A DNA stretch of 64,000 nucleotides from Basidiobolus meristosporus CBS 931.73 (taxonomy: Eukaryota > Fungi > Basidiobolomycota), in the NCBI GenBank assembly GCA_002104905.1, contig MCFE01000210.1:1-64000 (forward strand), in the 5' to 3' direction. This document shows positions 1 through 64,000 of this stretch, piece after piece. The notes under the pieces were generated by a model that made no database searches, was not told the origin of the DNA, and worked only from the letters and a program-made list of their open reading frames with translations. Every line of letters begins with the position of its first letter. Positions within the stretch are counted from its first letter, which is position 1. Made by a program: the position numbers and the translations under genes.

Positions 1-735
1 GACTACTTTTGAAATCCCCTTTGTAACTGAGTGTTTATCGGTTATCGTAGGTAAAGTTACAGTAATAGTTGGTTCGGTAACTGTCACGTTAGCTGAAGTG
101 TTCGGTTGGATGGTCACCTCTTTGGATGCTTTCTGGGTCACGGAATGCTCGTATGTCAGTGTAGGTGCAGTGATGGTCAAGGTTGGCTCAGTCACGGTAA
201 CATCAATCGACTTACGGTGTTGGATAGTCACCTTCTTGGTTTCTCCGGTCGTAATTGAGTTCGTATATGTCACTGTGGGTTTACTTACTGTAACAGTCGG
301 TTCAGTGATTGTTACATCAATCGAAGTCTCGCGTCGAATGGTCACTACGTCTGATGGTTTATCAGTCACGGAACGTTTGAGAGTCAATGTTGGCTCAGTG
401 ACCGTAATTGTTGGTTCCGTAATAGTAACTTCAACTGAAGTAACATGCTGAACGGTCACAATCTCCGAATTCTTCTTAGTAACCGATTGCTTATATGTCA
501 AAGTAGGTTCAGTAACTGTTACAGTCGGCTCAGTGATTGTTGTAGTAACTGAAGTTTCAGGTTGAATGGTCACCCAGCTGGATGGTTCGACAGTTACGGA
601 ATGTTTGTAAGTTAACGTTGGCTCAGTGACGGTAACTGTTGGTTCGGTAATAGTAACTTCAATGGAAGCTTCATGCTGAACTGTAACTTCCTTCGAAGCC
701 TCTATAGTAATAGAGTGCATAATGGTAACTGCTGG
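1..735 (-). repeat. 114-nt / 38-aa Thr-Val-Pro-Glu coding repeat (about 6 units, continues past the edge)
   Basis: Units such as EVTITEPTVTVTEPTLTYKHSVTVEPSSWVTIQPETSV and DVTITEPTVTVSKPTVTYTNSITTGETKKVTIQHRKSI. Confidence 0.85.
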
Positions 736-3700
736 CTCAGTAACTCTGCCCGTTTCCTTGGAATTAATGCTACGATGCTTGTTTGACTCAGTGCGATGGT
801 GTTCACTATAGTGAGGCTTTTCGGTCTCAATCGACTCTGACTCATGGCGTTCACGGGAGTGAGGGTTACTGGCCTTCTTAGACTCACTGTGATGGCGCTC
901 GCTTGAGTGAAGCTTCTCAGTTGCCTTAGACTCTGGCTGATGATGACCACTTTGGTGAGGCTGCTCAGTCTCCTTAGACTCTGTGTGCTGGCGCTCGCTT
1001 GAGTGAGGCTTCTCAGTTGCCTTAGACTCTGACTGATGGTGTTCACTGGAGTGAGGCTTCTCAGTCTCCTTGGACTCTGTGTGCTGGCGCTCGCTTGAGT
1101 GAGGCTTCTCAGTTGTCTTAGACTCTGACTGATGGTGTTCACTTGAGTGAGGCTTCTCAGTCTCTTTGGACTCTGTGTGCTGGCGCTCGCTTGAGTGAGG
1201 TTTCTCAGTTGCCTTAGACTCTGACTGATGGTGTTCACTTGAGTGAGGCTTCTCAGTCTCCTTGGACTCTGTGTGCTGGCGCTCGCTTGAGTGAGGCTTC
1301 TCAGTTGCCTTAGACTCTGACTGATGATGTTCACTTGAGTGAGGCTTCTCAGTCTCTTTGGACTCCGTGTGCTGGCGCTCGCTTGAGTGAGGCTTCTCAG
1401 TTGCCTTAGACTCTGACTGATGGTGTTCACTGGAGTGAGGCTTCTCAGTCTCCTTGGACTCAGTGTGATGGCGCTCGCTTGAGTGAGGCTTCTCAGTTGT
1501 CTTAGACTCTGACTGATGGTGTTCACTGGAGTGAGGCTTCTCAGTCTCTTTGGACTCAGTGTGCTGGCGCTCGCTTGAGTGAGGCTTCTCAGTCTCTTTG
1601 GACTCAGTGTGATGGCGCTCGCTTGAGTGAGGCTTCTCAGTTGTCTTAGACTCTGACTGATGGTGTTCACTTGAGTGAGGCTTCTCAGTCTCTTTGGACT
1701 CTGTGTGATGGCGCTCGCTTGAGTGAGGCTTCTCAGTTGCCTTAGACTCTGACTGATGGTGTTCACTGGAGTGAGGCTTCTCAGTCTCTTTGGACTCAGT
1801 GTGCTGGCGCTCGCTTGAGTGAGGCTTCTCAGTCTCTTTGGACTCAGTGTGATGGCGCTCGCTTGAGTGAGGCTTCTCAGTTGTCTTAGACTCTGACTGA
1901 TGGTGTTCACTTGAGTGAGGCTTCTCAGTCTCTTTGGACTCTGTGTGATGGCGCTCGCTTGAGTGAGGCTTCTCAGTTGTCTTAGACTCTGACTGATGGT
2001 GTTCACTGGAGTGAGGCTTCTCAGTTTCTTTGGACTCAGTGTGATGGCGCTCGCTTGAGTTAGGCTTCTCAGTTACCATAGACTTTGACTGATGATGACC
2101 ACTTGAGTGAGGCTTCTCGGTCTCCTTGGACTCTGTGTGCTGGCGCTCGCTTGAGTGAGGCTTCTCAGTTGCCTTAGACTCTGACTGATGGTGTTCACTT
2201 GAGTGAGGCTTCTCAGTCTCCTTGGACTCTGTGTGATGGCGCTCGCTTGAGTGAGGCTTCTCAGTTGCCTTAGACTCTGACTGATGGTGCTCACTAGAGT
2301 GAGGCTTCTCAGTCTTCTTGGACTCAGTATGATGGCGCTCGCTTGAGTGAGGCTTCACAGTTGCCTTGGACTCTGTGTGATGTCGCTCGCTTGAGTAAGG
2401 CTTTTCAGTTGCCTTAGACTCTGACCGATGTTGTTCACTAGAGTGGGGCTTCTCAGTCTCCTTAGACTCTGGGTGCTGGCGCTCGCTTGAGTGAGGCTTT
2501 TCAGCTGTCTTAGACTCTGTGTGATGGCGCTCGCTTGAGTTAGATTTCTCAGTCTCCTTGGACTCTGTGCGCTGACGCTCACTTGAGTGAGGCTTCTCAG
2601 TCTTCTTGGACTCTGTGTGATGGTATCCACTAGAGTGAGGCTTCTCAGACTCCTTGGACTCAGTGCGATGGCGCTCGCTTGAGTGAGGTTTCTCAGTTGC
2701 CTTAGACTCTGACTGATGGTGCTCACTAGAGTGAGGCTTCTCAGTCTCCCGGGACTCTTTGTGTTGGCGCTCTCTTGAGTGAGGCCTCTCAGTTGCCATA
2801 GACTCTGACTGATGATGACCACTTGTGCGAGGCTTCTGAGTCTCCTTGGACTCTTTGTGATGGCGCTCGCTTGAGTAAGGTTTCTCAGTTGCCTTGGACT
2901 CTGATTGTTGGTGTTCACTAGAGTGAAGCTTCTCTGTCTCCTTCGACTCTTTGTGATGGCGCTCGCTTGAGTGAGGCCTCTCAGTTACCTTAGACTCTGA
3001 CTGATGGTGTTCACTAGAGTGAGGCTTCTCAGTCTCCTTGGACTCCGTGTGATGGCTCTCGCTTGAGTGAGGTTTCACAGTTGCCTTAGACTCCGATTGT
3101 TGATGTTCACTAGAGTGAGACTTCTCAGTCTCCTTGGACTCTGTGTGATGGCGCTCGCTTGAGTGAGGCTTCTCAGTTGTCTTAGACTCTGACTGATGAT
3201 GACCACTCGAGTGAGGCTTCTGAGTCTCCTTGGACTCTTTGCGATGGCGCTCGCTTGAGTGAGGTTTCTCAGTTGCCTTAGACTCTGATTTTTGGTGTTC
3301 ACTAGAGTGAGGCTTCTCTGTCTCCTTGGACTCTTTGTGATGGCGCTCGCTTGAGTGAGGCTTCTCAGTTGCCTTAGACTCTGACTGATGGTGTCCACTT
3401 GAGTGAGACTTTTCAGTCTCCTTGGACCCTGTGTGATGGCGCTCGCTTGAGTGAGGCTTCTCAGCTGTCTTAGACTCTGACTGATAGTGTTCACTTGAGT
3501 GAGGCTTCTCTGTCTCCTTGGACTCTTTGTGATGGCGTTCGCTTGAGTGAGGTTTCTCAGTTGCCTTAGACTCCGATTGTTGATGTTCACTAGAGTGAGG
3601 CTTCTCTGTCTCCTTGGACTCTTTGTGATGGCGCTCGCTTGAGTGAGGCTTCTCAGTTGTCTTAGACTCTGACTGATGGTGTTCACTTGAGTGAGGCTTC

Positions 3701-6700
3701 TCAGTCTCTTTGGACTCTGTGTGCTGGCGCTCGCTTGAGTGAGGTTTCACAGTTGCCTTGGACTCTGTGTGCTGGCGCTCGCTTGAGGGAGGCTTCTCAG
3801 TTGCCTTAGACTCTGACTGATGGTGTTCACTGGAGTGAGGCTTCTCAGTCTCTTTGGACTCAGTATGATGGCGCTCGCTTGAGTGAGGCTTCACAGTTGC
3901 TTTGGACTCTGTGTGATGGCGCTCGCTTGAGTAAGGCTTTTCAGTTGCCTTAGACTCTGACCGATGTTGTTCACTAGAGTGGGGCTTCTCAGTCTCCTTA
4001 GACTCTGGGTGCTGGCGCTCGCTTGAGTGAGGCTTCACAGTTGCTTTGGACTCTGTGTGATGGCGCTCGCTTGAGTGAGGCTTTTCAGCTGTCTTAGACT
4101 CTGTGTGATGGCGCTCGCTTGTGTGAGGCTTCTCAGTTGCCTTAGACTCTGACTGATGGTGTTCACTTGAGTGAGGCTTCTCAGTCCCCTTGGACTCTTT
4201 ATGATGGCGCTCTCTTGAGTGAGGCTTCTCAGTTACCTTAGAATCTGACTGCTGGTGTTCACTAGGGTGAGGCTTCTCAGTCTCCTTAGACTCTGACTGA
4301 TGGTGTTCACTTGAGTGAGGCATCTCTGTCTCCTTGGACTTTGTGTGATGGCGTTCGCTTGAGTGAGGTTTCTCAGTTGCCTTAGACTCCGATTGTTGGT
4401 GTTCATTAGAGTGAGACTTTTCAGTCTCCTTGGACCCTGTGTGATGGCTCTCGCTTGAGTGAGGCTTCTCAGTTGCCTTAGACTCTGATTGTTGGTGTTC
4501 ACTAGAGTGAGGCTTCTCTGTCTCCTTGGACTCTTTGTGATGGCGCTCGCTTGAGTGAGGCTTTTCAGTTGCCTTAGACTCTGACTGATGTTGTTCACTT
4601 GAATGATGCTTCTCAGTCTCTTTGGACTCTGTGTGCTGGCTCTCGCTTGAGTGAAGCTTCTCAGTCTCCTGGGACTCTGTGTGATGGCGCTCGCTTGAGT
4701 GAGGTCTCTCAGTTGCCATAGACACTGACTGATGATGACCACTTGTGAGAGGCTTCTGAGTCTCCTTGGACTCTTTGTGATGGCGCTCGCTTGAATGAGG
4801 CTTCTCAGTTGCCTTGGACTCTGACTGATGGTGTCCACTTGAGTGAGACTTTTCAGTCTCCTTGGACCCTGTGTGATGGCGCTCGCTTGAGTGAGGCTTC
4901 TCAGTTGCCTTAGACTCTGACTGATGGTGTTCACTAGAGTGATGCTTCTCAGTATTTTTGGACTCTGTGTGCTGGCGTTCGCTTGAGTGAGGCTTCTCAG
5001 TTTCCTTGGTCTCTGTGTGATGGGACTTGCTTGAGTGAGGCTTCTCAGTCGCCTTAGACTCTGACTGATGGTGCTCACTAGAGCGAGGCTTCTCAGTCTC
5101 CACGGACTCTGTGTGATGGTGATCGCTTGAGTTAGGCTTCTCAGTTGCCTTAGACTCTGACTGATGGTGCTCACTAGAGTGAGGCTTCTCAGTCTTCTTG
5201 GACTCAGTGTGATGGCGCTCGCTTGAGTGAGGCTTCTCAGTTGTCTTAGACTCTGACTGATGGTGCTCGCTTGAGTGAAGCTTCTCAGTCTTCTTGGACT
5301 CAGTGTGATGGCGCTCGCTTGAGTGAGGCTTCTCAGTTGTCTTAGACTCTGACTGATGGTGCTCGCTTGAGTGAGGTTTCTCAGTTGCCTTAGACTCCGA
5401 TTGTTGGTGTTCATTAGAGTGAGACTTTTCAGTCTCCTTGGACCCTGTGTGATGGCTCTCGCTTGAGTGAGGCTTCTCAGTTGCCTTAGACTCTGATTGT
5501 TGGTGTTCACTAGAGTGAGGCTTCTCTGTCTCCTTGGACTCTTTGTGATGGCGCTCGCTTGAGTGAGGTCTCTCAGTTGCCATAGACACTGACTGATGAT
5601 GACCACTTGTGAGAGGCTTCTGAGTCTCCTTGGACTCTTTGTGATGGCGCTCGCTTGAATGAGGCTTCTCAGTTGCCTTGGACTCTGACTGATGGTGTCC
5701 ACTTGAGTGAGACTTTTCAGTCTCCTTGGACCCTGTGTGATGGCGCTCGCTTGAGTGAGGCTTCTCAGTTGCCTTAGACTCTGACTGATGGTGTTCACTA
5801 GAGTGATGCTTCTCAGTATTTTTGGACTCTGTGTGCTGGCGTTCGCTTGAGTGAGGCTTCTCAGTTTCCTTGGTCTCTGTGTGATGGGACTTGCTTGAGT
5901 GAGGCTTCTCAGTCGCCTTAGACTCTGACTGATGGTGCTCACTAGAGCGAGGCTTCTCAGTCTCCACGGACTCTGTGTGATGGTGATCGCTTGAGTTAGG
6001 CTTCTCAGTTGCCTTAGACTCTGACTGATGGTGCTCACTAGAGTGAGGCTTCTCAGTCTTCTTGGACTCAGTGTGATGGCGCTCGCTTGAGTGAGGCTTC
6101 TCAGTTGCCTTAGACTCTGACTGATGGTGCTCACTAGAGTGAGGCTTCTCAGTCTTCTTGGACTCAGTGTGATGGCGCTCGCTTGAGTGAGGCTTCTCAG
6201 TTGTCTTAGACTCTGACTGATGGTGCTCGCTTGAGTGAAGCTTCTCAGTCTTCTTGGACTCAGTGTGATGGCGCTCGCTTGAGTGAGGCTTCTCAGTTGC
6301 CTTAGACTCTGAATGATGGTGCTCACTAGAGTGAGGCTTCTCAGTCTTCTTGAACTCAGAGTGATGGTGATCGCTTGAGTTAGGCTTCTCAGTTGCCTTA
6401 GACTCTGACTGATGGTGCTCGCTTGAGTGAGGTTTCTCAATTTCCGTGGACTCAATGTGACGGCGCTCGCTTGAGTGAGGCTTTTCAGTCTCCTTGGACT
6501 CAGTGTGATGGCGCTCGCTTGAGTGAGGTTTCTCAGTTGCCTTTGACTCTGACTGATGGTGCTCACTAGAGTGAGGCTTCTCAGTCTCCTTGGACTCAGT
6601 GAGATGGTGATCGCTTGAGTGAGGCTTCTCAGTTGCCATAGACCCTGACTGATGGTGTCCACTAGAGTGAGACCTCTCGGTCTTCTTAGGCTCTCCCTGA

Positions 6701-9700
6701 TGCTGCGCGCTTGAGTGAGGCTTCTTCGTCTCCTTGGACTCGATGACATGATGCTCACTAGTGCGTGACGATATAAGCTCCTTTGACACATGGTTCGCGC
6801 TAGCGTGATGTTTTGCAGTTGATGAACCTGGTGGACCGGTAGGCATTGGTACTGTGCAGCTTGGAACGCCACTTATGATTGTACAAACATAACCAGATTC
6901 GCACAGCGATGTTTCTTCCCGTCCGTTGTTACATTTGACTATAACCGGGGATACATTTTCGGCCTTACAACCAGGTCTACAGGATCCATGTGCAGCTGGA
7001 CTAATTTTAGGCTTAATAATTCTATTTGATTCCGTACGGTAACGTTCACTAGAATAAGCTTTTCCAGTGCTCTTATCATTGGAAGTGTGACGATCACTCG
7101 AATTGGGTTGCTGAGTTTCTTTGGTAACTGGGACAAGGGCACTTGATTTAGTCTTCAGAGTGATACCTGATTTAGTATTAGATTTCAGAGTACTTGCAGA
7201 TCCAATATGATGTTGCGATGACATCTCATGATGCTCAGAGTTGTGAGACCTGTCAGTTTCCTGTGACGACTGATGATGCTCGCCGGATGAAGGCTTGTGG
7301 GTCTCCTTGGACTTCTCATGATGCTGGGTGGTGTGAGACTTTTCAGTTTCTTTTGAGGACTCGAGATGTTCGCTGGAAGAAGTTCTCTCAGTCCCCCTTG
7401 ACATTTCATGATGCTCGGTGATGTGAGACTTTTCAGTTCCCTTTGATGACTCATGATGCTCGCTGGAAGAAGCCTTATCGGTCTCCTTGGACTTCTCATG
7501 ATGCTCGGTGGTGTGAGACTTTTCAATTTCCTTGGAAGACTCATGATGCTTGCTGGAAGCAACTTTCTCGGTCTCCCGGGACTTCTCATTATGCTCGGTG
7601 GTTTGAGACTTTTTAGTTTCCGTTGACCACTCATGGTTCTTGCTGGAAGCAACCTTCTCAGTCTCTTTAGACTTCTCATGATGCTCGATGATGTGAGACT
7701 TCGCAGTTTCCGTTGACCACTCATGATGCTCGCTGGAAGAAGGCTTCTCCGTCGCCTTGGACTTCTCACGATGCTCGGTGGTGTGAGACTTTGCAGTTTC
7801 CTTGGAAGACTCATGGTGCTTGCTTGAAGAAGGCTTTCCGTGAGGCTCGCTAGAAGAAGGCTTCTCAGTCTCCGTGGACTTCTCATTATGCTCGGTGGTG
7901 TGAGACTTTGCAGTTTCCTTTGACGACCCATGGTGCTTGCTGGAAGAAGGCTTTCCGTGAGGCTCGCTAGTAGAAGGCTTCTCAGTCTCCTTGGACTTCT
8001 GATTATGCTCGGTGGTGTGAGACTTTGCAGTTTTCTTGGAAGACTCATGATGCTTGCTGGAATCAACCTTCTCGGTCTCCTTGGACTTCTCATGGCGATC
8101 GGTGGTGTGAGAATTTGCAGTTCCCTTTGACGACTCATGGTGCTTGCTGGAAGAAGGCTTTCCGTGAGGCTCGCTAGAAGAAGGCTTCTCAGTCTCCTTG
8201 GACTTCTCATTATGCTCCGTGGTGTGAGATTTTGCAGTTTCCTTGGAAGACTCATGATGCTTGCTGGAAGTAACCTTCTCGGTCTCCTTGGACTTCTCAC
8301 GATGCTCGGTGGTGTGAGACTTTGTAGTTTCCTTGGAAGACTCATGGTGCTTGCTTGAAGAAGGCTTCTCAGTCTCCTTGTACTTCTCATTATGCTCCGT
8401 GGTGTGAGATTTTGCAGTTTCCTTGGAAGACTCATGGTGCTTGCTGGAAGTTACCTTCTCGGTCTCCTTGGACTTCTCATGGTGCTCGGTGGTGTGAGAC
8501 TTTGCAGTTTCCTTGGAAGACTCATGATGCTTGCTGGAAGTAACCTTCTCGGTCTCCTTGGACTTCTCACGATGCTCGGTGGTGTGAGACTTTGTAGTTT
8601 CCTTGGAAGACTCATGGTGCTTGCTTGAAGAAGGCTTTCCGTGAGGCTCGCTAGAAGAAGGCTTCTCAGTCTCGTTGGACTTCTCATTATGCTCCGTGGT
8701 GTGAGACTTTGCAATTTCCTTTGATGAATCATGGTGCTTGCTGGAAGAAGGCTTTCCGTGAGGCTCGGTAGAAGAAGGCTTCTCAGTCTCCTTGGTCTTC
8801 TCATTATGCTCCGTGGTATGAGACTTTGCAGTTTCCTTGGAAGACTCATGATGCTTGCTGGAAGCAACCTTCTCGGTCTCCTTGGACTTCTCATGGCGAT
8901 CGGTGGTGTGAGAATTTGCAGTTCCCTTTGACGACTCATGGTGCTTGCTGGAAGAAGGCTTTCCGTGAGGCTCGCTAGAAGAAAGCTTCTCAGTCTCCTT
9001 GGACTTCTCATTATGCTCCGTGGTGTGAGATTTTGCAGTTTCCTTGGAAGACTCATGGTGCTTGCTGGAAGCAACCTTCTCGGTCTCTTCGGACTTCTCA
9101 TGATGCTCGATGGTGTGAGACTTTGCAATTTCCGTTGAAGGCTCATGATGCTTGCTGGAAGAAGGCTTTCCGTGAGGCTCGCTAGAAGAAGGCTTTCCGT
9201 GAGGCTCGCTAGAAGAAGGCTTCTCAGTCTCCTTGGTCTTCTCATTATGCTCCGTGGTGTGAGATTTTGCAGTTTCCTTGGAAGACTCATGGTGCTTGCT
9301 GGAAGTTACCTTCTCGGTCTCCTTGGACTTCTCGTGGTGCTCGGTGGTGTGAGACTTTGCAATTTCCGTTGAAGGCTCATGATGCTTGCTGGAAGAAGGC
9401 TTTCCGTGAGGCTCGCTAGAAGAAGGCTTTCCGTGAGGCTCGCTAGAAGAAGGCTTCTCAGTCTCCTTGGTCTTCTCATTATGCTCCGTGGTTTGAGACT
9501 TTGCAGTTTCCTTGGAAGACTCATGATGCTTGCTGGAAGCAACCTTCTCGGTCTCCTTGGACTTCTCATGGCGATCGGTGGTGTGAGATTTTGTAGGTTC
9601 CTTTGACGACTCATGGTGCTTGCTGGAAGTAAGCTTTCCGTGAGGCTCGCTAGAAGAAGGCTTCTCAGTCTCCTTGGACTTCTCATTATGCTCCGTGGTG

Positions 9701-12700
9701 TGAGATTTTGCAGTTTCCTTGGAAGACTCATGGTGCTTGCTGGAAGTGACCTTCTCGGTCTCCTTGGACTTCTCGTGGTGCTCGGTGGTGTGAGACTTTG
9801 CAGTTTCCTTGGAAGACTCATGATGCTTGCTGGAAGCAACCTTCTCGGTCTCCTTGGACTTCTCATGGCGATCGGTGGTGTGAGATTTTGTAGGTTCCTT
9901 TGACGACTCATGGTGCTTGCTGGAAGTAAGCTTTCCGTGAGGCTCGCTAGAAGAAGGCTTCTCAGTCTCCTTGGACTTCTCATTATGCTCCGTGGTGTGA
10001 GATTTTGCAGTTTCCTTGGAAGACTCATGGTGCTTGCTGGAAGTTACCTTCTCGGTCTCCTTGGACTTCTCGTGGTGCTCGGTGGTGTGAGACTTTGCAG
10101 TTTCCTTGGAAGACTCATGATGCTTGCTGGAAGCAACCTTCTCGGTCTCCTTGGACTTCTCATGGCGATCGGTGGTGTGAGATTTTGTAGGTTCCTTTGA
10201 CGACTCATGGTGCTTTCTGGAAGTAAGCTTTCCGTGAGGCTCGCTAGAAGAAGGCTTCTCAGTCTCCTTGGACTTCTCATTATGCTCCGTGGTGTGAGAT
10301 TTTGCAGTTTCCTTGGAAGACTCATGGTGCTTGCTGGAAGTTACCTTCTCGGTCTCCTTGGACTTCTCGTGGTGCTCGGTGGTGTGAGACTTTGCAATTT
10401 CCGTTGAAGGCTCATGATGCTTGCTGGAAGAAGGCTTTCCGTGAGGCTCGCTAGAAGAAGGCTTCGTAGTCGCCTTGGACTTCTCATGATGCTCGGTGGC
10501 GTGAGACTTTGCAGTTTTCTTGGAAGACTCATGATGCTCGCTGGAATTAACCTTCTCGGTCTCCTGGGACTTCTCATGATGCTTGGTGGTTTGAGACTTT
10601 GTAGTTTCCTTTGACGACTCATGGTGCTTGCTGGAAGAAAGCTTTCCATGAGGCTCGCTAGAAGAAGGCCTCTCAGTCTCCTTGGATTTCTCATCATGCT
10701 CGGTGGTGTGAGACTTTTGTGTTTCCTTGGAAGACTCATGATGCTTGCTGGAAGCAACCTTCTCGGTCTCCTTGGACTTCTGATCATGCTCGGTGGTATG
10801 AGACTTTGCAATTTCCGTTGAAGACTCATGATGCTCGCTGGAAGTAACCTTCTCAGTCTCCTTGGACTTCTCATGATACCCCTTGGTTTGAGACTTTACA
10901 ATCTCCTTTGACGACTCATGGTGCTTGCCGGAAGAAGGCTTTCCGTGAGGCTCGCTAGTAGAAGGCTTCTCAGTCTCCTTGGACTTCTCATGATGCTCGG
11001 TGGTGTGAGACTTTTCAATTTCCTTGGAGGACTCATGATGCTTGCTGGAAGTAGGCTTCTCCATTTCTGTTGAATATTTGTTAAATTCGCTGGAAGTAGT
11101 CTGCTCTGGCTGCTTGGACTTCTCATCGTGCTCACTTGAGTTTGGTTTCTCGGAGCTTTCATGATATTTGCTTGAGCTTGGCTTTTCATGCCGTTTGCTT
11201 GAAGGAGAAGTGTTATTCTTAGCCGTTTTGCTTATTTGGGTGGTTGGCTCCGAATTTGAATGGGTGCTCGCTGATGTTGGTGGAGGTACCGAAGATCTTG
11301 GTGGTGGAGGAGGTGGAAACGATGGCTTAGGAAGTTCACAAGATGGTATTCCATTGACCATTGCGCAAAGGTAACCATCCTGACAAGAAGATTTCTCCTG
11401 TTTTCCATTTCTACATTTGATTATTACTGGAGATTCGTTTTCGGCTTCACAGCCTGGAATGCACTTGACTTCAGGGGGCGTGCTGGAGTGAGTTTTAGCT
11501 GTTTTGCTTATTTGGGTGCCTGGCTCTGAATTTGGCTTGTTGCTAGCTGATGTTGGTGGTGGTGGTGGTGGTGGAAGCGATGGCTTAGGAAGCTCACAAG
11601 ATGGTATTCCATTGACCATTGCGCAAAGGTAACCATCCTGACAAGAAGATTTCTCCTGTTTTCCATTTTTACATTTGATTATTACTGGAGATGCGTTTTC
11701 GGCTTCACAGCCTGGAATGCACTTGACTTCAGGGGGCGTGCTGGAGTGAGTTTTAGCTGTTTTGCTTATTTGGGTGCCTGGCTCTGAATTTGGCTTGTTG
11801 CTAGCTGATGTTGGTGGTGGTGGTGGTGGTGGAAGCGATGGCTTAGGGAGCTCACAAGATGGTATTCCATTGACCATTGCGCAAAGGTAACCATCTTGGC
11901 AAGAGGATTTCTCCTGTTTTCCATTTTTACATTTGATTATTACTGGAGATGCGTTTTCGGCTTCACATCCTGGAATGCACTTGACCGCAGGCGTTGCACT
12001 CGAATGAGGCTCCTCAGTTTGACTGCGTTGCTCTTTACTTGTCTTCTTGCTCGAGGATGCTGCTGGGGATGGTGGTGGTGATTGCGTTGGCTTAAGTTGT
12101 TTACAGGATGGTACCCCCTTTACCATCGCGCACACAAATCCATCCCGACACGCAGATCTTTTCTCAACTCCATTTTCACATTTGATGATCCATGGCGATA
12201 CGTTTTCGGCTTCACAGCCTGCTACACATATGCTATTAGTGGCACTAGTAGTATGAAACTTCGCTGGCTTGGATCTTGAGCTGCTTGCTGGTGTGGATTT
12301 CGACGGTGTTTTGGGAGATACCGGCTTCATTGTTTCCTTCGGCTTATTACCGGAGTTATTTGACACTGGGTGGTGTTGGGCACTGGAATGAAGCTCTTCC
12401 GATTTCTGTTTTGGTTGCAATGTTAACTTCTCAATATACTCAGGTCAGTTCATATAATAATTACCTTTGTATTTGGCATGGTGCTTATCGAACCACTGAG
12501 TGACGGTTGCGGAGGAATGCATACAGGCGTATTTCCCCGCATTTGACAAGTATATCCTTGACCACACTCATTCATGGTTGTTACACCATTGTAGCATACT
12601 TTCATCATTCCATTTACGCATTCACTGATGCAGTTGCTGGATTTACTTGTAGAGGTGGCCGATATTTGTTTCGGACTCGAAATTTCATTGCTTTCCACGA

Positions 12701-13706
12701 ATAGTTGGCATTGCACGGTTTTGATGACACTGTTCCATTGGCGAGTATTCCAGTCGTAATTCCATCCATAGTAATCCATGCAAACCGCACCGTGTGCACA
12801 CCAAGCTGTTTCAAACCTGCCATTGACGCACTTTCGTTGCTCACCTGTCTTAAACGGATCGACACATTCTATGTTTGTTGTACATTCGTTTGTTTTTGTC
12901 ACCAAAACCTTTTTTGTGGAGACGGCTACCTTTGTTTCTTGCGTTGTGGTGTACACAACCGGCGGTAGAGTAACCACCTCTGGGACTACGCAGTTCGAGC
13001 CTATACCAATATTGCATACCTGTCCAGCTGGGCAAGGAGTTGCCCAAAATTTGCCGTCCTGGCAGAAAAAATAAACGTTGGGATATTCCGGTTTACAAGC
13101 GGTTTCACCAATAGCACAGCGACCTGTGCCGATATTGGAGGGTATGGGTGGGCATGTACACATGGCAGTGCCACTGCCTGAGTCGCAATGGCACAATTCA
13201 GTGCAGGTTTCAAGCACCTCACGGCCGTTTTGACACTCTATCACAGATCTCTTATCTGTGGAACACCTGTTTCGAAAAGTATTCGAGTTGCAAGAGCTTG
13301 TGTACGTGCGGACGTTTGTTTTCATGCTAAAAACAGTTTCGGTAGCAGTCGAAGTCGTTTTTCCTGTGCGGTAGTGTTTTACAGCCCAAGCTAAATTGCA
13401 GTATGCTTTTTCTCCGTCTGAATCGTAACATTTGTATTGCCCATTTTTGTACGGACATTTTTCAATTACCCACTTGCCGTGAATACACTTCTTGACTTCA
13501 TCCTCTGAGTGGCATGTCACCTTGTTACTATTGCAACTTCCGGTTAGTGTAGCCACCGGTTGAAGGGTGTTTTGCACGGTAAAATAGTCACTGCTGATGA
13601 TACTACCTACTTCAAGCGTACTGTCAGTAGGCACCGCCTGAGTAGAATAGGTGATGCTTAACTGATTTGTTACTAAAAGTAAGAAGAATAGTATTTTGAG
13701 CAACAT
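1..13706 (-). CDS. Giant secreted modular protein (at least 4,549 aa, 3'-truncated by the window): signal peptide, six-Cys modules, His-rich repeat arrays, Thr/Val/Pro repeats
   Basis: Exon 1 13706-12465 (414 codons, starts MLLKILFFLLLVTNQLSITYS). Phase-0 intron 12464-12406 (59 nt, GTAATT...ACAG). Exon 2 12405-1 (4,135 codons). Hand-translated without a stop at 12405-10981, 7320-6721 and 960-1. All shadow ORFs in between keep one constant frame, and the ORF track lists no terminated ORF from the in-frame ATG at 12330. Confidence 0.9.
790..6750 (-). repeat. 48-nt / 16-aa His-rich coding tandem array (about 120 units)
   Basis: Alternating EKPHSSEHHQSESKAT and EKPHSSERHHTESKET. A diagnostic variant (catagacactg) recurs at 4717 and 5581, an offset of 864 = 18 x 48. 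Confidence 0.95.
7213..11195 (-). repeat. 45-nt / 15-aa His-rich coding array with 27-nt / 9-aa inserts
   Basis: KHHESSKETAKSHTT / EHHEKSKETEKVTSS pairs with EPHGKPSSS inserts. Higher-order periods of 207 nt (4x45+27) and 297 nt (6x45+27). Confidence 0.93.
11338..11979 (-). repeat. Three 258-nt (86-aa) tandem copies of a six-Cys module plus polyproline linker
   Basis: CIPGCEAENASPVIIKCKNGKQEKSSCQDGYLCAMVNGIPSC starts at 11979, 11721 and 11463. Confidence 0.95.
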
Positions 13707-16069
13707 ATTCTCAGCATAAGCTTGGCTTTTGATGTAGCTCTGTGAGGTTTATATGCACTTTCTTCACTATTATAATCCCGTCATTTTCTACTTGAGCAAA
13801 CCAGCCAAATTTTATGGCAAAATGTTTACACTATCTAAGCGAATTATTTGACGCAAGCCTTTGCCAAGCGCGTTGGTACATTCGGGCCCATCAAGGCACA
13901 CCAGTAATTGTGGCACCGCAAGATATGCCTTTATTATAGGTGGTCGAACAGTCAGTAGCATTAGGTGATAGGACAAGCAATTCAAATATAGATTCTGGCT
14001 TTCAATAAGAGCGTCGTCTGATTTCCGTCGCTAATACTTATTTTGAGTGAATGTGCCTAATATGACTTATATGGTTGGTTCTATACGTTGGAGTAGGCCA
14101 ACGCTCAGTACGAATCTGGCCCATTTCATTTTGATCACACATATTCAGTGCGATAAGCCGTTCATCCTATGTATAGGAAGTGTGATCGGTTTAGTGGTGA
14201 GTAGAAGCAACCTAAGCCTAATTTGGAAACAAGTGGCCGTAGCAAATTACGGCATCCTAAATTAAGGAGATGAAATATTTATATATTTATATTTATTGGA
14301 ATATACCAAAATCGAAGTCTGTAGCTTCACGTATAATTTTTGTCAAGTTGTTGATAGATGCATCATTACGTGAAATATTTTAAGGTCATCTGGCCACGTG
14401 ATGTTAATGCGATGCTTTTACACAAATCACTGATTTTCTGGGAAAACCCAATAATGCTGGTAGCTATGGCACATCGAAGAGTTATTAGGCTATAATACAG
14501 CCAACAGATGACTTCACAAAGTTGGCCCACGAAAAATATGATTGTGCAATTCATTGGGGGTTATTTGTCTATGTCTCACGTTTAGGATTTGAAGGAATTA
14601 CATCCGTGCTATTACACACGGCGCTTCTTAAAAATTTGGCCGTAAATACAAAATTTATTACAATCACCCATGCAATGATGCCACATTAGCGACACTTGCA
14701 TCCCAGCATGGTGATGATGATCTAGACCTGTCTTCATTGCTCTTATATGGTTAGATTTATCTTTCATAATTAGTGGACAGTATACAAAAATCTAGCGATC
14801 AGAGGATATAGGGACGCCTGAGGCAAATATCGAGTGATATGTTGCACGACTATACCATTGTTGCGTACTTCATTGCTGAGGTTTTTACCTCAAGCAGACT
14901 CTTGGCCTGTATACAACTGTATGTACACTGTTGGCTGTCGAAATCAGAAAAGGTGTTATGATGATCCCCAATCGTCCGTATCCGTTCTAACATCAGCGTA
15001 AATGTACCAAGCACTACTGCCTACCACCCCCAAGCTAGAGAACTGTATACAAGGGTGCAATTGCCAAAAGCGGAGTGATCGATAGTGGCTAGGTCAAACT
15101 GAGTGCTCAATTCTATGTTTAACGCAAGGTATTATTGGCTGATCAATAGTTCCCCAGCATAAGAGAGAGTAATACTCTTGTGGAGCAGCGTATCGCGTGC
15201 GAAATTGTCTATATATGACCACAAAGGGTAATATCTTGATGAAAGTACTGGGCGTGGGCTTTGTGCTGAGCTGAGCTCCTTCCAAAGCTCAACGAAGTTA
15301 ACCACTAAATGACAAATGAAGTACATGGGAATAGAAGCTTGCACAGCTTAAATAGAAAATCAGGTTCATAGGACAAATTAGGACTTAGCTGTTTCCATAA
15401 TGTATTCAACATTAATGCAATTTAGAAAATGAAACAGAGCTGCTTGCATTCTGTGGTGTTTCCGAAGGAGGTGATGACTTGGCAAGAGGAAGAACTCTGC
15501 AATAAAATGGTAAATTGTATCGGAAACTCTTTCTCTAAAGCAAACAATATAAAGTCAGGGCTCTTGCAGTGGTGTCGGAAAACATGCATTTTGAGAGCTT
15601 CCAATCTACCATATTTTTGACTTTACCAGTGAGTTTCTCAACGATATTCTTGTCAAGTATAACCACTAATTGGTTCCTATTCCTATATGAATTCAAGTTC
15701 CTTGAGATAGTTCAAGGCAAAGTGCTGAAATGAACGCCAGATAAAATTGGCGTTCAGTAAGTTTATACATACTCTCAAATATTCCATGGATTTAGCCACT
15801 TAGATCTAAGCTCATAGACTTTGCAATTTTAAACAAACTGATGGGATTGGATTGTAAAATATCTCTAATACATCAAATGGCCACAAGAGGAAATTCATTT
15901 CAGGAGTCTAACAGACCCCAAGTCTGCACACATGCTCTGCATAAAATACTTTTCTTATTTCAACTGGAATGTTCTATGAGCTCAGTCACCTAGATCACAA
16001 TCCATGACCTTTAGTTTATTGGACCTGACTCCTTGTGGATATTTACAAAGCATTCATTGTCAACTTTGT

Positions 16070-16330
16070 AAATACACCTAAATATTCATCTTGATTGGAT
16101 ACATTGTCTAGTTTACAAATCTAATACAATTCTGGTCATTTTTTTCTTGAAATTTACTTGAAGTATTTTGACTTAGATATCAGGCACATAGTACATGAAA
16201 TCTCAAAGGTGTCCAAGCAGCCCAAAACTTTGTACACATGTTCTTGTGACCTTATTGCACTCATTTTATACTCTTTTCATGTCAAGATTATGTGAAAGTA
16301 TTAAACTTCTTTTACATTCAGTAAAATATT
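16070..16330 (+). mobile_element. Degenerate copia LTR remnant
   Basis: Patchy matches to the young LTR (cacctaaatattca; catgaaatctcaaaggtgtccaagcagcccaaaactttgtacacatgttcttg). Boundaries approximate. Confidence 0.55.
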
Positions 16331-16341
16331 AAAGGGAATAA

Positions 16342-17045
16342 TGTTGTAAGCGTTCTGGAGATATTGGAAGTGCTTTGGAGATCAAGTAAATTATGTGCTT
16401 TTGCTTAATAATCTATTGAATGTAAGAGTAGTTTTTATACTTTTACACGGTCTTGGCATAATAAATACACGGAATATGCTAAAGAAGGTTCCAAGAACAT
16501 GTGTGCAAGGTTTGGGGCTGTTTTGACAACTTATTGAATATTCATGTCTTGGGTACCTGATGTTTTGGTGATAGCATTCTAAGTAAACACTGACAAGGAC
16601 TTTGGTCAGTATTCACTAAGATTTTAGGTGATGATTCAAGTGACAAAGTTAGGTGAATATTCAGATGGAATTATAAACTCTTCAACACTCTCACTCAACT
16701 AAATGCTTATACTGACCAGTCCTAATTGTGACCTAAGATATTCAAATTCCTCTAGCCAATGGTTTGATGAGTATGTTTGCAATCATTTCATCTGTAGGGC
16801 CATTAACTAAGTAACTCTCTATAGCTTCATGTATGAAATGATGTCCAATATCTACTTGCCTAGTTCCAGCATGAAAAGTTGGATTTCTATCTAATATATA
16901 CATTCTTGATTATCTAGAAATAAAATAATAGGCATTTCTGGACATAAGCCTAAGTCAATAAAAAGCTTTCTTAGCCACTTTGCTTCTGCTATAGCTTCAC
17001 ATGCTACCATATACTCAGCCTCTGTGGTGGAAAGTGACATGGTTT
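16342..17045 (-). mobile_element. Older copia element: RNase H 3' end plus 3' LTR (16342-16687), interrupted by the young element
   Basis: Minus-strand translation SLSTTEAEYMVACEAIAEAKWLRKLFIDLG, then PPT-like GAGTGAGAG and a TGTTG...CAACA LTR. Confidence 0.85.
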
Positions 17046-20000
17046 TGTTGTAAAAATTTGTATTTCCACCTAAATATTCACCTAACTTAGTCACTTAGAT
17101 CATTACCTTCAAATCCTAGAAAATACTGACCAAATTCCTTGTCGGGATTTACTTAGAATATTTTCACCAAAATACCAGGTACCCAGAACATGAAAATTCT
17201 CAAAGTTGTCCAAACAGCCCCAAACTTTGTACACATGTTCTTGGGACCTTCCTTAACCTATTCTACGTGTTTGTAATGCCAAGACCAGGTAAAAGTATAA
17301 ATACCACTTTTACATTCAATAAATCATTAAGTGAAAACCACATAATCTACTTGTTCTCCCAATCACTTCCAATATCTCCAAGACTCTTACAACAGGTTAT
17401 GAGCCCCGAGCTGTCACTCTCTGCAATGTCTACTACTGCTATTACTGGAACTTTTCCCTCTGCTGAAAAGTTGGATGGATCTAACTACCAAGTGTGGAAG
17501 GTGAAGATGAAGATGCTGCTGCAAGAAAGAGGCCTTTGGGATATTGTCATGGGAGAAGAATGCCCTCCTAAAAACGTGGGAGAGGAAGCCTTAAAGTACC
17601 AGAAGAAAGAACAAAGTGCCTTTAACTGCATTTGCCTTAATGTCAAGGACAAATTGCTAATTCAATGCTCAAGAGCAAAAACGGCAAAGAATGCCTGGAA
17701 AGCATTAGAAGACACCTACCAGTCATGTTCAGCTGCCAAGAAAATGTATCTGAGAAGAAAATTCTTTACTACAAAGATGCTGCCAGGAGAAGAAATGAAA
17801 AATCTAATTAACAGAATTACCCTGCTGGTAGATGAGATGGAATCTGTGGGCGTACCAACTACTGATGAGGATGTGATAGTAACCATCCTGAATAGCCTGA
17901 CAGACGAGTTTCAGGGCCTTGTATCAGCCCTAGAGTCCAGAACTGAAGATTTGACCTTAAATTACGTATATGGAAGGCTCCTGGATGAAGAATTAAGAAA
18001 ATCAAGCGCCAATAAGAAGGAAGAAGAAAATGCTTTAATAAGCAATGATAACCAACAAAGGAGGTACCCAAGACCCTACAAAGGCAACTGCAACCTATTT
18101 TGCAACTACTGCAAAAGGAAAGGACACACATCAGACCGGTGTTTCAAAAAGAGAGATTATCAGCAAAAGAAGCCTGAATATGGAAATGCTGCAACAACTG
18201 AAGATAGACTATTCATATCTGCACTAAATATGACCACAAACAAGGATTCTCAGACGTGGTGTATTGACTCTGGAGCTTCTCAACACTTTACACACCAAAA
18301 AGAACTTTTTACCCAATATCAAGAAATTCCAATTAAGAAGGTTTTCATGGGTGACAATAGAACACTTGATGCAGTGGGAGAAGGAACTATCCAAGTAAAC
18401 CTTAGAAGCAGTGAAGGAAGCCATACACTGACCTTTAAAGAAGTACTCTATGTACCAGAAATAGCCAAGAACCTACTCTCTGTAAGCAAGGCCACAGCAG
18501 AAGGACTCAGTTTCAGTTTTGACAATTCTGGATGCAGGATCACTGATCAAAATGGTGCCCATATTGCTTCGGGCATCAGAGATCAGAATCTATACAAGTT
18601 GACTTATATTCCATCATATCTGGAAGCCAATATAAGTAACTTAAATGAAGAAACACCAATGCTTTGGCACAGGAGATTTGGACACATCAATTTTGATTAT
18701 TTGCGTAAAATGATCAAAGATCAGCTAATTTCTGGAGTGAAAATTGATCCCCCAGCTAATTTGGAGCACTGTGAAGCCTGCATATATGGGAAACAAGCCA
18801 GACAACCGTTCAAGAGCTCTGGGTTAATCAAAACTAAAAAAAAATTAGATCTAATTCACTCAGATCTGTGTGGACCTATGCAAAATTTATCCTGAGGCGG
18901 GATGAAGTATTTAATCACTTTTATTGATGATTATACAAGATACACATGGGTCTACTTCATGGAGAGAAAGGAAGAAGCTCTGTCTAAGCTCAGGGAGTTT
19001 AAAGCCATGGTGGAGAGAGAAACTGGTGAAAAAATCAAGAAAATACGCTCTGACAATGGTGGAGAATATACCTCAAAACTCTTCATCCACTTCTGCAAAA
19101 TTCATGGGATAAAGCAAGAGACTACTGTACCATACTCCCCACAGCAAAATGGAGTAGCAGAACGAGCTAACAGATCAATAATTGATATGGCAAGATCTAT
19201 GATCCATGATCAAAAATTATCCTATGATTTTTGGGCGGAATCAGTTGCCACTGCTGTATACCTTAAAAATAGGAGTTATAACAGAATACTTTGTGATTCT
19301 ACTCCATTTGAAGCATGGTATGGATACAGACCAAGTGCAGAACATCTAAGAATATTTGGGTGTACAGCATATGCCAAAAAACTGGCCGGAAATCAGTCAA
19401 AATTTGAGCCAAAAAGTGTAAAATGCATATTTTTGGGCTACTGCAATGAGAGTAAGGCATACAGACTCTACAATACCAAAGCAAAGAAGCTGATCAAGTC
19501 CAGGGATGTGTTGTTGGATGAAAGTTCAAAATTTTCACAAAAAATGACATCAGATGATGACAAAAATTTGATCTCAAGTCCACCAATTGTCAGGATTGAA
19601 TCAGAGCAAAACAATGAAAATATTTTCACTCCAGAGGACTCAACAACCGTGGTTCAGCCAGAATCAGTGCCCAGGAATATCCCAGAAGTGATCATTCCAG
19701 TATCAAATGCCCGGAGATCAAATCGGACAAGAAATAGCCCAAATTACTATATTAATGAGGGTACAAACTTAGCCTATGCCTATTCAGTCCATATTGATGA
19801 ACCCCAGACTGTAAAAGAGGCCCTAAATAGCCCTCAGACAAAGTTTTGGAGATCTGCAATGACTGAGGAATATCAGGCCCTGATGGAAAATCAAACTTGG
19901 GACTTAGTCAAATTACCAATCAACCGAAAATCAATTGGATGCAGATGGGTCTTCAAGACAAAGTACAAAGCTGATGGTACAATTGAAAGATACAAAGCAA

Positions 20001-21730
20001 GACTTGTAGCCAAAGGATACTCTCAAACAAAAGGACTTGACTATACTGAGACCTTTGCACCGGTAGCCAAGTTTAATTCCATCAGATTAATATTGGCTAT
20101 TGCAGCCAAATATAAGTTTTTTATTCATCAAATGGATGTAAAAACTGCATTTTTGAATGGAGAACTTGATGAGGACGTGTATATGGACCAGCCTGATGGG
20201 TTTGTTGACCAAGATAACCCCCATTTGGTCTGCAAGCTTAAAAAGTCACTATATGGTCTCAAACAATCACCAAGAGCCTGGAATTGCAAGATAGATTCTT
20301 ATTTGGAATCTTTCAGTTTCAAAAGGAGTAATGCTGACTATAGTATATACTATAAGCCAGATAGAGCAAATCCAGTTCTATTAGCTCTATATGTGGATGA
20401 TCTTATTATAGCCACCAATAACCTAGAAACATTGGAAGAGACTAAATCCAGCCTATCTAAGGAGTTCAAGATGTCCAATCTAGGAGAACTCAGTTACTAC
20501 TTAGGGATTAAGTTCTCCATAGACAGAAGTACCCAGACTATTACCCTAAGCCAATCCAAGTATATTCAAGATATACTAAAGAAGTACAAAATGGAAGACT
20601 GTAAACCGGCAGCTACCCCAATGGAGACAAACCTTAACTTGGTCAAAACTCAACCAAATCAATAGAGCTTGGTGCCATCTGAAAGCCCTGACTTTCCTTA
20701 TCAATCTATGGTCGGCAGTCTGATGTATATCATGCTTGGAACACGTCCAGATATCTCATATTCAGTGGGAGTTGTCAGCCAACATAATCAGAATTATGGA
20801 TCTGATCATATTGCAGCAGTTAAGCGGATTTTTAGATACCTAAAAGGAACTGCTGATATCTGCTTAAGATACACTTATAAGGATTCAGAACAGGATCTTG
20901 TGGGATACTCTGATGCTGATTGGGGACGAAATTTAGAAGACTGAAGATCCACCACAGGATACACCTTTCTTTACTGTAAAGGAGCAATTTCATGGAATTC
21001 AAGAGAGCAACCAACCGTAGCACTTTCTACTACAGAGGCAGAATATATGGCAGCCTGTGAGGCTACAAAAGAAGCAATGTGGTTAAGAAAGCTGTTTACA
21101 GATTTAGGCCTATGTCAAAAAACGCCTATTACTTTATTTCAAGATAATCAAGGATGTATACAAATAGGTAGAAATCCAACTTTTCATGCTAGAACCAAGC
21201 ACATAGATATTAGACATCATTTCATACGTGAAGCTATAGAGAGTAACTTAGTTAGATTAGTTTACTGTCCTACAGATGAAATGATTGCAGACATATTTAC
21301 CAAACCATTAGCTAGAGACAAGTTTGAATATCTTAGGTCAAAATTAGGACTAGTCAGTATGAACATTTAGCTGAGTGGGAGTGTTGTAAAAATTTGTATT
21401 TCCACCTAAATATTCACCTAACTTAGTCACTTAGATCATTACCTTCAAATCCTAGAAAATACTGACCAAATTCCTTGTCGGGATTTACTTAGAATATTTT
21501 CACCAAAATACCAGGTACCCAGAACATGAAAATTCTCAAAGTTGTCCAAACAGCCCCAAACTTTGCACACATGTTCTTGGGACCTTCCTTAACCTATTCT
21601 ACGTGTTTGTAATGCCAAGACCAGGTAAAAGTATAAATACCACTTTTACATTCAATAAATCATTAAGTGAAAACCACATAATCTACTTGTTCTCCCAATC
21701 ACTTCCAATATCTCCAAGACTCTTACAACA
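17046..21730 (+). mobile_element. Full-length Ty1/copia LTR retrotransposon (4,685 bp), recent insertion
   Basis: LTRs 17046-17394 and 21382-21730 (349 bp, TGTTG...CAACA, one mismatch found by eye), TSD GGTTT on both sides, PBS GGTTATGAGCCC, PPT GAGTGGGAG, domain order gag-PR-IN-RT-RH. Confidence 0.98.
17399..21370 (+). pseudogene. Copia gag-pol polyprotein, single frame, three in-frame stops
   Basis: Zinc knuckle CNYCKRKGHTSDRC, protease DSGAS, HHCC (WHRRFGH...CEAC), integrase DLCGP/SDNGGEY/NGVAER, RT YVDD, RNase H YSDADW/EAEY/DNQG. Stops at 18893, 20663 and 20942. Confidence 0.95.
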
Positions 21731-21834
21731 GGTTTGCTGCTTTCTTATATTATATGAAGTTGCTCCTTTGCAGTAAAGAAAGGGATATCCTATGGTGTAT
21801 CTTCTGACTTACAAATTTTGTCCCCAGTCAGCAG
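21731..21834 (-). mobile_element. Other half of the older minus-strand copia RNase H region
   Basis: Reverse complement matches the ADWG...TFLYCKGA...KQ segment and joins 17045 through the duplicated AAACC. Confidence 0.8.
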
Positions 21835-21889
21835 CAGATTATCCCACAAGAGCCTATTTTGAATCCTAATAGGTGTACAAAACTTTACA

Positions 21890-22870
21890 ACAAACAACAC
21901 ATAGTCCACTTGTTCTCCCTCACACCTCAAATATCTCAAAGATGCTCAAAAAAGCTGAGTACCAAGCTGTGACTCTCTGGAATATCCACTGCTGAAAAGC
22001 TTGCTGAATCTGATTACTAGGTGCAAAAGGTGAAGGTGAGAATGATGCTACTGAAAAAAGGTCTTGGAGCATTGTCATAGGAGTGGAATACCCTCACAAA
22101 TGTGTAGAAGAAGTCCTCAAGTATCAAAAGAACATTCAGCCTTTGACAGTATAGGTAATAATGTTGAAGAACAAATTGAAAAGAAAGCATTGAAGGAATT
22201 GGAAGACATCTACTAGTGATGGTCAGCTGCTAAAAATATGTAACTTGAGTTTTAATTATTGCAATTACCATAATATATTCCCCTAGTTTAGTCACTTAAA
22301 GCATTGTCAGTCAATTGGAGTAAATTCTTGCTAAATTCTTGGTTTGGAGTTGCTCAGAATGTCCTTGCAAGAATATCCAGGAAGAAAAAAATTAGCAAAA
22401 GGCCAGCAGAATGCCATTGTAATATCAGCTGATTTACAACTTTCCCAATAGTGGCAACTCTCAGCAACTCTGTACTAGCTTCACTGCAGACAAGTTGACA
22501 TCCTGTCTTGGGGGAGACTAGGCCAACTGGCATACATAGCAAAATCAATGAGAAGCTACTCATTACTTTTGCAATTACTATGTTGTCACCCAGATATTTC
22601 TGCTAACTTAGTCACATAGATCTTATTCTGTGATTAGCACTCTTTCCTGACCAAATTTCTTGTTGGGATTCACTCACAATATTTTCACCAAATTATGACC
22701 TTTCTCAAAGATGTCCAAAATACCCAAAGCTTTGCACACATATTCCTGGGACCTTCCTTAACAAGCTCTAGATGCTTGTTTCCTCTACTTACAACTCAAT
22801 AAATCTATATGGGCATAACATGTAAATCCTCTTGCACTCCACATCACTTCCAATACTCCTATAATAATGC
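21890..22870 (+). mobile_element. Heavily decayed copia LTR/gag fragments
   Basis: Remnants resembling the LTR end and gag start (ccactgctgaaaagctt...gtgaaggtgagaatgatgct) and LTR core (ttagtcacatagatc...ctttgcacacatattcctgggaccttccttaac). Boundaries approximate. Confidence 0.55.
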
Positions 22871-23875
22871 AACCATTATTTCTACCAAAAATTGCAACTT
22901 GATATGGGGAGCATTAGGTCCTACAGGTAAATCCATTCCTGATCAGCCATCATGATACTGCAGTGAGGCTGTCATTATGCCATCAGCTTAGAACTATTGA
23001 CCTGCTTTACAGTTCTATGATGAAATTGTGGTAGTGTTTTACGGTTTTTATTACCAAGTAAAGTAATATGCTTGATGGTGCTTTAACAGTCTTTTGGCAA
23101 GACCTACAAGGCATTCTATTGGTCTTCATGCAGTCTAAATTTATTTGAACAGACCCAACCAGCCAGTACATACACTGTCCTTATATGGCTAAAAGCTTGA
23201 TGGTGTTTTGGTGGCCTTGATTTAGACCTTTGTTGGCTTTATTACAGGAGTACAGTGGCCTACAACTAGTCTTGCATAATGCTATCATGTCAATTTATTA
23301 AATGGTGTTTCATTTCTCTATCTCCCCTTGCACTATTCATATATTCCACTGTAGAATAGCCCCTGTTTATGTGCATACCATGCTGTAATTCACACACTCC
23401 TATAACTTCAGCTATATGGCCTTTCAGTCCAATACTTACAAAGGTATTATATACCTGTATTGCTTTTAACATATACATCTTGCAAACCTGTGCTGAGTTG
23501 CATTCACTTTTGCCATTGATGCCTTTTGAGCATTCACAAAATACTTCTTGGTACTTATCAAATACCCCTTTTCACTGCAGAATTTTGATCTCACTTATAT
23601 GTGTGCTCTAGTTGTTATTTGAGTGAATCCATAATGAAAGTTGTAGAAGTTGGTTTGTAAACAGTAGAAGCCTAGTATACAGCTCTAAAGTTGTCCTGAT
23701 AAAAATCAGTTGCTTGTTGCATCTGAGCCAACCTAGCATTACTTAACTTATTACACATCCTCTAAGGCTGGTACACTTCATGATGCCAGAGGCACAAGTG
23801 TTTCCAGGTGCACATTTGTGCTCTGTTATTTCCAACCCTTTCTGGCTGTCCTTAATATGCCAACTCATTATATTC

Positions 23876-26800
23876 TGTTGTTAAAATTTGTAATTCCACC
23901 TAAATATTCACCTGACTTAGTCACTTAGATCATTACCTTCAAATACTAGAGAATACTGACCAAGTTCCTTGTTGGGATTTACTTAGAATATTTACCCAGA
24001 ACATGAAAATTCTCAAAGTTGTCCAAAAAGCCCCAAACTTTGTACACATGTTCTTGGGACCTCCCTCAACCTATTCTATGTGCTTGTTATGCCAAGACCA
24101 GGTAAAAGTATAAATACTACTTTTACATTCACCACATCATTAGGTGAAAGCCACTTAATCTACTTGTTCTCCCAATCACTTCCAATATCTCCAAGACTCT
24201 TACAACAGGTTATGAGCCCCAAGCAGTCACTCTTTGCAATGTCTACTACTGCTATTACTGGAATCTCTTCCTCTGCTGAAAAGTTGGATGGATCTAACTA
24301 CCAAGTGTGGAAGGAGAAGATGAAGATGCTGTTACAGGAAGAGGCCTTTGGGATATTGTCATGGGAGAAGAATGCCCTCCTAAAAACGTGGGAGAGGCAG
24401 CCTTAAAGTACCAGAAGAAAGAACAAAGTGCCTTTAACTGCATTTGCCTTAATGTTAAGGACAAATTGCTAATTCAATGCTCAAGAGCAAATCGGCAATG
24501 AATGCCTGGAAAGCATTAGAAGACACCTACCAGTCATGTTCAGCTGCCAAGAAGATGTATCTGAGACAAAAATTCTTTACTACAAAGATGCTGCCAGGAG
24601 AAGAAATGAAAAATCTAATTAACAGAATTACCCTGCTGGTAGATGAGATGGAATCTGTGGGCGTACCAACTACTGATGAGGATGTGATAGTAACCATCCT
24701 GAATAGCCTGACAGACGAGTTTCAGGGCCTTGTATCAGCCCTAGAGTCCAGAACTGAAGACTTTATCTTAAATTGCGTATATAGAAGGCTCCTGGATGAA
24801 GAATTAAAAAAATCAAGCGCCAATAAGAAGGAAGAAGAAAATGCTTTAATAAGCAATGATAACCAACAAAGGAGGTACCCAAAACCCTACAAAGGCAACA
24901 GCAACCTATTTTGCAACTACTGCAAAAGGAAAGGACATACTTCAGACTGGTGTCTCAAAAAGAGAGATTATCAGCAAAAGAAGCCTGAATATGGAAATGC
25001 TGCAACAACTGAAGATAGACTATTCATATCTGCACTAAATAGGACCACAAACAAGGATTCTCAGGCGTGGTATATTGACTCTGGAGCTTCTCAACACTTT
25101 ACACACCAAAAAGAACTTTTTACCCAATATCAAGAAATTCCAATTAAGAAGGTTTTTATGGGTGACAATAGAACACTTGATGCAGTGGGAGAAGGAACTA
25201 TCCAAGTAAACCTTAGAAGCACTGAAGGAAACCATACACTGACCTTTAAAGAAGTACTCTATGTACCAGAAATAGCCAAGAACCTACTCTCTGTAAGCAA
25301 GGCCACAGCAGAAGGACTCAGTTTCAGTTTTGACAATTCTGGATGCAGGATCACTGATCAAAATGGTGTCCATATTGCTTTGGGCATCAGAGATCAGAAT
25401 CTACACAAGTTGACTTATATTCCATCATACTTGGAAGCCAATATAAGTAACTTAAATGAAGAAACACCAATGCTTTGGCACAGGAGATTTGGACACATCA
25501 ATTTTGATTATTTGCGTAAAATGATCAAAGATCAGCTAATTTCTGGAGTGAAAATTGATCCCCCAGCTAATTTGGAGCACTGTGAAGCCTGCATATATGG
25601 TAAACAAGCCCGACAACTGTTCAAGAGCTCTGGGTTAATCAAAACTAAGAAAAAATTAGATCTAATTCACTCAGGTTTGTGTGGACCTATGCAAAATTTA
25701 TCCTTAGGTGGGATGAAGTATTTAATCACTTTTATTGATGATTATACAAGATACACATGGGTCTACTTCATGGAGAGAAAGGAAGAAGCTCTGTCTAAGC
25801 TCAGGGAGTTTAAAGCCATGGTGGAGAGAGAAACTGGTGAAAAAATCAAGAAAATACGCTCTGACAATGGTGGAGAATATACCTCAAAACTCTTCATCCA
25901 CTTCTGCAAAATTCATGGGATAAAGCAAGAGACTACTGTACCATACTCCCCACAGCAAAATAAAGTAGCAGAACAAGCTAACAGATCAATAATTGATATG
26001 GTAAGATCCATGATCCATGATCAAAATTATCCTATGATTTTTGAGCGGAATCAGTTGCCACTGCTGTATACCTTAAAAATAGGAGTTATAACAGAATACT
26101 TTGTGATTCTACTCCATTTGAAGCATGGTATGGATACAGACCAAGTGCAGAACATCTAAGAATATTTGGGTGCCCAGCATATGCCAAAAAACTGGCCGGA
26201 AATCAGTCAAAATTTGAGCCAAAAAGTGTAAAATGCATATTTTTGGGCTACTGCAATGAGAGTAAGGCATACAGACTCTACAATACCAAAGCAAAGAAGC
26301 TTATCAAGTCCAGGGATGTGTTGTTTGATGAAAGTTCAAAATTTTCATAAAAAATGACATCAGATGATGACAAAAATTTGATCTCAAGTCCACCAATTGT
26401 CAGGATTGAATCAGAGAAAAACAATGAAAATTTTTTCACTCCAGAGGACTCTACAACCGTGGTTCAGCCAGAATCAGTGCCCAGGAATATCCCAGAAGTG
26501 ATCATTCCAGTATCAAATGCCCGGAGATCCAATCGGACAAGAAATAGCCCAAATTACTATATCAATGAGGGTACAAACTTAGCCTATGCCTATTCAGTCC
26601 ATATTGATGAACCCCAGACTGTAAAAGAGGCCCTAAATAGCCCTCAGACAAAGTTTTGGAGATCTGCAATGACTGAGGAATATCAGGCCCTGATGGAAAT
26701 CAAACTTGGGACTTAGTCAAATTACCAATCAACCAAAAATCAATTGGATGCAGATGGGTCTTCAAGACAAAATACAAGGCTGATGGCACAATTGAAAGAT

Positions 26801-28520
26801 GCAAAGCAAGACTTGTGGCCAAAGGATACTCTCAAACAAATGGACTTGACTATACTGAGACCTTGGCACTGGTAGCCAAGTTTAATTCCATCAGATTAAT
26901 ATTGGCTATTGCAGCCAAATATAAGTTTTTTGTTCATCAAATGGATGTAAAAACTGCATTTTTGAATGGAGAACTTGATGAGGACATGTATATGGACCAG
27001 CCTGATGGGTTTGCTGACCAAGATAACCCCCATTTGGTCTGCAAGCTTAAAAGTCACTATATGGTCTCAAACAATCACCAAGAGCCTGGAATTACAAGAT
27101 AGATTCTTATTTGGAATCTTTGAGTTTCAAAAGAAGTAATGCTGACTATAGTATATACTATAAGCCAGATAGAGCAAATCCAGTTCTATTAGCTCTATAT
27201 GTGGATGATCTTATTATAGACGCCAATAACCTAGAAACATTGGAAGAGACTAAATCCAGCCTATCTAAGTAGTTCAAGATGTCCAATCTAGGAGAACTCA
27301 GTTACTACTTAGGGATTAAGTTCTCCATAGACAGAAGTACCCAGACTATCACCCTTAGCCAATCAAAGTATATTCAAGATATACTAAAGAAGTACAAAAT
27401 GGAAGACTGTAAACCGGCAGCTACCCCAATGGAGACAAACCTTAACTTGGTCAAAACTCAACCAAATCAATAGAGCTTGGTGCCATCTGAAAGCCCTGAC
27501 TTTCCTTATCAATCTATGGCTGGCAGTCTGATGTATATCATGCTTGGAACACGTCCAGATATATCATATTCAGTGGGAGTTGTCAGCCAACATAATCAGA
27601 ACTATGGATCTGATCATATTGCAGCAGTTAAGCGGATTTTTAGATACCTAAAAGGAACTGCTGATATCTGCTTAAGATACACTTATAAGGACTCAGAACA
27701 AGATCTTGTGGGATACTCTGATGCTGATTGGGGATGAAATTTAGAAGACAGAAGATCCACCACAGGATACACCTTTCTTTACTGTAAAGGAGCAATTTCA
27801 TGGAATTCAAGAAAGCAACCAACTGTAGCACTTTCTACCACAGAGGTAGAATATATGGCAGCCTGTGAAGCTACAAAAGAAGCAATGTGGCTAAGAAAGC
27901 TTTATACAGATTTAGGCCTATGTCAAAAAACGCCCATTACTTTATTTCAAGATAATCAAGGATGTATACAATTAGGTAGAAATCCAACTTTTCATGCTAG
28001 AACCAAGCACGTAGATATAAGACATCATTTCATATGTGAAGCTATAGAGAATAACTTAGTTAGCTTAGTTTACTGTCCTACAGATGAAATGATTGCAGAC
28101 ATATTTACCAAACCATTAGCTAGAGACAAGCTTGAATATCTTAGGTCAAAATTAGGACTAGTCAGTATGAACATTTAGCTGAGTGAGAGTGTTGTAAAAT
28201 TTGTATCTCCACCTAAATATTCACCTAACTTAGTCACTTAGATCATTACCTTCACATCCTAGAGAATACTGACCAAATTCCTTGTTGGGATTTACTTAGA
28301 ATATTTACCCAGAACATGAAAATTCTCAAAGTTGTCCAAACAGCCCCAAACTTTGCACACATGTTCTTGGGACCTTCCTTAACCTACTCTACATGTTTGT
28401 AATGTCAAGACCAGGTAAAAGTATCAATACTACTTTTACATTCAATAAGTCATTAAGTGAAAACCACATAATCTACTTGTTCTCCCAATCACTTCCAATA
28501 TCTCCAAGACTCTTACAACA
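23876..28520 (+). mobile_element. Second, decayed copia element of the same family (stops and frameshifts, no TSD)
   Basis: LTRs 23876-24207 and 28190-28520, both lacking a 17-bp segment present in element 1. Same PBS. Fragmented gag-pol ORFs. Flanks TATTC and TTTAG differ. Confidence 0.95.
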
Positions 28521-28954
28521 TTTAGATCCATCCAACTTTCAGCAGAGGGGAAAGTTCCAATAATGGCTGGAGTTGACATTGCATAGAGTGACAGGTTAGG
28601 GCTCATGGCCTGTTGTAAGAGTCTTGGAGATATTGGAAGTGATTGGGAGAACAAGTAGATTATGTGGTTTTCAGTTAATGATTTATTGAATGTCAAAGTA
28701 GCATTTATACCTTTACCTGGCATTACAAACATGTAGGATCTGCTTAAGAAGGTCCTAAGAATATGTGCGCGAAGTTTGGGGCTGCTTGGACAACTTATTT
28801 AATTTTCATTTTCTGAATACCTGATGTCTTGATGAAAATATTCCAAGTAAATCCCAACAAGGAATTTGGTAAGTATTCACTAAGATTTGTAGGTAATGAT
28901 CCTGGTGACTAAGCAAGGTAAATATTTAGGTGAAATTACAAATTTTTTACAACA
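28521..28954 (-). mobile_element. Minus-strand copia 5' LTR (28611-28954) with PBS and gag start, truncated at the element-2 LTR
   Basis: Reads LTR, GGCCATGAGCCC, then MSPNLSLYAMSTPAIIGTFPSAE... until 28521. Confidence 0.85.
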
Positions 28955-29413
28955 AGACTAAGGGTACTCATAGCTGTTTGTACACTGAGATCACAAAATC
29001 AATCAGCACTTATTCCTGGTACTTGAGAAACCCTGGTGTTTTACTTTCAATGATATATATTTGTGTCAGGAGTTTCCTGCACTACAAACCTTCACCCATT
29101 GGTGTATCACCCTAGCACAAGGATATGTAAGTTATTAATGCAATGTGAATAGAACTATTCATTTGATGTCTCTGGTTGGGAAATGTATATTGCTCATACC
29201 TTGATGATACCTCAATGATTCTAGTGTAGCATATTTGATCAATATTTCAGCTATAAATAGGAGCTTGCAAACTTTAAATATGACAGATTGATGTAAGACC
29301 GTGTCTTTAGTTGAGAATTGTTCTAGACAATGGATGTGTAGCAAATTAGGAGTTGTATTATTAATTTTCTAAAAACTGTAATCAATACTAGATCTGATAT
29401 ATTACATCCTGGC

Positions 29414-32400
29414 TCAATCGTATTTCATTTGATGCGGTTGCTTGTTCTGGAATAGTAGGATCGGGTTGGCCCTTTGGGGGATTGTGGTTCGATCTAACCG
29501 AAGTTTGAGTTCAGTCTCACCAACAATCCCCTTGACCAGTTCGATAACAATCTCCTCCTCAACGGCGTATTCTGACATCGCCCATCCGTATGTACAGAAA
29601 GTAGTCACTTCAAAAGTGTCCTTGGATTCAGCTGCTAACTTCTCAAACGCCATCTTAGATAACACTTCACTAATTCCGGCCACGGAAGGAAGGTATCTCG
29701 GCAATGGGGATTTGGTTCGCAAAGCACCAGAGAGATTGTACAAGTTGAGGATCAGTACGCTCACCTACAACACAGTTGTTAGCAACCTAAGCTTTTGCCA
29801 ACAATAAGCACATGCGACTTACCAACTCCCGACGGTATGCATTGGTTCCTGGCATAAATTCGTCTAGGTATTTCTTGGGCAGCTTACCAAGCGTGCATTT
29901 GATAACAAACGTGAGATCCAACATATGTTTGAGTCTACTCAACAGCTCCTGGTACACATCCCTTTGGAATGGCCCCCTCAACCTTGGCTCGGCCGCTGAC
30001 TGGCCGAAAAGCCCCTGTGATTTCAAGATACTATGGAATACTTTGGTGAGGTTGGCTTGGAGATCTTTGGAAATGCGGAGTTCCGAGCTCTCGTCTTCCT
30101 CGTTGTGAAGGTTGAACAGGCCAGAGATGACGTGCATGTTGAGGTTAAATGTGTGCGCGAGCTCAATGCGAAGCTCTCTTCGTGCAATGTAGGGGGCAAT
30201 AAACGAATGAACGATGAAGGTCAGCAGAATACCCGCGTCTACCGTGGCGATTCTCTCAAAGGCGACGATGTAAAACTTCTTTTCTACGCTGCGGTACACC
30301 CACACATTGAAGATAATCGCAACATATGTGGTCAGAGACACCGAGCCCACCTTGTTCATTGGGTCATGCACGAAGAGATACCAAAATGGAAAGCTGAATA
30401 TCGCGAAGCATGCTGGAAGTGCGTACTGATTGCCACGGCTCATCTCCCATATAGCAAGCCCATAAAGCCCACCAAGAATGGTTCCAATAAAGCGCTGGAC
30501 CCCGATGGTGAGCATGGCCCCTACCGCTACATTGGAGACGATGTTCGCTGTGATCAGTGCCCACTGGCCATGGTTCTCCAGGTACCACTTCATCGAAGAG
30601 TCAAAGTATGCCGGAAGCGACAGACAGGCAAATATAATGGTGAACTTGAAGGCGTAGATAACCTCGTCAGATTGCCACCATCGCTGGAACTTCCAGAGCA
30701 TGCGTCTCCAAGTTCTCTGATTCTCTTTGTCCTTTTGCACTTGATACAGAAACGTTCCAATTGATTGTCTCCGGACTGGGGGTGAGAGCGCTGGGTTTGA
30801 CACCACGTCTGGCACTTGCTCTGTTTGGGTGCCTTCACGCTTCAGAGGAGGACTCTGTTCAAAATCCTCCATGGCGACTACAGACAGTACATCCTCTTCG
30901 TCAATCTCACTATCGTCCACTTCGCTCTCCATCGTGTCTATCAAGGGAAGCAAAGTTAGTGTCAAAAATGGCTTCGCATCGAGAAGTGGAGACTTGCTTA
31001 CCTTTGTGTCCTCGGACCTTTTTATCTTGCGATTCAGCTTGAAGCCATTTTGAAAACTTCACACTAGGCCACCAAAGTCTTTTGCGCTTACAAAGCTTTG
31101 TTTTCAGGTCTTCCTGGTATTTCACCAGCTGTTGCACCGATACAAGGACCCCCCTGAGCGCATACATGTACGCTGAGGCAACCAGCCACGGGTCATTCGT
31201 GCAGTCGCCGCGCGGGACCTCACGCATCTCTGCGTTGACTTTGGAGTGAATCTGCTCGTATTTCTTCAACGTATTTTCTAGATGCTCCAGTGTCGCAGCA
31301 TCAGGAGCTGCTTGATAAGGAAAACTCTCTTGTGGCAGAGCCCTGATTGGCTGCCCTTGGTCGCTCAGCTCCTCGAAGGTCCCGATGAGTCGATTGAGGG
31401 TCCATGCAACCACACGCAGCATTTCTGATGTGTGTTCGGCCAGGATATCCAGGTTCGCCTTGATCACCTCTGCGTTGTCCTTCATCGGGGTTCTCTCGTA
31501 CCCACGAGCGCCATAAATGTGCACATTTGCACCGTGATGGAGCTCGGTGCTTTCTCTCATGTTTTGACCATCCTGCACGCTCTTGGACAGGATCCTGAGA
31601 TAATGCTGAAGCTTTCCTAAGGTGCCGACCGAACGGACTATCTGTCGAGGGTCGAATCGCCCGTAGGTGACCTCATATCGTGCCTGTCGAAACATGTCTC
31701 TCAACTTGAACATGGTTTCATGGATGTTGATGATCTTTCTGTCTAGGCTGTAGGACTTGACATGGTCATAGTCGGTTGTTTTCAGTGCATTGGGGAGCTC
31801 CAGGAGGGCGTCGCGGGTTTGGGCAAGAACCAATACCATAGAATTGCTAGTGAATGTTAGTTGACACAGGCTGATGGCAGGGAATTAACCGACAATATCA
31901 CTCTACATACCATACGAGAGCCGTCGAGCTGATAGGCCAGAAGAGGAAGTTCACCATTAAGCTAATCAAGCATCCAGTTATTTGCAAAACGATGATCTTG
32001 GCCGCGAACAAAAAGTCGAATTTAGGGGTGTCAACCTGAATGGTAAACAGGTACATAGGTGGGATGAGACCCAAGACCAACAATACGCTCAACTTCGGGT
32101 ATTTGGCTTTGCCGTAACCGAACAGGAAGGCGGTAATCATCAGTAAGGAGAAGGCAAGCCATCTTCCGTTTGGCACACCGATGTTCCGGTTGACCGCTGT
32201 GAAGCATGCCATACCGATCGCCGAGATCCCCAAGCCAAGTCCCATACCCAATGTTGCTCCAATGAAACTTTCTATGTGGGAGCCTAGAGGAAGGAATGGG
32301 GGAGTCATGATGACCATAGCAATACAGAGGTACCCCAGGGCACCGAAGTACTTGGTCACCGGAGGGATCAGATAAATGTAGGAGGTAATGAGGCAGCAAA

Positions 32401-32503
32401 GCATCCCCTTGAAGATTGCTTGCATGTGCCTTCTGGTGGGCTTCCAGTAGAAAACGGAAGGCAACCTGAAGGATTTCGAGTTACTAAATGTGCCGTCTTT
32501 CAT
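29414..32503 (-). CDS. FUSC / aromatic acid exporter (ArAE_2)-like polytopic membrane protein, about 967 aa, 4 exons
   Basis: Exons 32503-31911, 31846-31002, 30937-29823 and 29764-29414 total 2,904 nt. Two hydrophobic helix clusters, including AFKF...GQWALIT...QRFIGTILG. Confidence 0.8.
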
Positions 32504-32974
32504 GGTGCAATATCAAACAATCAGATCGTCAGCATTTATATTATCTGGTTAGCTGCCCAGTGTTCTGGAATTTTTTTAGAAATTTCCTAAATCGAAGTTG
32601 AGGATAGACCGCTCTGTACATCACTGGACCACTAAGATGCGACTAAGATGCGAGTGATATATCTGGAATTCCACATGGTCGTGAAATGGTAGATAACGAT
32701 CGGTGGCTGGAATTCTCGTGATGGAGCCAGCTTTTGTTGATCCCTCACCATTGGTTCATTGAGCGTTAGGGTTGATGCTCGGCCGGACTCATCAAGATTC
32801 AGGCGCCATGGACTCAGATGCCGTGGAACCTTGAAATCAACATATTCCAACCTTGGGAACATTCTTTTCAGGGGGTTCACTTCTATATTCTTGAATGAGA
32901 TGAATTGGCCAGCAGTTTGCTTTGGATCGAGTGCCATTTTCCAAGATTGAACACTATATGTAGCTCCCAATAGT

Positions 32975-33190
32975 ATTGTGCAAGGTTCTGTTCTTGGCAC
33001 AATTCTGTACGCCTTTACTTTGCCAAGAACGTACAAAAGTGTAAATACCACTTTTACATCTAATGGGTCATTAAGTGAAAGCTACATAATCTAACTGTAC
33101 TTCCAATATCTTGAAAACACTTGCAGCAAAAACCACATAAACTGCTTGTTCACCCAATCACTTGCCAGTATATACAAGAGTCTCACTCAC
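32975..33190 (+). mobile_element. Degenerate copia LTR 3'-end fragments
   Basis: tgccaaga...aaaagtgtaaataccacttttacatc...tcattaagtgaaagctacataatcta matches the LTR U3/R region. Confidence 0.6.
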
Positions 33191-33655
33191 TAGTAATGGA
33201 TGTCCCCCTTGAACAAATATCAGTAGTTTGAGTTCAAACTAATTGAGAAGTATCACATTTACCTTCTGGTTGCCAAAGCCATTACCAATATTCCCTAAAA
33301 TTTTGCAAATACTTTCACCTAGTAATTTAATGGCTATTACTATTATTATGATAATACATCTTTTGGCTGGAATATGGATTTGATTTCTGACCAATATCAC
33401 CCTTCCCTGCAGATTTTAGATCTTCCACTTATCTGCAAAAATTCCATTCTTCATGCTTCTTGGCAGTTACAAACGACCAAATGTGGTTAGGGCATTGCGG
33501 CTTCAATGCAAAAAATGATTTTCCCCCAAGCTCCAGCCCTGCCAATTTGGTAAGTAGTATGTAACGCATTATTCTCAGTAGTTTTTATGCACATTGCTAA
33601 GTAGATCATGTCTTTATTTGAAACAAAGGTTCAGTGCCTTTTTCACTTAATAGTC

Positions 33656-34120
33656 TTAGTAACGTTTGTAGTCTCTATTCATCTCACGGATGCAATGACC
33701 ACGGTGGTGACAGTGGCATCCTTGACCCCGATGCCTGTTCCTACACATCATAAGGCGGTGGCGGCGTGCATACTCCAGTTGACACTCCATTAATCCCATA
33801 TGGGGACCACATGGCCATTGCCCCCCGTGTCTACGTCTCCACTCGTCGTCACTGCCATATCTTCCCCATGGCTCCGCCTCTTCAGAGCCAGATTTAAGCT
33901 CGTCTTTTACAAATACTTCATCAGAAGCACCTCCCGGATAACCTCTATGCATTCTAGATAGAAAGTCATGGTGATCATCACTTGACATCATTCTTTGGTA
34001 TGCAACTTCGGCGTCATATTGATTGCTTACTGGACCCCAATTGAAGTCAGTAGGTATTGGATTCCCAATAACACAGGTGGCGATTAGGAGAGTGCATATG
34101 AGTGTGTTTAGCTTCAACAT
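33656..34120 (-). CDS. Small secreted protein (154 aa) with His/Cys/Arg-rich C-terminus
   Basis: ATG 34120, MLKLNTLICTLLIATCVIG-NP signal-like N-terminus, TATAAA about 35 nt upstream, C-terminal CRNRHRGQGCHCHHRGHC. Confidence 0.7.
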   Translation of the reverse strand: MLKLNTLICTLLIATCVIGNPIPTDFNWGPVSNQYDAEVAYQRMMSSDDHHDFLSRMHRGYPGGASDEVFVKDELKSGSEEAEPWGRYGSDDEWRRRHGGQWPCGPHMGLMECQLEYARRHRLMMCRNRHRGQGCHCHHRGHCIREMNRDYKRY

Positions 34121-35571
34121 ATTGAATGTTTTGTATGGATAGCTACTTCGTCTATTTATATCAAAGCGATGGTAATGCAAACGACTTTAACAGTCAGGCA
34201 ATACATGTGGCTCTACTCCAGAAGGCAATGCATGGGGCTCTGCTCCAGAAGGAAATACATGTGGATCTGCTCCATAATGTTCACTTGAGAAGGTAATACA
34301 AGTGATATAAGGAAAGGCCATGATGATATTCAGTCATGTGAGGGGCGTTTCCCTTCATACTGTAGATTGAATCACATCCTGAGTTGTGCCACCAGCCAGA
34401 GACAGCTTCTAGAACATTCATGGAGTGTACATTGGTCATGACCCATACAGAATATAACGAAATAGTTATGCCAAGAAAAGCTAAAAACGCATAATCATGC
34501 TTTGATGTCAGATATCAACTAGAACTATGCAGGAATAGCAGTGTTAGAAATATCAATCGATCTCCCAAGTGCCACATCACTATTCAGCTTCATAACAGAA
34601 CTAATTAGACTATCAGAAACTAGTCTATTCGCATCATAACACACAGCGTAATCCCCACTTAGAGCCGAGCCCAAGGTACTGGATATCAAACAATGATCAG
34701 GATGGGACATGAATAATCCACCACTTTATGCGAGGTTAATGATTATAGGATGTATCTTAACACAATATGGCTACAAGTTCGTATAAAAAGGCTTCTTCTT
34801 GTGGAATTTAATAACAAATAAATAAATCCCGAGTACGTTCAAATACATCTTGGCGCATGTATAGCTCTACAGAACACAGTAGGCATTTACATTTGACAAC
34901 TGGATATAATAAGCACAAGATGCTTGCAGAATATGGCAACATTGGTATTCTATCATGTCAACAATTACATGAATGTTCCTATTTAACGTTTTGATCGCAT
35001 CTGGTCTAAGTTCAACCTTCAAAGGCAATGATTATCAGAAATCTATGCTGAGTGGAAATGCTGCTATGTCTACTCGCAAGATAGTTATTACATGTGTAAT
35101 CAGAAGCTAGATAACAATGGAGAATTCTACCTCACTCTAGAGCGGTCAGAATTATGCAGATAATGGTGGCTACATTCCCAGCAAGGACATGGGCTTGGCT
35201 GCATTATTTGTTGGTGATCTATGACCGATGCGGTTGGAATTAATATAATTGTGTAGCACCATCGCTGTGGGCACCATTGCAAGACGAATACCAAACTGTT
35301 GACTGATTTCAGAACTTCCATTCTGGAATTACTTGGTCATAATAATCAATTCTCGAATTTAATATGATCATTTATAAGCTCCTGACCCAAAACTGTAAAA
35401 TTAGATCATCCAACGCTTTCGGCGTTTTTGATCCGACTCAGGGACTTCTTCCTTGTTTGTTTAACTATTACTGAATGGCAAAAGCTAGCTTCGATATACT
35501 GTTCTTTTGGCCATTTACTGTTAATACTTTTTGACTCCTTAATATAGTTTCTTTGTAACATACGCATAAGA

Positions 35572-37062
35572 ATGGATACTGAGGAGATCTGTTACCGCGA
35601 CACCAAGGGTACTCCTTCGCCTATACAAGCAGAAGTAGGTGCCATTAAGCCTATACATAATGTCTTTTCCTCCGAAGAGGGTGATACAGACTCTGGGAGG
35701 CTTGCTCCCCCTGAAAGTAAGGAATCCCTCAGAAAAATGCCACGTTCTAATTCGTTGGAACTTCGCCAGTATGCGACTGTCGATAACTCAACATCCAAAT
35801 CTACCCGACCATGGGAAAGCCAAGCGTACAGAAGACGGCGTCACCACTCGGTTTTCTCTAAATCGGAACCAGACCTTACTCCTCTGAATCCCGCGTACTA
35901 TCCCAACAAACCCCTAGAAAACGTCCCACCGGAAATGATATTTCCCTTATCCGAGCCATACAAGGTCACCATTGTACGACCGAACACCCCTTTAATGCCG
36001 GAGGAGTATACGAATGATCAACCGAAAGAGGCTCAACCGTTGCGGGAGCCTAGCAGAACATGGTACTGGAACAAAGTCGACCGTTTCACACAAGTCTGTC
36101 CAGTTGTATCTCAAACGCGATCCTTGATTCAGCTAATGTGTGGGGATCGGGAGGGTGCACGCCGCACACAGAATAATTTCATCAACAAGGTGTTGGAGAA
36201 TGTTACTGGCAAATTGCCTGAAGCGCCGGACCTGACTAACAGGTCTCGTTGGATGGAGGAGATGGTCGAATGCTCGCCTGGCTTTGGCGAGAAGCGGATT
36301 CACGAGATATGCATCCCCGGAAGCCACAATTCGGCCACACGGATCACCATTGAAGCTGGGCAACCCTGGGTTGTGTGCCAGCGACACACGATATCTGCCC
36401 AGTTGCGGGGTGGCATTCGATATTTGGACTTTAGGGTGTGCGACGATGCGGGAGATGAGCAACTATGGGCATCTCACGGCTCTCTTTGCTCGTTGTTAAT
36501 CAATCATCTGGAGGAGCTACGAGATTTCCTCGACGAAAATTCCAAAGAGATCGTATGCGTACTTATCAAGAAAGACTGGGATCGGAAGCTTACTGCCCAG
36601 GGGCTTGACACCCTGAAGCGTATCCTGATCCACTTCTTCCTCGGGAAGGTGGCCGACAGCTCGGAGGCCCAATGCACCATTGCAGAGCTGATGGCGCGTG
36701 GGAAGCAGCTTGTATTCCTGGAGACTAGCCTTGTATTTGGTGACCCGATCTCCCTGTGGCCCACAGAGTGGTCGTGGCCAGAGACGAACTCTGATCACAC
36801 GACGCCGCTCTTCAGCAACCTTGTCAAGTGGGGCAATCAGCTTCGATTTTCGCGAGGCAAGATCACTGCGTTGGAATGCATCCTAACTCCATCTGTGCAT
36901 TCGGTGGTCACTACGCTGAGACCCTTGAGCGAGGTGACCAAGTCAGTCCACCGGAATTTGATGTCCTTGTTGCGCAGTGGCTGGAAAGCGGAGCTGAACA
37001 TCGTTTCGTTCGATTATTGCGCCGATCAGATCATTGAGGAGGTTATCCGGCGGAACATCTGA
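35572..37062 (+). CDS. PI-PLC X domain-containing protein (PLCXD-like)
   Basis: IPGSHNS, Q...ISAQLRGGIRYLDFRV and WASHG motifs. Intronless 496 aa with a disordered N-terminal third. Confidence 0.85.
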   Translation: MDTEEICYRDTKGTPSPIQAEVGAIKPIHNVFSSEEGDTDSGRLAPPESKESLRKMPRSNSLELRQYATVDNSTSKSTRPWESQAYRRRRHHSVFSKSEPDLTPLNPAYYPNKPLENVPPEMIFPLSEPYKVTIVRPNTPLMPEEYTNDQPKEAQPLREPSRTWYWNKVDRFTQVCPVVSQTRSLIQLMCGDREGARRTQNNFINKVLENVTGKLPEAPDLTNRSRWMEEMVECSPGFGEKRIHEICIPGSHNSATRITIEAGQPWVVCQRHTISAQLRGGIRYLDFRVCDDAGDEQLWASHGSLCSLLINHLEELRDFLDENSKEIVCVLIKKDWDRKLTAQGLDTLKRILIHFFLGKVADSSEAQCTIAELMARGKQLVFLETSLVFGDPISLWPTEWSWPETNSDHTTPLFSNLVKWGNQLRFSRGKITALECILTPSVHSVVTTLRPLSEVTKSVHRNLMSLLRSGWKAELNIVSFDYCADQIIEEVIRRNI

Positions 37063-37100
37063 CCGTTGTGAGCATGAACGTGGGTTTTTGTATATCTATG

Positions 37101-37159
37101 TAATCAAGTGGGCTCCTGAATCTCTGGCAAACATTAATCAGGTGGGCTCCTGAATCTCT
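37101..37159. repeat. Two 25-bp direct repeats (1 mismatch) with a 9-bp spacer
   Basis: taatcaagtgggctcctgaatctct and taatcaggtgggctcctgaatctct. Confidence 0.8.
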
Positions 37160-37656
37160 ATAACTGCAGGGGAGTGCAAAATAAATGGAGCCAAGTTCAA
37201 CTCGCAAAAGTTGAGCCGTGTGGTGGCCATATCTGGGCCTTGTATTTATTGTTGTTTGTTTTGATTATTTATTTAAGAATTGATATTGATTTCATCAGTT
37301 TATCTGGGATTGTTTACTACCCCTTGACATATCTTCCGACCACCATCCCCCTGACTACTACTGCGAAATTTAATTGTAACGCGAGATCTCCGCCCTCCTT
37401 TGACACATCCATAAAGTTATATACATTCAATAGAAACAGGACTACTCTTTTCTACCTGATCTTGTCAACAGAACCCACCAATTTTCCAGTTTTTTACGGT
37501 CTCTCTGCTCTTAACCTGATCATCTCTCCGTTAGCCCCTCTTTTTTGATAGCCATCCCCTTTAGCTTGCTTCCAGAAGGGGCGTTTTCTAGAGACAATCA
37601 CTGCACTTTGCATAGGATAAGGATCTTGGCAAAGAAACTGAGGTGATAAGTAAACG

Positions 37657-40600
37657 ATGAATTCTGGAAAAACACCAGACAACCCACAAGAGTACTCCCC
37701 CAAGTTGGATTCCACCGATTCGGAGGGGGAGGCACTGGGCAATTTGATAGGTACCGGTGGTCCACTTAACTTGGAGGCTGTGCGCCATCTGTACGAAAAC
37801 ACTGGTCGCAATATGCGTAATATACTGGCTAACCGACGCTCCTTGCCCTCCAAGCGCTCCTCAGAAGCGTACTTCCGAGAGCTGGAGAACCTGTTGCTAG
37901 AAAAAGAGAATGAAATTCTCCTAGCTGCCGATATCGGTCAAGTGTTGCTCAAGGAGATCCACAATCTACAAGCCAAGGTAACCTCGCTCGAGAACAAACC
38001 GTACCAAGAGGCGGAGGAAATCGTGGAAGAGATACGTAAAAGCGATAGGGAAACCTTAAAGAAGCTTAAAAACTTCCGTATTGAAGCTGAGGCGATCTCC
38101 TCTAGCCTGAAGGAAAAGCCAGGCAAATTCCTCGCCCCCGGAAGTCCATATACTCCCCGGAGGAACGCCAACTCCTTTTTAGACCCCCCTGAAATAGACG
38201 ACACTAAACCCGCGTATGACAGCTCACACTCCGAGCTTAACAAGACCGTTGAGGCAGGAGACAACTTATTAGAAGCGGCAAGAACTTTACAAAAGAATCT
38301 GGCGGAGTCCGAAAAAAAACTACACCTTTACATGGAGATGGCCACAGAGCATGAACGCCAGGTAACCACGCTAGGAATGCAGATCAATCGAAATGTCGAG
38401 CATGAAGGTTTGTTGAATTGGAAATACATCGTGCATTAATCATCCCAATGTGCTTATACATCATACTTTGCACACTAGCAAAACTACAAGAGGCCACATG
38501 GAATATGGAGTTGGAGATCCAGGAGCTCAAGACTAAGCTTGACGAGAGCGAGACAAACTTTACGAAGGCGTTGAATGATCAGAAGAAGCTGCAAGATAAG
38601 CTAACCATCGCCAAAGAAACCATCGACAGTCATAAGGATCGTGAGGAAGCACACCTGGACAACTTGGAACGCACGAAAGCGCGACATGAGCAGGAAATGA
38701 CGGGCATGCGTAGAGTGATTAGTAACCTACAAAGGGAGAAGGCGGAGCTTCACAAGAAAGTCGACGACCTGAAGACCGAGTTGAATGGGAAAATCCAGCG
38801 AATGGGTGGTAGACTCACCGGTCAAACTACTCCTCTCCGCGACAGCGCTGTCCTCAATGCCAATACCCATAGCGAACTATCGGACAATGACAACTTTTTC
38901 ACCAGCCCTACCCAGTCACCATTCAACATTCCAGCCCAGGGACAGTCGTTACAGATGGAGACCCTAAACGGCTCATTAAGTCACGCACATAGAACCATTG
39001 CGACACTTCGGTCGTCATTGCATCGTGAAAAGATTGAGAAGCTGGAGCTGAAAAAGATGCTCGCCGAAAGCCAAGAGAAGGTAGAAACGATGGAAAAAGA
39101 AGTGCTCTGGGAAAGCGACAATGCCGAGGCGGTCATGCGAAAGGTCAACAACTCCGTCAGTAGAAAGATGAAGATGAAGCGGCGTAAGACCACTCTGAGG
39201 GAAAGTTTGAACCGTAGCAAGAGTGATTTGAATGGATCCCGGGTGGCTGCAGAGGATTCTGACTCTGGAGATAAATCCGATCAGACCGATTCTCTAGATG
39301 ACCAGGCGTATTCTAATGCAGATGAAAGTATCGATGACGAGGACGAGGATGATGAGGAAACCAAGGATATTACCCGGGATCCTGAAGAGTCTCTAGAGGA
39401 TAGTCTTATGAACGACACATTCGATGGAAACAACACTCCGGACAACTCCGGCGGCATCAAACGCAGACGCTCTCGCCATACGCGTCAAAAACACGCCAAC
39501 CGTGGCACGGTCAGGAATCCTCTGGTGGCTCAATCTACGCAGGAAAGCCCCGTTTCTACTCTTGCATTGTTCAATGAGCTTTCCAAGGTCGACCAATCTT
39601 TTGGTGGAATTGAGGAAGGACCACATGAGGTCGACAAAGATACGCCTGCTCCTGTCAAGAAGACTGTAGATATGGGAGTTCAGGTTTCGCTACTGGATAT
39701 CCACACGAGCCGACACAACAAGTTTGGTGCGAGCCCCAAGGGCTTAGGATTCCCCAGTAGGTTTGATTTCAGCTTCTCTCCCTCCGACCTAGACAACATG
39801 CCATTCAAAAACATCCCTGCCTTGTTTGATCACTCCACATCTGTTTCTCCGGATCGGCCGTCAAGCGAGCCTGATTTCCAGCAACACACGTTCTCCACGC
39901 CAACCGACTCAAGATCCATTGTCGATAGCAGTCACTCGGACGAAGCGGAATCAGCTAAGAGAACGTTGGAGTTCGAAACACCCAGCAAGAGAGGTTCTTT
40001 CGGCGGCAAATCTGACGCTCATCGCAACATGAATAACGGCAAGAGTATTGGAACGTCAAAGATCCCAAGCTCGCCCCTAGCTTCACCACTGCCTGTCTCC
40101 TCCAGTACCCCAACCAACTCTAAACTTCAAGAAGAGTTGGTGGCACAACCGATCATGGCCTCTGCTGCATCGGAAACAGCCAGAATCGAAGGCACCACAG
40201 ATCAGCTGGACACATTCGGGCATCCAAAGTTAAGTGGTGTCAGTGCTGTTGAAAAGGAGCCCAGTGACTCAAACGAAAATGATACGGCGGAAGCCCAAAC
40301 CGTGGCTCAAGGTAAATTCCATTTCGTTGAAGACTTATGCTTCATGTGATTCTGACCCCATTCTTCCAAGATGATCCCCACTCATCAATTAGAGCCAACC
40401 GTTCCTCGACTACGGGTAGCAATGCAGCAACTCAAGATACCATCAGCACCAGTGATTTCACCAATCCCAGCGCTACACCAGATGGAGTGGATGTTCAGAC
40501 TGAGATCTCCCAGGAGAGGGCAGCAGAAAGAACAACGAGGCTGGCAGGGACACCAGATTCAGAAAATGCTGACAAGCCTACCGAAATGCAATCGAATGAT

Positions 40601-42664
40601 TTGTCGAGAGTGGTATCCAATGGCACTGCTCCAACTGTTGTGGAAACATCTCAGCAACCAACCGCTTCGCTCGATCAAGATTCCGTCCAGACAACCAAGG
40701 GGCCGCACGTCGTCGATCAGCTTGGAACCCAACAGCAACCCGATGGTAAACAAGAAAGCACTCCTGCAACATCCTTCAGCTCAGTCGATAACGCAGCCAC
40801 ACCAAACCAACCCGAAGAAATTTACGGACAAGGAAGTGGAGTCATCTCCCAATCTACAGCAATATCTGGCCAGGAGCTAGAAGATACCATCGCCACAGTT
40901 GCAGCGAATTCAGCAGTACAACCCGTGCATTCTGGTCTCCCAAATACACACCAAACCGCTTCCGACAACACTCCAAAGGAGATCGTGAAGGACCAACCAT
41001 CGTCACGGCGTACTGCAGATACAATCTCCAATCCTCAGGATATTAAGGAAGACCGTAATGTAAATGAGTCAAATCCAACCCACGAATCCGCCACAGGCAC
41101 TATCCAGAAGCCAGATACCTTGGAAACCCCTCAACTGCCCAAAACAGTCACTCATGTTGGAACTTACGTTAATGTCCCCGCAGAGACCTTCCAGCTGTCA
41201 GTTGAGCACGATAGTGCCACCTTGGAGAGAACAACCATCAGCCGGGTGGAGAGCACAGACGAAGAGATTCTCGGATCACGGGACCAACTCGTACCCAGAG
41301 CCATCGACTCGCGCTCAATGCGTCGCAGCGTGCAAATCAACCAACTAGGCAAGGATTTGGTTGTTCAGGGAGTAAATTATCCTACTGACGTACTTAGCAA
41401 TGAAATGGTGAGTTCACAAATTGGCGATCAGGCAACGTGTGCCGACGGTTTGCCCAACGATGTGACTCGCGATGTGCAATCCACGACGGAAGTGAACACT
41501 CGCGAAATTGGCACCCAGACTCTCGATTCGTACACCCAACCCACTACTGCTGCGGAGCCGATGAGCCCAGCGATGAAGCCGCCCCCACTGCCAGGCACTT
41601 CCAGAGCCCAGCGTCAGAAGGAAATCATGCAGCAAAACAGGGTCGATGTGCGAAGATCCTCGGTTTCGGACTCCAGTACCGACGACGAGAGGGCCTCTTT
41701 CACCGAGCCCACTTCGACCAGCCGACCCTCTACTAGCCAATCGTCGATCACCAACAGGTCGAACAGCCTGCACAAGATACCATCCAGAAACATGTCGGTT
41801 CGAAACTCCAGTGCTATGCAGCACCATTTAAGAGAAAGCAGGCTGAGTGTCTCGGCACCTCATTCACCACTTCTAAACGACGGTCAGCAGAACTCAACCC
41901 ACGAGGAGTCGGGCACAGATGCCATGAGCTTCCGACGACGCACCATCGGCGTTGATCCAGCGATCATCCACGCGATTACCCAAACCATGATGGGCAACTA
42001 CATGTGGAAATACACGCGCAAAGTCATTGGTGGTGGCATCAGCGAGAAGAAGCACCTGAGATTCTTCTGGGTCCATCCGTACGCGAAAACAATCAACTGG
42101 TGTGCAGAGCAATCCGGCACTGACCTGTATCGTAGCAAGAACAGCAAAACGAAGGTTCAATACGTGACCTCGGTCAGGGTGGTTTTGGATCAGCAACCAA
42201 CCACTGGCAATGTGGACACCAACCCGTACAGCCTCATCATCCAAACCCCGAACCGAGAGATGAAAATCAAGGCGTTGGAAAAGGAGCGCCATGATTTGTG
42301 GCTACTGGCGCTGACCTATCTGCAAACCCGCCAACCGATAGCTCCGGTGTCAGCAAGCACCTATAGATCCCGTAGATGGTCGGCTGGCTCCAACAACAAC
42401 AGCACCCTGGAAAGCGACGAAGAACACACACAGCACACCATCACCTCATCTCGCAGCAACAGCTCCTTCGCCCTGCCTCCCTCCCAAATGAATGCCAACT
42501 TGAGTCGAACCCTATCGACCAAGCAGAGTCTCAGCCGGCTATTCAAGCGACCCTCCAAGGTCGCGCTCAACACGGGGACCGGGTCGACCCACGAGCCGGA
42601 GGAGCTTGATGATGTAAAAAAGTGCTGCCAGGGCAAGCACGACATCAACCAACTGTCGCAATGA
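37657..42664 (+). CDS. NUM1: Num1/ApsA/Mcp5-like cortical dynein anchor, about 1,625 aa, 3 exons
   Basis: Introns 38408-38478 and 40312-40370 restore the frame (4,878 nt). N-terminal coiled coils (AADIGQVLL) and C-terminal PH domain (TQTMMGNYMWKYTRK...RFFWVHPY). Confidence 0.85.
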
Positions 42665-42832
42665 GCCGAGTCCCATGGTGCGGTGTGTAGTTTTATTTTT
42701 AATTCTAGCCAGCCTTCGTAGCCCGCCTTCTTCCCTTGTGTATTCCTAATTCACCTCGACGTTTTTTTGTAAAGCATTTTACTGAATCCTTATTGTTCAA
42801 TAAACCGTAACTTCGGCCGATGTGTGGTGCCT

Positions 42833-42835
<3 letters not shown>

Positions 42836-42870
<35 letters not shown>

Positions 42871-42880
42871 TGTTTGTGTG
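42836..42880. repeat. (TG)n microsatellite
   Basis: About 15 perfect TG units followed by imperfect ones. Confidence 0.95.
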
Positions 42881-43031
42881 GGGGGTGGATCAAAAAATCG
42901 CGTCCTGAATCCGGCACGATCGAAATCCCACCGTCCTCAGATCACCCGCATCGATTGGGACGAATCACAATTGCCATGTAGGGGATTGATTAAATGCTTC
43001 CCATATCTGGTCAACCCACGTCCCTTCCTGA

Positions 43032-43445
<414 letters not shown>

Positions 43446-43952
43446 TTCATCTTGTACACATCTTTTGTATATAATATTTGATAAATGGTTGTTGCGCAAT
43501 AAAATGACGATTCGGTTGATCTCCTAATTTGCCGTGTGCTCTGACTAGACTAGACTGATTAAAGCAATCTTTGTCCCTCAATGCCATTATATTACATCAT
43601 AACTAAGTGGCTGCGTGGGCTTCAACTTAGGCCACGAACCGACCAATAAAGCAGATGATGGGAAAGGAAATCTAAGATGTACAAGCTCAGGGCTAACTCA
43701 ACTTGTCTAATAAAAACGCCAGATTCGGTGGACACGAAATTCACATATCCAGGCTAAGTTCCCAAAATCCAAAAGAGATTCCAACAAAGGGACACAAGCG
43801 GAAGGTGGCATGCATGCGTATCAGAGAAAAAAAGAAGCGTCCGGGAAAAAAAATCGGTTTGGATCTCTTTATTGAAAAGTACTACGATATATATATACAC
43901 AAAAATATGAAAGTTCTACCAAATAATAAACTAACAGTAATCGAATGGGAAT

Positions 43953-44479
<527 letters not shown>

Positions 44480-44757
44480 GCTGCCGGAACACGGTCAACA
44501 TTTGTTGTGATCATCACCATATATGGTAGGCGAATGAATCACATCTCGGGTGAAGAACACACACACCACGCACCACGCACAAATTCATTAGACGATTTTA
44601 TTTCACCAAGGATGTAAGATAGATTGGTTACGAGGGACATAGATGAGTGATTATTGAAGGGATGGAGGCGAGTGTGAATGGATAATTTAAGTAGAAAACC
44701 AAATCAATGCCCAAAAACCCACGGCGTTTGCTGAGTTTAGTCGGTGCTATTTCACAG

Positions 44758-45651
44758 TTAGGCATGTCTGGCAGCCGCGACGTTCAAGTCCTGGAAATAG
44801 ACATGCTGCAGGGCGTCCTTAGCAGAGATTCTAAGGTGTGGCTGATACTGCAGCATTCTGGCGAGAAGGTCGATCCCGAATGGATCGATGTTCGGAAGGA
44901 TCTGTGCGAGGTTCTGGGGAGGGTAGTAGGGGAAGTTGTTACGGAACGCTGGAAGTTGGTTCACCCCTGGCCAGGTATGCTCCGAGGGGGTTCCGAGAAG
45001 TCGGAATATCTTCAACAACTGGTCATCGTTGGTGGTGCCTGGGAACAAGGGTCGTCCGGTGTACATTTCCGCCATGATGCAGCCAGCAGACCACATGTCG
45101 ATGGTGGTGGTGTAGTTTCTAGAGCCCAGCAAAACATCCGGGGCACGATACCACAGCGTGACCACCTCATTCGAGAACGTATTCACGGGAATACCAAAGG
45201 CACGAGCAAGCCCGAAATCTGCCAGCTTGAGCTCGCCGCGCGCATTGATGAGTAGGTTTTGAGGCTTTAGGTCTCGGTGCAAAACCCGGTTCTCGTGACA
45301 GAAAGCGATGCCTCTCAAGAGCTGGAACATGAAGGACTTGATAAGCATGGGATCCAAGGCCCCGTTGTTGCCGTGGGTGTCCATATATTTCTTCAGATCC
45401 TGATCCATATATTCGAAAACCAGCATGAGCTTATTCTCGGTGTGGATGACATCGTTGAGTCGGACAATGTTGGCATGCTTCAACTCTTTCATCAACGATA
45501 TCTCACGAATCGCTGTGCTAGGGGCACCCTCTTCGGTATCAAGGTGAATCTCCTTCAAGGCCACCGTTTCGCCGGTCATTCGATTCTTACCTTTGTAAAC
45601 ATTGGCATATGTGCCCTCACCTAGCTTCTCAAGACGTTGATATCTATCCAT
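44758..45651 (-). CDS. PHO85: Pho85/CDK5-family cyclin-dependent kinase
   Basis: [71 protein letters not shown]. Confidence 0.95.
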
Positions 45652-46049
45652 GGCAAATACTATGGCCTAGCTGAAGCGAATGAAAAGACGTGGTTACTTG
45701 TCTGGAGTAGAGGGAAGATAGAGGGGATGGAGAGAGCGGAAATCCTATGCTCACCCACTCTACGAACAACAAAATATTTTGAATCAGCCAAGGCCATAGT
45801 ATCATTTGACTGAATGGAATTTTGAGATGTATCAGGACATCTATGGTGAAGTTCCCGATATCAAACCATCCCAATTGGACGAAGAAATCATGCGGAAATA
45901 CGAGTGCTGTTTGCGTCACCGGCTCATTATAATCAGAGCTGACAAACCAGCTAAATCTAGATCAATTGAGGGAGCTTTCCCACGCATTGGCTATTCGTTT
46001 ATTTTACCAAGTGTGAGCACTGTACAGAGGAAACATCAAATCTATGGCT

Positions 46050-49000
46050 CTAGTCTGCTTCCTTCTCCATCGATGTTTGACACGGAATGGTTTGTAGATC
46101 ACTGCCGTAGTTCTCCACCACTGTCTCTACCGAAAATTTTGTAACGGTGTCTTCCCAGAAATCGCTAAGCCGCTTTGGGTCATGGCAGAACTTCTGGAAC
46201 TCGATGCGTAGAATGTCTGGGTTGGGCAGTTGATTCGAGTAGTTCTTGTTTTGATTTCCGCTGTTGTTGTGCGAGGTAAACAGCCGGTTGTTGACCCAGA
46301 GGAATCCTTCGCCAGGCTCGCAGATTTGGATGAGCGCCACTCCAGACCGGTGAATGTATTGAGAGTATCGAACAGGTGTTTTGTAATATGAGTGGGTAAT
46401 CTCAATCCCTGCTGGGAAGAACTCATCCGCCTCTAAATCCAATACAAACCCGTGGTGCTTGACGAGCTCGATCTCGAAGTAAAGATGTGGAATATGCGCG
46501 AGGTTTTCCGCCTTTTCTTGAAGAATGTTGAGTGGAGGTGGGGGCACAGCCATTTTTATGGAAACTGGTGCCTGGAATGGATTATCACTGCTGTCTTTTC
46601 GGGCTTGCTGAACTGGTACTTCAACCAGTTTAAGCCCGCATTTATCTGCGGTTCGTGACCATGACTGCAAGAGATCTTCTATCAGGCGGGCGGTACAATC
46701 TAACCAATCAAGCTGAAAATGGTAGCATGCCTTTGGGTTGTGCACCACGTCGTAATGGAGAATAGCCCGTTCAGGTCGGTCACTACGTTTCGAACTGTCG
46801 AGGTCGATGGTGATGCTACGGCTCAATTCGATTTTACCTGGCTTCTTTTCTGACATCGATACTTGATCATCCAGAGTCTTAGTGTTTGAGTCGTTGTTGT
46901 TCTTCGTGTTTCGGAAAACACCCCAGCTCCTTGTGTTTCGAGCGGCAGCAAACTCCGTGCCGAGTTGGTAGAAATAATGGCCATCGAGTAAACGATGCTT
47001 TCTGTAAACGTGCACAAACAAACCTTGCTTCATGAGGCTGTTGCCAAACTCTAGGGCCTCGTCTCTTGTATCCAGGTCGGAGAATTCTCTAATTAACCAG
47101 TCAATAAACTCGTTACCAACGAACACTCCTTCAAAAAGTTTGAAATGCCATCTTCTATCTTGTAACCTAACCCCGGTCACAGTGTTCTGCATAGCTGCTG
47201 CAATGGTCGAGAGCTTTGCCTCTTTAGTAACCATTTTCTCGCTAGTAGCTACATATCCCGAACCCTTTCTTGAAGTAAATGGCGAGGGGGTTGGGTCTGT
47301 CGTATGTTCACCCCAAGTGTACCAATGATTGTTGACAAAGACCGACGTGTGACAGGTGGTGAATTTGATGTCCAATTTGTTACTGAGTTGCTTCTTGTTA
47401 CTGACGTTTCGAGTTTCACTCCTTTCTTGAGTGGGGTCCCAACGAACTTTCCAGAGAAGCTCTTGGAATTTAAAAAACCCAGCCAAACGAAGTTCCTCTT
47501 CGTCCAGATTTTCATGAGAGGGGTTGGTTAAGTGATTCGAGGGAACGCTCTCCACCGGTATAAGTGCAAATCTTGCCCGCCAAAACCGAAGTGAATCGGT
47601 CATCTCGTCTTGATATCCTGAAATCAGATGGTCGAGATAGTTCCAATTGTACTGTGAGAGAACTGGGTAATGGAACGATACTTGGCGTGGTTGGTATTCA
47701 TCCATATATTTCGGCCAAACTGCGCACGAATAGGAAATCGGCTTCATGGTGTAAGCTAGTCGTCGAACATACCTCTTTACCTCAACATTCTGCCCAGTGT
47801 TGTCATACCATAGCTTGTGAACGTGGTGGCCCATGCTGAGATAATAAGGAGTGGCTTTGGATGCTCTGTTCACACCGAATTTACTTACATCCTGTTCGTT
47901 GTTATTAAAGCTTCGACTAAGAGTCGGCCCGTTGCCGTTGTTTTCGGCTGGCGAAAACGATAGATGTGAATGTTCAGGATGCTTCTGCGGGTTTTCTATC
48001 GAGCTAGATACAACCAATTGAAAGCCTTGCGCTAACCTCTGAGATATCATATCCAGTAACAACCGTTCCGTTATGCTTTGGTCAGAGCCTGGGCCATCCT
48101 GGTAGGCAAATGTACCTATTTCTTCATTGGGGGAGACCGTGTATGTATACTCCTGGTAAAAATCAGCCAGCTCGTCGGCAGTTGGGAAAAAGTCGGTTGT
48201 GAGAGGTAAGCATGCGGGGCTACAAAGTGATATCCATTTTGTACAATCGATCGGCACTGGTTTGGGGAAAATGTGATGCCATCTCCGTAGGTGGCTACTG
48301 ATTTTGATTACATTCTTTGTGGGATTACAGGGTTTAATGAGTGTTTGACGAATAGTTTGTCGTGAGGCGAATCCTTTGCTAGGGGAAGATTGTTTTGCAG
48401 AATACCTATTCACTCCGCTTGCCAGCGAGCCCGCCATTGAATCCGATCTACTTTGATATGATGTAGAATCCAGTATAGGTCTCTTGGTATCCATGCGAGT
48501 GTTGCAGTTGTTGATCATTATTGGCTTGACAGTACTAGTGCCAATTTCTGTGGCATCGTTGCCGTTCACAATATTTGGTTCGCTTTGACTCCCGTTGATC
48601 TCCGATATCTGCACATGGGGTTCCGGCTGATTGATATTTTTACCCTCTACACGCTCCGTATTGCGAAGTTTCTTTTTACTAGGTGCTATATCAATTTTAT
48701 GCGCCTTTTCCTCCGAGTGCGATACGTGACGTGGGTGATGGCGACGGGCAACATACATTCCAGATGTAGCAAAGCTACTGGATATCATGGTTTTTGGAAG
48801 GCTCCCAAACGGCTCAGCCACCACTGACCTTGTATCATAGGCTTTATCATAACTGAGGTCCTCAAAGCTTCTACGTGGAAAACCTGAATCAAGGACTACA
48901 CCAGTGCTCTCTGTGTTTTGTATTGGTTCATCGGAGTTTTCAGCAATGATCTCTCGTAGACTCCGAGCCTTCAAAGATTGCTTTAGTTTGAGGGTTCGAC

Positions 49001-50894
49001 GTGAATCGCTTTGAAAAATGTCTTCATCATATTTATCAAAAGCATAGCTCGACTTCTCTTCCGAGTTGGACTCTATTTTTGTCGGGACAATATACTTGTC
49101 ATCCAAGTACTCAATGGAGATGGGTGCCATTTCATGCTCCATGACTCCCATCATTTGCAGGTTGTACATCTTGCATCTTGGAACGAACCTCCTGGATGGT
49201 CGGTTACCTTCATCGTTAATACTGTAGAAACTGCAGTCAATCCAGTGTGGCATAGCATAGTATGTCTCTAATTGATTGTTCGGGTTTGGATCATCGTAAT
49301 ACAAAGGATCCCACATATCCAGCTTTTCGGAATTCTCATTCGAGGATTTGTCGGAAAATTTGGACTTGCCATGGTCAGCAGAAAGGTACTTCTTATCCAA
49401 CTTTGGTTCAGACACTTTGGAAGCGTCAGGCAAGTTCGAGACATTGCTGGAGGTGAATTTGAAAATAGGGACTGTATAAAGAGGATACTTCGATAGGCAT
49501 ACAAGGTCTAAGCCTATTCCATTGTCAATCATTCGCTCCGTAGTAATACGTAGAAGCTTCTTATCTACCTCAAAGATTCCAGTACCGGGAGTAATAAGCA
49601 CGATCGATAGGCCAGTACGAAGTAGATCACGATCAACATAATGTTTGTCAAAGGCGTTCAATGCTAGATTAATGGCCTCCAATATATTGCCTTCGTTTGC
49701 CATAGTGTTTTCGCCACTCAAATAGGTCGATTTATCCCTGTGAAGTTCTAAAATATCCTTGCGAAATGTGGCAAACTCGTTCTTGAGGTGCACGATGGCT
49801 GTACTCCAATCGCTTCGCGTTTCCCAGTCTGCGACTACTTTGTAATAATCCTTATACCAACGATTGTCACTGGTCTGCAGCAACAACCCATCTTTAGCAA
49901 GTTCCTCGCTGTACTCATAGAATACTCGAGTAAACATAACAATTGAAGCTATGTGGTTCGTTCCGAGCTCGTTCCATCGCTTAAAGAGATCTGGTAAGAA
50001 GTTGTGCGTAGCTTTTTCGAAAAAGAGCATTCCATCCTCATCAAAGTCCCACATTTCTCGACTCATTTGTATAAATATATAATACTTGGCAGACTCGGAT
50101 CGAAAGATCGTCCGTGTGTTTTCTGTGATATAACCACACATGGCCTAATGGGAGGTGTGATTTCATCAGCTTGACGTACCAACACAATCATGATATTTTA
50201 GGTCTTACAGTTTCTCCTTTAGCGTATATCTCCTTGACCTGTACTCTAACGCATCCCGCAAAAGTAATCTTTTTCCCTGCATGAACACACGAGCCGGCTA
50301 AGCTCATTTTCAAGCGCCACATGTCGCTACGCCCAATATACTGGTCTTTGAAGGTGAATTCTATATAATCAGCAGCAATCGATTCCGCGTCAACCTGTGA
50401 TACATAATGTTTATACAGAATCACCAGACGAAATTCCTCTTGGAAATTTACCTTTCGAACCACAATATCTTTTCGGGCTTGAAGTCCAAAGACTGCGGCT
50501 ATGTGGTTAGCTATGGAGATCTGAGAAGTACAATAGGCAGTTAGCAAGCTCGGACGTCATGAGCATATTAAAACCTGCGTAAGCTTTGCTATAGTACTTG
50601 CAGTTGAGGCTGCTTGGCTAAAATATCCACGTCCGAAGGTTCAACTTGAAGTATTAGAGGATGCTCGTCGGAGTTATTTGGCCTCGCGTCGTATTCGGTA
50701 TACTCAGACTTGGAGTTGGAGGTTGGAATTGGCTGTGACGGCGGATGATATATTTCGATTAAATCTCCTGGCTTGATTCCAGGAAAGCAATCTGGATTTA
50801 TCACCACGTCTTGCTTTGAGAAGCGATCGTCGTGAACCCATAAATTATAGGTTTTGCTCGACTCAGAGGAGGTGTCATTACTTAATGGAGGCAT
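46050..50894 (-). CDS. IML1: Iml1/DEPDC5 (SEACIT/GATOR1 subunit), about 1,548 aa, 4 exons
   Basis: Exons 50894-50598, 50520-50452, 50394-50209 and 50144-46050 (4,647 nt). FRSESAKYYIFIQMSREMWDFD, GNILEAINLALN and a DEP domain (FVGNEFIDWL). Confidence 0.95.
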
Positions 50895-51273
50895 CCTAGT
50901 TTTTAGGAATTCCCAGAGTGAGGTTCAATTTTATGTAGCACAAATGCTTTAGTTTAAATGCTCTTGAGGCAGCTCTAGCAATTGAGTAAGCGAATACTTA
51001 TGCAACGCAAAATGGGATTTTCGGTGGTTGATTAAAATGGTTTAGATCCACTAATTATGAGGGTTGGGAGAGCTGAGGACGTAAATTGACCCGGGTAAAT
51101 ATAATGGCCAATAGGGGTCGGATTCGATATTCAATAGTGTAACTTTTTTCTTTTTTTTTCTGATTTGTTCATTCCTGTAGCCCCCCACCCGATCAAGTGG
51201 TATAAAGTTTCGCTGCGGGCTCTTCTTAATGTCCTTTCTCTCCGCGGCCTCCGTTGTATACTATACTTAAAAC

Positions 51274-51652
51274 ATGGTGGTGAGTAGTGCTTCTAATATT
51301 CTCTAACAAATTAATCTGACATTCTCTCAGCTTGCTGTAGATCTTCTCAACCCTACTTTTGAACATGAGAAAAACACTCATAAGCTTAAGAGATTAGTCC
51401 AATCTCCCAACTCTTACTTCATGGACGTCAAATGCCCAGGCTGCTTCAACATCACCACAGTTTTCAGCCACGCCCAGACTGTTGTGCTTTGCGGTTCTTG
51501 TGCTACTGTCCTTTGTCAACCTACTGGTGGTCGCGCTCGTTTGACTGAAGGTATTTGCGGCGCCCTATTAAGCTCCATTGCCTATAATAACCCAAACCCT
51601 AACCTCAATATTCGTTTGATCAGGATGCTCCTTCCGTAAGAAGGCGAACTAA
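51274..51652 (+). CDS. RPS27: 40S ribosomal protein eS27, 84 aa, 3 exons
   Basis: Exons 51274-51279, 51331-51550 and 51624-51652 give [10 protein letters not shown]...[52 protein letters not shown]. Confidence 0.98.
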
Positions 51653-51964
51653 GTAGCTGTGTTTGTTATATGAATGTGGGAATAGACTCTGCTATTAGTG
51701 TAGAGCAGCATGGATATTTTTAGTGATCCATCAACGATATTTTTCAACATTTTCGGAATACCGTTCCACCCTGTAGGCTTTACCATTATCCACTTGTTTC
51801 TGTTGCGTTACTATGTGTGAAGATGAGAAATCGCAGCGATTTTTTATTTTTCTTAACGTTTGCAGACATTTGGGATATATCGGAAACTGGAATAAAGTTT
51901 TCATATAGTATACAAATCGGGTTACAGTACAACTATTTATCTAATATATGGGGTCCAACACATT

Positions 51965-52943
51965 CTATTGCAGCAAGACTCTGCCATCCGACCAATATTG
52001 ATCGCCGTAATCGACAAAGATCTCTTCGTTTGGCAAAATGTCCCGTAACGCCACGTAGAAAATGTGCCAGAGGTTGTCATGAACGCTGTACATCGATTGT
52101 GCATTTTGTAGCTCTAAGATACGAGGGTTAGCTTTGTTTGGTAGGATTCAAGTATTGTTGACTCACTTGTGTTGTGGTTTGCAAAACGAAGGTAGTTTCC
52201 AACATTCAGCGAATCGACGCTTAAATCTACTTGATAAGAATCCTTGTCCACGACAACACTATCGAGGTAGCTGTATTGCCATGCGTATGCGCCATCGAGT
52301 GTATTATTGGTGAGTAGGCCTGATCAGCAAAGTTAGTAAGAGCCCAATATGTGCCATGCATCTTCTATATTACCAGTATACAGTCCGACGATCGTTCCCT
52401 CAGGTATCAGTTCGCATGTAAATAATCCCCATTTGATAATGTCGTTTATCCAACGCACATAGAGCCGCTCATCGTCGTTATGGTCCTTGATGATTTCTGC
52501 ATATTCGCTGAATACCTCGACATTCTCCATGATCTCCTCGATGTCGTCCTCATTTTCCATGAAGTCGAATGGGGTTGCCCCGGTTATCCATTCCTCGATT
52601 TCTTTATCAACGACCATATGGTTCACAGGAGTGATGTTGAACGCATCCTGGAAATCTGGCATGTGATACCGACGGTATACATAAGCATCGTTGTGGTATA
52701 GACCAGGCTTGAATAGGGAGAGCTCAGAGTTCACGTTTATAGGTTTATCTTAGAGGATGGTGTTGTTAGTAGGAATCGCCACTGACTGGTATATGTTTGA
52801 CCAACCTCCCCGAACTAGAAGTAGGTGACTGATTACGGCGAGCATTCCGATCACCTGTGAAAATGTTTAGTGATGGCCTAGCGATGGCCTAGTGATTGCC
52901 AGCTCAAAATTACCATGGTGTTACTTGGGATTGTGAGTTTCAT
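51965..52943 (-). CDS. SET-domain protein (putative lysine methyltransferase) with N-terminal signal peptide, 251 aa, 5 exons
   Basis: Exons 52943-52914, 52854-52806, 52748-52374, 52319-52167 and 52113-51965 (756 nt). Introns are 53-59 nt with CTAA(C) branch sites. Motifs WGLF...IPEGTIVGLYTG, GNYLRFANH and EEIFVDYGDQYW. TATA about 45 nt upstream. Confidence 0.88.
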
Positions 52944-53224
52944 CAGACGAAAGAGGTTATGGCTGGCTGTAATAACTACCAGACAACTTTATATAGACTA
53001 TGGGTGTGTGCGTGTGTGTGGGTGTGTGTGTGCGTGTGGGATACATGTGACTCTTGCAGATCAGTTTCAAAGGCATAGGCGACACTAACCCATATGTTTA
53101 TTCATGCAATGCTAGAAGCGATGTGATTGTTGTTAGTATCTGAAATGGTAGTACTTTCACCAACACATATTTGTAATATTCTTATTATACCGCCACTGTT
53201 GCTATCAGGGTTGCTCTTTGGGTC

Positions 53225-53315
53225 AGATACCTGAGCTATAGATTCGTTTATTTTCCTGAGACTAGATATCTGAGCTATACATTCGTCTATTACCCTGAGA
53301 CTAGATACTTAAGCT
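53225..53315. repeat. 39-bp minisatellite, about 2.3 copies
   Basis: agatacctgagctatagattcgtttattttcctgagact / agatatctgagctatacattcgtctattaccctgagact / agatacttaagct. Confidence 0.8.
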
Positions 53316-53567
53316 TTCTATCTAATGCTCAATATGTGACTTTGATTAACGAAAATAAATGAAATATTCATTTATCACTACTGATGATTATCCCCATCAA
53401 CCACTCTACACTTCACGGGCATTCCACTGATGTGCTTAATTTACTAAGCTTTGTGCATACAGATAATCAGCTACTGTGGAGGTTTAATGTCATGATTCAT
53501 GATTATAGTCACAAATGATGAATATATAAACAACTGTGTAGAAGCAAACCTCCATTGTCTTTGACTC

Positions 53568-55610
53568 ATGAAACTGGCTATCTTTTACTTCGGCTCCCTT
53601 CCATTGGGAAGTGCTCTTCGTCAATTTTCTCCGCAAGATCTTGCGAGTGTTGCAAAATATGGTGCAGCCGTTCCTTCCCCAGATGGACTCTGGGCAGTTT
53701 TCTCAGGCACCCGTTATTCTATAGTTGAGAATAGCAATATCCATAGTTTGTGGAAGCTGAACATGAAAAATGGGCAGATAACTGCGTTAATTACCGGCAC
53801 CCGTGGCAAATATGCAACGCCTCTATGGTTAGATCACATTACAGTCGGTTTTCTTTCTAACCGCTCAAGATCCGAGCAGTTGTGGTCAATTGACATATCG
53901 AATCCCAAGGCTCAGCCACTACAAGTCACCAACTTCAGTCTTGGCATCAGCAATATCAAGTACAACATGAATACCAAGCTTCTTGCTTTCACCTCGGCAG
54001 TGTACAATGATGGATCTATGGAGAACGCGATAAAAATCGATGCCGCTAACAAAAAACGCACCGACACTGCACTGGTGTACGACCAATTGATGATTAGACA
54101 TTGGGACACGTTTATATCCAAGAAAAGAAAAAACATATTTACAGTCCGGCTGCAAAAGAGAGCCAATAGATATTCTGCCAAATCTGTGCCTATCAATGTT
54201 ATGAAAAAAACGCCAGCTCAGCCTTTCGGGAATTCGGTTGATTATGATATCTCTCCTGATGGCAAAGAGATTGCCTTTAGTGGCAGAAAATTGACAAGAG
54301 ACTATGCCTGGAACACCGACATCGACATATATGTTGTCCCATCTGATGGAAGCCAGTCACCAAAATCCCTCACCGACGATAATTTTGCTTCAGCCTCATC
54401 GCCAGCCTATTCTCCAAATGGATTGCATCTGGCTTGGCTTCAAATGGAAAGACCTGGCTATGAATCTGACCGCAGAAGAATTATCCTCCAAGATCGACTT
54501 TCGAACAGCGTGAGCTATCTGCACAAAGACTGGGATCGTAGCCCTAATAAAATCATTTGGTCCAGCGACTCCAACTCTCTTTTTCTACCTACGAAAGAAC
54601 ACGGTCGAGTGAAGCTCTTTTCCGCTAACATCAAGAATGGAGCAATACAGCCAATCGTAAATGAACACACCACCTCTTCGGTCCACCCTTTGAATCCGAA
54701 CAAGCTACTTTTAACCCAAAGCTCCATGAACAGACCAAGCGAATTCTTCACCGTAAAAACGGATGGCTCTGGGTTCAAGCAAGAGACGCAGCTTCACAAT
54801 GCCACCATCCATAATTTCTTCCTTCCGAGGCCAGAGGAATTTTGGTTTGAAGGTGCAGAAGGGGATCAAGTTCACGGGTGGTTGCTCAAACCCTTTGGCT
54901 TCAAAGCTGAGAAGAAATATCCGGTAGCCTTTTTTGTCCATGGAGGCCCTCAGGGCGCTTGGTCAGATGGTTGGAGCAGTAGTTGGAACCTTCCACTTTT
55001 TGCCTCTGCAGGATTTGTGGTTGTTGCTATTAACCCACGCGGGTCTACGGGCTACGGTCAGCGGTTTACTGACCAGGTTCAACAAAGCTGGGGTGGTCGA
55101 CCATACGTCGACTTGATAAAGGGTTTAGATTATATCCTCCAGACTCGCCAATACACCAATTCGGACTTGGTTTGTGGCCTTGGAGGAAGTTATGGTGGAT
55201 ACATGATGAACTGGATAAATGGTCATTCTGACAAATTCAAATGCCTGGTCGCTCACGATGGCAAATTCTCGCTCCTCTCGGGCTATTACTCTACTGACGA
55301 ACTTTGGTTTCCGGAGAGTGAGATGGGGGGACCCCCTTGGGAGCCAGAGGCGCGAAAGAATTACGAAAAATGGTCACCATCGAATTATGTTCAGAATTGG
55401 AAAACCCCCACGCTGATTATCCATGGTGCCCGTGACTATCGTGTTGCGGAAACTGAATCATTCTCCACTTTTACTGCTTTACAGCGTCAAAATATCCCTT
55501 CACGACTAGTCTACTTTCCTGATGAAACACATTGGGTGAGAAAGCCAGCCAACGTCCTTCGCTGGCATGGCGAAATGCTGGCATGGATCAAGAAGTGGAC
55601 CAGAGGATGA
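53568..55610 (+). CDS. DPP5: Secreted S9 peptidase, dipeptidyl-peptidase V-like
   Basis: Signal-like start, beta-propeller repeats, HGGPQGAW, catalytic GGSYGG, HGARDYRV and FPDETHW. Intronless. Confidence 0.9.
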   Translation: MKLAIFYFGSLPLGSALRQFSPQDLASVAKYGAAVPSPDGLWAVFSGTRYSIVENSNIHSLWKLNMKNGQITALITGTRGKYATPLWLDHITVGFLSNRSRSEQLWSIDISNPKAQPLQVTNFSLGISNIKYNMNTKLLAFTSAVYNDGSMENAIKIDAANKKRTDTALVYDQLMIRHWDTFISKKRKNIFTVRLQKRANRYSAKSVPINVMKKTPAQPFGNSVDYDISPDGKEIAFSGRKLTRDYAWNTDIDIYVVPSDGSQSPKSLTDDNFASASSPAYSPNGLHLAWLQMERPGYESDRRRIILQDRLSNSVSYLHKDWDRSPNKIIWSSDSNSLFLPTKEHGRVKLFSANIKNGAIQPIVNEHTTSSVHPLNPNKLLLTQSSMNRPSEFFTVKTDGSGFKQETQLHNATIHNFFLPRPEEFWFEGAEGDQVHGWLLKPFGFKAEKKYPVAFFVHGGPQGAWSDGWSSSWNLPLFASAGFVVVAINPRGSTGYGQRFTDQVQQSWGGRPYVDLIKGLDYILQTRQYTNSDLVCGLGGSYGGYMMNWINGHSDKFKCLVAHDGKFSLLSGYYSTDELWFPESEMGGPPWEPEARKNYEKWSPSNYVQNWKTPTLIIHGARDYRVAETESFSTFTALQRQNIPSRLVYFPDETHWVRKPANVLRWHGEMLAWIKKWTRG

Positions 55611-57027
55611 GCATGTTTGAGAAATTGCACACTATCATAGCAGATTTTTAGACATAGTATAGGCTTAAAACAGGAAATCAACCAATTAATTGCTAAATTA
55701 GGATTAGTCGGATTAATCAGCGATCGCTTGAATGCTTACCCATCTACGAATCCAGGCCAGCCAAAGTAACGCATAAAACGTGGAAGTGTCGATGACAAGA
55801 GCTTCATCGACCAATATCATTGCATCAAAAATTAAGCCACCAACTAAAACGAACAAGCTCACGTATGAATCACATGCCATGTATTCATAATGGAGCATGG
55901 AACACAGACTTTTTTACTGGTCATGGTGATATAACCAGATTTGCAAGAGTCATTAACTATGATTAGACTGAATCCGCCTCACCCATTACAGATCTAATTA
56001 AACGAACACATCGCAAGAAATTTCCAACTCGAGAGTTGTAAGTAGGTGAAACATCTTAGCTTGCAAGGAAACCAAACTTGATCATACGTTGGAAAGTACC
56101 TTCGATCTGGCCATACGGAGGAAAGCATATCTGAATTTGGCAGAGGTTCGTTAGAATATCCAGATTGCAACTTATTGGCTTCGGAAATAAATAGACTGTG
56201 GCGACTCTGCAGCATCGTAGCAACCCCAACATGCGTGATTTTAGCAGCCCTCCCAATCCAACACTAATGTTGACCTAAAGTGGCACTTGATCAAATTCTA
56301 GGGATTTGATTTGCGCCTTAGATTTTCCGAGATATTTGCGGCTAATGTTTACATATAGAATTATTAATAGCACACAGAGCAAACATCCAATACCAAATAA
56401 AGGGAAATGCCATCCATCTGTCTTAACCAGGATGTCAGCTAGATTAACCTATTGTTCACAACATCATGCAAGCTCCACTCTATCAATTGACAAAAAGGGA
56501 GGAAAGCCTCATTTCTACTAGAGGAGTGGAGAGGATTGGTCCCTTTTATAGGCTGGAAGATATGCTTGTAATGGTTATACCTGGACTCCATTGGCCCCTG
56601 GATATATCTGTTCTGATGTAGTCTAGACTTTGGGCTGATGCGATGTATTCTGGAGATTCTTAATGCTTTTTGATTTGGCTGTTGCTATTGACATATTAAG
56701 CAGTGTGGTGGTACTAATGGGTAATGAATCTGTCGTTAATTCAAAATCAATCAAATGCGCTTGATCGGTGGAAACAAGGTTATGTTGAAGGAGGTGGGCA
56801 TGGAAGGTAGATGATCTCCATATCTTGTGATCCGAACCTCAAATGAATGGTGCTATTATTGGCAATTTCCTATCTGGCAGCTCTACACCACACTCGTGTA
56901 ACACTTGTTTTTCATGACTCTGATATAAAAGTATGGTACTCCCCGTTTCACGGCATACCACTTGCATAGATGAACACATCCCTTAACTAACAATTAGCCG
57001 CAATCCCTCCCCCTAGTTTCACATTGT

Positions 57028-57880
57028 ATGACCAGGTACAATACCTTCCTCCCTTTATATTGCTCTATATTCACTTGTCTAACGGTAAACAGATACTCAC
57101 TTGAAGTAGTGCAACACCCGGTACATGCACGTATGTGCGGATTCGGGGAGAAAGATAAAAGATCCTTAGATCCACCACCGATAGTTAAGCTTAATATCTT
57201 TGATGATAGCGGAACTCACGTTGAGGAGTGAGTAGATGCTTTCGAAGATGGGTCATATGTGAGAAGCTAAGGCATTTTTCTTATTTTCAGTTGCCCACAG
57301 TCTCAGTTTTATGTTGTATATGTGGACCTGTGGTCAGAGGACCAGCTTACCAATTGCACCGCCGTAGTCGACCCTTCTTCCCTGCCATCATTCTCTTCAC
57401 AAACTCCCAGAACATCAGTGTTATCCCTGTCTGATCCAATACATGTAAAGAACCTAGTAGGGACAACCACATCCTCTGCACATGTTCTCCAAAACTGTAA
57501 AGGTGAAAGCGGGATCTATTTCATATTCCCTGAGCTCTCAGTCAGAACCACCGGGACATTCTGTCTACGGTTCACCTTGATAGATCTTTCAAAGTATAGT
57601 CGTATTTTATTTGATCGTAGACTATGGAATATGCTTAACATTCCCTCAAATAGTGCAATGAACGATGGTCAAGGCAAGCAGATTGAATCGGTATTTAGCA
57701 AAACATTCAAAGTGTATTCGGCTAGAACATTTCCTGGGATGAATGGTATTTTTTTCCCGATGAAATTGTCCCACGATCCTCATTAACTTAAGCAATATAG
57801 AAACCACCGAACTGTCACTAAGGTTTTTTAAGCAAGGTGTTCGGATACCTACTCGAAAGATTCGAGGTTTGGAGAGTTGA
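57028..57880 (+). CDS. Stand-alone velvet-domain protein, 205 aa, 5 exons
   Basis: Exons 57028-57035, 57093-57227, 57291-57593, 57654-57745 and 57801-57880 (618 nt). YSLEVVQHPVHARMCGFGEKDKRSLDPPPIV, NLVGTTTS, YFIFPELSVR and FPGMNETTELS...QGVRIP. Confidence 0.92.
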
Positions 57881-58066
57881 AACCCAATGCTGAATAAATA
57901 AACTGTGTACTATTACTTGAAACTATATTACTGCCATTCTTTTGTAAATTGTTATCTCGTTTACACACTGAACAATTACGTCATGTATTTTGATCCGGGT
58001 ATTGTGACACGCCCGGTTTCATAAAAGGTGGTTCTTTCGGAATGCCACAGAACGAATCTTCTGACA

Positions 58067-59314
58067 ATGAGTAACGAGCAAAAGAAATACCGTGTTTTGG
58101 TCACCCGCCTTCTCCCCCAAGACGCTCAAGAAAGGCTGGAGAAAATAGAGTAGTATGTCGAACTATTGTCGTTTTCCATAACTGGGTACGAGTACTAATG
58201 CACAACATTAGTTTAGATATTGTACAGTGGAAGAGTCCAAAGTCTCGTGATGAGTTGTTGAGTCAAGTTCAAGGTAGCTCACTTAAGCATGCACCGAGAA
58301 GCCGGAAGCGTCTCATATTGGATTCTACATTTCATGCTTTAGGTATGGACGGAGTTCTTTGCAGACACGGTGACAAGATAGATACAGAGTTTCTCGAGGC
58401 GGCAGGTATCTGTTTTTATTTCTAATAGCTTCTCGGCAACAGAGGAGGTTCTCACCACTTGTATAAAACCCTCAGGCCCCCAGCTAAAGGTACTTTCGAA
58501 ACGTATGTCCTTAGCAGTAGTTCAATTAACATGACGTAAATATTACCCCTATCAGGTTGTATCCACATACAGTGTTGGCTACGATCATATCGATATTCCA
58601 GCTTGCGCCAAATACAATGTCCAAGTTGGAAATACACCTGGCGTGTTAACAGATGCCACTGCTGATATAACAGCTACATTAGTGATGCTTGTTGCACGTC
58701 GAATTTCAGAATGCATCGACATAGCCAGAAGTGGAGAACATAATTCCTGGGACCTCTCTTGGTTACTTGGCACTCAGCTCACCAACAAGACACTAGGGGT
58801 AGTTGGATTTGGTCGGATCGGAGAGGCAGCAGCCTATCGCCTTAAGGCATTTGGAATATCCCGTGTGCTTTATCATGGACGACATGAGCGCAAGGAGCAG
58901 GCGGCAAAATTGAACGCAGAGTTCACTGATTTCGATACTCTGTTGAGAGAATCAGATGTGATTGTAGTGTGCTGTGCGTTAACGCCGGAAACGCGCGGAA
59001 TGTTCAATTACGACGCTTTCAAGAAGATGAAGCGGAATGCTATTTTTGTTAACACGGCCCGAGGTGATCTTGTTCAGCAGGATGATTTAGTTCGCGCCCT
59101 TCAGGAAGGCCTTGTGGGAGGTGCTGGTTTGGATGTAACAGTACCAGAACCATTGCCTACTGATCACCCACTTTTCAAATTCAAGAACTGCGTGATATTA
59201 CCTCATGTTGGTAGTGCCACCACAGAAACCAGAAACGCCATGGGTTTTATTGCTCTTGACAATCTGGTTGCTGGTTTGGAAGGCAAGAAACTTCCCCATG
59301 CTGTCGAAAACTAA
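58067..59314 (+). CDS. D-isomer-specific 2-hydroxyacid dehydrogenase (glyoxylate/hydroxypyruvate reductase-like), multi-exon
   Basis: N-terminal YRVLVTRLLP, GVVGFGRIG, FVNTARG, GLDVTVPEP and PHVGSAT. Internal exon bounds not fully resolved. Confidence 0.9.
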
Positions 59315-59368
59315 GCATATTGTTGACGCGGACGTTTATTGATGAAAATAATAAAGATAGATGCCTCG

Positions 59369-60651
59369 TCATGTGGCTCGTGGATAATCAGTGTACCCCT
59401 TGCTCTTGTCGTTGTCCACTGCCAGATATAGAGTTCTCATATCGGTTATAGCAGACAACTCTTTACCATGCTGCAATCGCTCAACAAAGTCTGGGTTGGA
59501 AATATACGGTCTTGCAAATGCGACTGCATCAGCTTTGCCTTCTTCAACCCATTTCTCGCCTTCTTCGGGGCTGAAGTCACCATTGACAATGAAGAGGGAA
59601 TTCTTGATCAACGGTCTGAACACTTCATCGATGTTGATTGGAGTGCCACGGCCGGTTGGATCGAAGAATTGAAAATGACGCATTACCTGAATATAACCTA
59701 GCTTTCTTGAATCCAACTCCTTGATGAGCTGAGAATACAATGCTACCGCATCATCGTATTTCTCGCCCATATCATTATACCCGCCACTAGGGCTCAACTT
59801 GATCCCCACTCGGGAAGCACCCCAAATCTTGATGAAGCCATCTATAATCTCCAGTGCGAATCGAATGCGATTCTCGATGGAGCCACCATAGTTGTCCGTA
59901 CGTTTGTTCGAATGTTGCTCAAGAAATTGGGTTACCAAATAACCATTAGCTGCATGAAGCTCCACTCCGTCGAAACCTGCTGCTTTGGCATTTTCCGCAG
60001 CCTGGATATACAACTTCACGTAGTCCTGAGGATCCTCGATTGCTTCTGGTACAGAGTATCCGGGTGTACTATAAGAAATTCCACTTAGATACAAATTGTA
60101 AAAGTGCAAGATCCTGGACGAAATACCCATTCAATAGACGGAATTTCCCTCCGTTAGCTGCTATGGCAGAAGGTGCAGGTGGTGGTACTCCACAATTATG
60201 CAATACGTGTGCTGCTCTACCAAGATGCCATAGCTGAGCCCAGATCAAGCCACCAGCATTATGTACGGCTTTAGTAACCTTTTTCCTATACAGAACATTT
60301 TAGAAGTGGCTCCCATTACCAAAGACAAGGTCATGATTCATTTACCACCCCTCGATTTGTTTGGAGTTCCAGATACCGGGTGCTTCGGGCCACTCAGTTC
60401 CCTGAGGCTCAATGAGAGTGCCTTCAGATAACACCAAGCCAGCCCCAGCGCGTTGGGCATAGTACTCGGCATTCATTTCCGTTGGATAAATATTACGATT
60501 ACGGGTCATGGAAGCCATGATTATCCTATTAGCGAAGCATGAATGATAGTGGGCAGTAATTAGCAGTAGTTGCTCTACAGTACCGATTCTTGAGTTGAAG
60601 ATCACCCAGTTGAACGGGTTTGAATAGTGCGGGGAATAAAGCTTTCGACAT
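59369..60651 (-). CDS. Old yellow enzyme family NADH:flavin oxidoreductase, multi-exon
   Basis: MSKALFPALFKPVQLGDLQLKNR, MASMTRNR, YYAQRA, GFDGVELHAANGYL, NKRTDNYGGSIENR and FARPYISNPD. Confidence 0.93.
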
Positions 60652-61116
60652 CAGTGAGTACCTGTGGAATACTAAGCAGCCAGTGTGGTATATATACCCA
60701 AAATGCTTACTAAATCCTGCTTACGGTAGGTGGCACAGTTTCAGTACGTAGTCACTGATCCGATTGGCTTAGAATATTAGTAATCGCCATTACTTCGCGA
60801 ACAATGCTCGTCAACATACCCTCCATGCCATCTCTGCTCACAATCTGCATGAAGTGTTGACGTGTCCCAACAACCCATTTGCTGGAAAGAAACAACAGAC
60901 TAGCTAATAATAGTATCTTCAACCGGTAACGTACGGAAAGCAGATAATGGGTACAATTGTATCAAATGAGGTCAGCGCAGAATAAATACAGATAAATGGC
61001 AGAGAATAAGCAGGCTTATATCTGGTGAGAATTAACAGAGAAGTTTATTTCGAATGGGAATGGTCAACACTACCGGCAGAAAATCATGGAAACAAGTCGA
61101 TGATTTGTAAGCAATC

Positions 61117-61818
61117 TTATAGTCTCGCAGACACTGCCTGTGTATTATCGATTTTGGCACGGGTGGATTTGGTGGAGGTTTTCTGTTTGAATTCTCTCCT
61201 CACCTGAATAAAGTACGAATCGCCCAGGCGAGTGGATTCCGGCCAGGGATAAGGCGTGCGCTTCCCAGTCTCCCCCCATCCATACCGTTTGTACAATTGC
61301 AATATATCCTGGCGAACGTTAAGTACATATCCTACAGCCGCGTTGCACTTCAAAACTTTGCGAGAAAAGTTCGTGGAAAAGACCCCTAATTTGTCGGCAA
61401 TCTTGAAACCGCGGAATGAAGGGTCAACTGCCAACTTGGAATTGGTGCTCTCGTTAATGCTAGGGTCGTAGAGAACTTCAACACAGCCTACAATACGAGT
61501 TTCGCTTGTAATCGGATGGTGATACTCCGCAACGAATAGGTACGACAACGGATTTTCGAGCAACTCGATGATTTGGTCAAGTGTTAATCTCTCTTTGACG
61601 ATCAATTTCCCATCCTCCTCCCATGTGGTTTCTAAGTAAATTCAACGTTAGTCGAGATGCATTTACGAGGGAAACAGGTAGAAATCACCTTCATAGAAGC
61701 ACTTGAAAAGCAGGGCATGAACATCTTTTGCGAGATGTACATCTCTCCATGTGAGTCGGCGAACAAGGATCGAGTATTCAGTAATAAGAGGATCACTAAG
61801 AGCTGCTTCCACGGACAT
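61117..61818 (-). CDS. GNAT-family N-acetyltransferase, 2 exons
   Basis: Intron 61688-61632 restores the frame. IVGCVEV, LAVDPSFRGFKIA and RQDILQLYKRYGW. Confidence 0.75.
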
Positions 61819-63070
61819 TTCACTGATGAATTTGTATACTGAAAGAATCCTGAGGGACTTGGCTGTCAACACCTTCCAATCTCCGTATTTAACTGAAAAC
61901 CATCATAGCTTTGGACGTTAAATGTTGGGGCCAAACTTGCTTTTCTTTTGTTGGGGTCTAAAGGTTACTGCAAAGATGAGATGAAAGTAACGTTTGCCCA
62001 TAGCACAAAAAGCACAAATCACTTTAGCGAACACTATCTACCAGCATCAACAGCCAAATCGCAATTTTCTGTCAAACTTGGAGTCGTACATGGATTTCTG
62101 GAAGCGTCCGCCACAGTTTTCCAGATTGCTTGTACGTTTAATGAGGAGCCAATCACTCCTGCGGTTTCTTATGGTTAACATACAACTAGTTGACTATTAT
62201 CTATCTAACAATCTGGTTTCTCTTTCCTTGCCGATTGTGTGGATGAAATATTATATGATGGCAGGAATGCTATATTAAACGCTGGTTTGTTTGGTACGAA
62301 GAGCAAAATACAACTCCTGGACACAGTTAATGCTGAAATGTGTAACCGTGGGTGGTAGTACTATTTGGGGATATTAGGAAACACACGAGGAGAGTTGCTG
62401 ATAGATTGACTTAATAACCATTCGGTCTCACTATGTGGTTGTGGTATTAAAGTAACACCACGCATGAACTGGAACAAATAAGGTGGCTATATTCCAGTCT
62501 CTGCACATCCATAATGTTTGTATTTGCAATTGGATTGATGAACCCTGAGAGCAAATCCCATCGCAGCATTGGGGAATCTATTGACCTTCACTCCCCCTCC
62601 CTAGCTGAAGTTAGGCAAAAAATTAGATTGCTTGTTTAAATGTAATTCGCGTTTAAATCCCGCTTTCCATGGAAATGTTTGAACTTGCCACAATTATGTA
62701 ACTTGTTTGTGAATAACAATCAACGACCAATCAACGCAATATTTGCTCTAAAATTGATAGCCTGATCTCTTTGTTCTGAAAGGGTGAATTGTGTCGTATT
62801 CGACGTATCTATCTCAATTATCAAAATTTACAATGGAACCAGTCATATTCTATTTACATTACTCGATTCTAGTCAACTTTCCTTCCAAATGGATACATTT
62901 CTTATATATACCCAAACGCCGTGACGAGGCCCGGTGTTTTTTTCTTCTTTAGAGCAAGAACCATAACTCGTTTAACCCAATCACTTGTGTGAGTCATTAA
63001 TTATCCCTAAAGCCATACTTAATCTACTTTAACCACAGCGTGTAAAACAGTGCTGCAAAGGCTTGAACTG

Positions 63071-64000
63071 ATGGAAGTTGATACTGATATTGCGTACAGC
63101 CAGAGACCCACCTACTGCGAAGGGTTCCCAAAGCAATTTTCTGCTCCCTCGGACAGTTCTTCAGAACCAGAGCTCATCTCCTGTTCATCCAGCTATCGCT
63201 TATCCAACAATTCGAGCCTGGGGCCCAGAACTCCAGATAGTGATAGGAGGCCTGACATATGGGGGTATGCGACTGAAGAAGAGTTTGCGCAAGCTATGCG
63301 CTTCTCCCCGCCAAAATTCGATAAAAACGGGGAACTAGGAATTGAACGAAGTTTTGACAAACTTTCCTTTTCTATCGGTCGTAACGCAACTCGCCCCTCT
63401 GATGGTGATGACATATTCTCTTGTCCTACCTCAGATAACATCGATCTATCTGATCCATTTGAAAGCGAGGAAGAAATCTTGGCTCAGACATGTCTAACTA
63501 GAGAACAAAAATGCCAAAAACTAACGCATATTTTAAGGCGAGCATCGTCTAACGGGGATTCGAAAAGAGTGAGCAAATTGCTAGAAATCGCCAAGGACTA
63601 CGTCGATATCAATGGTCAGGATGAGGATGGCACTACACCGCTCATCCATTCGGCGTGCTGGGGTTATCTAGAGGTAGCATATGCTCTTCTTGAAGCAGGC
63701 GCTGACCCTGATGCACAAGATAAGTGTATGTATACCAGCTCTAGTTGGACGCGGTCATAATAGATGTTAGTGCTAATCCCTCTTGAATGAATATAGCGGG
63801 TTGGACTGCGTTGATGTGGGCAACAAACAACCATCATGATGGTATTGTTGCTACGTTGGTAGACCATGGTGCTTCGACCGCCTCCAAATCGACCAAAGGG
63901 CGTACGGTTCTAGACTTCGCGAACCGCGGCTCAAATAGCGACACTTTCCAGAGTCAAAGGATCTTGGAAATTCTGACGGATCCTCGTGACGGCTCCAGTA
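63071..64000 (+). CDS. Ankyrin-repeat protein, N-terminal part (resembles fungal ankyrin + DIL domain proteins), truncated by the window
   Basis: RASSNGD, INGQDEDGTTPLIHSACWG, then after an intron GWTALMWATNNHHDGIVATLVDHGAS...KGRTVLDF. The DIL domain would lie outside the window. Confidence 0.7.

Follow-up and report, generated by a model that had tools for sequence, protein, structure and literature searches.

CBM19 modules (Pfam PF03427) are six-cysteine modules of ~45 aa that occur in Rhizopus chitinases 1 and 2, in yeast Cts1 and in stand-alone proteins of Zoopagomycota. Insect peritrophins and intestinal mucins, as well as CPG-1/2 and CBD-1 of C. elegans, use CBM14 modules instead; they are secreted and combine several 6-Cys chitin-binding modules with low-complexity Ser/Thr-rich spacers. 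Matrix proteins of the peritrophin/CPG type are thought to cross-link chitin fibrils, and the Jacob lectins of Entamoeba are also multi-module chitin-binding matrix proteins. BAD1/WI-1 of Blastomyces is a secreted protein of ~120 kDa with tandem repeats, which binds divalent cations and uses a Cys-rich domain to re-attach non-covalently to wall chitin; its repeats contain Cys and Trp and are not His-rich. High His content in tandem repeats is a feature of secreted proteins of squid beak, Nereis jaw and mussel byssus, which are Gly/Ala/His-rich with few charged residues, and partner proteins in the beak bind chitin. GPI-anchored adhesins (Als/Flo/Epa) consist of a signal peptide, an N-terminal binding region and a long Ser/Thr-rich repeat stalk. 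QID74 of Trichoderma, a wall protein of tandem Cys-rich modules (13 repeats of 59 aa) that lacks His arrays, binds chitinase and is protective at the chitin layer (PMC13170347).

The window analysed here is a stretch of 64,000 nucleotides of Basidiobolus meristosporus CBS 931.73, whose base 1 is base 1 of contig MCFE01000210.1, so that window and record coordinates are identical. Its fungal origin, proposed in the initial annotation, agrees with the neighbouring Iml1, for which a B. meristosporus CBS 931.73 protein shows 100% identity. Two exons on the minus strand at the start of the contig very probably belong to a single spliced gene whose product is giant, secreted and modular, with the following features (amino acid positions refer to the spliced product):

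12465..13706, minus strand: exon 1, 414 codons, ATG at 13706; signal-peptide-like N-terminus and five Cys modules
13644..13706, minus strand: predicted signal peptide, ~aa 1-21, MLLKILFFLLLVTNQLSITYS; cleavage site judged by eye
12519..13535, minus strand: N-terminal block of five Cys modules, aa 58-396, with Pfam CBM_19 matches for modules 1 and 3
12406..12464, minus strand: inferred intron, 59 nt, GTAATT...TTAAC...CAG
1..12405, minus strand: exon 2, 4,135 codons, open to base 1
11338..12228, minus strand: four type-B 6-Cys modules, aa 474-770, identical spacing, polyproline/Ser linkers between them
7168..11157, minus strand: His array A, ~aa 830-2160; 30-aa units SSKHHESSKETAKSHTTEHHEKSKETEKVT with 9-aa SSEPHGKPS inserts
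6856..6981, minus strand: single type-B Cys module, aa 2223-2264, between arrays A and B
817..6720, minus strand: His array B, aa 2310-4277; the 16-aa unit PHSSE[HR]H[HQ][ST]ESK[EA]TEK occurs 123 times
1..750, minus strand: repeats rich in Thr and Val, period 38 aa (...VTITEPTVTVTEPTLTYKHSVT...), ~seven units, cut by the contig end

Without splicing, exon 1 lies in an ORF of 418 aa (13706-12450) with a TGA stop at 12452-12450. The long exon open to the window edge that had been proposed earlier is borne out by a minus frame that is stop-free from 12444 to base 1 (4,148 codons); it is missing from the ORF track since ORFs without an end inside the source are not shown there. Frame 0 opens only at 12444, downstream of the frame 1 stop (12452-12450), so that no single frameshift joins the two frames. 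The spliced translation yields 4,549 aa with 0 stops, including in exon 2, and contains 539 His (11.8%) as well as 62 Cys, arranged in ten 6-Cys modules; it thus reproduces the claimed size of at least 4,549 aa and the rough count of more than 500 His, together with the proposed order of signal peptide, five and four Cys modules, arrays A and B and Thr/Val repeats. The claimed 59-nt intron fared less uniformly. It is canonical (donor GT at 12464-12463, within GTAATT; acceptor CAG ending at 12406; TTAAC ~17 nt upstream of the AG), joins the exons in frame and is similar in length to the introns annotated for Iml1 on the same contig (77, 57 and 64 nt), but it is one of 39 in-frame, stop-free GT..AG pairs that would join the exons, and with 38 alternatives the exact junction is only plausible. 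Genomic DNA reads run contiguously across positions 12406-12464.

Homologues with the same layout were found only in Basidiobolus, where phmmer matched P0001 (E 3e-67), P0002 (E 2e-23) and P0004 (E 9e-12). In P0001 of B. ranarum (38% identical), one uninterrupted ORF covers aa 1-630 and holds the N-terminal domain, the polyproline-linked modules and His repeats; uninterrupted ORFs likewise cover aa 1-1129 of P0004, also from B. ranarum, and aa 1-754 of P0002, a B. meristosporus paralogue. Since these three homologues carry the N-terminal domain and the His-rich tail in a single ORF, exons 1 and 2 appear to belong together. The Cys residues of exon 1 are all invariant in the alignment with P0001-P0004, and the homologues also begin with hydrophobic signal-like N-termini. 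The locus displays the features of this unnamed family, namely a signal peptide, a five-module N-terminus, polyproline-linked modules and a repeat tail rich in S/E/K/H. Protein, structure and literature searches found no characterised orthologue, in line with the initial statement that no characterised fungal protein resembles it.

For the Cys modules, Pfam, profile-profile comparison and a structure model all point to a chitin-binding-type, CBM19-like identity. Exon 1, with modules at aa 58-103, 139-185, 197-239, 275-333 and 359-396, scored 21.3 bits against Pfam CBM_19 (cut-off 20.1), a marginal match limited to modules of the N-terminal type, and 4 of 17 single modules matched the same family (best E 5.3e-6). 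The type-B modules (aa 474-770 and 2223-2264), with the spacing C-x3-C-x11-C-x9-C-x5-C-x8-C, gave no direct Pfam match; hhalign relates them to the CBM19-matching modules at a probability of 80%, with E 1.4e-5 across 31 columns. The model of the whole N-terminal region was poor (pLDDT 52), whereas that of a type-B module reached pLDDT 87. The module model resembles CBM19 domain proteins (TM 0.82 and 0.80; E 7e-4 and 1e-3), the CBM19 region of Rhizopus chitinases (TM 0.57 for residues 359-404) and many CBM14 domains, which are among the best fold matches; in VIA-align it reached Z 4.5 to the CBM14 of chitotriosidase and Z 4.1 to chitin-bound Avr4. Likeness to CBM14 is one of fold only (Z 4.5, TM 0.57-0.67). 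The best sequence match to CBM14/peritrophin-A (Pfam PF01607) lies below the cut-off of 22.1 bits (16.1 bits, E 0.013), and 3 of 17 single modules reached E >= 0.04 against CBM_14. Chitin binding by the modules is thus predicted from resemblance in family and fold.

Compared with CBM19 chitinases, the Basidiobolus protein has no catalytic domain and carries ten modules in one chain; it further differs from CBM19 proteins in type-B modules too diverged for Pfam and in the ~3,300 aa of His-rich repeats attached to them. From the CBM14 matrix proteins it is set apart by its module family, its fungal origin and its spacers, which are His/Glu/Lys-rich polyampholytes and far longer. With the GPI-anchored adhesins it shares the layout, and no adhesin domain family was matched in Pfam. 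To our knowledge, BAD1 and the Basidiobolus protein are not related in sequence. The similarity to a Cys-rich eggshell membrane protein (PDB 9pgb), four modules of which match the C-terminal hairpin motif C-x2-G-x2-C-x4-G-x-P-x-C (E 2e-8 overall), is no sign of kinship; the match spans only 20 residues per module with a Foldseek TM of 0.28 and reflects a shared small disulfide hairpin.

The His-rich repeats of arrays A and B total ~3,300 residues and consist of 21-22% Ser, 18-19% Glu, 13-17% Lys, 14-17% His and ~2% Gly; no Pfam match was found within them. The analogy to squid beak, Nereis jaw and byssus proteins drawn in the initial annotation fits poorly, since this composition, dominated by Ser, Glu and Lys, differs from theirs. 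Metal cross-linking, coacervation and a spore-adhesive role are likewise hypothetical. Judged by sequence, the arrays are highly charged polyampholytes, more like a mucin-type disordered spacer. With ~540 His, the computed net charge is ~0 at pH 7.3, ~+330 at pH 6 and ~+590 at pH 5. In the Thr/Val-rich C-terminal part, one stretch matched PF21930 ('beta helical trimerization domain'; 'xxxxx_C') at 35 bits (cut-off 27, E 1.4e-8); this stretch, aa 12-53 of the last 250, lies among ~seven near-identical units, and the match may be compositional.

We favour, at somewhat better than even confidence, a two-exon gene for a secreted protein of >0.5 MDa located in the chitin-containing wall or extracellular matrix. 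The signal peptide would direct the chain into the secretory pathway, where the 6-Cys modules would form disulfides. Nine N-terminal CBM19-like modules and one between the arrays could then bind chitin multivalently, holding the chain on the wall by non-covalent contacts and perhaps bridging fibrils. The Ser/Glu/Lys/His/Thr arrays (~3,300 aa) would be disordered and, from their composition alone, probably O-glycosylated, forming an extended hydrophilic brush or spacer. Given this computed charge, such a brush would change its charge and swelling with pH, from roughly neutral at 7.3 to strongly cationic below pH 6. Composition alone likewise suggests Glu-flanked HH pairs as possible binding sites for Zn, Cu or Ni. 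The Thr/Val repeats at the C-terminal end are beta-strand-prone and probably make up a stiffer, self-associating or adhesive segment.

In an unlikely alternative, metal handling is the main role: the His arrays would be the working part of a wall-tethered Zn/Cu/Ni reservoir or sink, used in scavenging or detoxification in gut or dung, and the CBM19 modules an anchor only. Such a role would draw on the 539 His, with 146 HH pairs that regularly have Glu as a neighbour, and on a repeat motif conserved between species (EKPHSSE is common to the arrays of B. meristosporus and of P0004 from B. ranarum, though the repeat period of P0004 differs). However, neither HExxH nor any known metal-binding motif or domain was found in the protein, the arrays match nothing in Pfam, and their equal Lys and Glu and 30% Ser/Thr look more like a spacer.

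We regard as similarly improbable that the protein primarily shields chitin, its modules coating the fungus's own chitin against chitinases of the host, of gut microbes or of the fungus itself, or against immune recognition, with the arrays as a steric barrier. Basidiobolus is an inhabitant of animal guts, and in fold the modules are similar to chitin-bound Avr4. A further parallel is offered by QID74, a tandem Cys-module wall protein that guards the wall against chitinase (PMC13170347), but that protein acts by binding chitinase rather than chitin and is likened here by description. Shielding would also leave 3,300 residues of His-rich repeats without explanation.

Two separate entities at this locus are more doubtful still. 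The first would be a 418-aa secreted Cys-rich protein ending at the TGA at 12450, the second an unexpressed or decaying 12.4-kb repeat stretch whose open frame merely mirrors recent repeat amplification. The locus has no public gene model, and the unspliced 418-aa product is not absurd, given a short family member, P0003, of 454 aa with the N-terminal domain only. Some repeats are 97-98% identical, so that part of the openness of the frame is inherited from the repeat unit; three of the four type-B modules at aa 474-770 sit in 258-nt repeats that are 97% identical. The other minus-strand frame also contains ORFs of up to 879 aa. Against this, the frame is open through three different repeat types and the unique linkers between them. 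All five 6-Cys modules of exon 2 are intact, although this exon lacks a separate signal peptide. In array B, variability is 0.21-0.24 at the third codon position and 0.06-0.11 at positions 1 and 2, and this 2-3-fold excess indicates coding constraint; the values for positions 1, 2 and 3 in array A are 0.074, 0.061 and 0.118. Coding constraint is also suggested by the motif EKPHSSE, which recurs in P0004 despite a different repeat period. Together with the occurrence of both parts in one ORF in three homologues, these features argue for the single spliced gene.

Because the contig itself stops at the window edge, the ORF is cut by the assembly and no further window exists in which its translation could be continued, as the initial annotation had proposed; the gene is incomplete at its 3' end, and the C-terminus, where a GPI-attachment signal or a further CBM might lie, is absent from this assembly. 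That the size of the protein is partly an assembly artefact, with arrays expanded, collapsed or chimeric with paralogues and with unreliable lengths and part order, is very improbable: the contig does end inside the gene, as does that of the paralogue, the B. ranarum homologues lie on contigs of 2.9 and 7.1 kb, and short-read contigs break repeatedly, even within exon 1, but the 123 units of array B, in perfect register without an indel and with graded divergence, are easier to reconcile with a real array than with a collapse, and the frame is unbroken over 12.4 kb. All family members found are each cut by a contig end. A protein containing exon 1 was not found in either of two protein collections searched, and the gene apparently is unannotated and absent from public protein sets. 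As a consequence of both circumstances, the family is largely invisible to comparative genomics.

Returning to the wall or matrix protein that we favour, a far-reaching extension of it would hold that the wall or spore coat consists partly of an undescribed class of molecules, chitin-tethered half-megadalton His polyampholytes. These would be switched by pH (~5-7.5) during gut passage and would form a responsive protective or adhesive hydrogel, in which swelling and metal cross-linking switch too; their giant genes would constitute an expanded family that standard annotation and short-read assembly miss. We consider this broader picture improbable as a whole.

If expressed, the protein would be among the largest secreted proteins of fungi, and no described relative of its His-rich arrays was found. 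Research into stimulus-responsive protein materials could find uses for its repeat peptides. The combination of CBM19, a known wall-binding module, with a very large repeat region that is pH-titratable and may bind metals points to an unstudied component of the wall or matrix in a gut-associated, occasionally pathogenic, early-diverging fungus.

The ORF listing, which leaves out ORFs running off the source, contains a 418-aa ORF at 12450-13706 (minus strand) and a string of ORFs in another frame of the same strand. Three-frame translation of the minus strand reveals one frame that is stop-free from 12444 to base 1 (4,148 codons). The 418-aa ORF opens with a signal-peptide-like N-terminus (MLLKILFFLLLVTNQLSITYS...) and ends in ...MPNTK-VIII-stop, with GTAATT directly after ...AAG; 59 bases past this donor the sequence reads ...TTAACATTGCAACCAAAACAG and then continues as AAA TCG GAA GAG..., i.e., the long frame. 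Splicing out 12464-12406 yields a product of 4,549 aa that weighs at least 509 kDa, has no stops, and contains 539 His (11.8%) and 62 Cys. The proposed GT..AG pair has 38 stop-free competitors (39 in all) but is the most canonical and leaves Cys module 5 intact; the exact junction is putative. Annotated introns of the neighbouring Iml1 gene measure 77, 57 and 64 nt, and a length of 59 nt is therefore normal for the B. meristosporus genome. A single frameshift in place of the intron was rejected because the two frames have no open overlap, the first-frame stop (12452-12450) lying upstream of 12444, where the second frame becomes open. A search for sequencing runs over 12100-14100 listed none of RNA; the six runs of any kind are DNA, and those covering the intron are contiguous across it and show no differences from the window.

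Translation together with counts of Cys and repeats bore out the architecture and the numbers proposed in the initial annotation, which had described a giant secreted His-rich modular protein.

Features of the giant gene (minus strand, 13706 to 1; exon 1 12465-13706, predicted intron 12406-12464, exon 2 1-12405), in residues of the spliced product:
aa 58-103, 139-185 (8 Cys), 197-239, 275-333 and 359-396: five Cys modules of exon 1
aa 474-770: four six-Cys modules of exon 2 (type B), spacing C-x3-C-x11-C-x9-C-x5-C-x8-C, with polyproline/Ser linkers
about aa 830-2160: array A, 30-aa units SSKHHESSKETAKSHTTEHHEKSKETEKVT with 9-aa SSEPHGKPS inserts
aa 2223-2264: further type-B module
aa 2310-4277: array B, 123 units of 16 aa, PHSSE[HR]H[HQ][ST]ESK[EA]TEK, in perfect register
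up to base 1: about seven Thr/Val C-terminal units of 38 aa each, ...VTITEPTVTVTEPTLTYKHSVT...

In the GenBank record of contig MCFE01000210.1 (127,776 nt), Iml1 (46050-50894) and a PI-PLC-like gene (35572-37062) have exactly the coordinates they have in the window, so that base 1 of the window is base 1 of the contig. The giant ORF is thus cut by the end of the assembly and not by the window edge.

The gene seems to be absent from the public protein set, since three routes all failed to recover a protein that includes exon 1 or the beginning of exon 2: a word-index search of 5.8 billion protein sequences with exon 1 and exon 2 residues 1-400 gave no match, an exhaustive phmmer search of 1.84 billion representatives returned relatives only, and exact look-ups of the unspliced 418-aa product and of exon 2 from its first Met found neither on record. 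Relatives were recovered only by exhaustive phmmer with exon 1, not by the word-index search; phmmer returned seven proteins, of which the relevant ones are all from Basidiobolus.

Relatives of exon 1:
P0001, B. ranarum KAK9759877, 635 aa, E 3e-67, 38% identical
P0002, B. meristosporus ORX89337, labelled 'partial', 754 aa, E 2e-23
P0003, B. meristosporus, short, 454 aa, E 2.7e-12
P0004, B. ranarum KAK9761903, 1,130 aa, E 9e-12
P0006, B. meristosporus, short, 195 aa, E 2.2e-4

The two short proteins, P0003 and P0006, carry the UniProt name 'CBM19 domain-containing', and Pfam searches of the homologues gave no match. The three longer ones (P0001, P0002 and P0004) share a common layout: after a signal peptide come N-terminal modules, whose Cys are invariant in the alignment, then polyPro-linked type-B modules and finally Ser/Glu/Lys/His repeats. 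The motif EKPHSSE recurs in P0004 of B. ranarum, despite a repeat period of 40 aa vs. 16 aa in array B. In each of the three, a single uninterrupted ORF holds both the N-terminal domain and the His-rich tail (P0001 aa 1-630, P0002 aa 1-754, P0004 aa 1-1129), and this one-ORF layout is the strongest argument at hand that the two exons of the giant gene belong together. Genes of this kind regularly break assemblies: that of P0002 runs off its contig end, and those of P0001 and P0004 lie on contigs of 2.9 and 7.1 kb.

A rival account holds that the locus comprises two separate genes, or a pseudogene. Exon 2 lacks its own signal peptide, continuing as KPVSPKTPSK... after its first Met, and as disulfide modules require the secretory route, exon 2 needs exon 1. 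The six Cys are intact in all five exon-2 modules. Comparing the units of array B gives a variability of 0.21-0.24 for the third codon position and of 0.06-0.11 for the first two; the values for array A at positions 1, 2 and 3 are 0.07, 0.06 and 0.12. This excess of position-3 variation is the pattern of protein-level constraint in the long frame. Inflation of the arrays by the assembly is a further rival. Codon usage in the giant gene (1-12405, minus strand) is strongly skewed (GAG 0.79, AAG 0.80, CCT 0.65) relative to the neighbouring Iml1 and S9 peptidase genes (GAG and AAG 0.37-0.51, CCT 0.20-0.33), and GC content is about 50% vs. 39% in the flanks; this pattern may stem from the amplified unit or reflect high expression.

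Short-read contigs fragment into pieces of 34-128 nt at 12539-12846 and 13463-13616, where summed depth reaches up to 2-3 times that of the flanks, which suggests that paralogues elsewhere in the genome share short stretches of exon 1. At 12525-12676, a run with another organism label (X3, 2013, same study) contains a low-depth contig of 153 nt that agrees fully with a portion of Cys module 5; it could come from the same species labelled differently, from a close relative, or from carry-over.

The Cys modules are best classed as CBM19-like and of chitin-binding type on the basis of Pfam, profile-profile and fold matches, with chitin binding itself putative. Pfam CBM_19 scores just above its cut-off on exon 1 (21.3 bits vs. 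20.1) and, when 17 modules of the window and its relatives are searched singly, matches 4 of them (best E 5.3e-6), while CBM_14 stays below cut-off on exon 1 and among the same 17. One six-Cys framework aligns all 17 modules, and in profile-profile comparison the type-B modules align with those that match CBM19 (80% probability, E 1.4e-5). For one type-B module, AlphaFold gave a confident model (pLDDT 87), based on the module alignment, that shows two beta-hairpins; the model of the whole N-terminal region was poor (pLDDT 52) and was left out of the fold search. Against AFDB clusters, the type-B model has two 'CBM19 domain-containing proteins' as its top matches (TM 0.82 and 0.80, rmsd 1.6 and 1.3, E 7e-4 and 1e-3), and the top 21 include six more such proteins as well as chitin-binding type-2 and type-4 proteins. 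Among Swiss-Prot models, its matches fall on Rhizopus chitinases 1 and 2, in their CBM19 region, and on many CBM14 domains (chitotriosidase, acidic chitinase, obstructor-E, CPG-2 and peritrophin-48). The best VIA Z-scores among solved structures belong to the chitotriosidase CBM14 (4.5), chitin-bound Avr4 (4.1), mite chitin-binding allergens and tachycitin; these scores are weak, in keeping with a chain of 50 residues, yet consistent with one another. Foldseek against the PDB gave no significant E-values for the 50-aa module, and from its list only the enrichment of chitin-binding domains was used, beside the VIA Z-scores and AFDB clusters. Kinship with the cysteine-rich eggshell membrane protein CREMP (PDB 9pgb) was rejected; the profile match (E 2e-8) is confined to the final hairpin motif of 20 residues and the fold lends it no support.

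Pieces of the arrays match no Pfam family. They are made up largely of Ser (21-22%), Glu (18-19%), Lys (13-17%), His (14-17%) and Thr (9-13%). S-x-E triplets number 253. Simple pKa arithmetic for the mature chain (His pKa 6.3) gives a net charge of about -30 at pH 8, about 0 at pH 7.3, about +330 at pH 6 and about +590 at pH 5. By composition, the arrays are predicted to be a polyampholyte of disordered type, much of which would titrate with pH. Squid-beak and Nereis-jaw proteins are Gly/Ala/His-rich and of low charge, a composition that the arrays do not share, and the likeness to them initially put forward fits poorly. Beta-branched residues alternate in the Thr/Val end, which suggests strands. 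Pfam PF21930 (shown as 'xxxxx_C, beta helical trimerization domain') matches there with E 1.4e-8, but the match may be compositional because it falls on one stretch only among seven similar units. ESM Atlas look-alikes of array B (up to 0.81) and of the Thr/Val region (up to 0.86) are generic repeat proteins and were set aside as uninformative.

The surroundings of the gene include two copia-type ORF sets, 3.5-12 kb upstream, the first split into two ORFs; an exact look-up of one copia ORF found it not on record.

Copia-type LTR retroelement ORF sets (gag, integrase, RVT_2):
17267-20665, plus strand, first set
24477-26159, plus strand, second set

GenBank calls no gene at 37657-42664 (plus strand), where three ORFs of 260, 643 and 775 aa follow one another; the 775-aa ORF carries an Mcp5-type PH domain (E 2.7e-31), and the three may represent a second unannotated gene. 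A neighbouring 1,363-aa ORF is 100% identical to Iml1 of Basidiobolus meristosporus CBS 931.73; Iml1 (46050-50894, minus strand) has a second copy in the same genome (P0009, 73% identity), as large-scale duplication in B. meristosporus would produce. At 51965-52943, the GenBank annotation has a SET-domain gene (242 aa, PF00856).

The giant protein is probably a secreted wall or matrix protein, tethered non-covalently to chitin. Its CBM19-like multivalent head, together with the one mid-chain module, would hold a very long hydrophilic brush that is probably glycosylated and responsive to pH and metals, and the chain would terminate in a beta-rich segment. There are 146 HH pairs, mostly adjoining Glu, and a main role in metal handling is a rival to this wall or matrix reading, as is a shield against chitinases, which would likewise draw on the putative chitin-binding modules.

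Literature searches found no characterised orthologue of or paper on the giant protein, and nothing relevant on CBM19 or histidine-rich proteins in Basidiobolus or on the combination of the two. Peritrophins, intestinal mucins and Jacob lectins likewise combine several chitin-binding modules with low-complexity spacers, and BAD1 is a repeat adhesin that re-binds wall chitin; these are likenesses of layout, and the giant protein falls outside all four families. Proteins with multiple carbohydrate-binding modules and spacers are a kind already known; the novelty lies in the His-polyampholyte arrays, in the size of the protein and in an N-terminal domain restricted to the genus.

Follow-up and report, generated by a model that had tools for sequence, protein, structure and literature searches.

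A five-exon gene in the window, the 64,000 nucleotides of Basidiobolus meristosporus CBS 931.73 analysed here (contig MCFE01000210.1, positions 1 to 64,000), raises the question whether a fungal SET-domain protein can carry a secretion-type leader and, if so, where such a protein would act and where it came from. On the minus strand, the five exons run from 52943 to 51965 (52943..51965) and are separated by four GT..AG introns, giving a 756-nt coding sequence and a product of 251 aa, or of 242 aa when it is counted from Met10 instead of the upstream ATG. Joining the exons gave a 251-aa translation that starts and ends as an earlier note on this DNA, made from the letters alone, had written it, and the motifs named there (LYVRWINDIIKWGLF, GLYTG, GNYLRFANH and VDYGDQYW) were all found in it. 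The 133-aa fragment to which that note saw the gene reduced was an artefact of the open-reading-frame track only; the full 242-aa model (P0002) was already public, is 100% identical, starts at Met10 and is named "SET domain-containing protein". The gene model is thus known publicly, and what is new here is its reading at the level of the family.

All features are given for the minus strand. Exon 1 (52914..52943) contains two in-frame ATGs, at 52943-52941 and 52916-52914. The upstream ATG has a poor context, is species-specific without a counterpart in Basidiobolus ranarum, and adds MKLTIPSNT; if used, it would simply contribute an M-K-containing n-region. The downstream ATG, which is Met10 of the earlier note, is the conserved start, with the spliced context ACCATGG and a GTAATT donor directly 3' of it. 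By direct reading, a TATA-like TATATAAA box lies at 52988..52995, about 45 nt 5' of the first in-frame ATG. Intron 1 (52855..52913; 59 nt, GT..AG) contains an 11-bp repeat in three copies. Exon 2 (52806..52854; 49 nt) encodes the hydrophobic core and the V-R-G end of the predicted signal peptide, and intron 2 (52749..52805; 57 nt, GT..AAG) has a TACTAAC branch point. Exon 3 (52374..52748; 375 nt) encodes the mature N-terminus, a family-specific nSET-like module and the early SET domain up to G-L-Y-T. Intron 3 (52320..52373; 54 nt, phase 1) splits the Y-x-G motif between Y-T and G, exon 4 (52167..52319; 153 nt) covers the middle of the SET domain including G-N-Y-L-R-F-A-N-H, and intron 4 (52114..52166; 53 nt, phase 1) follows N-H-N-T. 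Exon 5 (51965..52113; 149 nt) encodes the C-terminal SET portion, which contains the catalytic-type Tyr (in V-D-Y-G) and an aromatic Y-W tail, and ends with the stop codon TAG at 51967-51965. Branch points of the TACTAAC/CTAAC type, which is the fungal pattern, were found in three of the four introns.

The leader depends on exons 1 and 2. They could be a modelling artefact, with translation starting at an internal Met to give an ordinary cytosolic or nuclear SET protein; the public annotation of one B. ranarum protein (P0001) does begin at such a Met, and the AAG acceptor of intron 2 is of a less common type. B. ranarum has two syntenic copies of the gene, in the order peptidase S9, SET, ribosomal eS27 and IML1, and the neighbours in the window are the same. 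The annotation of the other copy (P0016) includes the leader, as does that of P0002, and the DNA upstream of P0001 (L001) contains exons of exactly 3, 49, 375, 153 and 149 nt, an intact 242-aa frame and a hydrophobic leader. Exon tables were compared by exact exon walking in place of tblastn mapping, which bridged short introns. In both B. ranarum copies the exons measure 3 or 9 nt and then 49, 375, 153 and 149 nt, and the AG of intron 2 is at the identical position. In all three genes the ATG is directly followed by a GTAA donor (ATG at 4744-4746 in L001 and at 3001-3003 in L002). Each B. ranarum copy has TATA-like boxes 75-95 nt 5' of its ATG, and the box in the window likewise stands just 5' of the five-exon gene.

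The protein sequences point in the same direction. Both B. ranarum leaders are hydrophobic, 17 aa long, and end in V-Q-G before D. Leader identity between the species is 38-50%, compared with 73-88% over the remaining protein, and hydrophobicity and the residues at -3 and -1 are retained across the diverged leaders. Low identity with hydrophobicity kept is the usual behaviour of signal peptides. Between the two species dN is 0.12 and dS is saturated or undefined, so that the statement that the gene is under purifying selection, as judged from these alignments, is a qualitative one. The region 5' of the internal Met shows protein-level conservation between the two species (dN/dS about 0.05, with dS saturated), and the segment between the leader and that Met contains Y40, Y42 and R43, which are invariant across the family and thereby rule out the short model. 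Since structure was kept while synonymous sites became saturated, exons 1 and 2 are not due to chance; non-coding DNA would have diverged. The five-exon model of the earlier note held up, with exon lengths and leader position the same in both B. ranarum copies despite saturated dS, and its predicted splice junctions are supported by this conservation. An ordinary SET protein translated from the internal Met is very improbable.

The encoded protein begins with a predicted signal peptide of 17 residues, which is followed by an nSET-like module (about 95 residues) and then by the SET domain, some 130 residues long. Pfam SET (PF00856) matches residues 124-230 of the 242-aa P0002 (E 5.4e-16; 59.4 bits against a cut-off of 22.4), a span of 52004..52431 on the minus strand with two introns within it, and exon 5 matches Pfam SET by itself. 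A weaker PRDM2_PR match overlaps the SET match, and these two are the only domains that Pfam finds; five relatives of P0002 likewise match Pfam SET. G125 in W-G-L-F, Y141 and G143 in Y-x-G, R187, F188, N190 and H191 in R-F-x-N-H, and Y229 in D-Y-G vary little or not at all across the family, and the SET motifs of P0002 align with the same motifs of Chaetomium EZH2. The SET domain keeps every SAM-binding and catalytic motif, and the protein is a predicted enzyme. After the predicted cleavage, the mature protein would have 225 aa, a mass of 26.4 kDa and a pI of 4.3; its sequence contains no basic cluster, NLS or ER-retention tail. It has one Cys and no disulfide signature. A single Cys leaves room for neither a pre-SET nor a post-SET Zn cluster, and the Pfam scan gave no flanking domain, indicating that Cys-rich pre-SET, AWS, CXC or post-SET flanks are absent; the description of a minimal SET domain lacking pre- and post-SET cysteines was thus correct.

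In the AlphaFold model (mean pLDDT 76, pTM 0.71), an N-terminal helix (residues 2-14) is followed by a disordered linker, by a beta-hairpin and three helices (33-106), and by the SET fold. The best match among solved structures was to the plant H3K27 monomethyltransferases ATXR5 and ATXR6 (5VA6, 4O30), over about 200 columns that include the helical nSET; the Foldseek E value for ATXR5 was 4.5e-11, and ATXR5 was also the best match among Swiss-Prot models. The likeness is one of fold, with an identity of 16-18%. The plant enzymes are nuclear and have a PHD finger, as do 100% of the members of the ATXR5-type cluster, whereas Pfam finds no PHD finger in the Basidiobolus protein, whose N-terminus is a secretion-type leader.

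This leader has the anatomy of a signal peptide, as the earlier note had suggested, and it works from Met10, the conserved start in the three orthologues, namely the window protein and the two B. ranarum proteins. The best 15-mer begins at residue 1 (mean Kyte-Doolittle 2.53); residues 2-15 are hydrophobic and are followed by V-R-G and then D, placing V at -3 and G at -1. The hydrophobic core of about 14 residues, with a Ser and a His inside it, falls short of the length that a transmembrane helix needs. In sequence terms the leader thus has the h-region of about 7-15 hydrophobic residues and the small, uncharged residues at -3 and -1 of a classical ER signal peptide. Exon 2 ends in phase 1 precisely at the predicted cleavage site, and the phase-1 intron at this site is found in the three orthologues and in the paralogue P0004. 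The charge difference across the leader, calculated from the sequences, favours an N-in/C-out orientation in all three orthologues. Mitochondrial targeting of the Basidiobolus leader was considered and rejected, as it has no basic amphipathic part; for relatives with basic tails and a transmembrane helix, a mitochondrial presequence with stop-transfer may apply.

The relatives of the gene were collected by an exhaustive phmmer search with exon 3 (E <= 0.001), which returned 14 proteins, two of them artefacts: the matches to P0003 and P0006, low-complexity repeat proteins, were discarded as spurious. Named members are the Basidiobolus paralogues P0004 and P0009, proteins of Acaulospora and Entrophospora (Glomeromycota), and one of Powellomyces hirtus (Chytridiomycota); the remaining members come from metagenome contigs. 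One of these contigs contains a split guanylate-kinase gene, and three family paralogues lie within 20 kb on it. The split gene implies introns, and hence a eukaryotic contig. As far as the sequences show, the family is small and, among identifiable relatives, confined to eukaryotes. In the literature searched, we found neither a description of such a family nor any eukaryotic SET protein described as having a secretion signal or an N-terminal anchor.

Most members with a complete N-terminus begin with a hydrophobic segment, which is either a signal peptide or a signal-anchor helix. In the three Basidiobolus orthologues it stands at the extreme N-terminus. In P0008, P0013, P0012, P0015, P0011, P0014, P0009 and the 308-aa protein of L003, a hydrophobic helix follows a tail of about 12-40 residues; in the L003 protein it is a transmembrane helix and the tail has about 16 residues. 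The net charge on the N-side of the helix is +2 to +7 in P0008, P0012, P0013 and P0015 and 0 to +1 in most others, and the flank charges are ambiguous in some members (e.g. the L003 protein and P0011). These four strongly charged proteins have the layout of a type II anchor, that is, a tail with positive charge, one helix and a C-terminal catalytic domain, and a basic tail together with the positive-inside rule would place the SET domain of such anchored relatives on the exoplasmic side. By Kyte-Doolittle, P0004, P0018 and P0007 have no clear hydrophobic N-terminus, an observation that counts against a luminal reading of the family; the N-terminus of P0004 is aromatic-rich, and the models of P0018 and P0007 may be incomplete or truncated. 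Ordinary, vertically inherited cytosolic SETs were the homologues that would have spoken against the earlier note: the family does appear vertically inherited, but it is not ordinary, having an N-terminal targeting or anchor segment in common.

These results lead us to place first, with confidence that stays a little below even, the reading that the gene encodes a SET enzyme of the secretory pathway or a secreted one. The leader would direct co-translational entry into the ER, and the catalytic domain would come to lie exoplasmically. Cleavage after V-R-G (G17) would, in Basidiobolus, free an enzyme of 26 kDa, acidic and soluble, that enters the secretory pathway or the medium, while in the relatives the enzyme would stay tethered in the fashion of type II Golgi enzymes. 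[quoted passage not shown] ER targeting, cleavage, topology, enzymatic activity and lysine methylation are all features that we infer from sequence. Should they apply across the family, it may represent the first eukaryotic SET lysine methyltransferase acting exoplasmically, whether in the lumen of the ER or Golgi, on the cell surface or in the medium, a proposal that we put forward tentatively.

The comparison with type II Golgi enzymes such as glycosyltransferases and plant pectin methyltransferases extends to the order of parts, since they share with the family relatives a short basic tail, one helix, a variable stem and a catalytic domain. They differ in catalytic fold, and the substrate here is presumed to be protein lysine, not polysaccharide. 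The window protein departs from this layout in that the tail is lost, the h-region is short and the segment looks cleavable. In Basidiobolus, an ancestral type II anchor may have turned into a cleavable signal peptide, releasing the enzyme. Glycosylation sites offer a hint on topology: 7 of 13 family modules retain the N-x-T sequon at N147, N55 and N147 being partly conserved, and the family has 28 sequons where 18.9 are expected, in proteins that are not independent of one another. This enrichment is weak support for a luminal topology.

A luminal enzyme would need SAM on its side of the membrane. In plants, methylation in the Golgi relies on SAM import (10.1101/2021.07.06.451061). The Golgi SAM importers found in the literature searched are from plants only, which speaks against a luminal reading, as do the one Cys and the missing disulfide signature of the mature protein. 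To our knowledge, no fungal Golgi SAM importer has been described.

The main rival to the leading reading is a membrane-tethered enzyme that faces the cytosol. Here, the N-terminal helix would stay uncleaved and hold the protein in the membrane of the ER, the Golgi or the nuclear envelope, with the SET domain in the cytosol or nucleoplasm. METTL9 provides a direct precedent: this protein methyltransferase, associated with the secretory pathway, has a short N-terminal signal peptide by prediction (18 aa), yet antibody reached it after digitonin permeabilisation when a luminal Golgi control stayed out of reach, a result that points to the Golgi's cytosolic face (PMC12313917). Given this precedent, the presence of a predicted leader is, for a methyltransferase, no proof of luminal topology, although METTL9 is a seven-beta-strand histidine methyltransferase of unrelated fold. 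SAM is present in the cytosol along with the usual substrates, the characterised SET enzymes among our search results all act in the nucleus or cytosol, the mature protein has no disulfide signature, and many relatives have N-terminal segments that are full-length transmembrane helices and not signal peptides. On the other hand, a core of about 14 residues with a Ser and a His is short for a stable anchor, the pattern of small residues at -3 and -1 is conserved in the three orthologues, and the strongly charged N-side flanks of the four homologues predict N-in/C-out insertion with the SET domain across the membrane. On balance, we consider the cytosol-facing arrangement possible but rather unlikely.

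If the protein left the fungal cell, it could also be an effector that enters a host or prey cell and methylates its histones, as the earlier note had proposed after Chlamydia NUE and Legionella RomA/LegAS4. The leader is signal-peptide-like, compact chlamydial SET clusters give the best superposition for the whole mature protein, and an acidic enzyme might associate with histone tails, which are basic. Basidiobolus inhabits animal guts, according to one report (10.1101/2025.03.31.646025). Against this, the protein lacks an NLS, a basic cluster, an uptake motif and any extra domain, and its gene, flanked by genes for a ribosomal protein and a peptidase, belongs to a conserved syntenic block and not to a variable region. 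Moreover, the members in Glomeromycota, Powellomyces and unidentified eukaryotes are membrane-anchored, and some form tandem paralogue arrays; anchored members and tandem arrays are more in keeping with a resident enzyme of the housekeeping type than with a translocated effector. Powellomyces is a soil saprobe.

The bacterial effectors themselves resemble the Basidiobolus protein only in part. Chlamydial SETs (NUE/CT737, cpnSET) have about 200 aa with an nSET-like module and a SET domain, lack Cys-rich pre- and post-SET regions, and give the best predicted-structure match. They are exported from the producing cell by type III secretion and have NLS-type basic clusters (PMC3980110), whereas the Basidiobolus protein has a Sec/ER-type leader and none of these clusters. 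RomA/LegAS4 (5CZY) is likewise a secreted enzyme, and is described as a type IV secretion substrate with ankyrin repeats (PMC10653858), which Pfam does not find in the Basidiobolus protein. In a profile search of the PDB, LegAS4 (E 3.5e-12) scored no better than EZH2, MLL1 and G9a (1e-15 to 1e-13). Of the marks that define bacterial SET effectors, namely a bacterial gene, export by T3SS or T4SS, and an NLS or ankyrin repeats, none was found here, and the likeness is one of fold alone. With relatives that are anchored and not free and a mature pI of 4.3 without a basic cluster or NLS, the effector claim is weak; this reading is improbable and the least parsimonious among the secretory options.

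The likeness to chlamydial SETs also bears on the origin of the gene, which the earlier note had suspected to be an old horizontal transfer from bacteria with later gain of introns. At the level of the predicted fold, the resemblance holds: the best ESM Atlas clusters are one of 204 aa (93% bacterial) and one of 338 aa (100% bacterial), in both of which Chlamydiota is the phylum most often represented, and the 204-aa cluster superposes over residues 31-239 with TM scores of 0.67 (query) and 0.79 (match), 186 residues aligning at 2.8 A. By language-model features a chlamydial cluster ranks second, and the compact architecture without eukaryotic accessory domains would suit a source among Chlamydiae-like bacteria. 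The plant ATXR5-type clusters come next after the chlamydial ones in the ESM Atlas, however, ATXR5 is an equally good structural match, and the PDB profile matches favour eukaryotic SETs. AlphaFold database cluster matches list no organisms and have no bearing on the gene's origin.

Two pattern scans of 185,579 bacterial and archaeal genomes, with a single protein and then with a 4-sequence alignment (A3) as queries, returned no bacterial or archaeal relative, as far as short exact patterns, which can miss distant relatives, can detect them. Viral contigs likewise yielded no relative by pattern scan, and metagenome contigs yielded two short fragments only. Relatives that can be detected by sequence and identified are all eukaryotic. 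Furthermore, phase-1 introns between Y-x and G and after N-H-x-x are common to the window gene, P0004 and Acaulospora P0008. Two introns shared across phyla predate the split, indicating that the gene is old in fungi and not a recent bacterial acquisition, and chlamydial SETs differ from it in this respect too. A tree of family members only groups Basidiobolus with Glomeromycota, joining the orthologue clade (100/99) first with P0004 (85/81) and then with Glomeromycota (85/79). This tree has a midpoint root, long-branch outgroups and 7 of 13 inner branches below 80% support; it is compatible with vertical descent, its deeper nodes being poorly resolved. The direction of an ancient SET transfer between chlamydiae and eukaryotes is debated (PMC3980110). 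Within the reach of these data, acquisition from bacteria followed by intron gain appears very improbable, and a transfer could have taken place only if it was very ancient, before the Zoopagomycota/Glomeromycota split.

If the leading reading is true, the fungal secretory pathway would have an unrecognised supply of SAM, and secreted or cell-wall proteins of early-diverging fungi would be subject to lysine methylation. A luminal or secreted enzyme would raise the questions of where among secretory or extracellular proteins lysine methylation occurs, by what route SAM gets to that compartment in fungi, and whether gut- or root-dwelling fungi release such enzymes. If the domain faces the cytosol instead, the family would be a new membrane-tethered class of SET proteins limited to early-diverging fungi. 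In either case, a small family with clear orthologues that have a cleavable leader or a membrane anchor would make a convenient test case for topology, glycosylation and secretion.

The ribosomal protein eS27 gene, whose first exon lies on the + strand at about 51421-51650 of the window, was found tail-to-tail with the SET gene, and the gene order SET, eS27 and IML1 was kept in both of the SET-locus copies of B. ranarum GCA_040143965.1 (L001 4744-5709 and L002 3001-3997). Since these two copies were diverged in sequence and fully syntenic, the B. ranarum genome either has been duplicated or contains two divergent haplotypes. Although P0001, the public protein model of the L001 copy, begins at an internal Met, the upstream leader exons were intact.

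On the 5' side, a 680-aa ORF without introns (window 53568-55610, + strand) was located head-to-head with the SET gene. Its N-terminus, MKLAIFYFGSLPLGSA, is signal-peptide-like, and the ORF seems to correspond to a B. ranarum gene (L001 840-2894) that encodes a 684-aa Peptidase_S9 protein. The SET gene and this ORF may have a promoter region of about 600 bp in common. Three small tandem repeats flank or occupy the 5' end of the SET gene in the window: an 11-bp repeat in three copies within intron 1 (52868-52900), a GT-rich microsatellite directly upstream of the TATA box (53001-53040), and a 39-bp repeat in 2.3 copies in the intergenic region (53225-53315).

Outside Basidiobolus, at least three family paralogues, apparently without introns, were detected inside 20 kb of L003, a eukaryotic contig of JGI metagenome 3300047129 (8172-9098, 10001-10870, and 20824 to the contig end). 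The metagenome family protein P0010 (521 aa) carries two or three nSET-SET modules in series within a single ORF, and its gene is adjoined by p25-alpha and MFS genes. In the public model of the Acaulospora morrowiae member P0008 (L008 1501-3866), the last exon was taken from 1.1 kb downstream, resulting in the loss of the C-terminal SET motifs; this model is probably wrong at its 3' end, and the true 3' exon is likely to be closer. In Powellomyces hirtus, a mitochondrial-carrier-family (Mito_carr) gene (L007 2982-3927) was found directly downstream of the family member. This adjacency is probably a coincidence, but it is worth recording because SAM carriers are members of the mitochondrial-carrier family.
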